A DNA stretch of 44,925 nt, taken from assembly GCA_016283195.1 (NCBI GenBank), contig JAEEML010000097.1, positions 1-44,925 on the forward strand, in the 5' to 3' direction. The translations under genes were made by a program, and so were the position numbers. Under the pieces are notes generated by a model. The model was not told the DNA's origin and did no database searches. It saw only the letters and a program-made list of their open reading frames with translations. Below, piece after piece: positions 1 to 44,925 of this stretch; the first letter of the stretch is position 1; each line of letters starts with the position of its first letter. Source of the DNA: Deltaproteobacteria bacterium (lineage in GTDB: Bacteria; JAEEML01).

Positions 1-106
1 GCCTGATAAACTTTTTCTTAAAAATATCTTGCCACTTGCCTATTTAGGCACTTAAAAACAGTTGGCTCCGACTTAGCGGAGTTGCTACTAAAGAGGGAGG
101 CGCACT

Positions 107-2038
107 TTGGCACGCAAAGTAAAATTAAAAGAAAAAACATCTCTCAAGGGCTGGTCCATCGACGAATCGCGTGAGCTTTACAACATCAAGAGCTGGGGCC
201 ACGGCTTTTTCGATATAAACGCCGCCGGTAATGTGGTGGTTTACCCCGATAAGAGCAAAAATAAATATCTCGATATCAAAAAGCTCATCGACGACTTGGG
301 TGTGCGCGAGATTACCTCGCCGCTCCTCCTGCGCTTTACCGATATTTTAAAGCAGCGCATCGATGAAATTCACGAAGCTTTTGAAAAAGCTAAAAACGAA
401 TATGAATTTAATGGCACCTATTATGGCGTCTATCCCATCAAAGTAAACCAAAGCAAGCAGGTGGTGGAAGATGTGGTGGAGTTTGGCCGCGCTTATAATT
501 ACGGCCTGGAAGCCGGCACCAAGCCGGAGCTCTTAATCTGCCTGGCCTGCCTGGATAGCCGCGAAGCGCCCATCATCTGCAATGGTTACAAAGACGAAGA
601 ATATATCGAGACAGCCCTTTGGGGCACCAAGCTCGGCAAAAAGGTCATCATTGTGGTGGAAAAGCCCTCAGAGCTCGACACCATCATCAAAAAAGCGGGC
701 CAGCTCAAAGTAAAGCCGCACATCGGTATTCGCTGCAAGCTGGCGGCCCGTGGGCGCGGCAAGTGGGAATCGAGCGGCGGCGACAGATCCAAGTTTGGCC
801 TCTTTCCCTCGGAAATTATCGAAGCCATTGGCAAGCTAAAAGCCAATGATATGCTGGACTCGCTGGAACTTTTGCACTCCCACCTGGGGAGCCAGATTTC
901 CTCTATTCAGAGCATTAAAGAGGCTCTTCGGGAATCCACCCGCATGTTTGTGGAGCTCTGCCGCCTGGGGGTTAATATCAAATATTTTGATGTGGGCGGC
1001 GGCCTGGCTGTTGATTACGACGGCAGCCAAACCAACTTTCCCTCCTCGCGCAATTACACTCTGGAGGAATATGCGGCCGATATTATCTCGGCTGTCGTAG
1101 CTGTCTGCCAGGAGAATAACCTGCCGCACCCCAATGTCATCTCAGAGAGCGGGCGGGCTCTTGTGGCCTATCATTCCCTCCTGGTATTCAATGTACTGGG
1201 CACTTCGGAAGTGACCAAGCAGGCCCAAAATGTGGAAGTGAGCGACGACGACCCCGATTCGGTGCGCTCTATGAAAGAGGTTTTGGAGGAGCTCTCGCTG
1301 AAAAATTTCCAAGAAGCTTTTCACGATGCCTTGCAAATAAGAGATGAGGCTTTAACTCTCTTTAATGTGGGCATTTTGAGCCTGGAACACCGGGCCAAAG
1401 TGGAGCAGCTCTTTTGGGCGATTTGCCAAAATATTGATAAGATTATCGGCAACTTAGATTATGTGCCCGATGAACTGGAAAATTTGCAGCACTTTGTCTC
1501 CACCACCTATTTCGGCAACTTTTCCGTTTTTCAGAGCGCCCCGGACCACTGGGCTATCAAGCAGCTCTTCCCGGTGATGCCCATCCATCGCCTGGGCGAG
1601 CAGCCCACCAGGCGTGGCACTATTGCCGATATCACTTGCGATTCCGACGGCACTATCGACCAATTTATCGACCTCCACGATGTCAAAGAGGTGCTGGAGC
1701 TCCATGAGTTCCACGACGGCGAAGAGTATTATATCGGCGTCTTTTTGCTGGGCGCCTATCAGGAAGTTTTGGGCGATTTGCACAATCTCTTTGGCGATAG
1801 CCATGTGGTGCATGTCTCGGTTACCGGCAAGGGCACTTATAAAATAGATAAGCTCCTGGAAGGCGATACCGTGGCCGATGTGCTCCTCTATATGCAATAT
1901 CAAAAGCGCGACCTCATGGCCCGCATCAGAAAAGCGGTGGAAGACAATATCGAGGCGAGGAGCATTACCCTCCAGGAATCGGCCAAAATACTGCGCTTTA
2001 TGGAAGAGGGTTTTGAAGGCTATACCTATCTGGAATAA
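107..2038 (+). CDS. speA: Biosynthetic arginine decarboxylase
   Basis: 643 aa; PLP-lysine motif YPIKVNQ, GLEAGTKPEL, SGGDRSKFGL, DVGGGLAVDYDGS, DITCDSDG, GAYQEVLGDLHNLFG, C-terminal YTYLE; GGAGG RBS before TTG start. Confidence 0.97.
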   Translation: MARKVKLKEKTSLKGWSIDESRELYNIKSWGHGFFDINAAGNVVVYPDKSKNKYLDIKKLIDDLGVREITSPLLLRFTDILKQRIDEIHEAFEKAKNEYEFNGTYYGVYPIKVNQSKQVVEDVVEFGRAYNYGLEAGTKPELLICLACLDSREAPIICNGYKDEEYIETALWGTKLGKKVIIVVEKPSELDTIIKKAGQLKVKPHIGIRCKLAARGRGKWESSGGDRSKFGLFPSEIIEAIGKLKANDMLDSLELLHSHLGSQISSIQSIKEALRESTRMFVELCRLGVNIKYFDVGGGLAVDYDGSQTNFPSSRNYTLEEYAADIISAVVAVCQENNLPHPNVISESGRALVAYHSLLVFNVLGTSEVTKQAQNVEVSDDDPDSVRSMKEVLEELSLKNFQEAFHDALQIRDEALTLFNVGILSLEHRAKVEQLFWAICQNIDKIIGNLDYVPDELENLQHFVSTTYFGNFSVFQSAPDHWAIKQLFPVMPIHRLGEQPTRRGTIADITCDSDGTIDQFIDLHDVKEVLELHEFHDGEEYYIGVFLLGAYQEVLGDLHNLFGDSHVVHVSVTGKGTYKIDKLLEGDTVADVLLYMQYQKRDLMARIRKAVEDNIEARSITLQESAKILRFMEEGFEGYTYLE

Positions 2039-2056
2039 TCTCCTGCCGGTACTTAT

Positions 2057-2956
2057 ATGCGACGTAAAGTAGCTCCTATTGTCCTTTTTGTCACCATGCA
2101 GGCGGCCAGTGTCGCCGTCCTTACCCTGTGGATTGTCTGGTCGGCGCTTGACAGCACCCATGTCGGCTGGCTCTTACAAGGCATTTTTCTCATGGTGGCC
2201 GTTATCACCGCTTCGGCCATTATCTTTGCCTATTGGGGAAAACTTAGGGCCCTCGAAGTGGAGCGCATTAACTTTCTCTCCACCGTGAGCCATGAGCTTT
2301 TAACCCCGCTTGCCTCTTTAAAGCTCTATTTGGAAACCATGGAAATGCGTGAGGTCTCCCGCGAGCAGGAGCTCAAATTTTTGGCTGATATGAGTAAAGA
2401 TACTGCCCGCCTGGAAGAGCTCATTCAGCAAATACTCGTCTCTTCGCGCATTGAGCGCCATAAGAATAATTACCACTTTCGCCCGGCTAACTTAAAAGAT
2501 CTTATCCAAAAATATCTGGCCGAAAACAGCCGTGAACTGGGGGATGCCGAGGTAAAAACCGAGCTTTTAGCCCCGGGGCTGGCTATGGTAGATGAAGCGG
2601 CCTTTCACACTGTGCTTAGAAATTTACTTTTAAATTCCGTGCGTTATTCGCCAAAACCGGCCCACATTACCATTCGTCTCGATGAAATGAGCGGCCATGT
2701 GCTTTTGGAAGTAATTGATAAAGGCCAGGGCATTCCGCCAAAAGAGCTTAAAAAAGTTTTTCGCCTCTTTTACCGGGCGGCCAAAAATGTGGGCGGCACC
2801 GGCCTCGGGCTCTTTATTGTGAAAAATATTGTAAAAGATCACCACGGGCGGGTGTGGGCCGAAAGCGCCGGTACCGGCCAGGGCACCACTATGAAGGTAC
2901 TGCTTCCCAGCCAGGCCAGGCCGGGAGAAATCAACGAACCGGCACCGGCTGGCTAA
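2057..2956 (+). CDS. Membrane sensor histidine kinase (HisKA + HATPase_c)
   Basis: Two N-terminal TM segments; H-box FLSTVSHELLTPLASL; N-box NLLLNSVRY; G1 DKGQGI; G2 GGTGLGLFIVK. Confidence 0.93.
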   Translation: MRRKVAPIVLFVTMQAASVAVLTLWIVWSALDSTHVGWLLQGIFLMVAVITASAIIFAYWGKLRALEVERINFLSTVSHELLTPLASLKLYLETMEMREVSREQELKFLADMSKDTARLEELIQQILVSSRIERHKNNYHFRPANLKDLIQKYLAENSRELGDAEVKTELLAPGLAMVDEAAFHTVLRNLLLNSVRYSPKPAHITIRLDEMSGHVLLEVIDKGQGIPPKELKKVFRLFYRAAKNVGGTGLGLFIVKNIVKDHHGRVWAESAGTGQGTTMKVLLPSQARPGEINEPAPAG

Positions 2957-3186
2957 TTAGCAATTATTCACTATCTTCGGCACAACGGAGAGAGAACCAG
3001 AATTTAGAGCTATTAGGCAAATAGTTTTTGTCAACCAGATCGTCGATTTCCCCTTCATCCATGACAAAACTATCGGCCGTGCCTATTAATATACTGGCAA
3101 ATTCGGAGGCTTTGCTGGCGGAGTAAAAAATTAAAAATTTGCAAAATGTAGATAGTTATCGTATTTTTAACAATTTCCCGCCGGAA

Positions 3187-4503
3187 TCAGCTGAAAAAAT
3201 CCATAATAAACGGGGTAATATCGTAAATAGAGGCCGGCTTTTCAGCCAGTTTAAGGCTACTGATATAGAGCCCATAAGGGCTATGGTTGGCAGCATCCAG
3301 CTCGCCGGCGGCTATCTCGGCATCGTTCCATAAAATATCCTGCCCGCCGATGAGGGCGCTTACTCTGGCCCCTAAGTCCGCCGCATAGAGCATGAGATCC
3401 GGCGAGGCTCCCTGGCACTTAGGATATATTTCCGCCGGCAATAAGAGGCGGTTTTTAAGGCCCGGCCAGGGCGTTTTAATATTTTTTAATTTATCAATCA
3501 GCTCTAAGAGGAGCTTGGACCCTGCGTCAGGCTCAATGGCGCCTGCCTCCTCCCGGCCGCGGATATTTAGATAAAGGCGCCCGTAGTAGCCGCCCTGGCC
3601 GTAAACTTTGCTCTCCGGCCAATCAACCAAATCAGGAGTTAGGGGCTGTGGCTTTTCCGGCCAGTATTTTAGCTTTAAAAGCCCCTCTTGGCATAAATAG
3701 CGATTTAAAGAAAAAGATCCCAGGCAGGGGCGGGTGCCGTGGTCGGAAAGAATTAAAATTTGAGCGCTTTCCGGCAATTTAGCCATGAATTCGGTGAGCT
3801 TTTTGTCCAAATAGCGATAATAGGCGCCCACCGGGCTTTTAGCTAAAGTTTCTTTAGTGTAAGTTGCGGGCAGCGCAGCATGTTGTATTCTGTCCGGCGC
3901 CATAATCACCAGCCAGAGGAGGTGCCAAAAATGCGTAGCGCTTAATTTTGCGGCTAAAGTAAATACTGAAGCTGTATTTTGCCGCGCCTCTTTAAAAAGC
4001 ACCTCGTGGGCCCCCCGGCGGTGCGCAAAAGTATCCGGTAGGTACTGGCCGCCGGCCAGCTTATTTAGCTCTTTGGCGAGCCCCTTGGGCCAGGTGGAGA
4101 GTGGCACAGCTTTACTGCCGGCCAGCTGTCCGCCGATTAAAAAGCCGTTTATGGGCCCGGCCGGCGCTGTTTGCGGCATACCGATAATAATTGAATAGAG
4201 GCCGCCGGCTCCCAGATAATCCCACACGCGCGGAGCCAAAACAGCTCTGCTATCGGGCAAAAAAGTCTCATAAGCACCCGCTTTTTTATTGGTAAAGCCG
4301 TATATGCCGAGCTCTCCCGGACTCTTGCCGGTGCTCATTACTGTCCAGGCGGGCACGGTAATTGGCGGATCGCAGCTCAAAAGCTCGCCGAAATCGCCTT
4401 TATCCATGAGCTTTTTTAAGGTGGGCAGCTCATTTTTTAATAGTTTTAAAATAAGCGGATCAAAACCATCGAGCCCGATTATCACTAATTGCTTTTTGGC
4501 CAT
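3187..4503 (-). CDS. Alkaline phosphatase superfamily protein (type I phosphodiesterase/nucleotide pyrophosphatase family)
   Basis: IIGLDG, PPITVPAW..MSTGKSPGELGIYGF, DRIQH, ILSDHG, ANHSPYG motifs; ATG at 4503 has GGAG upstream. Confidence 0.88.
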   Translation of the reverse strand: MAKKQLVIIGLDGFDPLILKLLKNELPTLKKLMDKGDFGELLSCDPPITVPAWTVMSTGKSPGELGIYGFTNKKAGAYETFLPDSRAVLAPRVWDYLGAGGLYSIIIGMPQTAPAGPINGFLIGGQLAGSKAVPLSTWPKGLAKELNKLAGGQYLPDTFAHRRGAHEVLFKEARQNTASVFTLAAKLSATHFWHLLWLVIMAPDRIQHAALPATYTKETLAKSPVGAYYRYLDKKLTEFMAKLPESAQILILSDHGTRPCLGSFSLNRYLCQEGLLKLKYWPEKPQPLTPDLVDWPESKVYGQGGYYGRLYLNIRGREEAGAIEPDAGSKLLLELIDKLKNIKTPWPGLKNRLLLPAEIYPKCQGASPDLMLYAADLGARVSALIGGQDILWNDAEIAAGELDAANHSPYGLYISSLKLAEKPASIYDITPFIMDFFS

Positions 4504-4561
4504 TGCCAAACGCTCCGGTATGTTGTATTGATATCCCTCGTCAGCTGCTCTTGGCTCTCGC

Positions 4562-4638
4562 GCGCCTTTAGCTCAGCTGGATAGAGCAACGGCCTTCTAA
4601 GCCGTGGGCCGCACGTTCGAATCGTGCAAGGCGCGCCA
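4562..4638 (+). tRNA. tRNA-Arg (anticodon TCT)
   Basis: 77 nt; acceptor stem GCGCCTT/AAGGCGC, D-arm GCTCAGCTGGATAGAGC, anticodon arm ACGGC-CTTCTAA-GCCGT, T-arm GCACG-TTCGAAT-CGTGC, encoded CCA. Confidence 0.97.
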
Positions 4639-4654
4639 TTTTAACTCCCTAAAA

Positions 4655-6421
4655 TTATTGTAAATCTTGAATGGCTTGCCGCGCTACCGGCGCTTCCGGA
4701 TGATTGGGTGCCAGTTGCAAGAAAAGGCGATAATTGTTCAGCGCTTCAGCTTTGTGTTTTTGTGCTCTATGAGCTTCGGCCAGGCCATAATAAGCTTCGG
4801 CATTTTTGCGATTGATATTGATAACTTGCTGGAAAGAGCTAATAGCTGTGGGGATGTAGTTCAAATCAATATAGCACCAGCCGATTCCCAAAAGAGCCTG
4901 AACATTTTGCCCGTTTTCATCGAGTATTTTTTCGTAAATGGCCAGAGCTTCCTTGGTGCGATCGTTCTCACGGTGTTTTTGAGCTTTTCTTAAAAGCTGC
5001 TCGGTGGTTAATGGGGCCGGAGCAGCGGCTTTAGCGGCTACCGGCGGCGGTGGCGGCAGGGGGCGCTCCATTTCGGCTTTCAAAGCGAGCGCCAGCTCAT
5101 TTTGCGGTGAACTGGCCAGTATTTTGGCCACATATTTAGCGGCCTCGGCTTTGGCGCCATGTTCATAGCGATATTTGGCTACAAAATAGAGGGCCGGATT
5201 GTTGGTCTCATTAGCCGGCAGAGCTTTATCCACCATTGAGAGCCCCTCTTTTTCAAAATTTTTGTCATCGAGATAAGCGAGGCCCAAAACCAGCGGCAGG
5301 AGCGGGTCGTCATTTAGAAAATTGAGCGCTCTTTTCACCAGCGGATCGGCCTGGGCAATAGCTTTTTTGTGGCGGTAATAGCCAATCATAGCCCGCATGG
5401 CCAGCGGATTATTGGGCGCCTGTTCTATGGCTTTTCTGGCTAGGTTAAAGGCATCCTCAGAGAGTTTGGCCGCCATGAGGTTCAGTTTTGTTTGCTGTTC
5501 TTGCTGTTCATTATGACTGCTGAGCCAGTAAGCGGCCTCCGATTGCATATCGGCTTTAATTAGTTTGGCTTCGGCCTGCAAAGCCAGGGCATCTGTATAT
5601 TCCGGCTGCAGAGCCATGGCCTGAAAAATGAGCCCCAGAGCATCTTCGATAGCGGCATCATCACCAAGAGCTAACTTGGCTTTGGCGGCGTTTAGGGCTT
5701 CTACGGCTTTGGGGTTTATCTCGCCAACACCCAAAAGAGCGCGCACCGGAGTGATAATAAGGCTTTTAAAAACCGGCGGATTTATTAAATAAAATGCCCC
5801 TGTGCCGGCCATGATAATTAGTAAAAAGACAATTATTACTTTTAAAAAAATGCCGCTTTTGTTTCTTTTTACGGCCCCAAAAGTATTCTCGGCCGGTGTA
5901 TAAATATTGGGCATGGGCATCGGCACCGGCGTATTTATGGTGTTTATTTGCGGAGCCTGCCAAGCGCCGGGAGCCGGGTAAAAGCCGCTTTGCTGCGGCA
6001 AGCCGCCGCCGGCGTAAGGATTAGGCGTATTGTAAGCGGGCGGCATTGGGGCGTAATTATTTACCGGAGCAAATTGCGGCTGTTTTTGGTTGTCCACTGC
6101 TTTAAAAAATGAGGCCAGCTCGGGAATATCGCCCAAACGGCGCCAGGAACTGCCGGATTTGGATACCTGGTCGTCGCGGCTCACCTTTTTTTCGATAATC
6201 CAAGTTTGCAAAGTGGTGAGCTCTTTAAAACGGAAAGTATTACCGTTTACCTGTCTTATTTCCCACTCATCGCTCTGATAAGGCAAGGCGCCGGTGGAAT
6301 TCGGCAGGCAGACATTGAATATCTGCGGGCAGTTAGAGCACTGTACGGCTATGCCTTCCGGGGGAATTTGTGTTTCGTCAAAATCATATTGTGTATGACA
6401 CTGCGGGCAGTGAAATAGCAT
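4655..6421 (-). CDS. Zinc-ribbon (MJ0042-type) + GYF-like domain + TM + TPR repeat protein (GltJ/AgmX-like N-terminus)
   Basis: CPQC..CSNC zinc ribbon, W..L.D.PEL GYF_2-like segment, Pro-rich linker, one TM helix, many TPRs; start moved to ATG 6421, which has a GGAGG RBS. Confidence 0.8.
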   Translation of the reverse strand: MLFHCPQCHTQYDFDETQIPPEGIAVQCSNCPQIFNVCLPNSTGALPYQSDEWEIRQVNGNTFRFKELTTLQTWIIEKKVSRDDQVSKSGSSWRRLGDIPELASFFKAVDNQKQPQFAPVNNYAPMPPAYNTPNPYAGGGLPQQSGFYPAPGAWQAPQINTINTPVPMPMPNIYTPAENTFGAVKRNKSGIFLKVIIVFLLIIMAGTGAFYLINPPVFKSLIITPVRALLGVGEINPKAVEALNAAKAKLALGDDAAIEDALGLIFQAMALQPEYTDALALQAEAKLIKADMQSEAAYWLSSHNEQQEQQTKLNLMAAKLSEDAFNLARKAIEQAPNNPLAMRAMIGYYRHKKAIAQADPLVKRALNFLNDDPLLPLVLGLAYLDDKNFEKEGLSMVDKALPANETNNPALYFVAKYRYEHGAKAEAAKYVAKILASSPQNELALALKAEMERPLPPPPPVAAKAAAPAPLTTEQLLRKAQKHRENDRTKEALAIYEKILDENGQNVQALLGIGWCYIDLNYIPTAISSFQQVININRKNAEAYYGLAEAHRAQKHKAEALNNYRLFLQLAPNHPEAPVARQAIQDLQ

Positions 6422-6515
6422 AGATATAACCTCCAAGGGCGCCGGGGCTCTTAGCCGCGGCCTAGCTGACACTAGCACTAATATTATCTTTGGTAAAGAG
6501 CGCGAAAGGCAATAA

Positions 6516-7223
6516 TTACCAATTGGGATAGAGAGTTGAGCCTTGCCGGCGCTCATGGGCGCTCGGGGTTAAAATAAGCACATTTTCGCGGCCTAAGAGT
6601 AATTCCAGCCGCTCTTTTAAACTTTGCCCCGCTAGGCCGCCCGGGCGGCTCGGCTTAATAGGCAGCTTTTGCTCGGCCGATTCTTTTTGGTCTTCATGAT
6701 TTTCTTTTTGATTTTGCGGGCCTTGCGGAGCTTCTCGCGGCGCTCTGGAAATATTTTCATCATTTCCGGCTTTCGGCATTTGTTCCCGGCTCTCCGCTCC
6801 CCGGCCGCCGGCCTCCCGGGAATTTAACAAAAGAGCCAGTTGCAGATTCTGCGCGGCCAAAGTAAAAGCCGGCTTTAAAATAAGGCTTTTTTTATAAAAG
6901 GTTATAGCTTCTTTGGCCTGCCCGCGGCTTAAAAAATAGTTGCCGACATCATAATAAAATAGAGCATTATCGGCCCCGTCTGCCGAGGGCGGGGTAATAT
7001 TTTCGGCTTTTACCGGCTCTTGGGCCAGATAGAGTTCGGCCAGAGTGCGGCCGTGATTGGTAGCCACTTGGTGATTTTGCGCTGCATCGGTATCAAGGTA
7101 ATGCTCTAACGCCGCCGGCCAATTCTCGGCAGCAATAAGAGCGCGTCCTTTTTGGGAAAATTGGCTCTCTTCGCGGCAGGCGGGTAATAGCAGAATGGCT
7201 AGGATAAGAAGAGCTTTTAGCAT
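6516..7223 (-). CDS. TPR lipoprotein, BatC-like
   Basis: Lipobox LLPAC; TPR YYDVGN..A...YKKSL.L.P....A..NL.LA; low-complexity E/Q/K linker; ends in W. Confidence 0.6.
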   Translation of the reverse strand: MLKALLILAILLLPACREESQFSQKGRALIAAENWPAALEHYLDTDAAQNHQVATNHGRTLAELYLAQEPVKAENITPPSADGADNALFYYDVGNYFLSRGQAKEAITFYKKSLILKPAFTLAAQNLQLALLLNSREAGGRGAESREQMPKAGNDENISRAPREAPQGPQNQKENHEDQKESAEQKLPIKPSRPGGLAGQSLKERLELLLGRENVLILTPSAHERRQGSTLYPNW

Positions 7224-7323
7224 GGCTGGCCTTTTTTATAAAGCCGGCAAAATGCCATCAGCCGGCTTATAATGGCCATATTAGCCGGAATAAAAATGAT
7301 AAAGCAAGTTATGATTGCTAAGG

Positions 7324-7352
7324 TTGACGCTAGAGCGGACAATGAGTAAACT
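7324..7352 (+). promoter_or_regulatory. Putative sigma70 promoter upstream of the tandem large genes
   Basis: TTGACG-N17-TAAACT. Confidence 0.5.
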
Positions 7353-7590
7353 TTTATAAGTTTTGCTGCGTAATGGCGGTAAACAAACTTAAAGGTAGTG
7401 ATTCTTTAATATGGTAGATTCAAATTGATAAGCCTGCCTTGAAATTTCTTTTTAGACAACTTTTAGCACCGCCATTCAATTAAATCCGATAACCCAAAGA
7501 AGGGCAGTTGTGTATAATAACTGTTCTTTGTTATGAGGGCAGGTGGGCTGTGTCTTTCCCGGCCATAACAAAATTGAGGTGAAAAGAATC

Positions 7591-10500
7591 ATGAGCAATG
7601 CCATAAGTCAGAGCAGCGGTTATAATCCTTCACTTTATGTAAATACCCAAGCTAATGAAGCGGCCGCGCCGGCGGTAAAAAAGGCCGAAACAGCGGAAGT
7701 AAAAAGTGCCGCCCCGGCTACCGGTAGTGCCGAAGTAAAAGCCGCTGCAAGTGATTCTTTTGCTGTTGCTGATGGCAAAAATCAGCTGGTGACTCCTGAA
7801 AGAAGCCAAGGCGTGGGCGGGGCTTTCGCCAGCGGCTCAGCCGGTTTGGTGCAGGGCGCAGGGCACACCAGTTTGCCGCCGGCCGCCCTTTTGCAACTCG
7901 GTACCCAGGCCGGCAGATTGCTGGATATTGATAAAAATATGAGCCTCTCCGCTTATAATAGCTGCGTAACTGCCAAATTATCCAGCCAAAGCGGCTATTA
8001 TATGCAAGCGCAAAAACAGGCCGGCGAGAGTATTGCCAAAATCGACCAGCATATCGCTTTTTTGCAAAATGCCGAGCCGGCAGACGAAGCTCAGATTGAA
8101 CAACTTGGCCAATTAAAAGAAGTTTTTGGCGGTATTTCTAATATGTACGGCCACCTCATGGAAGCCAAAGGCAAGAGCGAGCCGGCTATGTCCGACCAGG
8201 CAGCCCAGCTTTTGAGTGATATAAGCGGCATATATACGGCTATGGCCGGCCTGGATCCGCGCCTCGTCGGCGAACAGGCATATAATACCATGCGCGATTC
8301 ACTCAGCGATATGGTGCAATTAGCTTCGGCTTATACCATAAGTTACAGCGGCGAGGCCGGGGCTAAAGATTGCCTGGGCGTTTTTGTTGTTAAAACCTTC
8401 CGCCGTTTGCAGCAAATAGAAAATGGCCAGCGCAAACGCGAGAACGAAACACCGGATATAAACGGCGCTTTGCAAACTTATGTCAACGGTTCCAAAGATC
8501 ACCAAATATTTATGCGGCGCTTTGCGGCTATTCGCGAAAAAGCCATTGCCGGCGGCAATACCGATAGCGGCGAGATTATGGCCAGCTTAAAAGAGGCTGC
8601 CAAAGGAACTTCCTCCCGTTTTCAAGAGAGCCTTGAACACCTGGCCGGAAGTTATTCTGCTCTGGCCGATGCCGAAATTCATTTTAAGGAGGCCAAAACC
8701 CAGGCGCAAGCGGCCGGCGTAGCGCTGAAAAATGCCGAAAAAGAGTTCGTTTTGGCCGAAGAAAACCTCATGAAAGCCGATATGGCCGTTAACAGCGGCA
8801 TTGCCGCTATATCTTTGCCAAAAGGTGAGATAAATACGCGAGAACTTGCCGCAAAGGCCCGCGATACCGCAGAAGAGTTAACAGCTATAGCCGGGGAGCA
8901 TATCGAAAAATACGGCGAGTATCGCGAACAGGGCACAATTGCGGCCGAAAAAGCCGTTTTGGAAGGCCTGGCAGCCCGTGCTTCTCTCGAATATGCCGAT
9001 GGCTGTATGCGCGTTTTGGAGTGTAGCCCGCAAGGCAAATATATGAGCCCGGAAATCGCCAAAGTCGATGCCCATATAGCTAAAAGAGATGCCGAACTTA
9101 CAGCTACCGAAAACGATGCCGTAGCTACTCTTGAGCAATTTTCCGTGCTTGACGGTTATGTCAGCGACTTAATGGCCGGCAGCAAAGATATTAAAGAAGC
9201 TCTATCTGGCCTCGATATTGATATTTCTGTCGATGCCATGTTGGAAGAGTCCATTAAATTAGGCACTAAAGGCGTTGATGCGGCTTATTCCCGCATTCTT
9301 GGCACAGTGCTCGGGAGCGGGGTAAAAGTTTCCGATGATTTAAGGCAATACCTAAAGGATCCGGCGGCGTTTTTGGCCAAAAACCCTGAGGAGGCCGGCA
9401 ACGTGCGCGAAGAAATGGAAGACCTCTTTGCCGACCATCCCGAACTGACAAATCAAGTAGCCGGGGCCATAAATTCGCTGCGCAATGATTTTGCCGTAGC
9501 TCGCCGTGAAGCCGAAGCCACGCTGATTAAAAACGGTAAAGATCCTAAGAGTGATCCTTATGCCCTCATGCTGGACGGCATGGAAAATAGCCTTCTGGAC
9601 GGCCTATTTGCTAAAAATGAGCACCTTTTTGCCGCCATGTTTGCTTCCGGCACCGAGAGCAGCGCCGTTAAAGGCACCATAGATTGGGTGCAGGGATTGC
9701 AAAAATCTATGACGCAGCACACGGTTACCGATGCCGGCCTGCGCCAGAAAGCCATAGATTCTTTCAATAATATGCTTAATGGCAATGAGAATCTGAAAGC
9801 TAGTCTCGATAAGCGCATAAAAGAATACGGCCAGCCGATCTCTACAGAGTGTTTCGCTATTACTTCGGCCGGCGGCCTGCCAAACGGCACAGTAAATGTT
9901 TATGTCTTTAAAAAAGATGGCGAATTTAAAGCTCTTGACCCCATTACCGGCGATGTTTACAGCGGGAAGAGCAAAGATGAAGCTCTGGCCAAACTGGCCA
10001 GGAAAGTTGAGTGGTCTGAGGGCGAAATCAGCTATCTTGATAGTGCCGGCAAAATGAAAAATGTGGAAATGCACCTGCCGAGCAAAGCCTTGGAAGTGGG
10101 CGCCGATATCGGTATGGGCGTCGTCGGCCTGGTGGGCGGCATTTTGTGTTTTGTCCCGGTGCCGGTGGCGGCGCAGGCGGCCGGCACAGCTTGTATAGCG
10201 GCCAGCGCCTCTTATTTTATTGCTAAAGGCGCATACAATATCGGCGAGCAGGTTTCCCGCGAAAACTTTGATTTGAGCCGCGAAGAGAGCCGCCAGGCCT
10301 TGATTGATTTGGCCTCCGGTGTCTTAAGCTTTGCCGGCGGTGTGGGCAGTGCTGCCAAACTTACCTCGACGGCCGGCGGGATCACCATAAAAGGTACCAC
10401 TATGCTGAATAATGCGAACAAAGTGCAAAGGTTTGTGCGCATTACCAATATCGGCAGCCGGGTAGGCAGTGCCTCAAATGTGGGCTATGCCGTGGTGGAT

Positions 10501-10629
10501 ACAGGCTTCCAAGTTGGCGATATTGTTGGTAATAATGAGCTTTCAACAACTGAAAAAGCCAAGCAGATAGGCGTTATTTTGCAAAACTTGCAAGTGAATT
10601 TAGCCGGGGCTGTGGTGGATATGCTCTAA
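7591..10629 (+). CDS. Large hypothetical protein, paralogue 1 (helical core, C-terminal membrane hairpin, possibly DUF4781-like; candidate T3SS substrate)
   Basis: Long ORF; GAGGTG RBS before ATG 7591; no signal peptide; Ala/Ser-rich N-terminus; collinear similarity to 10762..13968. Confidence 0.85.
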   Translation: MSNAISQSSGYNPSLYVNTQANEAAAPAVKKAETAEVKSAAPATGSAEVKAAASDSFAVADGKNQLVTPERSQGVGGAFASGSAGLVQGAGHTSLPPAALLQLGTQAGRLLDIDKNMSLSAYNSCVTAKLSSQSGYYMQAQKQAGESIAKIDQHIAFLQNAEPADEAQIEQLGQLKEVFGGISNMYGHLMEAKGKSEPAMSDQAAQLLSDISGIYTAMAGLDPRLVGEQAYNTMRDSLSDMVQLASAYTISYSGEAGAKDCLGVFVVKTFRRLQQIENGQRKRENETPDINGALQTYVNGSKDHQIFMRRFAAIREKAIAGGNTDSGEIMASLKEAAKGTSSRFQESLEHLAGSYSALADAEIHFKEAKTQAQAAGVALKNAEKEFVLAEENLMKADMAVNSGIAAISLPKGEINTRELAAKARDTAEELTAIAGEHIEKYGEYREQGTIAAEKAVLEGLAARASLEYADGCMRVLECSPQGKYMSPEIAKVDAHIAKRDAELTATENDAVATLEQFSVLDGYVSDLMAGSKDIKEALSGLDIDISVDAMLEESIKLGTKGVDAAYSRILGTVLGSGVKVSDDLRQYLKDPAAFLAKNPEEAGNVREEMEDLFADHPELTNQVAGAINSLRNDFAVARREAEATLIKNGKDPKSDPYALMLDGMENSLLDGLFAKNEHLFAAMFASGTESSAVKGTIDWVQGLQKSMTQHTVTDAGLRQKAIDSFNNMLNGNENLKASLDKRIKEYGQPISTECFAITSAGGLPNGTVNVYVFKKDGEFKALDPITGDVYSGKSKDEALAKLARKVEWSEGEISYLDSAGKMKNVEMHLPSKALEVGADIGMGVVGLVGGILCFVPVPVAAQAAGTACIAASASYFIAKGAYNIGEQVSRENFDLSREESRQALIDLASGVLSFAGGVGSAAKLTSTAGGITIKGTTMLNNANKVQRFVRITNIGSRVGSASNVGYAVVDTGFQVGDIVGNNELSTTEKAKQIGVILQNLQVNLAGAVVDML

Positions 10630-10646
10630 AATATTGCCCGGTAGGC

Positions 10647-10673
10647 AAAACTTATTGAGAGTTCTGCCGATAA
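10647..10673 (+). promoter_or_regulatory. Putative sigma28 (FliA)-type promoter
   Basis: AAAA-N15-GCCGATAA versus the consensus TAAA-N15-GCCGATAA; intergenic, upstream of paralogue 2. Confidence 0.45.
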
Positions 10674-10761
10674 CTAAGCGAGTGCGCTACTTGCGCGTGC
10701 TTTGCATTTTGTGATATTTAAGCTACTTATTGCCGCGCGTAAGCAGAAAGAGGAGCTTAGC

Positions 10762-13700
10762 ATGGGAACGCAGATTACAAATCAAGGTGCTCTTTACAAT
10801 TCCGCTATTTATCAAGGGGAGCCTTTAGAAGCGGCCGCTCTTGAAAAGAGCGCACAAGCTGAAGTTGCCATAGAAGCTCCTGCGACTCCGGCAGCTAATG
10901 CTGCTCCCGTTACTGATTCTTTTACTACGGCCACAGAGGCCGGTAAGGCAGTAAAGCCCTTAGCTAACCAAAGCACTGCCGGCGCTTTTGCTCCCACGGC
11001 GGCCGGGCAGGTTCAGAGCACCCAGGCAGCCGGTATTAACCCCTGTATTTTGCAACAATACGGGCGTGAACTTTCCGATGCTCTTGACATCGGTAAATCC
11101 ATGACGGTGGCAAATTATAATAATTGCATGAAAAAGCTCTCCGGGCAGAGCGGCTATTATATGCAAACTAAGGCTAAAGCCGAGAATACTCTAAAAAGTA
11201 TCGAGCAGAATATTGCCTCTTTGCAAGGTAAAGATCCGGTTGATGAAGCGCAGTTAAACCAGCTTAAAGAGCTTAAAGAACTGGCTGGCGGCGTAGTTAC
11301 TTTGTATGGCCATTTGGCCCAAGCCGGCGGGGCGAGCGAAACGGCCCGGGCTGAGCAAGCAGCCGTTTTTATGCAAGATATAACTGCCTTGCAAAATGCC
11401 ATGCTGGAGCTTGATCCCAACCTCATAGGCGACCAGGCATATACCTCTATGCTGGCTTCCATGCGCGACATGACCGATCTGGCTTTTGCTTTTTCCACTA
11501 TTAAATACAATGAAAATACCGGGACTCCCAGTAAACTTTTAGGCGCCTTTGTTTTGCAAACTTTCCGCCGCCTGCAGCAGATTGAAAAGGGTGACAGAAA
11601 GCGGGAAAACGAAACGGCGGATATAAGCGGTGCCCTCAATACTTATGCCAACGATGTGCGTGATTGGGGACAGTTTATGGCTACTTTTGCCGCTACCCGC
11701 CGCAATGTGGTTGAAAACGGTATTACCGATGAGGCCGAAGTTGCTGCCATGCTGAAAAATGCGGTTAAGGGCACTTCAGAGCGCTTTCAGGCCAATATGG
11801 ATCTTTTAGCCAAAACTTATGTTAATCTGGCTGAAGCCGAAATGCATCACAAGGTAGCCAAAGAGGAATTAAAAGCCGCTCAGGAGGCCCTGAAAAACGG
11901 CGAAAACGAGCTCTTAGCTTCGCAGACTGATTTGCTTAATGCCGATATGGCCGTGAGTGCAGGAATAGAATATATCTCTCCCCGCTCTGCCGTGCAAAAG
12001 CAGCTCACCCGCGCCGATGCCGAAAATGCCCTTTCTACGGCTTCTGACCTTAATGCCTCGGCTAAAGTCCATATTGATAATTATCGCGAATATAAAGCGA
12101 CAGGTGAAGCGGCTGCCACTCGGGCTCATGCCGAAGCTACTGTAGCCGAAAACAGCCTTAACTTGGCGGAAAATTGGAATAATTTGGTAAAAGAAGGGCC
12201 GCAGGGCAAATATTTCCAAAAAGAGACAGGCGCAATTGATGGCGAAATTGCCAGCCAAAGATGTGATCTTGCGGCTATTAAAGATGGCGCCGGAGAGATT
12301 GTAAAAGAGTTTAGCAGGCTTGATGCTTTTTCGTATGATCTTTTGCAACAAAGAGATTATATGGCGCAAAAGATTTTGGGGCTTGATGTCGGTATTTCCA
12401 CCGATAAGCTGATGGAAACCGCCGGTGAACTGGGCACTAAAGGCGTTGATACCGCTTATGATCGTATGCTTGCGGTTATTAAAGCTTCCGGAGCCAAAAG
12501 ATCGGCCAAACTTGATAGTTTTCTAAAAGATCCCGAAGGCTTTTTACAAAAATTTCCCTCCGAAGAGGGCAATATGCGCAAAGAGCTCACCGAACTTTTT
12601 GAGGATAATCCCGCTTTGGCCGATAGCGTAGCCCATGCCATAAATGATATGCGCGTGGATTTTAATGCTTTGCGCCGGGATTTGGAAAACAAAGTGCGGC
12701 AGCTTGGCGAAGACCCGAAAAAGGGGCGCTTTGCCACTGTTCTTGATGTTACAGAAAACACGCTTTTAAATGGCCTTGCAGCCAAAAATCCCCTGCTTTT
12801 CACAGCACTTATGAGCTCAGGTAGTAAAAGTGCCGAGGTAGCTAAAACCGTAAGCTGGATGCAAGATTTGCAAAAGTCCATGATTCGCCACACTGTGGGC
12901 AACGAAGGACTCAGGCAGCAGGCCATTGAGAGCTACAACAGAATGCTCGAAAGCAACCCGACTGCGCCGCAAAAGGTTAATCTCGATAAGCGCATTGCCG
13001 AATACGGCCAGCCTGTGGCTACCGAATGTATCTCGATTTTCCAGGGCCAGGGTTATCTTAACGGCAACATGAATATACCGATCTTCAAAAAAGACGGTAA
13101 ATATCTGGCTCTTGACCCTTATTCCAATAACATCTACACCTCGGCCACCAAAGAGGGAGCTATGGCCGCTTTAGCCGCCGGTGTTAATTGGGTAGAAGGC
13201 CAGGTGAGCTATCTCGATAGCCAAGGTAATGTTAAAGTGCAAGATACCCATTTGCCGCCGGATACTCGGGTGAAAGATATAGCCTTTGGCGTGGCCGGTA
13301 TAGTGGGTGGCATTATATTGGTAGCTATACCTGAGCCCACTATGGTGACTAAAGGAGCCGGTGTGGCTCTCATATCATCCAGCGCAGCTTATTTCCTAGA
13401 TAAAGGAATACGGGAAATCAGCGATCAGGTTAGCCATGATAATTTTGACCTTTCACGCCCGGAGAGCCGGGCCGCTGTTATGGATATCGTATCCGGTGTA
13501 ACCACTCTGGCCGGCGGGGCCGGTAGTCTTCTTGGCACCGGTGCTTCTACTGTTGGCCGAGTAACCACCGGAGTTAAAGTGGCCGGCGCTCTCAATAATA
13601 CCGCCAAATTCGGCAATATGTTGAATCTTGGCTATACAACTCAGGAAAATGTCCTGACGATGATTGACGTTTGGAACAATAATTCGCTATCAACAGGCGA

Positions 13701-13968
13701 AAGATGGTCACAAACAGCTTCCCTGGTGGGCGGAATATGTATGGCCGGCGCCTCTTGCTCCGATACCTTTATGTCGCATGCCCCAACGGCCAAAAGTGCT
13801 ACATTGTCACTCGGTTTAGCCGAAGGCAATGTGGCTTTGCAAACCGGTGAAGCCCTTAATAATTCCTATAATTCAGGCGACCTTTTATCTTCTGACAGCA
13901 ATTCTTTTGTAAATGAAGATTTGCGCATAATTATGAATTGGGCCAATGGCGGGCAGCCGCTTAAATAA
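10762..13968 (+). CDS. Large hypothetical protein, paralogue 2 (candidate T3SS substrate)
   Basis: AGGAG RBS before ATG 10762; shares blocks KLS.QSGYYMQ, TFRRLQQIE.G.RKRENET, LGTKGVD.AY and LDKRI.EYGQP..TEC with paralogue 1. Confidence 0.85.
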   Translation: MGTQITNQGALYNSAIYQGEPLEAAALEKSAQAEVAIEAPATPAANAAPVTDSFTTATEAGKAVKPLANQSTAGAFAPTAAGQVQSTQAAGINPCILQQYGRELSDALDIGKSMTVANYNNCMKKLSGQSGYYMQTKAKAENTLKSIEQNIASLQGKDPVDEAQLNQLKELKELAGGVVTLYGHLAQAGGASETARAEQAAVFMQDITALQNAMLELDPNLIGDQAYTSMLASMRDMTDLAFAFSTIKYNENTGTPSKLLGAFVLQTFRRLQQIEKGDRKRENETADISGALNTYANDVRDWGQFMATFAATRRNVVENGITDEAEVAAMLKNAVKGTSERFQANMDLLAKTYVNLAEAEMHHKVAKEELKAAQEALKNGENELLASQTDLLNADMAVSAGIEYISPRSAVQKQLTRADAENALSTASDLNASAKVHIDNYREYKATGEAAATRAHAEATVAENSLNLAENWNNLVKEGPQGKYFQKETGAIDGEIASQRCDLAAIKDGAGEIVKEFSRLDAFSYDLLQQRDYMAQKILGLDVGISTDKLMETAGELGTKGVDTAYDRMLAVIKASGAKRSAKLDSFLKDPEGFLQKFPSEEGNMRKELTELFEDNPALADSVAHAINDMRVDFNALRRDLENKVRQLGEDPKKGRFATVLDVTENTLLNGLAAKNPLLFTALMSSGSKSAEVAKTVSWMQDLQKSMIRHTVGNEGLRQQAIESYNRMLESNPTAPQKVNLDKRIAEYGQPVATECISIFQGQGYLNGNMNIPIFKKDGKYLALDPYSNNIYTSATKEGAMAALAAGVNWVEGQVSYLDSQGNVKVQDTHLPPDTRVKDIAFGVAGIVGGIILVAIPEPTMVTKGAGVALISSSAAYFLDKGIREISDQVSHDNFDLSRPESRAAVMDIVSGVTTLAGGAGSLLGTGASTVGRVTTGVKVAGALNNTAKFGNMLNLGYTTQENVLTMIDVWNNNSLSTGERWSQTASLVGGICMAGASCSDTFMSHAPTAKSATLSLGLAEGNVALQTGEALNNSYNSGDLLSSDSNSFVNEDLRIIMNWANGGQPLK

Positions 13969-14063
13969 ACCGGAAAGAACGTTTTCGCTAAATAAATCTG
14001 GCCAATTTTTTCTCATTCCTCTATTATCCGCCGCCAAGGGATTTTGTCTCCAAGGAGTATTAA

Positions 14064-15725
14064 ATGGCCGGTCAGTATGTTTTTACAATGTTGCGCCTCG
14101 GTAAGCGCTTTGAAAATCGCGAGCTTTTCAGCAATATCAGTCTTTCTTTTTTGCCCGGCGCCAAAATAGGCGTGGTGGGCGATAACGGCGCCGGAAAATC
14201 CACCTTGCTTAGGATTATGGCCGGTATTGATAAGGATTTTGAGGGGGAAGCCTATCCGGAAAAGGGGATAAAAGTGGGCCTGGTGCCCCAGGAACCCACT
14301 TTCCCGCCGGAAAAAACAGTGCGTGAGGTGGTGGAAGAGGCTTTCAAAGATACCAAAGCCCTTTTGGCCGAATATGACGATGTTTCGGCGGCTATGGGCG
14401 ACCCGGATGCTGATATGGATAAGCTCATGGATCGCATGGGCGAACTTCAGGATGCCATAGACGCCGTGGACGGCTGGGACATAGATCGCCATTTGGATGT
14501 AGCGGCCAATGCTCTGCTCCTTCCGCCTGATGAGCAAAAGATTGGCACCCTCTCCGGCGGGGAGCTCAGGCGGGTGGCTCTTTGCAAAGCTCTTCTGGAA
14601 AAGCCCGATATTTTGCTCTTAGATGAACCCACCAACCACCTGGATGCCCAAACGGTCACCTGGCTGGAAGAGGAGTTAAAAGCCTATAAAGGCACAGTGA
14701 TTATTGTCACCCATGATCGCTATTTCCTCGATAATGTCACCAAGTGGATTTTGGAACTCGATAATGGGCGCGGTATTCCCTTTGAGGGCAATTACAGCTC
14801 CTGGCTGGCACAAAAACTGACTATCCTGGCGGCCGCCGAAAAGAAGGATTCGGGGCGGCGGGAACTTTTGGAGCATGAACTGCGCTGGATTCGCATGAAC
14901 AGCAAAGATAGAAAAGAACTCTCGCGCCAGCGTATCTCCTCTTATGAAGAGCTCTTTGTCCATGCCAAGGCGGTGAATGAAAACAGCACTTTGATAGAAA
15001 TTCCCCAAGGGCAGCGCCTCGGTAATGATGTCTTAACTTTTGACCATGTGAGCAAAAGTTATGCTGGCGGCCGCCCGCTGATTAGCGACCTTAGCTTTAA
15101 TCTGCCCAAAGGGGCGGTAGTGGGCGTAGTGGGGCCCAATGGGGCAGGTAAAACCACCCTCATGCGCCTCATTGCCGGCGAGGAAAAGCCCGATAGCGGT
15201 AGCGTAACTCTGGGGGAGACGGTTGATCTCGCTTATGTCGATCAAACGCGCCTCGGCCTTACTGACAGCAAAACGGTTTGGGAGGAGATAAGCGACGGTA
15301 AAGACAGCATAATTTTAGGCGGCCGTGAGGTGCCTTCCCGGGGTTATGTGAGCCGCTTTAATTTTAAAGGCCCCAGCCAGCAAAAGCTGGTCGGCAAGCT
15401 TTCCGGCGGTGAGCGTAACCGCGTATATCTCGCTAAATTGCTCAAAAAAGGCGGCAATTTTATCATGCTCGATGAGCCCACCAACGATTTGGACGTGAGC
15501 GCTCTCAGAATGCTCGAAGAGGCTATTAATGCCTATAGCGGCTGTATGCTTATCATAAGCCACGACCGTTTCTTTTTAGACCGCATTTGCACTCATCTTT
15601 TGGTTTTTGAAGGCGGGGGCAAGGTGCAGTGGTTTACCGGCAATTTTGCCGATTATGAAGAAAAACTGAAAGAAGAGATGGGCGACAAGATTTATACCAA
15701 CAGAAGGCGCAAATTTTTAAATTGA
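14064..15725 (+). CDS. ettA: Energy-dependent translational throttle protein (ABC-F ATPase)
   Basis: 553 aa, two ABC domains and no TM; QYVFTM..., ISLSFLPGAKIGVVG.NGAGKSTLLRIMAG, LELDNGRGIPFEGNYSSWL. Confidence 0.93.
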   Translation: MAGQYVFTMLRLGKRFENRELFSNISLSFLPGAKIGVVGDNGAGKSTLLRIMAGIDKDFEGEAYPEKGIKVGLVPQEPTFPPEKTVREVVEEAFKDTKALLAEYDDVSAAMGDPDADMDKLMDRMGELQDAIDAVDGWDIDRHLDVAANALLLPPDEQKIGTLSGGELRRVALCKALLEKPDILLLDEPTNHLDAQTVTWLEEELKAYKGTVIIVTHDRYFLDNVTKWILELDNGRGIPFEGNYSSWLAQKLTILAAAEKKDSGRRELLEHELRWIRMNSKDRKELSRQRISSYEELFVHAKAVNENSTLIEIPQGQRLGNDVLTFDHVSKSYAGGRPLISDLSFNLPKGAVVGVVGPNGAGKTTLMRLIAGEEKPDSGSVTLGETVDLAYVDQTRLGLTDSKTVWEEISDGKDSIILGGREVPSRGYVSRFNFKGPSQQKLVGKLSGGERNRVYLAKLLKKGGNFIMLDEPTNDLDVSALRMLEEAINAYSGCMLIISHDRFFLDRICTHLLVFEGGGKVQWFTGNFADYEEKLKEEMGDKIYTNRRRKFLN

Positions 15726-15757
15726 TTTTAAATTAAAAATTTCGTGAGGAGAGCAAT

Positions 15758-16429
15758 ATGCTGTGGATTATATATGGCATTTCCCTGGTGGCCGGCGGAG
15801 CTTTGGTGGCTCTTTCGGCTATTGCCGGCGGTGGCGATAGTGTGGATGTCGATGGCGACATTGATGGAGCTGTTGATGGCGGCATCGATGGTAATGTCGA
15901 TGGCGATATCGACGGGGGGCATGACCTTGATGTAGCCGGCCACGAAGTAGCCGATATTTCCACCACCGATGTGGCCAGCGGTATGGTGGCGAGCGGTAAT
16001 TTGGCGCCGCGCTGGCGCCCTTTGAAAGAGGTGCGCTTTTGGACTTTTTTTGCCGCCTTTTTTGGCCTTTCAGGCGTATTGTTTCAATTATTCGGCACAT
16101 TTGCTCTTGTGCCGCTGGAAGTCGTTACGGCTGTTTTACTGGGTAGCGGCTCCGGACTGATGGCCTCTTATGTGATGTATGCCATGTCGCGCCGGGAGAC
16201 CAACAGCATGGCGAGTCTCACCGATTATAATGGAGCCACCGGTAAAGTACTTTTGCCACTTGGCGCCGGTGAACGGGGTAAAGTGCGCCTCAGTGTACGG
16301 GGGCAAATTATCGACTTGCCGGCTATTGCCGGTGAGGGTGAAGAACTCAAAAAGGGCGAAGAAATTTTAGTTACTAATTACGATACAAAGGCTAAAATGG
16401 CCCGGGTGACCAAATTGCCTCAGGCCTGA
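15758..16429 (+). CDS. NfeD/YqiJ-like membrane protein with C-terminal OB fold
   Basis: N-terminal TM, D/G-rich loop, FWTFFAAFFGLSG TM pair, G.TGKVLLP....RGKVR....GQ.....A OB-fold pattern. Confidence 0.75.
   Translation: MLWIIYGISLVAGGALVALSAIAGGGDSVDVDGDIDGAVDGGIDGNVDGDIDGGHDLDVAGHEVADISTTDVASGMVASGNLAPRWRPLKEVRFWTFFAAFFGLSGVLFQLFGTFALVPLEVVTAVLLGSGSGLMASYVMYAMSRRETNSMASLTDYNGATGKVLLPLGAGERGKVRLSVRGQIIDLPAIAGEGEELKKGEEILVTNYDTKAKMARVTKLPQA
15848..15919 (+). repeat. Degenerate 12-bp coding tandem repeat, six units of [V/I]DGx
   Basis: Encodes VDGD IDGA VDGG IDGN VDGD IDGG. Confidence 0.7.
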
Positions 16430-16498
16430 TATGACCCGGAGCGGCCCGGAAAATTGCCTCTTTAGGGCGCAAGGTGTGGCTTTCCCGCCGGAGAATGT

Positions 16499-17698
16499 AT
16501 GAGCATTAGAAATATTCCCCACCCGGCTTTTTTAGCCGGCGGCTTTCTCTTTCTTCTTTTGGGGCAAATAAGTATTTTGAATAATTTTTGGCAGCCGGAT
16601 TATCTGGCTCTGCTTTCACTCGCGCCCTATTTTATTTGGCCGCTCGGCCTGCTTCTCTCGTTGCGTTTTAATCGCAGCCGCCTGACTCTGGCTCTACTTG
16701 TGAGTGCTGTTTTAGTTTATCTTTTGGCTCTTTATCCCGAAATACGCGCACCATGGCGCGGGCGCGCCGTGATGACCATGCGCTTCTTTTGGCCGCTCTT
16801 TTTGGGCGCCTTGGTATGGAAGGGCGAGCGCGGCATTATTAGCCCGCCGGGGCTTTTGTGGACTATTCCGACCTTTATTATTACTTTGGCTCCTGTTCTC
16901 ATGTGGAATATCGAGCCGGAAATTTTTACCAATTTTTATTTAAAGCTTAATCCGCTTATTTTACCTTGGGCTCCCGGCGCTTATTGGGTAACTGCCGGTG
17001 CGGCGCTTTTAAGCACTATTGCGGCTTATATAAAGCGCCGGGGAGCCACGGAAATATCCTTTATATATATGGTGATAGCCGCTTTTTTAAGCGGCTATTA
17101 TGTTAATTCTCCCGGCGGACTTTTATATTTTGTAAGCGGCGCTCTTATTGCACTTATCGGCCTTTTTGAAACATCGCACCAAATGGCTTTTGGCGATGAG
17201 CTCACCGGCCTTCCCGGACGGCGGGCTTTAAATGAGGCGCTCGCCAAACTGGGCAAGAATTATACTCTGGCTATGGTGGATATAGACCATTTTAAAAAAT
17301 TCAATGATACTTACGGCCATGATACCGGCGATGCCGTTTTGCGTAAAACGGCAGGCCACTTGGCAGGTGTTGGCGGCGGTGGTACGGCGTATCGCTATGG
17401 CGGAGAAGAATTTACAATAGTTTTTCCGGCTAAAAAGGTTGAAGAAGTGGTGCCTATTTTGGATAAAGTGCGCGAAGAAATAGCCTCTGCGCCCTTTATA
17501 GCGCAAAAAGCCGGCAAAGGCGGCAGCAAAAAGGGCAAGCAGAGCAAAAAAGGGCCTTCCGCGGTGACTGTCACTGTCTCCATGGGGGCGGCCCAGGCCG
17601 GCGGCAATTTAAAAAGTGCCGAAGAAGTTATAAAAGCGGCCGATAAAGCACTTTATAAAGCTAAAAAAGGCGGGCGCAACCGGGTGGAAAAGATGTGA
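16499..17698 (+). CDS. Multi-TM diguanylate cyclase (GGDEF)
   Basis: Several TM helices, then DELTGLPGRR, DIDHFKKFNDTYGHDTGD, RYGGEEF, ADKALYKAKKGGRN. Confidence 0.93.
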   Translation: MSIRNIPHPAFLAGGFLFLLLGQISILNNFWQPDYLALLSLAPYFIWPLGLLLSLRFNRSRLTLALLVSAVLVYLLALYPEIRAPWRGRAVMTMRFFWPLFLGALVWKGERGIISPPGLLWTIPTFIITLAPVLMWNIEPEIFTNFYLKLNPLILPWAPGAYWVTAGAALLSTIAAYIKRRGATEISFIYMVIAAFLSGYYVNSPGGLLYFVSGALIALIGLFETSHQMAFGDELTGLPGRRALNEALAKLGKNYTLAMVDIDHFKKFNDTYGHDTGDAVLRKTAGHLAGVGGGGTAYRYGGEEFTIVFPAKKVEEVVPILDKVREEIASAPFIAQKAGKGGSKKGKQSKKGPSAVTVTVSMGAAQAGGNLKSAEEVIKAADKALYKAKKGGRNRVEKM

Positions 17699-17811
17699 TG
17701 TTAAATCCGCTATTTGGTTATTCGAGAAGTTCTTAAAATATGGATGGTTTCTTTAAAAGCGATATGGGCTTTTAGTGATTATGCTTATTGGCAAGGCTGG
17801 TAAATTTTTGG

Positions 17812-19803
17812 TTAGTAGCAACCCAAAGGCATGTCGTGGACAAAGTTTTTACATGTTTTACCATCTATGCAATCGTCATTTGATTTGCATGGTGATGTTT
17901 TGCAAGTAGTACTAGAGGCACACATATAGTTACCACACGAACCAGTAGTGGTTTTTGTAGTGTTTCCGCAGCGATATGTATACTTTAGAGTTCCCTGGCC
18001 AACACAACTAGTGCTTGAAGGAGAACTGGCACAGCATATATTTTCAATGCAATTGCTGTGTAAACAATCAGCATTGGTTTGGCATAGACCGCCGTCCTCT
18101 CTGGGGGGGGTACACTCTTGCATTACACAAGTAGTGCCAGAAGCACAATCGCTATTAGACGCACAGTTGGTGCGGCACTGACCATCGGCGCATATATAAT
18201 TTCCACAGCTGACAGAAGAATAGCCGGAAGGTTGGCACGAATTGCTTTTGCAGATGTAAGGAAATGCGGTAGTAGAACTCTGACAGGTTCCATGTGAGGC
18301 ACAGTCATCTTTAACTTCGGTGCAAATGCCTTTTTTGCCCACAGTATTGCATGAGTGACTGATAAGGTATTTACCATCGCTGCTACAACTATTTTGTGTG
18401 TTGCACTCAGTATCACAGCAAATACCATCCACACAGTAGTTGGTGGCGCAATGGCTTGATTTATCACATGTTTCACCTTGAGGAATGAGCACAGCACAGG
18501 CATGATTAGCCGCGCAATAGGTATCGCTACTACATTGCTCATCGGAAGTACAAGGAGTACCGACAGCCTGATCTTCACATCTACTACTTGTAGAATTGCA
18601 ACTGTCACCAGTTTTGCAGTCGCTACTTTGGTGGCAACACTCACCACCTGGGCAACAGATGCTGGTGGCCGGGCCAGTGGTTGAAAGGTCACAGTGGCCA
18701 CTTAAACACATTAAATCATCGGTGCAGCCGTCTGCGCCATTGGCTTTACGCGGCAGACAGTCATTACCTTGTGGATAATAATCGCTTAGACAGTCGGCGC
18801 AATTTTGTTCCGGATCAAAGCCAACGGCACAGTCATCGCACTCATCACCATCAAAACCTTTGCTACATTCGCAGGTACCGTTATTATCTTGTCCATCTTG
18901 ACACTCGCCATGACCATTGCAGACTTTACCGTCATTTGTAGTGCCAGGACATGGGGCACAACTTTGGCCAAAATAACCTGGTTTGCAGGTACAGATAGAA
19001 CGTTCTGAAGTGCCTTCTTGACACATAAAGCCACTTGATATCTCACAATTATTGCAGCCATCATTGGCATTATCGTTGCCGTCATCGCAGCCCTCAATTG
19101 GCAATTTGATGCCATCGCCGCAGATTGGGGTACAATTTGATTTTTCGTCTTTATTACCTTGGCATTCAAAGCCCCTTTCGATAGTACACGTGCTGGAGCA
19201 GCCGTCGCTATCGCTATTGTTGTCATCGTCACAGGCTTCACCATCCTCGCGGACGCCGTTGCCACATTTGGCTATACAGATTGATTTTCCATTATTATCT
19301 TCTTTACAACTAAACCCGGCTTCTATGTGGCAGGTGGCATCACAACCGTCTTCATTGTTTCTATCGCCGTCATCGCAGGCTTCATCGTCCTCGCGGATGC
19401 CGTTGCCGCATTTGGCTATACAGATTGATTTTCCATTATTATCTTCTTTACAGCTAAACCCGGCTTCTATGTGGCAGGTGGCATCACAACCATTTTTATT
19501 GTTGTTATCGCCATCATCGCAAGCTTCATCGGCTTCGCGGACGCCGTTGCCGCATGAAGTGCTCTTGCCCTGCAGGCAGAATCCATCCTCACAATGTTGT
19601 TCCAGCATATTGCAATCGCTGTGTCTTTGGCATAGTTTGCTACAGATATTTTTTTTGCAAAAAAGCCCTTCTTTGCAATCCTTGTTTTGTGTACAACTGC
19701 CCCCCTCAGAGCTGGGGTCATTACTGTCTTCTGGCACAGGAGAAGTACAACTCATGATAAAGAGCAAAGAAAAAGTAAAGAAACTTCGTGCAGCCTTTTT
19801 CAT
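17812..19803 (-). CDS. Cys-rich lipoprotein with Myxococcus cysteine-rich (DUF4215-like) and EGF-like repeats
   Basis: Signal ending IMSC; four CG(N/D)G....E.CDD.N....GC...C..E.GF.C repeats; CNGHG.C..G....G.C.C EGF-like motif; GGAGG RBS before ATG 19803. Confidence 0.85.
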   Translation of the reverse strand: MKKAARSFFTFSLLFIMSCTSPVPEDSNDPSSEGGSCTQNKDCKEGLFCKKNICSKLCQRHSDCNMLEQHCEDGFCLQGKSTSCGNGVREADEACDDGDNNNKNGCDATCHIEAGFSCKEDNNGKSICIAKCGNGIREDDEACDDGDRNNEDGCDATCHIEAGFSCKEDNNGKSICIAKCGNGVREDGEACDDDNNSDSDGCSSTCTIERGFECQGNKDEKSNCTPICGDGIKLPIEGCDDGNDNANDGCNNCEISSGFMCQEGTSERSICTCKPGYFGQSCAPCPGTTNDGKVCNGHGECQDGQDNNGTCECSKGFDGDECDDCAVGFDPEQNCADCLSDYYPQGNDCLPRKANGADGCTDDLMCLSGHCDLSTTGPATSICCPGGECCHQSSDCKTGDSCNSTSSRCEDQAVGTPCTSDEQCSSDTYCAANHACAVLIPQGETCDKSSHCATNYCVDGICCDTECNTQNSCSSDGKYLISHSCNTVGKKGICTEVKDDCASHGTCQSSTTAFPYICKSNSCQPSGYSSVSCGNYICADGQCRTNCASNSDCASGTTCVMQECTPPREDGGLCQTNADCLHSNCIENICCASSPSSTSCVGQGTLKYTYRCGNTTKTTTGSCGNYMCASSTTCKTSPCKSNDDCIDGKTCKNFVHDMPLGCY
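19255..19491. repeat. Near-identical intragenic direct repeat, 144-bp period
   Basis: 19255-19347 versus 19399-19491 differ at 2 of 93 positions. Confidence 0.9.
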
Positions 19804-19910
19804 AATAACCTCCCAAAAGTGTTTTACCCGCTTGGTGTTATGCCAGCGAGTCAGCAAATTTAATCTTTAAATTATTCTTAGCGAACGTCAATTGAAAATT
19901 TAATAACTAA

Positions 19911-21380
19911 TTAGCAGCCATAGCCGTAGCAGCAGCCTTTGCCCACCACGCAAGTTAGAGGAGAGTGGCACTGCTCATTATCTGTTTTTCTGTAACAGCC
20001 TTTGCCTGATTCGTTACAATATTCATGAACAGGAGTGTTATTGTTGCAAGCCGGGACATGAGCGCAGTCGGTATCGCAGCAAATACTGCCACTGGCCGTG
20101 CCGCTCATTTTGCAATAACCATCAATACATTCGCTGCCATAAGTGCAGCTTTCGCCGCCTAGTTTTAGGCAAGTGCCTTGGCCGTCACATTTTCGGCCGT
20201 TATTGCAGGAATCGCTATCTTCCTGCCCACCGGCTACCAAAGAGCAAACTCCGCTGCCGTTTAAATTGCAGGCCATACAGGTTCCGCAAGCGGCACTTTC
20301 GCAACATACGGCATCAACGCAATGGCCGGTAATGCACTCAATACCATCGGAGCAGCTTTTGCCCTGAGCGGTTTTGCATGAACCATGGCCATCGCAGGCT
20401 TCGTTTATGTGATTACAGGTGTCTGCATCTTTTTCTCCAGCGGGGAGCAGCTGGCAAGTACCTAAATTTTCCGGCAGATTGCAGGCCATACAGGTGCTGG
20501 AGCAGGCACTATCGCAGCAAACGCCGTCCACGCAGTAGCCGGAGGCACATTCCGCCGCGTTTTCACAGGTAAGGCCGGGATTTTTAAGGCAGATGCCGCT
20601 TTTACAGGTGCCGTTTAAAAGGCTTTTGTCTTCGCCGGTAGCGCAGGTGGAGCCGTCATCAATATTGCGTGCCGAGCAGGGCGGGTCGGCCGCAGAATCA
20701 GGGTCGCATTTAAAAATATGGCAGGAGTTTTCCTCTTGATTGCAAGTGACATTTTCGCAAAAACCGGCGCAGCGCAGGGCACAACTTGGGCATTCGTCAT
20801 CGTCATAACCATAGTGGCACTCGCCGCTATTAGCTTCGCAAGTGCCGATAGGATCATAATTGCGATAGATACTGTTATTTTCTACGCATTCACTACTTGG
20901 CGGAGTGTTGCAGATTTTAGGCGTGCCCCGGCAAGTGCCGTCTTGGCATAAGTCGTTTAAAGTACAGGGATTTTGATCGTTGCAGCGCCTGGTATCTTCA
21001 CTGTCGCTGTTAAGAACTGCCGGGTAATGGCAACGGCCGGCCAGGCAAATGCCGGTGCCGCTCTTTTCTAATTTTTCGCAGGAACCCGGGGTGGTGCAAT
21101 CGCTATTATCCGAGCACTCGGGATTTTTTACCAAAAGGCAAACATCATTGCGACATTCATGGTCTGGAGAGCAATCTGTGTCACTAGAGCATATTGGGCG
21201 GCAAAAGTATTCATAGCAGGAAAAACCGCCGGGGCATTTTTGTGTAGCGCTGCAATCTGAGCCGTCAATTGCGGTATCGTTATTCTGGCTCCCGTTATCA
21301 TCGCCGTTACTATGGTTACACGAGGCTGTATAGAAAAATACCGCGCCGAGAATAAAACGATAAAGGAGAACTCTTTTCAT
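19911..21380 (-). CDS. Cys-rich lipoprotein
   Basis: Signal ending YTASC; repeats C....EC.SG.CVDGVCC.SAC...CMACN; CND.NPCT.ND.C..G.C.G. Confidence 0.82.
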   Translation of the reverse strand: MKRVLLYRFILGAVFFYTASCNHSNGDDNGSQNNDTAIDGSDCSATQKCPGGFSCYEYFCRPICSSDTDCSPDHECRNDVCLLVKNPECSDNSDCTTPGSCEKLEKSGTGICLAGRCHYPAVLNSDSEDTRRCNDQNPCTLNDLCQDGTCRGTPKICNTPPSSECVENNSIYRNYDPIGTCEANSGECHYGYDDDECPSCALRCAGFCENVTCNQEENSCHIFKCDPDSAADPPCSARNIDDGSTCATGEDKSLLNGTCKSGICLKNPGLTCENAAECASGYCVDGVCCDSACSSTCMACNLPENLGTCQLLPAGEKDADTCNHINEACDGHGSCKTAQGKSCSDGIECITGHCVDAVCCESAACGTCMACNLNGSGVCSLVAGGQEDSDSCNNGRKCDGQGTCLKLGGESCTYGSECIDGYCKMSGTASGSICCDTDCAHVPACNNNTPVHEYCNESGKGCYRKTDNEQCHSPLTCVVGKGCCYGYGC

Positions 21381-21550
21381 AATAATGCTCCCCGCTGCTT
21401 AGCAAACCTGCCAAATAATGATGAGCCGGCAGGCACTAAATACTTTATAGCAACTTGCTTTTAATGTCACTCTAGGAAGTTTGCGGGGCTTAAGGCGGGC
21501 GCGGTGTGGAGAAGGCAATATTTCTTTTAATTATTTCTTTTAATCATCTC

Positions 21551-21579
21551 TTGAACAATCAAAATAATTGGGCCATTAT
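21551..21579 (+). promoter_or_regulatory. Putative sigma70 promoter
   Basis: TTGAAC-N17-CATTAT about 50 nt upstream of ATG 21631. Confidence 0.45.
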
Positions 21580-21630
21580 AGCGCCGGTTAAAAAGAGCGG
21601 GTGCGGTAACTCGCTTGAAAGGATAACAAT

Positions 21631-23472
21631 ATGATAAAAGTTCGCTTTATGGACACGACATTTCGCGATGGTTTTCAATCGGTTTTCGGCTCCAGAGTCT
21701 TTTATAAAGACTTCATGCCCGCCGTGGCCGCTGCTCGCGAAGCCGGTATTGACTATTTTGAATTTGGCGGCGGGGCGCGTTACCAGTCGCTTTTCTTTTA
21801 TTTAAATGAATCGGCTTACGATATGATGGACCTCTTCCGCAAGACAGCGGGGCCCGATGCCAATTTGCAAACTCTTTCGCGCGGTATCAACGTGGTGGCC
21901 TTAAAGCAGTGCCCGCGCGATATTATCGACCTCCACGCCAAGCTCTTTAAAAAGCACGGCGCCACTACTATCCGCAATTTCGATGCTTTAAACGATGTAA
22001 ATAACCTCATCTATTCCGGCGAGTGCATCAATAAGCACGGCCTAAAGCACCAAATCACCATCACCATGATGGATTTACCCCCCAAATGCGAAGGGGCCCA
22101 CACCGCCGAGTTCTATATCAGCCGCTTAAAAGAGATTATTAAGAGCGGTATTCATTTTGATTCTTTAGCTTTTAAAGATGCTTCCGGCACCTCTAACCCG
22201 GCCAAAGTTTTTGAGACTATGAAAGAGGCCCGTAAGCTTCTTGGCGATGATGTGCCGATTCACTTCCACACCCATGACACCGCCGGCCTCGCCATTGCCG
22301 CTTGTCTCGCTGCTATTGAAGGCGGCGCCACCAAGGATGGCAACTTCTGCGTGGATTTGGCCCAGAGCCCCATCTCGCACGGCACCTGCCAGCCCGATAT
22401 CATCACCATGGCCCATGCTTTAAAGGGCAAAAATTACACTCTCGATGTGGATATTATGAAGATTTTAAAATCCGAAGATGTCCTTAATGAGTGCTTAAAA
22501 GATTACTTTATGCCGCCGGAGGCCCGCCAGGTTACCCCCAGCGTCACCCTCTCGCCGCTCCCCGGCGGGGCTTTAACCTCCAATACCATGATGATGCGCG
22601 ATCAAGGCATTATGGACAAATATCCCGAAGTCATCAAAGCCATGAGCGAAGTGGTGGCTAAGGGCGGCTTTGGCACCTCGGTTACTCCCGTTTCCCAGTT
22701 CTATTGGCAACAGGCTTTTGCCAATGCCATTCAGGGTCCCTGGAAAAAGATCACCGACGGCTATGGCAACATGGTTCTTGGCTACTTTGGTAAAACCCCG
22801 GTTGCCCCCGACCCCAAAGTGGTGGAGCTCGCCAAAGAGCAGCTGGGTAAGCCGGTTTATACCGGCAATCCCTTGGATGAGCTGGAGCCTGGTATTCCCG
22901 CCGCTACCAAGATACTTAAAGAGAACAATATCGAAGTTACCGAAGAAAATATTTTCTGTGTAGCTATATGCGGCGAAAAGGGTCTGCCCTTCCTTAAAGG
23001 CGAAGGCAAAGTCAACGGCGTGCGCAAAAATGAGAAAAAAGAGGCGGCTCCGGCGGCCGCCGCTCCTGCCGCTGCCCCTGCCGGCCGTGGGCCCAGAAAT
23101 TACAATGTCACCGTGGACGGCGTTACTTACCAGGTTACTCTGGAAGAGGGCGGCGCCGGTTCTGCGCCCCGGGCTGTAGCTGCTCCGGCGGCGCCTAGAG
23201 CCATTGCTGCTCCGGCTGCTCCGGCGGCGGCCGCTCCCGCTACTGCTCCTGTTGCCGGCGGCCAACAAATTACCGCTCCTATGCCGGGCACAATTTTGAA
23301 AATCTGTGTCTCTAATGGCCAAGCCGTTAAACGCGGCGACGATCTCGTCATCATCGAAGCTATGAAGATGGAAACCCCCATCAAAGCACCGGCTGACGGC
23401 ACTGTGGCCCAAATCAATGCTTCCCAAGGGCAAAATGTGGCCAGCGGGCAACTTTTGGTGGTTTTAAGCTGA
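21631..23472 (+). CDS. pycB: Pyruvate/oxaloacetate carboxyltransferase with biotinyl domain (PycB/OadA type)
   Basis: DTTFRDGFQS, FKDASG, HFHTHDT, TSVTPVSQ, Ala/Pro linker, EAMKME biotin site. Confidence 0.85.
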   Translation: MIKVRFMDTTFRDGFQSVFGSRVFYKDFMPAVAAAREAGIDYFEFGGGARYQSLFFYLNESAYDMMDLFRKTAGPDANLQTLSRGINVVALKQCPRDIIDLHAKLFKKHGATTIRNFDALNDVNNLIYSGECINKHGLKHQITITMMDLPPKCEGAHTAEFYISRLKEIIKSGIHFDSLAFKDASGTSNPAKVFETMKEARKLLGDDVPIHFHTHDTAGLAIAACLAAIEGGATKDGNFCVDLAQSPISHGTCQPDIITMAHALKGKNYTLDVDIMKILKSEDVLNECLKDYFMPPEARQVTPSVTLSPLPGGALTSNTMMMRDQGIMDKYPEVIKAMSEVVAKGGFGTSVTPVSQFYWQQAFANAIQGPWKKITDGYGNMVLGYFGKTPVAPDPKVVELAKEQLGKPVYTGNPLDELEPGIPAATKILKENNIEVTEENIFCVAICGEKGLPFLKGEGKVNGVRKNEKKEAAPAAAAPAAAPAGRGPRNYNVTVDGVTYQVTLEEGGAGSAPRAVAAPAAPRAIAAPAAPAAAAPATAPVAGGQQITAPMPGTILKICVSNGQAVKRGDDLVIIEAMKMETPIKAPADGTVAQINASQGQNVASGQLLVVLS

Positions 23473-23631
23473 GCTTACTCCCGCATTACTAAGAACCTGT
23501 TTTCGCCGCTTATTCCCAAATGAAAAATTAACCACTTGTTTTTTTAGATAAAATAAGTTTTGGGCTCCAATAAGCGAGGCTGCCGCCCTGCCGCCCTGTC
23601 GTGGATTGGTAACTATTTGTGAAACGCATGT

Positions 23632-23790
23632 AAATTCAAATAGATGAGCCCTCTCTATTTGTAAAAATGGAGAGGGTGAGCTGCCAAATTTCCACGACTT
23701 GTGGGGTGAGGGCGCCGCAGGCAGAGAGCGATTTTCATAAAAATCCAATGAGTTAGGAGGAGGGGCCCGCGCAGTGCTCTAGCTATATCT
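23632..23790. repeat. Intergenic REP/MITE-like element, copy A
   Basis: Hairpin GCCCTCTCTATTT-GTAA-AAATGGAGAGGGT, then GGGGTGAGGG, then a 28-mer (23728-23755) shared with 39177-39204. Confidence 0.55.
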
Positions 23791-23860
23791 GGCCTAAAAA
23801 TTTAGGTGTCCTGCCCACGAAAACGGGAGAAGAGATTCCCAAAAAGTGTAAATTAAGAGT

Positions 23861-24819
23861 TTATATCTGGCTATTGGCTTTTTCGATATCACTCAGCTTT
23901 ACTGCCGGGTGGCGATAGCGGGCCCGAGGATTCTTTTCCCCTTTGGTGAGAATGATGGCCTTATGCGGGCAGGCATGGGCGCAGGCCAGGCAGAGTTCAC
24001 ATTCGCCTTGTGGCTCTGCCTTTAGCTCGCTATAGCGGTAATTATTTCTTGGGCAAACGCGGCTACAAATGCCGCAAGTTATGCAGTTATCAGTTACTGT
24101 AAACCATTCTTCCGCTCTGGCTTTTACGCCCGTGGCCGTAAATGGCGTGCCCGGGCGCTTTAACAGCTTTTCATGGTGTTCTCGCTCGGCTGTGCTTACC
24201 GCTTCTATCTCTTGTCGTCTGCCATTTATAGCCGCTTTTATGCGCGCCAGATTTTCGTCAAAATGTTTATTTATTTGTTTTTGCTCATCCATGTCAAAGG
24301 CCGGTAGCCAGTTGTCCACCATGAGCAATGTGGCGATATAATTAAAAGAATGGCCGCTTTCTTTACCGATTTGAGCGCAAATTTCGGCGGCGCTGCCTTT
24401 ACCGGCGCCGTAGGTCAAAACAGCAAAGAGGTAATTACATTTAAGCTGCGCTTTTTTTAAAAAAGAGCGCACCATATTGGGCGGCATGTGGGCGTAAATG
24501 GGATAGACAATGCCTATTTCTTCCGCTTCATAGCTGAGCTCGCCCTTTTTTAAGGCCTTAGGAATACTGATGATATCGCCTGAGAGCTCGCGGGCCACAT
24601 AGAGGCTGTTGCCGGTGCCGGTAAAAAAGAAGATTAGGCGCCTTGGTTTGACCTTTGCCTGCTCACCAGCCTGGGGAAAAGTCTGGCTTTTGGGGCCCTC
24701 TTTTCCGCTTTTAGCCTCTTGTTGACAGGCCGTCAAAGAGGTAAGCCCGCCCAGCATGGCGCGCCTATGGTGGTGCCCATGATTTTTAAGGCTTCTCTTC
24801 TGTTTAATTCTTTAGCCAT
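23861..24819 (-). pseudogene. EFR1-type flavodoxin + 4Fe-4S ferredoxin; Tat-lipoprotein signal frameshifted (intact body 23861-24757)
   Basis: FFTGTGNS flavodoxin motif, CITCGICSRVCP and CELCLACAHACP; ATG 24819 reads MAKELNRREALKIMGTTIG and is 1 nt out of frame with MLGGLTSLTAC. May be a sequencing error. Confidence 0.7.
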
Positions 24820-26215
24820 TTTGGTCTCTTTTCAGCATTTCTGCAAAGCGGTCTATTTTGCGCATTTCCTCAGGGATATTGATGCGCTGCGGGCAGTGCG
24901 GCGAACATTTGTTGCAAGCTATGCAATGGTCGGCCTGGCGCAGTTTAGGCACCTTGCGGTTGTAGCCGATTAAAAACTCCCGCCGCGCCTTTTTGTAAGC
25001 TGGGTCGCCTTTATCAGTAATATACCTTTCCTCATTTACGCATTTATTAAAATGGACAAATATAGCCGGAATATCAAGGCCATAGGGGCAAGGCATACAA
25101 TATTGACAGGTATTGCAGGGAATGGTGTCATAAGCGAGCATTATTTGAGCTACATCTTCCAAAAGGGTGAGCTCGGCCGGCGAGAGCGGCTTATGTGGCG
25201 AATAAGTGCCGAGATTCTCCCTTAAATGCTCTCTAAAAGTCATGCCGCTAAGTACAGTTAATATGCCGGGAAAATGGCCGGCATAGCGCATGGCCCAGGC
25301 AGCAGGGCTCATTTCCTGGTTAGCTGCTTTAAGCTTATTTAAAGCGCGGCGATTATCGAGCCTAGCTAGGCGCCCGCCCAGTAGCGGCTCCATAATAATG
25401 GCCGGGATATGGCGTTTTTCCAGCTCGCCATATAAATACTCGGCATTGGTGTTGCGGGTATTCACCTCTTTGGCGTGCTTCCAGTCCACATAATTTAACT
25501 GTATTTGCACAAAATCCCAATCAATATCCATACTTAAGGCATGGTCAAATACAGCAATATCGCCGTGGTAAGAAAAGCCCAAATTGCGAATGCGCCCGGC
25601 CTCACGCTCTTTAAATAAAAAGTCCAATATGCCGTTATCTATATAGCGGCTGTTAAAGACTTTCATGCCGTCTTCGCCCATGCCAATGCCGTGGAGCAGC
25701 ATATAATCGATTACGTCAACTCCAAGCTTTTTAAATGAATTTTCGTAAATTTTTATTGATTCCTCGCGGCTCCAGGTGCTCTCGGCAAAGTTGGAAAGCT
25801 TGGTGGCTACAAAATATTTGTCGCGCGGGTGTTTTTTTAGGGCAATACCCAGTGCCTCTTCCGAACGGCCCTTGCAATAAGCCGGCGAAGTATCAAAATA
25901 ATTAACGCCGTATTTTATGGCTTCATCTACCAGGGAATTGACCATTTCCTGATCTATTTCGCCGTCGGTCTCGCGGGCACTTTTGCTGTCTTTCGTCGGC
26001 AGGCGCATCATACCAAAGCCCAGAAGCGATATTTTATCGCCGTTTTTGGCGGTGCGGTAACTCATCTCACCGCTGGGCAAATCCATGGTGCCGCCGCGAG
26101 CGCTGGTTTTGGCCTCTTTTGAGCAGCCGCCTATCAGGGCTGTGCCGCCGGCAGCCAGAGCTGCTGCGCCGGCCATTTTTATAAAATCACGCCGATTATA
26201 ATTTTGTTCGCTCAT
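24812..26215 (-). CDS. Aldo/keto reductase with C-terminal 4Fe-4S domain and Tat-lipoprotein signal
   Basis: NRRDFIK...LIGGC; LLGFGMMRLP, YFDTSPAY, LGFSYHG, IMEPLLGG; CNTCQYCMPCP, CIACNKCSPHCPQ. Confidence 0.92.
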   Translation of the reverse strand: MSEQNYNRRDFIKMAGAAALAAGGTALIGGCSKEAKTSARGGTMDLPSGEMSYRTAKNGDKISLLGFGMMRLPTKDSKSARETDGEIDQEMVNSLVDEAIKYGVNYFDTSPAYCKGRSEEALGIALKKHPRDKYFVATKLSNFAESTWSREESIKIYENSFKKLGVDVIDYMLLHGIGMGEDGMKVFNSRYIDNGILDFLFKEREAGRIRNLGFSYHGDIAVFDHALSMDIDWDFVQIQLNYVDWKHAKEVNTRNTNAEYLYGELEKRHIPAIIMEPLLGGRLARLDNRRALNKLKAANQEMSPAAWAMRYAGHFPGILTVLSGMTFREHLRENLGTYSPHKPLSPAELTLLEDVAQIMLAYDTIPCNTCQYCMPCPYGLDIPAIFVHFNKCVNEERYITDKGDPAYKKARREFLIGYNRKVPKLRQADHCIACNKCSPHCPQRINIPEEMRKIDRFAEMLKRDQNG

Positions 26216-26222
26216 AATAAAC

Positions 26223-27728
26223 CTATATTTCCCGCTGCACTTCGTGGCCCACTACATGAATGGCGCTGAAAGGGCGCACCGGGCAGACATATTCGCAAGC
26301 CCCGCAGCCGATGCAGCGCTCGCTGTCAACAGCGGGCACTTTTACTTTTTGGCCGCTTGGGCCATCTATTTCTATCATTTCTATGGCTCCGTTTGGGCAG
26401 TGGCGGGCGCAGTTGCCGCAGCTTGTGCCCTCGGCTACTGGCAGGCAGAGGGCTTTTTCCCAAACGGCATGGCCAATTTGGATACTGGATTTTTCCGCCC
26501 GGCTAATTTGGGTAATGGCGCCTGCCGGGCAAACTTCGCCGCATTTAGTACATTCCGGGCGGCAATAGCCTTTATCAAAGCTCATTTCCGGCTGCATCAG
26601 CTGCTTTAAGGCGGATGAAGGGCGCAAAACGCCGTTGGGACAAGCGGCCACACAGAGCTGACAAGCGGTGCAGCGGCGGGAAAAATTGGCAAAACTTTTG
26701 GAACCAGCCGGTTTTAGGGAAAATTCGCCGCGATCCGGCGTCTTACGGGGCTTTAAAGGCGCAAGGCCGCCATCGGTGGTCTTATTATCGGCCCGCGCCC
26801 AAGTAGTGAATAAAAGAGCCGGGATAGCCAAAAGAAAGCTGCGTCTTTCCGGGGCGGCGGCCGCACCTTTTGCCCCTCTTGCCAAGCGGTATTTAATAGC
26901 TCCTTTGGGGCAATCGGCCAGGCAATTGAGGCAGGCTACGCAGCGGCTGGTATCAATAGTGTGGCGCTCTATATCAATAGCGGCCGCTTTGCAGCGCTTT
27001 TCGCATAAACGGCAGCTGACGCATTTTTCTTTATCTATAGCCGGTCTAAAGAGGGAAAAGCGGGAAATAAGGCTAAGAAAAGTGCCGACCGGGCAGACGG
27101 TATTGCAAAAGGTGCGGCCGCCGCGCCAAGCCAAAATGGCAATAATGATAAAAGTAAATAGCGCAATAATGAAAGTAGGGAGGCTTTTAAGCCAAATATC
27201 GGCCGGGTAAAAAGCATAAGAATCGGCACGCTCGGCTATATAAGCCAGGAGATTATTGGCCGAAAGATAAATAGGTGAGAGGAGATTCTGGGCTATGCGC
27301 CCATAAGCGCTATAAGGCGCTATGAGGGTCGCTACGGAATTAAGACCCAAAATGATAAGAAGGACAAAAATTGTAAATATTACATAACGTAGGAGCCCAA
27401 AATTTTGGGCTCTAACACCTGATTTATTGCCCTTAAACCGTGCCCCAAAATGCGCAATAATATCCTGCATAATGCCGAGCGGGCAGATTAAAGAGCAATA
27501 AAAGCGCCCAAATAGAAGTGTAATAAGCAGCACCGCCAGAATAACACCGATATTTAGAGCGAGAACTGCCGGTAAAAACTGAATTTTAGCTAAAAAGCCC
27601 AAGTAGCGGTGCAGTGTGCCGGTAAAATCCAAAAATAGGAGCGTTATCGCTATAAAGGTGGCAGCTGCCACAAGGCGGCGAATTTTAGGTAATAAGGCCA
27701 TTTTATTTTTCATATTAAATTGTCTCAC
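26223..27728 (-). CDS. Membrane polyferredoxin (NapH/MauN-like TM part + NapG/MauM-like 4Fe-4S part)
   Basis: GRFYCSLICPLG and GRTFCNTVCPVG motifs, several CxxCxxCxxxC(P), internal RRSFL; true start may be 27713 or 27701. Confidence 0.88.
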   Translation of the reverse strand: MRQFNMKNKMALLPKIRRLVAAATFIAITLLFLDFTGTLHRYLGFLAKIQFLPAVLALNIGVILAVLLITLLFGRFYCSLICPLGIMQDIIAHFGARFKGNKSGVRAQNFGLLRYVIFTIFVLLIILGLNSVATLIAPYSAYGRIAQNLLSPIYLSANNLLAYIAERADSYAFYPADIWLKSLPTFIIALFTFIIIAILAWRGGRTFCNTVCPVGTFLSLISRFSLFRPAIDKEKCVSCRLCEKRCKAAAIDIERHTIDTSRCVACLNCLADCPKGAIKYRLARGAKGAAAAPERRSFLLAIPALLFTTWARADNKTTDGGLAPLKPRKTPDRGEFSLKPAGSKSFANFSRRCTACQLCVAACPNGVLRPSSALKQLMQPEMSFDKGYCRPECTKCGEVCPAGAITQISRAEKSSIQIGHAVWEKALCLPVAEGTSCGNCARHCPNGAIEMIEIDGPSGQKVKVPAVDSERCIGCGACEYVCPVRPFSAIHVVGHEVQREI

Positions 27729-28080
27729 TAGCCTTAATAGCCAGATTGCGTTTCTCTTCTTGCTCTTTTCGTCTTTTTAAGAGCATCTTTTTCACTACTT
27801 GTTTGGGATCGTGAATGAGGAGGTCGATTATCCAAACTGTCAGGCTGAGAGCTAAAACGGAAAGGCCCAAAAAGGCATCATTCAGCATAGCGGCCGGCGT
27901 AGGGTTAAAATAGGCGGCTTCTTCGGCCGTAAATTCAAAAACGGCATCGGTAAGCCACATAAGCGAAGAGCCCCAAAACATAAAGCAAAGAGTTTTTAGC
28001 CGATAAAGATCTTCCGGGGCGTTTTTGTACCACAAAAAGGTAAAAATAACGGCCGCAAAAACTGATATTAAAAGAGTCAT
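27715..28080 (-). CDS. Small membrane protein
   Basis: MTLLISVFAAVIFTFLWY...FWGSSLMWLTDAVFE, three TM helices; ATGA overlap with the upstream stop fixes the start at 28080. Confidence 0.75.
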   Translation of the reverse strand: MTLLISVFAAVIFTFLWYKNAPEDLYRLKTLCFMFWGSSLMWLTDAVFEFTAEEAAYFNPTPAAMLNDAFLGLSVLALSLTVWIIDLLIHDPKQVVKKMLLKRRKEQEEKRNLAIKASETI

Positions 28081-28451
28081 GCTGCCTCCAGCGCCAGAAA
28101 AGCTTTCTTTTCCAGCTGATGCGTAACCAGCAGCATGAGCCCCCAAACGGCCAGGCAGAGCAAAAGCATGGCTACGCCGGTGGTAGCCATTTCCTGAACC
28201 ATCTCGGCGCTGCTTTCCGGGCTTTTCATGGCGGTTAAAAAGGGAAACCAAGGCACGATCTCGCCATGCCACAGGTGCTCAAAGGCCAAAAGGAATGAAC
28301 CGCCGCCCAAAAGGCGGGTAAGCCAGCTGAGTTTTACGGAAAAGGGCAGATGATCTTCCTTAATGCGCACCTTTTTTTCTTTTTTCTTAACCAAATTGGT
28401 AGAAACTTTGGCAATAACAGCTCCGGTAGCCGGGACGATAAAACAGGCCAT
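28077..28451 (-). CDS. Small membrane protein (MACF-start type)
   Basis: AGGAG RBS; MACFIVPA...GGSFLLAFEHLWHGEIVPWFPFLTAM...EMATTGVAM. Confidence 0.8.
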   Translation of the reverse strand: MACFIVPATGAVIAKVSTNLVKKKEKKVRIKEDHLPFSVKLSWLTRLLGGGSFLLAFEHLWHGEIVPWFPFLTAMKSPESSAEMVQEMATTGVAMLLLCLAVWGLMLLVTHQLEKKAFLALEAA

Positions 28452-28696
28452 TAACCTTCTCCTTTAAAAATTCATGAATTAAAATGCACGCCGATAAAGC
28501 ACTAAGCAGCGCATATATTCGGATAGTAAAGAATTTTTTTAATAAGTACACTAAAAACTTTTAGCAAATTGTGCGGCTTGGTTACTTTTGCCTATGCTTG
28601 CCGTTATAACAAGCTAACTGGTTGTCTTTTACGCTAAGCCATTGTAAAAGAATGGCGCTCCGGGGTTTTAAACCCGGCTGGTGGAGAAGAAAAAAC

Positions 28697-30028
28697 ATGA
28701 ATATTACCGTTTGCGGAACAGGTTATGTAGGGCTGGTGGCGGCCGCCGGTTTTGCCGAAACCGGCAATACCGTTTACGCCATTGATATAGACGAAAACAA
28801 GCTGGCCAAATTGCGCCGTGGGGAAATTCCCTTTTATGAACCTGGGCTTGACCGCCTGGTTACTCATAATCAGCAGGAAGAACGCCTCTTTTTTGGCAGT
28901 GACCTGGCAGCAGCGGTGGCCAAAAGCGAAGTGGTATTCATCGCTGTGGGCACCCCGCCAAAAGCCGACGGTTCGGCCGACTTATCTTATGTGGAAAAAG
29001 CGGTGATTGATATCAGTAAAGCGGCTAAAGGGCCGCTGCTGGTGGTGATGAAGAGCACCGTGCCAGTTGGTACCAATACCAAAATGCAGGAACTTGCCAA
29101 AAAATATGCTATGGTGCCGGTGGAGCTTCTCTCTAACCCCGAGTTTTTAAAAGAAGGGGCGGCGGTGGATGACTTTTTTAAGCCCGACCGCGTTATTTTG
29201 GGCGTTAGGAGCAAAAGAGCCGCCGAGGTAATGGCGAGCCTTTATGCCCCCTTTACCCGCCGCAGCGACCGCTTGCTCATTATGAATCCCGAGAGCGCCG
29301 AGATGACCAAGTATGCGGCTAACTGTATGCTGGCTACCCGTATTTCTCTCATGAACGAACTGGCCAATCTTTGTGAAGAAGTGGGTGCCGATGTGCGCTC
29401 GGTGCGTCTTGGCACCGGGGCCGACAGGCGCATTGGCAATGCCTTTTTGTTTCCCGGCATCGGTTATGGCGGCAGCTGTTTTCCCAAAGATGTCTCCGCT
29501 CTTATTCAGCAGGGTGCCGCTTGCCATTTGCCAATGGATATTTTAAGTGCCGTACACCAGGTTAATGCTCGCCAGAAAGAGCGCCTCTTTAAAAAAATAA
29601 CGGCCCATTTCGGCTCTAATCTTAAAGGGCGCACTTTGGCTATTTGGGGTTTAAGTTTTAAGCCGGAAACCGATGATATTCGCGAAGCTCCCAGCATGGT
29701 GACAATAGATAATCTCCTAAAAGCCGGTGCAGTTTGTCAGGTGCATGATCCGGCAGCTATGGAAAATATCCGCGCCGTTTATGGTGACAAGCTGATTTAT
29801 GCCGATAAAGCCTTAAAAGCTCTTGAAGGCGCCGATGCGCTGATTATCCACACCGAGTGGAATGAATATCGCAATCCCGATTTTGCTGTTATGGCTAAGA
29901 GTTTGAAAGAAAAGATAATTTTTGACGGGCGCAATCTTTATAGCCGCAAGCAATTGCAAAAATACGGCCTTACTTATGAGCCTATCGGCCGCCCGCAAAA
30001 TGCCGATATGGATTTTTTAGGGGCTTAA
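28697..30028 (+). CDS. ugd: UDP-glucose 6-dehydrogenase
   Basis: GTGYVGL, FIAVGTP, KSTVPVGT, SNPEFLKEG, GYGGSCFPKD, GLSFKPETDDIRE, FDGRN; GGAG RBS before ATG 28697. Confidence 0.95.
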   Translation: MNITVCGTGYVGLVAAAGFAETGNTVYAIDIDENKLAKLRRGEIPFYEPGLDRLVTHNQQEERLFFGSDLAAAVAKSEVVFIAVGTPPKADGSADLSYVEKAVIDISKAAKGPLLVVMKSTVPVGTNTKMQELAKKYAMVPVELLSNPEFLKEGAAVDDFFKPDRVILGVRSKRAAEVMASLYAPFTRRSDRLLIMNPESAEMTKYAANCMLATRISLMNELANLCEEVGADVRSVRLGTGADRRIGNAFLFPGIGYGGSCFPKDVSALIQQGAACHLPMDILSAVHQVNARQKERLFKKITAHFGSNLKGRTLAIWGLSFKPETDDIREAPSMVTIDNLLKAGAVCQVHDPAAMENIRAVYGDKLIYADKALKALEGADALIIHTEWNEYRNPDFAVMAKSLKEKIIFDGRNLYSRKQLQKYGLTYEPIGRPQNADMDFLGA

Positions 30029-30116
30029 AAATCTAAAAGATTGTTTTTCGCTTTATTTATATATATTGTTACCCCCGCTTGGAAGTGTCTCGCTTTTTAG
30101 AGAGAGGGAGTCCGCA

Positions 30117-31115
30117 GTGAAGCGTAATTTGAAAAAATATCTATCGTTATTGGCCGCCGCTATGTTGTCTTCTACTTTCGCAGCTTGCGAAGTAGAAGAG
30201 GTTATTCATGGCCTTGAAGAGCGCGAAGCCAATGAAATACTTGAACTTCTTGACGCCACCGAGCCGCCGATTGAAGCCAAGAAAATGAAAGAGGACGGCC
30301 GTATAGTCACTTACAAAATTGTGGTGCCTGCCCGCTTTAAGATAGATGCTTATAAGGTGCTCAATAAGCATGAACTCCCCAGAAAGCAGCACAAAGGTTA
30401 TAACGAAATATTTGCTCAAGCCGGCCTTATTCCCACCAAAGCCGAAGAGCAAGCCAAGAGCCTCGCCGCTATTCAGGGCGAAGTGGCCCGTTCATTGCAA
30501 CTCATTCCCAATGTGCTGGAAGCCGAAGTAAATTTGGTTATTCCCGAAGAAAATCCTCTGGCTAACCCCGGTGATGAAAAATCGAAGCCCTCGGCTTCCG
30601 TTACCTTGAAGTATTTGCCGGTAAACGGCAAGCCACCGGCCGAAAAAGAAGAAGTACAGCGCTTGGTTGCCGCTGCCGTCAAAGACTTGGTTCCGGAGCG
30701 CGTAGAAGTTTTTATGGCCGTATCCACCAAAGTGCAACAGGCAGTGGAAGGCGCTGAGGGCGGAGCTCCAGGTGTACCGGCCGCCTGCCCGATAACAGCG
30801 GCGCCGATAAGCATTTGTAACGGTGACAAAGAACCGGTGCGTCTCATGGGCCGCGTTATGTGCCCGGAGGCCGCCAGCCTTTTCAAAATGCTCATAGCCG
30901 TTTTCGTGGTTTTGCTCCTTTTGATGGGCGGTGGTCTCGTAGTTTTGGTCTTAAGAGCCAATGCCGTGAAGAGCAAATTAAATCGTTTGCAATCCGAGCT
31001 GGCTTCCCGCCGTCGTCGCGGTACAGCGACTGCCGGCGGTATGGGTAACGGCAGTATGCCGGCTCCGGCCGCCTCCGGCCTCAATGCCGAAAATGTTGAG
31101 GGCACAAGTCACTAA
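30117..31115 (+). CDS. sctJ: Type III secretion inner-membrane ring lipoprotein (YscJ/HrcJ/CdsJ family)
   Basis: Lipobox FAAC; HGLEEREANEILELL; GLIPT..E....L.A.QGE.ARSL..IP.VL.A.V.LVIP; PSASV.LKY; LVAAAV.DL.PE.VEV; C-terminal TM; GTG start with GGAG RBS; too short for FliF. Confidence 0.9.
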   Translation: MKRNLKKYLSLLAAAMLSSTFAACEVEEVIHGLEEREANEILELLDATEPPIEAKKMKEDGRIVTYKIVVPARFKIDAYKVLNKHELPRKQHKGYNEIFAQAGLIPTKAEEQAKSLAAIQGEVARSLQLIPNVLEAEVNLVIPEENPLANPGDEKSKPSASVTLKYLPVNGKPPAEKEEVQRLVAAAVKDLVPERVEVFMAVSTKVQQAVEGAEGGAPGVPAACPITAAPISICNGDKEPVRLMGRVMCPEAASLFKMLIAVFVVLLLLMGGGLVVLVLRANAVKSKLNRLQSELASRRRRGTATAGGMGNGSMPAPAASGLNAENVEGTSH

Positions 31116-31154
31116 AAAACACTTACCGGCGCTTTTGAGCCAGAGTAACCATAG

Positions 31155-32204
31155 ATGCACCAGAGCTTTTACCCGCTGACTTCCAAACAATATATGCTGC
31201 TTATTACCACCATGACTATGGGCGGCAGCGAGTCGGCCGCGCTCTTTCAGTACTTGCCGGAGGAAGAGCAAAAGCTTTTAACCGAAAAGGCCGAACTTTT
31301 GACCAAAATTCCCTCGGCCAAGCGGGTGCCCTTTATGGTTATGGAGATGAAAGAGGAGCTAAAAACACTGGGCCAGCATGGCATGGAATATGTCGATCCT
31401 TCGTGGATTGTCTATTCTTTAAAAGGCGAATTGCCACGTGTTTTGGCTAATCTCCTCTTTGAACTGCCGCCGCCTCTCGTGCGCAAATTGGTGGAGCGTA
31501 TTCCCGGAAAAGTGCGCGAGCACTTGCCGGCCAAGGACGAAATCGAAACGGTTTCTCCGGAGCTTAGGAGTGCGGTGCGCTATCTTTTTGAGAACAAATT
31601 TCACGAGATGCCGCGCACCATGCGCCGCCAGTTTGTCTTTGCCAATATTATTCTGCTCGATCGCAAAGATTTAGCTACTCTGATTCGTATTTTGGGGCTC
31701 GAAGAGCTGGCCCAGGCTTTTATCTCTGTGGGCAAGCAGGCTTTGGCCGAGCTCTGCCGTTCACTCCCGCGAGAGAAGGCCGAAGAGCTCATTGAAGTAG
31801 TGCGCCGCGTGGATAAAGTTGACCTTATGGACTTAAAAACGGCCCAGCGCTTTTTGGCCCGTGTTTTGCAAAATTTCAAAGATGAAGAGGACTTATTCCG
31901 CCGGGCCGGCATTTTCCGCCTTTCTAAAGCCGCTCTTTTGGAAGACCGGCCTTTCCATTTGGCTATGTCGCAGCGCCTGCCCATCGAACAGGGCAAAATA
32001 TATCTTGATTATGTGGATAAAGCGGCTGAAATAGCCGAATGGCAAGAGGCAGTTTTAAAGCGCCTGCAAAACAATATTTTTGATAAAATAAAAGCTCTTT
32101 CGGCTCAAGCGCTTATTTCGCCGCGTTATGCCAATTTGGATTTTGCTTATCACCAAATTACCGCCGACGGGGCGGAAGGCGGTGCGCCGGCCGCTGAGGC
32201 TTAA
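31155..32204 (+). CDS. sctK: Putative T3SS sorting-platform protein (SctK/FliG-like)
   Basis: Lies between sctJ and sctL; cytoplasmic and helical; VDPSW resembles the H.SW motif of SctK-like proteins; LGL.ELA.A segment. Confidence 0.55.
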   Translation: MHQSFYPLTSKQYMLLITTMTMGGSESAALFQYLPEEEQKLLTEKAELLTKIPSAKRVPFMVMEMKEELKTLGQHGMEYVDPSWIVYSLKGELPRVLANLLFELPPPLVRKLVERIPGKVREHLPAKDEIETVSPELRSAVRYLFENKFHEMPRTMRRQFVFANIILLDRKDLATLIRILGLEELAQAFISVGKQALAELCRSLPREKAEELIEVVRRVDKVDLMDLKTAQRFLARVLQNFKDEEDLFRRAGIFRLSKAALLEDRPFHLAMSQRLPIEQGKIYLDYVDKAAEIAEWQEAVLKRLQNNIFDKIKALSAQALISPRYANLDFAYHQITADGAEGGAPAAEA

Positions 32205-32227
32205 CAACCTAACTTTGGAGGCCTTTT

Positions 32228-32986
32228 ATGTCTAAAATAATCAAATACACCGATTCCGAAGCTTTGCCGGTAACAAGTGTTCCTTTTACCTCCTCCACCC
32301 AGGTAACCAAGCGCCCGGTTATCGACCGCGATGTTTTTAATGCCAAAACCGAAGCGGCCCGTATTTTGGAACAGGCCCACGAGCAGGCAGCGCGCATTAT
32401 CGACGATGCCAATGCCCAAGCCGAGAGCACCATTGCTAGGGCCAATGAAGAAGCGGCTATGATTATGCCGAATGCCCAGGCCGAAGCCGAAGCGCTTATT
32501 GCGCGGGCCAATGAGGAGTCGGCAGAACTTAAAGCCACAGCTGAGGAGCGCGGTTTTGCCGAGGGCAAGGAGGCCGGTTCGGCCCAGCTCATAGAGCTGA
32601 TAGCCAAACAAACCAAAGAATTTAGCGACTTTTGCGGGACACTTGAGCAGGAGATTTTAAGGCTCACCCTCGCTATAGTGCGCAAAGTTATTTCCGAAGA
32701 GTTGGAAGAAGGCTCGGATATTGTGGTAAAAATCACTCAAAGAGCTTTAAAAACCGTGCGTCAGCGGCGCGAAATCACCATTCGTACCAATCCGCAGGAT
32801 ATGCTCACTTTGAAGGAGCATAAGCGCGATTTGTTAGATGTTTTGAGCCGCACCAAGGATATTGTTTTTGAAGAAGACCCAGCTATTTCTGCCGGCGGCG
32901 TTTTGATTGAAACGGAGGCCGGGCGCATTGATGCCCGCCTTGATACGCAGCTGGCGGTATTTGAAAAAATTTTTGCTGCCCATTAG
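32228..32986 (+). CDS. sctL: T3SS stator protein (SctL/FliH/HrpE family)
   Basis: Ala-rich coiled coil, ERGFAEGKEAG (GxxxG), IRTNPQD, DPAISAGGVLIETEAGRIDARLDTQL. Confidence 0.9.
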   Translation: MSKIIKYTDSEALPVTSVPFTSSTQVTKRPVIDRDVFNAKTEAARILEQAHEQAARIIDDANAQAESTIARANEEAAMIMPNAQAEAEALIARANEESAELKATAEERGFAEGKEAGSAQLIELIAKQTKEFSDFCGTLEQEILRLTLAIVRKVISEELEEGSDIVVKITQRALKTVRQRREITIRTNPQDMLTLKEHKRDLLDVLSRTKDIVFEEDPAISAGGVLIETEAGRIDARLDTQLAVFEKIFAAH

Positions 32987-33045
32987 TCCCTTTGACCGCG
33001 GGGCATGCTTGGCCTCGGGAATACCGGCCCGGCGGCGAATTAAAT

Positions 33046-33075
33046 TTGACTAAGGAGCCCGATAAGTGCTAAAAC
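33046..33075 (+). promoter_or_regulatory. Putative sigma70 promoter (extended -10) for the PEGA gene
   Basis: TTGACT-N18-TAAAAC with TG at -15/-14. Confidence 0.4.
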
Positions 33076-33121
33076 AAAAGAGCCTTTGTTGGGCCTTGCG
33101 TTTGCTGTAGGAGAGCTGCAG

Positions 33122-34714
33122 ATGAAAATTCCATTTAACAGACATTCGCTAATATCTTTGGCTGCCATTGCTTCTTGTTTGGCTATATTGCCCTCAAAAT
33201 CGGCCTTGGCCCAGGATAGCTCTATTATTGCCGTGGTGCATGCTTCCGACCCGGCAGCACAAAAGCCGGCTGCTTATGCCAAGTATTATATAAGAAATTA
33301 CTTCCAGGCCGACAGCCGCTATGATTCTGTCGAAATAGATAAAAAAATAGATGCCTTATCGCAACAAACGGCCGCCAAGCAGTTGCAACTGGCTGCCGAA
33401 ATGGTGCAAAAAGGGCGCGAAGCTTATGACAGCTTGGAGCTCGACCAAGCTATCGACTTTTTGCAAAATGCCATAAGTAAATATGAGCGCAATGTCTCTT
33501 ATCTGGATTCCACGCGCCCGCTCTCCGATGCTTATATAGCTCTCGGTGCTTCTTATATTTTGCGCGGCGAAGAAAAGACCGGTAAAAGAGCCCTTGTCAG
33601 CGCTATTCATATTGACCCTCTGGCCCAGCCAGATCCGCGTATTTTCAACCCCTCCATGATGGAAATTTTCAACGATGCCCGCGATGAAGCGCAAAATTCT
33701 CCGCGCGGAGCCGTCAATGTTATTTCCAATCCCGGTTATGCCGAGGTGCACTTAAACGGCAAATTTATCGGTGTTACCCCACTTAGCAAAGGCGATATCC
33801 CCAGCGGCAGGCAAATTTTCCAGTTGCGCCAGGATGGTTACCGCACTTACGGGCGCGTGGTTGATTTGGCTCCTCATACCGAAGAGTCCATTTCCGGCTC
33901 GCTGGAAGCCACTGCCGAAGCCGCCCGCCTTCGCGATATGTACAGCCGCGCCATCAAGCAAATAAACAAAGAGACTATGGCCGATAGTATCCGTGAGCTG
34001 GCCAGCTATTTCCAGGTTAATAATATTTTTGTTGCCGAGGTGGCTCTTGAAGGCGAAATGGTGGTTCTCACCGGCGCCCAATATAGTGTGGCCACCGGTC
34101 AGCGAGTGAAAATTGCCAAGACGACCTTCCTTTTTGATGCCGAACAATTTGAATATTCAGTGCAAAAATATATGAATGCCAATTTTTCGGCCGAAAATCT
34201 AAATAAGCCCAGCATCGAAGATCAGGGCGATAAATGTGTTTCCGGCCAATGTGCCGATGGGCGCCTTTGTACTGCCGACAGCGATTGTGCCGGGCGAGTC
34301 TCCAGCACCAAACCCAAAAAAACTGGCTCCCCAATGCCCACTATGAAAAAGGTTCTCGGTTTTGGTCTTTTGGGCGGCGGTGCCGGTGTGATGCTTATTG
34401 GTGGCGGTCTTTGGATCGGCGCCGGGAGTAAAGCTTATATTATTAAAGATCCAAAGCAAAAACCTCTTTATTCCCAGCGGCAAATTAAGGATTTTCAGAG
34501 CAGCGGTAAAGCTATGGCTGTAGCCGGTGATGTTCTCTTCTCCATTGGTGCTGTTGCTGCCGTGGCCGGCGGAGCTTTGCTCCTCTTTTGGAATCCCAAG
34601 CCGAAAACTTCCACTGCTGTCGGTGGCACCGAGACGGCCTCAGCTGTTACTATTTCCGGCAGTTTAGCACCGGTGCAAGGGGGCGCTTATCTCTCCATGC
34701 AAGGAACTTTTTAA
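33122..34714 (+). CDS. Secreted TPR + PEGA domain protein with C-terminal Gly-rich hydrophobic hairpin
   Basis: Signal peptide ending ALA; TPR helices; PEGA V.SNP..AEV.LNGKF.G.TP; two Gly-rich hydrophobic helices; ends YLSMQGTF. Confidence 0.82.
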   Translation: MKIPFNRHSLISLAAIASCLAILPSKSALAQDSSIIAVVHASDPAAQKPAAYAKYYIRNYFQADSRYDSVEIDKKIDALSQQTAAKQLQLAAEMVQKGREAYDSLELDQAIDFLQNAISKYERNVSYLDSTRPLSDAYIALGASYILRGEEKTGKRALVSAIHIDPLAQPDPRIFNPSMMEIFNDARDEAQNSPRGAVNVISNPGYAEVHLNGKFIGVTPLSKGDIPSGRQIFQLRQDGYRTYGRVVDLAPHTEESISGSLEATAEAARLRDMYSRAIKQINKETMADSIRELASYFQVNNIFVAEVALEGEMVVLTGAQYSVATGQRVKIAKTTFLFDAEQFEYSVQKYMNANFSAENLNKPSIEDQGDKCVSGQCADGRLCTADSDCAGRVSSTKPKKTGSPMPTMKKVLGFGLLGGGAGVMLIGGGLWIGAGSKAYIIKDPKQKPLYSQRQIKDFQSSGKAMAVAGDVLFSIGAVAAVAGGALLLFWNPKPKTSTAVGGTETASAVTISGSLAPVQGGAYLSMQGTF

Positions 34715-34732
34715 GCTTGAAGGAGTTAAATT

Positions 34733-35539
34733 ATGAAATCCTTTGATAGATTACCGACTTCTTTAATATGTGCTCTGCTCTTGGCGGGCTGTAGTGCCAA
34801 TTCGGCTTGGAATCCGGACCAAATCGATGGAGCTAACTGCTCCAAAGATAAATGTGATGATGGCTACTCTTGCGTAGTCACCAAATGTGTGCGCCATAAT
34901 TCCCTGGGTTACAAAGAAACATGCCTCGATAACATCTCATGCAAAGATGGTCTGGTTTGCCCGCCCAGAGTATTTGCCTGTCGTAAAGAGTGCAGCAATT
35001 ATTATAGCTCTGATTCAGCTTGTAATGAAAGTAATGTTTTCTGTGCCCCTCTTTACACCAGCGACGGTACTAAATTTTTGAATACCGGTGCCTGTCTGGA
35101 TGCTCAATGTACAGCTAAAAAAGCCGATGCCAAAGCCGGTGATACTGTTTGTGAAAAGGGCGATTGTGTGCTCTTTAAAACACGCGTAGGCAGCTGCTTT
35201 AAAGAGTGTACTTATACCATCGGCGAAGACGGTGCATATAACGATAATCTGGAAACACAAGGTAAAACCTGTCACCCAGTGGGTAGTGGTGATAATCAAA
35301 CACTGGTGGAATGGCCGAGTGGCACTAAGCTCCAGGGTGAGCCTTGCGATCAATATAGTGCTCCCTGTGCCAAAGGCCTGGTGTGTATAAAAGGCACCGG
35401 CATTTCTAAATCCTGCCACAAACTTTGCTCCATTAATGGCGCTCAGCACCTAGGCTGCGAGGCTGATCAACAATGTTCGCAAGCCAAAGGCTATAGTTTC
35501 TGCTCTTCCGTTTCCGGTGATTCCAGTACCGATCGCTGA
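34733..35539 (+). CDS. Cys-rich lipoprotein
   Basis: Lipobox LAGC; C..GLVC repeats; AAGGAG RBS. Confidence 0.8.
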   Translation: MKSFDRLPTSLICALLLAGCSANSAWNPDQIDGANCSKDKCDDGYSCVVTKCVRHNSLGYKETCLDNISCKDGLVCPPRVFACRKECSNYYSSDSACNESNVFCAPLYTSDGTKFLNTGACLDAQCTAKKADAKAGDTVCEKGDCVLFKTRVGSCFKECTYTIGEDGAYNDNLETQGKTCHPVGSGDNQTLVEWPSGTKLQGEPCDQYSAPCAKGLVCIKGTGISKSCHKLCSINGAQHLGCEADQQCSQAKGYSFCSSVSGDSSTDR

Positions 35540-35581
35540 TTAGTCTTGATAAACCTAATTAAAAGTACTATTATTCGCCCG

Positions 35582-35597
35582 TGTGATTTTAGTCACA
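35582..35597. promoter_or_regulatory. CRP-family consensus site (alternatively a terminator stem)
   Basis: TGTGA-TTTTAG-TCACA, just downstream of TTGATA-N17-TATTAT (35546-35574). Confidence 0.5.
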
Positions 35598-35659
35598 CTG
35601 TTTTTGAAAAGAATTGTGTATAGAAATAAGCGTGTTGTTTCTTTAACAAGGAGGAAAGA

Positions 35660-38600
35660 ATGAAACGATTGTCTTATTTGCTTTTAGCCGGCCTTCTCGC
35701 CCTGGGCACTTATAGCTGTAAGGGTGATGGGGATGATGGCGAAAACGGCGAGAACGGCCAAAATGGCCAAAACGGCCAAAACGGCCAAAGCGGTAAAAAC
35801 GGCAAAAGTGGTAAAGATGCCGGTAACCGCCACATTATTCATGTCGAAGCTATCGATGAAGAAGGCGCCGATAACGACGACACCGTAGTTGTTGATTTTG
35901 CTCAAAATATCGACACTCTCACCGATGCGATGGCTGACAGCACCATCACCTTCTCTTATGGTCACCGCAAAGGCTTTACCATGACACCGGATACCGATTG
36001 CGGCTCTGTGGCTGCTGACGGTACTTTGATTCTCAATACTTGGTATGAAATGGAACAGATAGGTTCTAATAAGGATAACCCCGGTGACGGTATTATCGGA
36101 GCCAGCTCCTGCGCTTTGCTTTATACTTCCACCGTACTCAGAACTTACGATAATGGTGAAGTAGAGGAATTGGCTAGAGCTTTAAATAATGCCATCGGTA
36201 TTACCGATGCTTTCCAAGTCTATCGCGCCTGGGCTATTGATGGCCTGGGTAATTGGAGCAGCTGGAACAATAGCTTTGAAGGCAACAATGAGAAGAATGG
36301 TAATGATTATGTTTACATTTGTGCCAACAAAGATATTCCGGTTACCCACTTTGACGAAGATGGCTTAGATGTCGGCACCACTATTGTTATTCCGCCCTTT
36401 ACTTTGATTGATGCTTTTGGCAACGGCAATGCTGCTACAGTCATCACCCTTATGGACGGCGCTGCGCTTGAAGATCAAGCTGAGCCAGAAGGCCTGGAAT
36501 TTGATCCTCTTAAATATACTAATGATTCCAACGAGAATTGCCAATTGGAAGCAGGTAGATCATATGTCCTTTGCTTTAACCAGAAAATGGATGTAGATAG
36601 CACCATGTATGCTTTAAAGCGTCGCTTGGAAGAGCATTCGCTCATGCAAAAAGCTAATGCTGAAGCCACTATTACACCATCTGGTGCTGGTGATTGTTTT
36701 GTTTTTAGTCCTAACAGAGTAGTTGACCTCTGGGGTCTTGCCGATCCTAAACCTGATATGAATAACAATATGGTAGAATTTGCCAAGTGTGAATTGGTGC
36801 TGGAACTCGAGCAATGGGATGTTACCAATGCTTATGGCGTTACCAACAGTAATGAGAAAATAGTCTTCCATATTACCGATATTACGCATCCTATGCTTAT
36901 GTACCAAACTGCTCATATTGATGATTATAAAAATAACAGCACATTTAACGGTGGCGAGCAATTCCCCTATGAGTATGATTCTTTTGAAACCAATAAGAGT
37001 GAAAAAGAGACTATAGAGGTAACTTTGGGTACTTTTAACGGTATGGATCTGCCGCGTCCCGAAAACCGTTATCTCATTAAAGATGACGTACTATTCATGT
37101 TTTTCTCTGAAGCGGTTCAAAAGAAAATTGGCGATAATGCTGATGCTCTTAAAGAGCTTATTTTTGAAAAATTTGCTCAAAATGCCGAAAAACAAAGCGG
37201 CTCCAATTGGAGCAGCGCCACTAAGGATGAGGTAAAGAGTGCCGGCGGCTTTACTTTTGATCCCCCTTCCGGTGATCTCATTCTAAGTGTAACATATACG
37301 ATACCGTCTGGTATCCGCATCGCGGCTAAAAAAGATTATATTTATAATTCCAGCGCTTTTTCCAATGACCAGATAGTTGATGCCAAAGACAATGCTCCGG
37401 TGCAACAAGTTGAACCAAGGGACTTCTTGGCTACTACCAATAACTGGATTGTGCCGCCTGCCTTAGTGCCGCAAAATGTTGATACCGAGACCGGTGCTTT
37501 TGATACCATAAAAGTGGTTCTTAAATCTGCTCCTGCCGGCTCCGGTGACACCTTTAGAACAACTCGTGAAGACATCACTTTGCAACCCCAAGATCAAATC
37601 ATTGTGGTCTTTAACAAAAAAATGAATGTTTCCGTAACTAAAGCCCATTTGGCTTGGGTTATCGGCCATGGCTCTTTGGATGGTGCTCAGCGCTTTGCTC
37701 AAGATCCCAACGATCCAAATCAAAATGCGCAAGCTGTCGATGGTTTTACTATTGCTGATTATCAGATTGATACACCAATTCCTTGGACGACTGATGATCG
37801 TACCCATACTTTTGTGATTACTCTGGCAAATGGCCAGTACATCAAAATGAGAGACGGAGCTGAAAAAATGACTTTCAGCATGGCTCCTATTGCTACAGAT
37901 CCCAATAAAGATTATATTTCTATGGATACTGTGCGCCTCCATGTTGATGAAAATGAGCCCTTATCTGTTCGCCGTGAGAATGTTGACTTCCCCATTCCTC
38001 CAACTTTGGAAGAAGTTACTTGGACTTATGGTGGTGACCGCTATTGCGGTAACGATACAGCAGAAGCTAAGGATACGATTACATTTAAATTCAGTGAACC
38101 GCTTGATAACGTAAAATCACTGAATAGCTGCTATGGTGTAACCGGTAAGTCTTCGGTAGAATGTGTGAAAGTTGCTATTCAAAAAGCGCTCACCAAACTG
38201 GTTATCGACGGCGGCCGTGCCGAAGTTGGGAGCAAAAATTCCGGTGATTGGGAAAATTACAATTCCGATCCCAATAACAAATGGGTTGTTGATGTAACTG
38301 CTGCAGCCGGTAATGCTGAATTTGTAGCTACTATCAAAGATGATGTAACTTATAACCCAGACAGCAATTTAACTGCCAGCAACCACCCGCGCTTCAGATT
38401 TAGCGGTAGCCAGCCCATTAATTTTGAATTCCCGGCCGAAATAGTGGTAGATGCCAACGGCATTGTAGCTAAAGAAGTTAAAGCTACTCTTGATCCCTTT
38501 GATCACCTCAATATGGAACTCACTGTGCTTAACAATGTGCAAGAAAACGATGGCAAATTTGTGGCCAATGATTCCTTCATGATTACCTTTGATTGTGCAA

Positions 38601-39097
38601 TGGATCACTTCCACACCCTTTCGGCTTTGCAAGAAGGCTTTGATACGCTCATGGGCGACGGTGTTGTTCATGTCACTACTTTCCAAAATAGGCCAGAAGA
38701 TAATTTGGGTCATCAGATTGTTGATGATACTTTCCCCGAGAATATGGCCTACCAAGTTAATATTCTCCCCGGGCAGGAATTTGCAGCCGATGGCGAGAAG
38801 ATTCTGGTTGTAAACAATGTGGCCACCTTAGCTCGCGGTGATGAAGAGGATGGCGACAATATTGCCATTATTCCCGGGCCATTTAACGCCGGTGTTTCCG
38901 ATGTTTCTCTGCCCGATGTCACCTTTACTTATGTCAACGGCTCTGCTGCCGGCAACCAAGCTCAATTCAAAGCCGACAAAGCGGTTGAGAGCGGTATCTG
39001 GCACCTAATCGGCGTGAGCAAGGGCATGGGCCGCGTTTCTAATGACCTGGCCATCATCTTCTCCGACCAAGGTACTGCTGCTACCCCGGCTCCGTAA
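35660..39097 (+). CDS. Large acidic surface lipoprotein with a collagen-like stalk and probable Ig-like repeats (S-layer-like)
   Basis: Lipobox TYSC; (GXY)9; recurring strands FNQKMD / FSEAV / FNKKMN / FSEPLD / FDCAMD; AAGGAGG RBS. Confidence 0.8.
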   Translation: MKRLSYLLLAGLLALGTYSCKGDGDDGENGENGQNGQNGQNGQSGKNGKSGKDAGNRHIIHVEAIDEEGADNDDTVVVDFAQNIDTLTDAMADSTITFSYGHRKGFTMTPDTDCGSVAADGTLILNTWYEMEQIGSNKDNPGDGIIGASSCALLYTSTVLRTYDNGEVEELARALNNAIGITDAFQVYRAWAIDGLGNWSSWNNSFEGNNEKNGNDYVYICANKDIPVTHFDEDGLDVGTTIVIPPFTLIDAFGNGNAATVITLMDGAALEDQAEPEGLEFDPLKYTNDSNENCQLEAGRSYVLCFNQKMDVDSTMYALKRRLEEHSLMQKANAEATITPSGAGDCFVFSPNRVVDLWGLADPKPDMNNNMVEFAKCELVLELEQWDVTNAYGVTNSNEKIVFHITDITHPMLMYQTAHIDDYKNNSTFNGGEQFPYEYDSFETNKSEKETIEVTLGTFNGMDLPRPENRYLIKDDVLFMFFSEAVQKKIGDNADALKELIFEKFAQNAEKQSGSNWSSATKDEVKSAGGFTFDPPSGDLILSVTYTIPSGIRIAAKKDYIYNSSAFSNDQIVDAKDNAPVQQVEPRDFLATTNNWIVPPALVPQNVDTETGAFDTIKVVLKSAPAGSGDTFRTTREDITLQPQDQIIVVFNKKMNVSVTKAHLAWVIGHGSLDGAQRFAQDPNDPNQNAQAVDGFTIADYQIDTPIPWTTDDRTHTFVITLANGQYIKMRDGAEKMTFSMAPIATDPNKDYISMDTVRLHVDENEPLSVRRENVDFPIPPTLEEVTWTYGGDRYCGNDTAEAKDTITFKFSEPLDNVKSLNSCYGVTGKSSVECVKVAIQKALTKLVIDGGRAEVGSKNSGDWENYNSDPNNKWVVDVTAAAGNAEFVATIKDDVTYNPDSNLTASNHPRFRFSGSQPINFEFPAEIVVDANGIVAKEVKATLDPFDHLNMELTVLNNVQENDGKFVANDSFMITFDCAMDHFHTLSALQEGFDTLMGDGVVHVTTFQNRPEDNLGHQIVDDTFPENMAYQVNILPGQEFAADGEKILVVNNVATLARGDEEDGDNIAIIPGPFNAGVSDVSLPDVTFTYVNGSAAGNQAQFKADKAVESGIWHLIGVSKGMGRVSNDLAIIFSDQGTAATPAP
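35738..35818 (+). repeat. 9-bp coding tandem repeat encoding nine Gly-X-Y triplets
   Basis: GEN GEN GQN GQN GQN GQS GKN GKS GKD. Confidence 0.85.
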
Positions 39098-39155
39098 GCA
39101 TTCCTTTTGACCACTCTCATCTATTAGCTACAAATATTAAAATTCATTGAGCTGA

Positions 39156-39204
39156 GCCCCTCCCCAGCGGGGAGGGGCGATTTTTATAAAAATCCAATAA
39201 GTTA
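39156..39204 (+). terminator. GC hairpin + T-run (terminator-like), copy B of the intergenic element
   Basis: GCCCCTCCCC-AGC-GGGGAGGGGC followed by GATTTTT; 26/28 match of 39177-39204 to 23728-23755. Confidence 0.6.
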
Positions 39205-39303
39205 TGCGGAGAGCCCCTAGAAAAGCGCTATAACTATCTTTTAAAGATCTTTCTCCTGTGTTATTTTAATTTTTTGGCCGTTTTGGCGGCCTTGGAGAAT
39301 CTT

Positions 39304-40566
39304 ATGAGCGTTTTAAATGCGGCCGCCTGGACGCCGGCGGCGATAGATGAGTATTGCTATATAACGGAAGCGGCCAGGAAATTTGGCGCCGCGGCAATTG
39401 CTGATTATTTAAATAAAAATGTGCCTATTAACCGCTATCTTGCCGAGCGGGAAAAGTGGCAAAAAGCGCACTTGAACGCTGCTTTAGCCGGCGGCGGATC
39501 TCGGCCAAAGCCCATATCTTTCCCAGAAATAGCAGAGTCCGGCTCATCTTTTTCGCTAGATGCTTTTAAAAATACTGCCATTATCCTGACGGCGGGCGGC
39601 GAGGGCGAGCGCCTGAAAAAGAGCCTCCTGGACGCCGGTACCGCACCGGAGGAGCTAAAGGATTTTACCAAAGCTACCTGGCCTCTCGATGGGAAGACCA
39701 AAGCGGCCAGTACACTGGGCTATAATTTACTGCTTTTGCGCGCTATTGCCAGAGCGCTGGGCCAAAAATTGCCGGTTATTGTAACTATGGGCTCAGAAGG
39801 CAGCGATACCGCCCGCCTTTTGCCGCCCTATCTTGCGCCTTATAATGACGAATACCTCGATATTATAACCGTTTCGCAAGGAGAGCGCCTGCACTTGACT
39901 ACTACCGGCCGCCTGGTTTTGCTGGCTGAGCCGGATTTGCGAGCGGCTGTTAATCCCGATGAAACCGGCGGCCCCTTTATGGCCCTTAAAAATCCCCATG
40001 AGCGCGATAAAGAGGGGCTTATCCATTACCTTTTGGAAAAGGGCATGACAAATTGTTTGGCTCTCCAGGCCATAGCCATTGTAAAGCCGCTTTTAATGAG
40101 CTCCCTGGCGGCGGCTCTCAAAACGGCTGATGTGGCTGTTCTGGGCGTAAAGCGTGATTCCTTCCCCGAAAGCGATCCCTTTGGCACTATTGTCAGTTTG
40201 AGAGAAGAGGCCGGTGAGCGCACGGTTATTGTGGAAGCCCATAATCGCTGGCCGGCTCTTTATGAACTTAAAGATAAAGAGCATGGCTTTTTACCTTATA
40301 ACAGCGGTATGTATGCTTTTAAAACTGCGCTTTTGGCAGGAGCCGCCTTGCCGGATTTTATCTGCCCGCCAAAAATAATTACTGCGGAATTGCCGCCGGC
40401 CGGCAAAAGCGGCTATGCAGCCACAGACTTGCTCTCTTTGAGCTCTAAAGTGGCTCTATGCCTTACCTCAGCCGACTCTTTTGCTGTTTTTAAAAGCCTT
40501 GCCGATAGAGAAAACCTTATAAACGCCGCTACTAATTTGCTGGCCTTTTTGCCGCATATTTATTAG
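39304..40566 (+). CDS. UDPGP/UDP-GlcNAc pyrophosphorylase-family nucleotidyltransferase
   Basis: IILTAGGEGERL, K...P, PVIVTM, Q......T..G......NPDETGG, YNSGMY; GGAG RBS before ATG 39304. Confidence 0.6.
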   Translation: MSVLNAAAWTPAAIDEYCYITEAARKFGAAAIADYLNKNVPINRYLAEREKWQKAHLNAALAGGGSRPKPISFPEIAESGSSFSLDAFKNTAIILTAGGEGERLKKSLLDAGTAPEELKDFTKATWPLDGKTKAASTLGYNLLLLRAIARALGQKLPVIVTMGSEGSDTARLLPPYLAPYNDEYLDIITVSQGERLHLTTTGRLVLLAEPDLRAAVNPDETGGPFMALKNPHERDKEGLIHYLLEKGMTNCLALQAIAIVKPLLMSSLAAALKTADVAVLGVKRDSFPESDPFGTIVSLREEAGERTVIVEAHNRWPALYELKDKEHGFLPYNSGMYAFKTALLAGAALPDFICPPKIITAELPPAGKSGYAATDLLSLSSKVALCLTSADSFAVFKSLADRENLINAATNLLAFLPHIY

Positions 40567-40584
40567 CTTTTTCCTTAGGAGTAG

Positions 40585-41532
40585 ATGATGAAAAAATACC
40601 TCGTTATTCTGGCTATGGTGCCCTTTTTAGCGCTCTCTTGCCGCAAAAAAGAAGTCTCGGAAGCCGCAGCGCCGGCCGTAAATCCCGGCAATACCACGTT
40701 GCGCTTTAATTTTGATTCCGCCAATGAAACTAAAGATATTTCTTGGCAAATTGACGGTATGCCGCTTTCGGCCGGCAATATGGGCGCGGCCAAAGTCAGG
40801 CGCGGTGAGCATAAAATAGTGGTAAAGGCCGCCGGCTTAAGTGGGGAGTTTAATCTTGATGCCGCGAGCGATTTGCCGCTTTTTGTGGAATTTACAGTAG
40901 AAAATAATGAAATAAAGCCGCTCTTTGCCCGCAATAGCCGGCCTAATGCTAAACTGGTTGTTAAATCAAATCCCAGCGGGGCCTCTCTTTTTGTCAACCG
41001 CCGTTCCATGGGTAATACGCCAGTGGCTATCGACCTTTTGGCCGCCGGCGAGGAGCTGGAAGTGATATTGACCGCCCCAGGCTATAAACTGGCAAAAAAA
41101 ACGGTGAAACTTAGCGAAAATATTAATAAAGAGTTTATCACTATGAAACCTTTGGCCGAGGGGGAGTCGGTTTTAGAGACTTCTCTGGAGAAGCCGCTGA
41201 CGAAGCTTTCTATTGATTCCCCGGACAGCCCGGGAGCTAAAATTCTTTTAAACGGCATAGATATCCACCGCGTAACGCCGCAAAAAGATTTGGAACTGCC
41301 CATCGGGCTTTATAATGTGACGCTGGTGCGGGCCGACGGAGTGAAATTTACCTTTAAAACCGAGCTGTTGGCCGATAAGCCGGCAGTTGTTTCCGAAAAT
41401 ATAAAAGACCGCGAGCCCCCCACCGGGCCGGTGCCCGGCCTTTTGGTGCCTTCGGAAATTACCGAGCCTTCCGGTGAGGAAGGCGCCGGGGAGGGTGGAC
41501 ATCACCATCATGGGGGCCACCATGGCCACTGA
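40585..41532 (+). CDS. PEGA-domain lipoprotein with His-rich tail
   Basis: Lipobox ALSC; LVVKSNPSGASLFVN....GNTP PEGA motif and a further PEGA-like repeat; ends GGHHHHGGHHGH. Confidence 0.82.
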   Translation: MMKKYLVILAMVPFLALSCRKKEVSEAAAPAVNPGNTTLRFNFDSANETKDISWQIDGMPLSAGNMGAAKVRRGEHKIVVKAAGLSGEFNLDAASDLPLFVEFTVENNEIKPLFARNSRPNAKLVVKSNPSGASLFVNRRSMGNTPVAIDLLAAGEELEVILTAPGYKLAKKTVKLSENINKEFITMKPLAEGESVLETSLEKPLTKLSIDSPDSPGAKILLNGIDIHRVTPQKDLELPIGLYNVTLVRADGVKFTFKTELLADKPAVVSENIKDREPPTGPVPGLLVPSEITEPSGEEGAGEGGHHHHGGHHGH

Positions 41533-42250
41533 AGCTTTGGCCGGCGGTAAAAGGAGCTATTGGCAAGTAACTAAAGATCCCCAGGTTATTCTCATTTTGC
41601 TCTTGCCCCTTTTTTTAATTTATTCGGTGGGCATTTTGGCCACCGGCGGTGTGCGCAACGGCGTTGATTTAGTGAGTGATTTTTTGCGCGGGACTATCTT
41701 TCGCGGGAGCGATTTGGCCTACGGAATCACTATGCTTGCTGCTCTTATCGCCATGATTTTTGTGCTGGCCAAATGGCGGGAAAAGCGTATTTTTGACCCC
41801 AAAATATATCTCGGCGTTATTCTGGAAGGGGTGATTTATGGCAGCTTACTCGGCACCATCGTGGTGCGCTTTCTCTCGATTTTGGGCGTGAGCGCACTGG
41901 CAGCCGGCAAGGCCGGATGCGGAGTTTTTTGCAATTTTACCCTGAGTATCGGCGCCGGCCTTTGGGAAGAAATCGTTTTTCGCCTTCTTTTAATCGGCCT
42001 GCCGGCCTTTTTACTGGCCAAACTTTATCCGGAGCGCAAAAAAAGAATCACCATCGTTCTTATTTTGGTGAGCTCACTGATTTTTAGCGCCGTTCATTAC
42101 CTCGGCTCTTTGGGGGATGCCTTTACGCTTTACAGCTTTTTGTTTCGCTTTTTTTGCGGCCTTCTCTTTGCGCTGCTTTATTATTGGCGCGGTCTTGCTG
42201 TATCGGCTTATACCCATGCAGCTTATGATGTAATGGTTTTGGTGTTTTGA
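41522..42250 (+). CDS. CPBP (CAAX/Abi) family intramembrane protease
   Basis: WEEIVFR, FSAVHY and HAAYD motifs; multiple TM helices; ATG 41522 overlaps the upstream stop. Confidence 0.9.
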   Translation: MATEALAGGKRSYWQVTKDPQVILILLLPLFLIYSVGILATGGVRNGVDLVSDFLRGTIFRGSDLAYGITMLAALIAMIFVLAKWREKRIFDPKIYLGVILEGVIYGSLLGTIVVRFLSILGVSALAAGKAGCGVFCNFTLSIGAGLWEEIVFRLLLIGLPAFLLAKLYPERKKRITIVLILVSSLIFSAVHYLGSLGDAFTLYSFLFRFFCGLLFALLYYWRGLAVSAYTHAAYDVMVLVF

Positions 42251-42257
42251 GCAAAAT

Positions 42258-44327
42258 ATGAGTGATAAAAGTATTATTTTATTGATTTTCTTGCTTGCGG
42301 CACTGCTGCCGGCTTGCAAAAATACACCCGCCTGCTTTTCGGACAGCGATTGCGCGACCGATGAATACTGTCTTGATAATACTTGCAAAATAAGAGAGCA
42401 GGTTACTTATGAGTGCCTTAAAGACAGCGATTGCCCCAAAGAGAGTGATGTCTGCACCAAGGGCCGTTGCCTTGATTCCAGCCGCGCCCATTTTTGCCTT
42501 AAAGACAGCGATTGTCCTTTAGATAAATTTTGCCGCTTAGGCATAGGCGATTGTGTTGAGTGCCTGACATCGGCCCAATGTGATGTGGCGGGCGGCGCGG
42601 TCTGCCTGATAGATGGTAGATGCGGAAAACCTCTGGGCTGTAAAGCACAAGAAGAGTGTGACCCGCTCTATTGCCGCGAGGATACCGGCGAATGTGTGGA
42701 ATGTCTTGATAGCAGCCATTGCCGGAATGGCCGGGTGTGCGATTTAACTGCCTATTATTGCCGGGCTTGCAAAAATAATCAGGATTGCGGCGGCGCCGAG
42801 TGCCTTAGCGGCACCTGCCAGCTTTGGGGCGAATGTGACGCCAGCAGCGATTGCGGCGGACAGGCTTGTTATCAGGGGCGTTGTACCAGCTGCCTTGATA
42901 ATACCTATTGCGGCGAACGGGAGTATTGCGAAACCTCCTCCGGCCTTTGCAAAGAGGCCGAGTGCTGGCCGGGGGGCGCTGCCTGTAAAGACGGTAAAGT
43001 TTGCCGCGACAGGCAGTGTCAAAAGTGTCTTTATGATTATGAATGTCCGAGTGATAAAGTTTGCGCGGCCGCCGGTTGTGTCAGCGGCAGCGAACCTGGC
43101 TGCTCTGCCAATAGCGATTGCCCGGGCGGGCTGGTTTGCCTTAGCGATTCTTGTAAGCCTTGCACCGCCAACGATGATTGCACTAAACCGCTGGCCTGCG
43201 ATTTGTCTAAAAATCCAGCTATTTGCGTTGATATGTCTGTTAACGGCCCCGGGGCTCTTGGGGCAACTTGCACCAATAATAACGATTGTAATTCCGGCTT
43301 TTGCCTGATTATCGCCGGCCAGTATGTCTGCTCCTCTTTTTGCATAGGTAGCGGCCTTGGCCATAGCGACGGCACGGCAGATAATAAAAATGTCGATTGT
43401 CCGAGCGGTTATCAGTGTCACCAAGCCAATAGCGGCAGTACACTTGATGGCCATAGATATTGTGTTGGCGCCGCACTTTTGCCTGCCGAACCGGGAAATC
43501 CTTTTAGTGCTCTGCCGGGGGCCAGCTGCGCCGCAGAGGACAACAGTTGCCAGACTTCCTGCGATTTTGCCTCTTCCTCCTGCCGCCGTTTTTGCTCCGC
43601 CGATAGGGATTGTTCTGCCGGCGAAGTGTGCCAGGCGGAATATAACAGCCTTGGTAATCCCACCGGCATTCTTTCTTGCGCCGCTCTGGTGCCTTACACC
43701 AGCCTTAAAGAGGCCGGTTTTACCTGCGGGAATGGCCGCGAATGTCTGAGCGGAGTTTGTAGCGGCTATTGCTATACGGCTTCCGGCTATTCTACGCGCC
43801 TTTGCAACAATAATAACGATTGCGCTGTCGGTGAAACCTGCTTTGGGGTTTGCCGCGACCCTTGCCGTAGCGGTGCCGATTGTAAGAATGGCGAAATTTG
43901 TACTCCAAGGCCGCTTTCACCGTTAAAAAACGGTAATTACGACGGTGATCTTTGGATAAATATCTGTGATGACCCTTATTATGCTTATTGCTCCAAAGAG
44001 AGCCATTGCACCTCCGCCGAAACCATGGCCGATAATTACACCCCCGCTTGTGTGGAGGAGCGCTGCTCTTGTAAAAAAGATGAACACTGCGCTTCAACCA
44101 CCGGTATATGTTTCGGCGGGCGCTGCATTACTTTGGCCGAGGGGGAGCCTTGCACCGACGATGCCAATTGTGCCAGCGAATGGTGCTCTCTTAGCGGCAA
44201 ATGCACCTCAATTTGTGCGGTTGATGCCGATTGCCAAAATAATAAGGCGGGGCAAAAGTGCCGCAATACCTACTACGAGGGTAGCGCCGGTGGCATTATA
44301 TATAGTGTAGGGCTTTGTGATAATTAG
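42258..44327 (+). CDS. Large Cys-rich repeat lipoprotein
   Basis: Lipobox LPAC; many C..D.DC.....C...G.C units. Confidence 0.85.
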   Translation: MSDKSIILLIFLLAALLPACKNTPACFSDSDCATDEYCLDNTCKIREQVTYECLKDSDCPKESDVCTKGRCLDSSRAHFCLKDSDCPLDKFCRLGIGDCVECLTSAQCDVAGGAVCLIDGRCGKPLGCKAQEECDPLYCREDTGECVECLDSSHCRNGRVCDLTAYYCRACKNNQDCGGAECLSGTCQLWGECDASSDCGGQACYQGRCTSCLDNTYCGEREYCETSSGLCKEAECWPGGAACKDGKVCRDRQCQKCLYDYECPSDKVCAAAGCVSGSEPGCSANSDCPGGLVCLSDSCKPCTANDDCTKPLACDLSKNPAICVDMSVNGPGALGATCTNNNDCNSGFCLIIAGQYVCSSFCIGSGLGHSDGTADNKNVDCPSGYQCHQANSGSTLDGHRYCVGAALLPAEPGNPFSALPGASCAAEDNSCQTSCDFASSSCRRFCSADRDCSAGEVCQAEYNSLGNPTGILSCAALVPYTSLKEAGFTCGNGRECLSGVCSGYCYTASGYSTRLCNNNNDCAVGETCFGVCRDPCRSGADCKNGEICTPRPLSPLKNGNYDGDLWINICDDPYYAYCSKESHCTSAETMADNYTPACVEERCSCKKDEHCASTTGICFGGRCITLAEGEPCTDDANCASEWCSLSGKCTSICAVDADCQNNKAGQKCRNTYYEGSAGGIIYSVGLCDN

Positions 44328-44492
44328 GAAACTTAAGGAAAAAAATGCAATTATTTTGCCCATGCAAAATAAAGTATAGCCGCAAAACGGAGAATGTGTG
44401 TATTATAGGCAAGGCTTCCGCCGGTGGCATGGGAGCTCTGAAGAAAAGTATAAGCTTTTGAGCTTTATATATATGTTTTTTGGAGGTTAGAA

Positions 44493-44925
44493 ATGAGTGC
44501 AATCGGCAGTGGAATGGGTCCACAAATTAATCCCTACATCGGTCAGATTGGTAATGAACAGCAAATTCAGCAAACCGGCAATCTTGGTAAATCCAATAAA
44601 ACCGCCGGTATTACCGGTAAGAGCCCTCTGGATGTCGGTTTTGAGCGCGGCAAAGGCAAAGTGGCCAGTGAAGTGGCCCAAAAAGCCGGTCAGGTACGCA
44701 ATCCCATAGTGGAAGCTGATGAATCTTTTGTGGATTTTGATGCCGGCGTTGCCAAAAGCGCCAGCAAGTCATCTCTTTCTGCTGCTTTAAGCTTGGAAGA
44801 TTTCGACCCTAATGAATTTGGTGGCAATAAACTGAGTAATGCCGCTACCGGTATTTTAGAATCCAAATTCTCCGCTACCGATGCCGATGTAGCTAAATTG
44901 CAAAATATGGCCGATTCTATCGTCC
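44493..44925 (+). CDS. Hypothetical protein, truncated by the window end (not in the ORF track)
   Basis: GGAGG RBS at 44482-44486; ATG 44493 is open to the end: MSAIGSGMGPQINPYIGQIGNEQQIQQTGNLGKSNKTAGITGKSPLDVGFERG... Confidence 0.75.
   Translation, partial: MSAIGSGMGPQINPYIGQIGNEQQIQQTGNLGKSNKTAGITGKSPLDVGFERGKGKVASEVAQKAGQVRNPIVEADESFVDFDAGVAKSASKSSLSAALSLEDFDPNEFGGNKLSNAATGILESKFSATDADVAKLQNMADSIV

Follow-up and report, generated by a model that had tools for sequence, protein, structure and literature searches.

Two adjacent genes, A and B, each encode a protein of more than 1000 residues within the window, the whole 44,925-nucleotide stretch of DNA analysed here, in which type III secretion genes also occur. 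A sequence-only reading had taken the two products for a two-component or diversified set of membrane-attack proteins exported by a type III system. The question raised by the locus was what these proteins are, and whether they are linked to attack, to type III export or to both.

Paralogy and architecture of A and B

The two genes and the gap between them are laid out as follows.

7591..10629, forward strand: gene A, 1012 aa (open reading frame and translation), apparent toxin-less member of a carrier family
10680..10702, forward strand: hairpin resembling a terminator, within the 132 nt that separate A from B, from a consensus scan only (14 such sites vs 10.8 expected in shuffled sequence)
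10762..13968, forward strand: gene B, 1068 aa, paralogue of A, longer by about 70 residues at the C-terminus

Starts were placed at ATG 7591 (A) and ATG 10762 (B), each with a Shine-Dalgarno-like GAGG upstream. By BLASTP, 436 of 1004 aligned positions were identical (43%, E = 0), residues 6–997 of A being collinear with residues 7–989 of B, and all shared blocks that had been listed for two adjacent collinear paralogues were present in the alignment. Identity was 35% at the N-terminus, 40–51% in the core and only 24% over the final 82 aligned residues. Downstream, B is followed by a 95-nt gap and an ABC-F ATPase gene; the other neighbour of the pair is a TPR lipoprotein gene on the opposite strand, BatC-like below cut-off. 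No candidate immunity gene was found beside A (132-nt gap) or B (95 nt, then ABC-F).

An AlphaFold model of A was computed from 38 aligned sequences (mean pLDDT 76, mostly above 80 at residues 93–832); an earlier model from a 2-row alignment (mean pLDDT 52) was set aside. Residues 97–746 were all-helical in the model, with helices of 67, 62 and 94 residues, which matched the long helical core read from the letters. The scaffold runs from a disordered N-terminus through a helical domain, a three-helix bundle of about 230 residues, a second helical domain and a small alpha/beta domain to a glycine-rich hairpin.

7591..7875, forward strand: A residues 1–95, disordered Ala/Ser/Pro-rich N-terminus, variable across the family (pLDDT <50 at 1–92; composition); candidate non-Sec export signal
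7879..8598, forward strand: A residues 97–336, helical domain 1 with the TFRRLQQIE.G.RKRENET block (AlphaFold model)
8614..9315, forward strand: A residues 342–575, elongated bundle of three very long helices (342–408, 416–477, 482–575; mostly pLDDT >90)
9334..9828, forward strand: A residues 582–746, helical domain 2, with family-invariant P591, P617 and W699
9841..10071, forward strand: A residues 751–827, small alpha/beta domain (strands 751–759, 766–775, 778–782, 789–792, 811–816, 822–827; pLDDT ~80–97)
10087..10257, forward strand: A residues 833–889, glycine-rich hydrophobic hairpin (hydropathy maximum 2.18; pLDDT <50 in the monomer model)
10282..10623, forward strand: A residues 898–1011, glycine-rich amphipathic helices ending the conserved scaffold (invariant A903, D906, G910)
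13264..13356, forward strand: B residues 835–865, equivalent hydrophobic hairpin (BLASTP alignment, hydropathy)
13729..13968, forward strand: B residues ~990–1068, tail past the scaffold, loosely aligned with the pre-toxin linker of relatives; no domain recognised by Pfam or NCBIfam

The first 100 residues contain 23 Ala, 13 Ser, 10 Gly and 6 Pro in A, and 25 Ala, 5 Ser, 7 Gly and 7 Pro in B, in agreement with the Ala/Ser/Pro-rich N-terminus described before, and hydropathy, on which the absence of a Sec signal was judged, gave no Sec-like hydrophobic core in either N-terminus. All hydrophobic stretches lay late (A 833–877 and 903–922; B 835–865 and 906–924), the first of each pair coinciding with the expected late hairpin. 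Hairpin residues P856, P858, Y875, F876 and G880 were invariant in 18 sequences that are 19–44% identical to A.

Searches against known families were then compared at the levels of sequence and fold. Pfam at E ≤ 1 returned no family for A; for B it gave three matches, all unrelated and below threshold, and neither protein matched a translocator family or the colicin channel-domain family. Translocator families (SseC/YopB and IpaB/SipB types, PF16535 among them) and ClyA and colicin families gave no match in 33 relatives at E ≤ 0.01. Foldseek with the A model gave nothing at E ≤ 0.001. VIA-align scores of Z 10.0 to ClyA 6mrt_A (217 aligned, rmsd 4.4) and Z 8.7 to AhlC 6h2d_P were both below the tool's own noise level for helical models (about Z 13), and these alignments spanned residues 338–558 of A only; the long bundle matched generic helical bundles only, at Z ≤ 13.1. 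A single-protein sequence search of the PDB yielded one match at E 0.33, discarded as chance, and DotF (E 3e-5, 84 residues), tropomyosin and HA2, retrieved with the family profile, were rejected as compositional coiled-coil look-alikes. Language-model protein neighbours all scored below 0.9 and served as leads only (DUF4781 0.84, PT-TG 0.81, DUF4225 0.80, SipB 0.80 at rank 30). The scaffold has no relative in Pfam, NCBIfam, PHROGs or the PDB.

A rare family and its C-terminal toxin domains

An exhaustive HMMER scan of 1,835,955,588 representatives gave 35 matches at E ≤ 0.001, A and B included, which makes the family extremely rare, with 33 relatives besides A and B. Gene A scored 2009 bits to family profile A1, and A and B were the sole matches of the family profile in the source genome (G000). 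Profile searches of genome contigs (alignment A4) and metagenome contigs (A5) found no locus, and related-locus searches with P0043 and with alignment A6 found one locus each; a word-index protein search (A alone; 38-row alignment), which listed only A among about 8000 candidates, has no bearing on rarity. The family was absent from 40 other genomes searched, all of them related to G000 at the 'same domain' level only, G000 being the sole genome of its phylum in the genome set. Members with a named source come from Myxococcota and Sericytochromatia MAGs, and the family is confined to uncultured lineages.

The scaffold of about 900 residues was conserved in the 33 other proteins and was followed in at least eight by a linker and an interchangeable toxin. 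Above the Pfam cut-off, known polymorphic-toxin domains terminate 8 of the 33 relatives: Ntox30 in five (P0005, P0017, P0018, P0019, P0021), Toxin-deaminase in P0006, YwqJ-deaminase in P0015 and DUF3626 in P0016, four Pfam toxin families in all behind one scaffold. P0009 gave a weak match to YwqJ-deaminase and the L010 protein one to EndoU, and two members are labelled 'polymorphic toxin type 30 domain-containing protein' by NCBI. A terminates immediately behind the final conserved block and B about 70 residues further on; relatives run on for 300–900 residues. Since both stop where the shared scaffold ends, A and B are, as judged from sequence, toxin-less forms of the family; given the interchangeable nuclease or deaminase toxins at the C-termini of relatives, both are probably parts of a bacterial weapon. 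The earlier proposal of an undescribed attack-linked family is thus upheld by the toxin-tailed relatives, and its assignment to the SctE or ClyA/colicin class is not, there being no Pfam match and an empty Foldseek result at the thresholds given above.

A recognised toxin was missing from 25 of the 33 relatives. About 15 of these form a hairpin-less subfamily that shares the N-terminal half only, matching profile positions ~130–550, with helical domain 1 and the start of the long bundle as the common part; the family may therefore not be uniformly toxic. Pfam and NCBIfam recognised no trafficking domain (signal peptide, RHS, LXG, PAAR, haemagglutinin repeats) in A, B or the relatives. Relatives are followed by a small unrecognised ORF (289 aa) in L005, by an FHA protein gene in L010 and by ORFs of 120–149 aa at 7 of 8 short-subfamily loci.

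Three explanations can be weighed on these data. For a phage tape-measure or housekeeping coiled-coil protein, only large size and long helices speak; PHROGs gave no family at E ≤ 0.01 for A, B and three relatives, the window holds no phage genes, and toxin fusions in relatives and the extreme rarity of the family point elsewhere, so that this explanation, with which homology would have overturned the sequence-only reading, is scarcely credible. Colicins consist of a disordered translocation segment, a long coiled coil and a C-terminal killing module. A and B parallel this layout, have no signal peptide by hydropathy and have relatives with nuclease-type C-termini, and could on that account be bacteriocins freed by lysis, with the hairpin region as pore former; but no colicin family or fold was matched, neither a lysis nor an immunity gene adjoins A or B, and the hairpin is conserved upstream of the toxins of relatives and so is not itself the variable killing module. 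We regard a colicin-like function as very unlikely.

Decay is rather improbable. Here A and B would be carriers, decayed or domesticated, that have been stripped of their toxin and immunity cassettes and have either no role in attack or a different, structural role, as the missing toxin and immunity gene, the short unrecognisable tail of B at the linker position of relatives and the low identity of the final 82 aligned residues would suggest. Against this, both reading frames have stayed open for more than 1000 codons despite divergence to 43% identity, and all family-invariant residues are kept. Near-identical copies of A and B were present in contigs from 4 public runs of 4 studies, and third codon positions held 29 of the 40 listed strain differences (binomial p = 5e-7), by which both genes are under purifying selection. 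The run contigs (150–540 bases) contained no alternative C-termini or joints, the 3′ end of B being covered in 1 run; the best DNA run contained 0.24 of the sampled words, and no RNA run was listed.

On balance we lean, with somewhat better than even confidence, towards A and B being paralogues without a toxin, members of a very rare and unannotated family whose large alpha-helical proteins are polymorphic-toxin carriers. The carrier reading is supported by the invariant hairpin, the intact and constrained genes and the toxin domains in 8 of 33 relatives; it is weakened by the lack of a toxin or immunity gene with A and B, by the low confidence of the hairpin model (pLDDT <50) and by the lack of a recognised trafficking domain.

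The type III apparatus and the export route

The type III genes claimed for the window are indeed there; unrelated genes separate them from B, and they begin 16 kb downstream of it.

30066..32986, forward strand: SctJ-like (30066–31115), FliG-like (31155–32204) and SctL/FliH (32228–32986) genes, part of the Sct-type type III apparatus of the source genome

The source genome encodes SctV (835.8 bits vs a cut-off of 692) as well as SctU, SctR, SctQ, SctJ, SctL, truncated SctN/FliI, FliO-like and SctP/FliK-like proteins; flagellar rod and flagellin were not found in it, and the T6SS sheath gene TssC was not found in G000 or G041. Its SctV is 75–84% identical to proteins of Myxococcota-labelled MAGs, and two papers (PMC10433427, PMC12075869) describe the needle-less T3SS of Myxococcus as one whose effectors are not yet known. 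A and B could be substrates of this apparatus, whether effectors or pore formers of translocator type; the entire family would then be type III cargo, some members of it with a fused toxin. Two further observations lie on this side: a full-length toxin-bearing relative (L010/L038) lies 2 kb from a flgB-fliH operon, with an FHA protein next, and the relatives in L041 and L046 are immediately preceded by small TPR genes, weak TPR-like genes being present in L039 and L005. Among 401 genomes of one phylum, FHIPEP was found in 8 of 8 family-positive vs 214 of 393 family-negative genomes, but the positive genomes are related and not independent, and FHIPEP is common there (55%).

Other results argue against such export. 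Translocator profiles missed A, B and all relatives; at E ≤ 0.01 no LcrH/SycD-type chaperone model matched a small TPR protein, and A and B have no gene of this kind next to them. Of 11 independent loci, only 2 had type III or flagellar genes no more than 20 kb away, and the 68 neighbours at 8 short-subfamily loci included none. The by-eye likeness of A to an 'MSAIGS' N-terminal class of the source genome was rejected: an HMM built without A and B missed both at E ≤ 1, a position matrix ranked A 125th and B 4391st of 22,466 starts, and the motif was not shared by the flagellar rod N-termini of L010 and G041. Type III export of A and B is judged unlikely.

An extended version is more doubtful still. 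The family would here supply the cargo class that is missing for type III systems of needle-less or otherwise unusual type, in uncultured bacteria of Myxococcota-like and Sericytochromatia affiliation: self-translocating carriers that would leave through an Sct or flagellar-type gate, enter a neighbouring bacterium by their own hairpin and deliver nucleases or deaminases, with the bare A/B forms as translocon. If true, type III export would have its first polymorphic-toxin family, and the myxobacterial-type T3SS* would gain concrete candidate effectors.

Proposed action and comparison with known systems

For the carrier reading the following course may be envisaged. The protein would be made without a Sec signal, and a dedicated non-Sec export route would recognise its disordered N-terminus; the three long bundled helices would serve as a spacer or reach element, and the invariant glycine- and proline-rich hairpin would insert into the membrane of the target cell. 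By this insertion the C-terminal enzyme of toxin-bearing relatives would be brought to the nucleic acid on which it acts in the cytoplasm of the target. Ntox30, predicted to be a metal-independent endoRNase (Zhang et al. 2012, PMC3482391), must on that prediction reach the interior of the target. A and B, which lack the enzyme, might damage the membrane directly or serve as helper or translocon subunits.

Polymorphic toxins are classified by their carrier, which sets secretion route and target. A helical carrier of about 900 residues would be a new delivery module for the catalogue, and its existence with and without a toxin offers a natural payload comparison. Should export prove to be type III, two fields with little overlap would be joined, and candidates for needle-less T3SS* effectors would be at hand.

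Like the SctE translocators (SipB, IpaB, YopB), A and B have no Sec signal, a helical, coiled-coil body, a late pair of hydrophobic helices and an Sct-type apparatus in the genome. They differ in being two to three times longer, in matching no profile, in having no adjacent TPR chaperone or partner translocator, in lying 16 kb outside the apparatus genes and in having relatives with antibacterial-type toxin domains. As in the alpha-pore-forming toxins ClyA and AhlC, the helical bundle is elongated; the Z scores to these lie within noise, and no sequence family matched. In type VI secretion, 'evolved' and plain VgrG/PAAR proteins represent one delivery module, bare or with a C-terminal toxin extension. 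The A/B family follows the same logic with unrelated sequence and fold, in genomes (G000, G041) in which TssC was not found. Polymorphic toxin systems differ in that A and B have neither a terminal toxin domain nor an immunity gene, and in that the carrier region here is none of the trafficking modules catalogued in the 2012 survey of these systems; that survey (Zhang, de Souza, Anantharaman, Iyer and Aravind, PMC3482391) tabulates Ntox30 with T2SS, T6SS, T7SS, TcdB/TcaC and RHS repeats. The likeness lies in the homologues, where a conserved carrier is joined to interchangeable, catalogued C-terminal toxins (Ntox30, Toxin-deaminase, YwqJ-deaminase).

Genes A and B and the predicted anatomy of A

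The paralogues A (1012 aa) and B (1068 aa) lie on the same strand and probably start at ATG 7591 and ATG 10762; a GAGG-type ribosome-binding site precedes either start by a few bases. The two proteins aligned collinearly from end to end in BLASTP (436/1004 identities, 43%, E = 0), and all sequence blocks on which the sequence-only reading had based its adjacent collinear pair were recovered in this alignment, which confirms the pair. Identity was 35% over the first 95 residues, 40–51% in the core and 24% over the last 82 residues. Pieces 95–100% identical to A/B were present on short contigs of four public runs from four studies (labelled gut or sheep metagenomes), and third codon positions of the A/B frame took 29 of 40 listed strain differences (p = 5e-7). 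A and B are real genes under constraint.

Hydropathy analysis confined hydrophobic stretches to A 833–877 and 903–922 and to B 835–865 and 906–924, and revealed no N-terminal hydrophobic segment in either protein. No credible match to A or B was obtained in Pfam or NCBIfam at E ≤ 1, in PHROGs at E ≤ 0.01 or among PDB sequences. The structural model of A (38 aligned sequences; mean pLDDT 76, mostly >80 over residues 93–832) predicted the following parts:

A residues 1–92, disordered N-terminus
A residues 97–336, helical domain
A residues 342–575, long bundle of three helices (67, 62 and 94 residues)
A residues 582–746, second helical domain
A residues 751–827, small alpha/beta domain
A residues 833–1011, glycine-rich hairpin and further amphipathic helices (low confidence)

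Among 18 sequences with 19–44% identity to A, invariant residues included P591, P617 and W699 and, in the hairpin and beyond, P856, Y875, F876, G880, A903, D906 and G910; P858 was nearly invariant (90% or more of these sequences). Foldseek of the model against PDB returned nothing at E ≤ 0.001, and a Foldseek-independent search returned only generic helical bundles over residues 338–558, the best of which (Z 13.1) was also within the noise that the tool gives for helical models.

Conserved carrier and interchangeable toxins

A word-index protein search gave, among the matches listed, A itself alone. An exhaustive HMMER search of 1.84 billion representatives with an A+B profile gave 35 proteins at E ≤ 0.001, i.e. 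33 besides A/B, and 17 of the 35 matched at E ≤ 1e-30. The closest relatives were just 25–28% identical to A and B. Relatives with a named source came from MAGs with the label Myxococcota (P0010, P0011, P0041) or Candidatus Sericytochromatia (P0018, P0034, P0043). Two relatives carry the name 'polymorphic toxin type 30 domain-containing protein', and a Pfam scan of the 33 identified Ntox30 in five, a BURPS668_1122-type Toxin-deaminase in one, YwqJ-deaminase in one (plus one weak match) and DUF3626 in one. The toxin domain was near the C-terminus in seven of eight toxin-bearing relatives; in P0021 the Ntox30 match (1243–1318 of 1939) is followed by ~620 more residues. A metagenome-contig relative beyond the 33 had a weak EndoU match. 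In an eight-sequence alignment, A ends directly after the last conserved block of the scaffold, the region common to the family, and B ~70 residues later, while the relatives run on for 300–900 residues of linker and toxin. The carrier is conserved with interchangeable toxins in the relatives, and the copies in the window are toxin-less and constrained.

The surroundings of A and B in the window were as follows:

4655–7223 (−), divergent from A, TPR lipoprotein (weakly BatC-like) and MJ0042-type zinc-ribbon/TM/TPR protein
Downstream of B, ABC-F ATPase gene
16 kb downstream of B, SctJ-like, FliG-like and SctL/FliH genes
After these type III-linked genes, PEGA-domain and cysteine-rich lipoproteins
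44493–44924 (+), running off the window, ORF ending the type III-linked cluster, with the MSAIGS-class start described below

The flanks of A/B contained no small ORF fit for an immunity or chaperone gene. As no immunity gene was found and the hairpin is conserved 5′ of variable toxins, the sequences favour a role of the hairpin region as a 'delivery module' rather than a 'killing module'. Export would be Sec-independent with the disordered N-terminus as guide, and the invariant glycine/proline hairpin would enter the target membrane; its insertion would deliver the payload of toxin-bearing relatives, and A/B might act as pore or helper.

A second subfamily (~15 proteins, 870–1060 aa) shares the N-terminal half alone (profile positions ~130–550) and has no hydrophobic hairpin. 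Its loci L039–L046 (genomes G066, G096, G156, G041, G111) have a conserved neighbourhood of their own: an ORF of 120–149 aa overlaps the subfamily stop at seven of eight loci, a 413–457 aa unknown protein and a 614–629 aa DUF5939 protein lie beside the gene at 3–4 loci, and a 93–118 aa TPR gene is directly 5′ at two.

Type III genes and the question of export

The genome containing the window (G000) has an atypical type III apparatus. Its SctV scored 835.8 bits, over the equivalog cut-off, while the FlhA model remained under its own; it is 75–84% identical to NCBI-labelled SctV of Myxococcota or Deltaproteobacteria MAGs. In the genome set compared, G000 was the sole member of its phylum. Like SctV, the genes for SctU, SctR, SctQ/FliM-N, FliO, a SctP/FliK-like protein and SctN/FliI (a contig-end fragment) lie elsewhere in G000. 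At an estimated 100% completeness, the genome yielded neither a T6SS sheath nor flagellin or a flagellar rod.

Sct-type genes are spread over at least five contigs, including window 30066–44327 and C58:13217–19699, and are interspersed with flagellar-type parts (FliG-like, FliO, FliM-N fusion); PEGA-domain proteins and cysteine-rich lipoproteins flank both of these clusters. Four signal-less, otherwise different proteins, namely a transglutaminase-like/barrel pair, a Peptidase_C39_2-like protein and the window-end ORF, start with MSAIGS or MSAISG followed a few residues on by N-P-L/Y; the starts outside the window are at C31:36987, C31:35213 and C65:21440 (all −). A position matrix added starts of the form M-[SV]-x-(G)-I-[SG]-G on C57, C150, C130 and C110. 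This start may act as an N-terminal targeting signal specific to the lineage. With the same matrix the start of A was weakly similar (rank 125 of 22,466) and that of B was not. At C94:3973–4779 (locus L049, 883–1689) a 268-aa protein has a weakly T3SS needle-like C-terminus (25.8 bits, cut-off 29.4) and starts MVNSIHGSGNG..., resembling the MSAIGS class. One possibility is that the Sct apparatus exports this protein as an extended, needle-like substrate.

Type III export of the family is a testable possibility, and that A/B and their relatives are type III cargo would agree with the apparatus in G000, with the search there that found no T6SS sheath and with the 16 kb between B and type III genes. 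In an independent lineage only 2 kb separate flgB-flgC-fliE-fliF-fliG-fliH from the gene of a 1717-aa toxin-bearing relative (L010), which an FHA-domain gene overlaps at its end; G045 has a near-identical arrangement (L038), and small TPR genes are directly 5′ of relatives at L041 and L046 (weakly TPR-like at L039 and L005). In a sample of 401 genomes of the phylum of the Sericytochromatia MAG, the export gate domain FHIPEP was present in 8/8 family-positive genomes, most with two full-length copies, and in 214/393 family-negative ones; however, these eight genomes are related to one another, and their phylum often carries FHIPEP. Moreover, of 11 independent loci whose surroundings could be read, just 2 had type III or flagellar genes within 20 kb, none of 68 neighbours at the eight short-subfamily loci had a type III or flagellar domain, translocator and LcrH/SycD profiles gave no match, and no chaperone-like gene adjoins A or B. 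Weighing these points against those in favour, we consider type III cargo unlikely.

FHIPEP scores fell into two classes, ~905–910 and ~850–855 bits (among G045, G066, G096, G111, G120 and G156), which suggests that most family-positive genomes of that phylum have a pair of type III-type gates. At the Sericytochromatia locus L005 (2071–3730) two small proteins lie 5′ of the toxin gene; by eye both appear to carry papain- or NlpC-like Cys/His motifs, Pfam gave no family for either, and one begins MSGIQNNN, similar to MSGINIST in the toxin.

Comparison with known systems

ClyA (Z 10.0) and AhlC (Z 8.7) matched the A model within the tool's stated noise for helical models. The proposal that A and B are pore-formers or effectors held in part: the family is new and has a link to attack on membranes, but membership of the SctE, ClyA or colicin groups could not be demonstrated. 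Passages of a review (PMC10433427) and of a paper (PMC12075869) report that no effectors are known for the needle-less T3SS* of Myxococcus. Searches on Ntox30, or on polymorphic toxins with flagellar type III, gave no title or abstract describing this carrier. In the excerpted text of Zhang et al. (2012, PMC3482391), Ntox30 is a predicted RNase with carriers of the T2SS, T6SS, T7SS and TcdB/TcaC types. The A/B family is best placed within polymorphic toxin systems.
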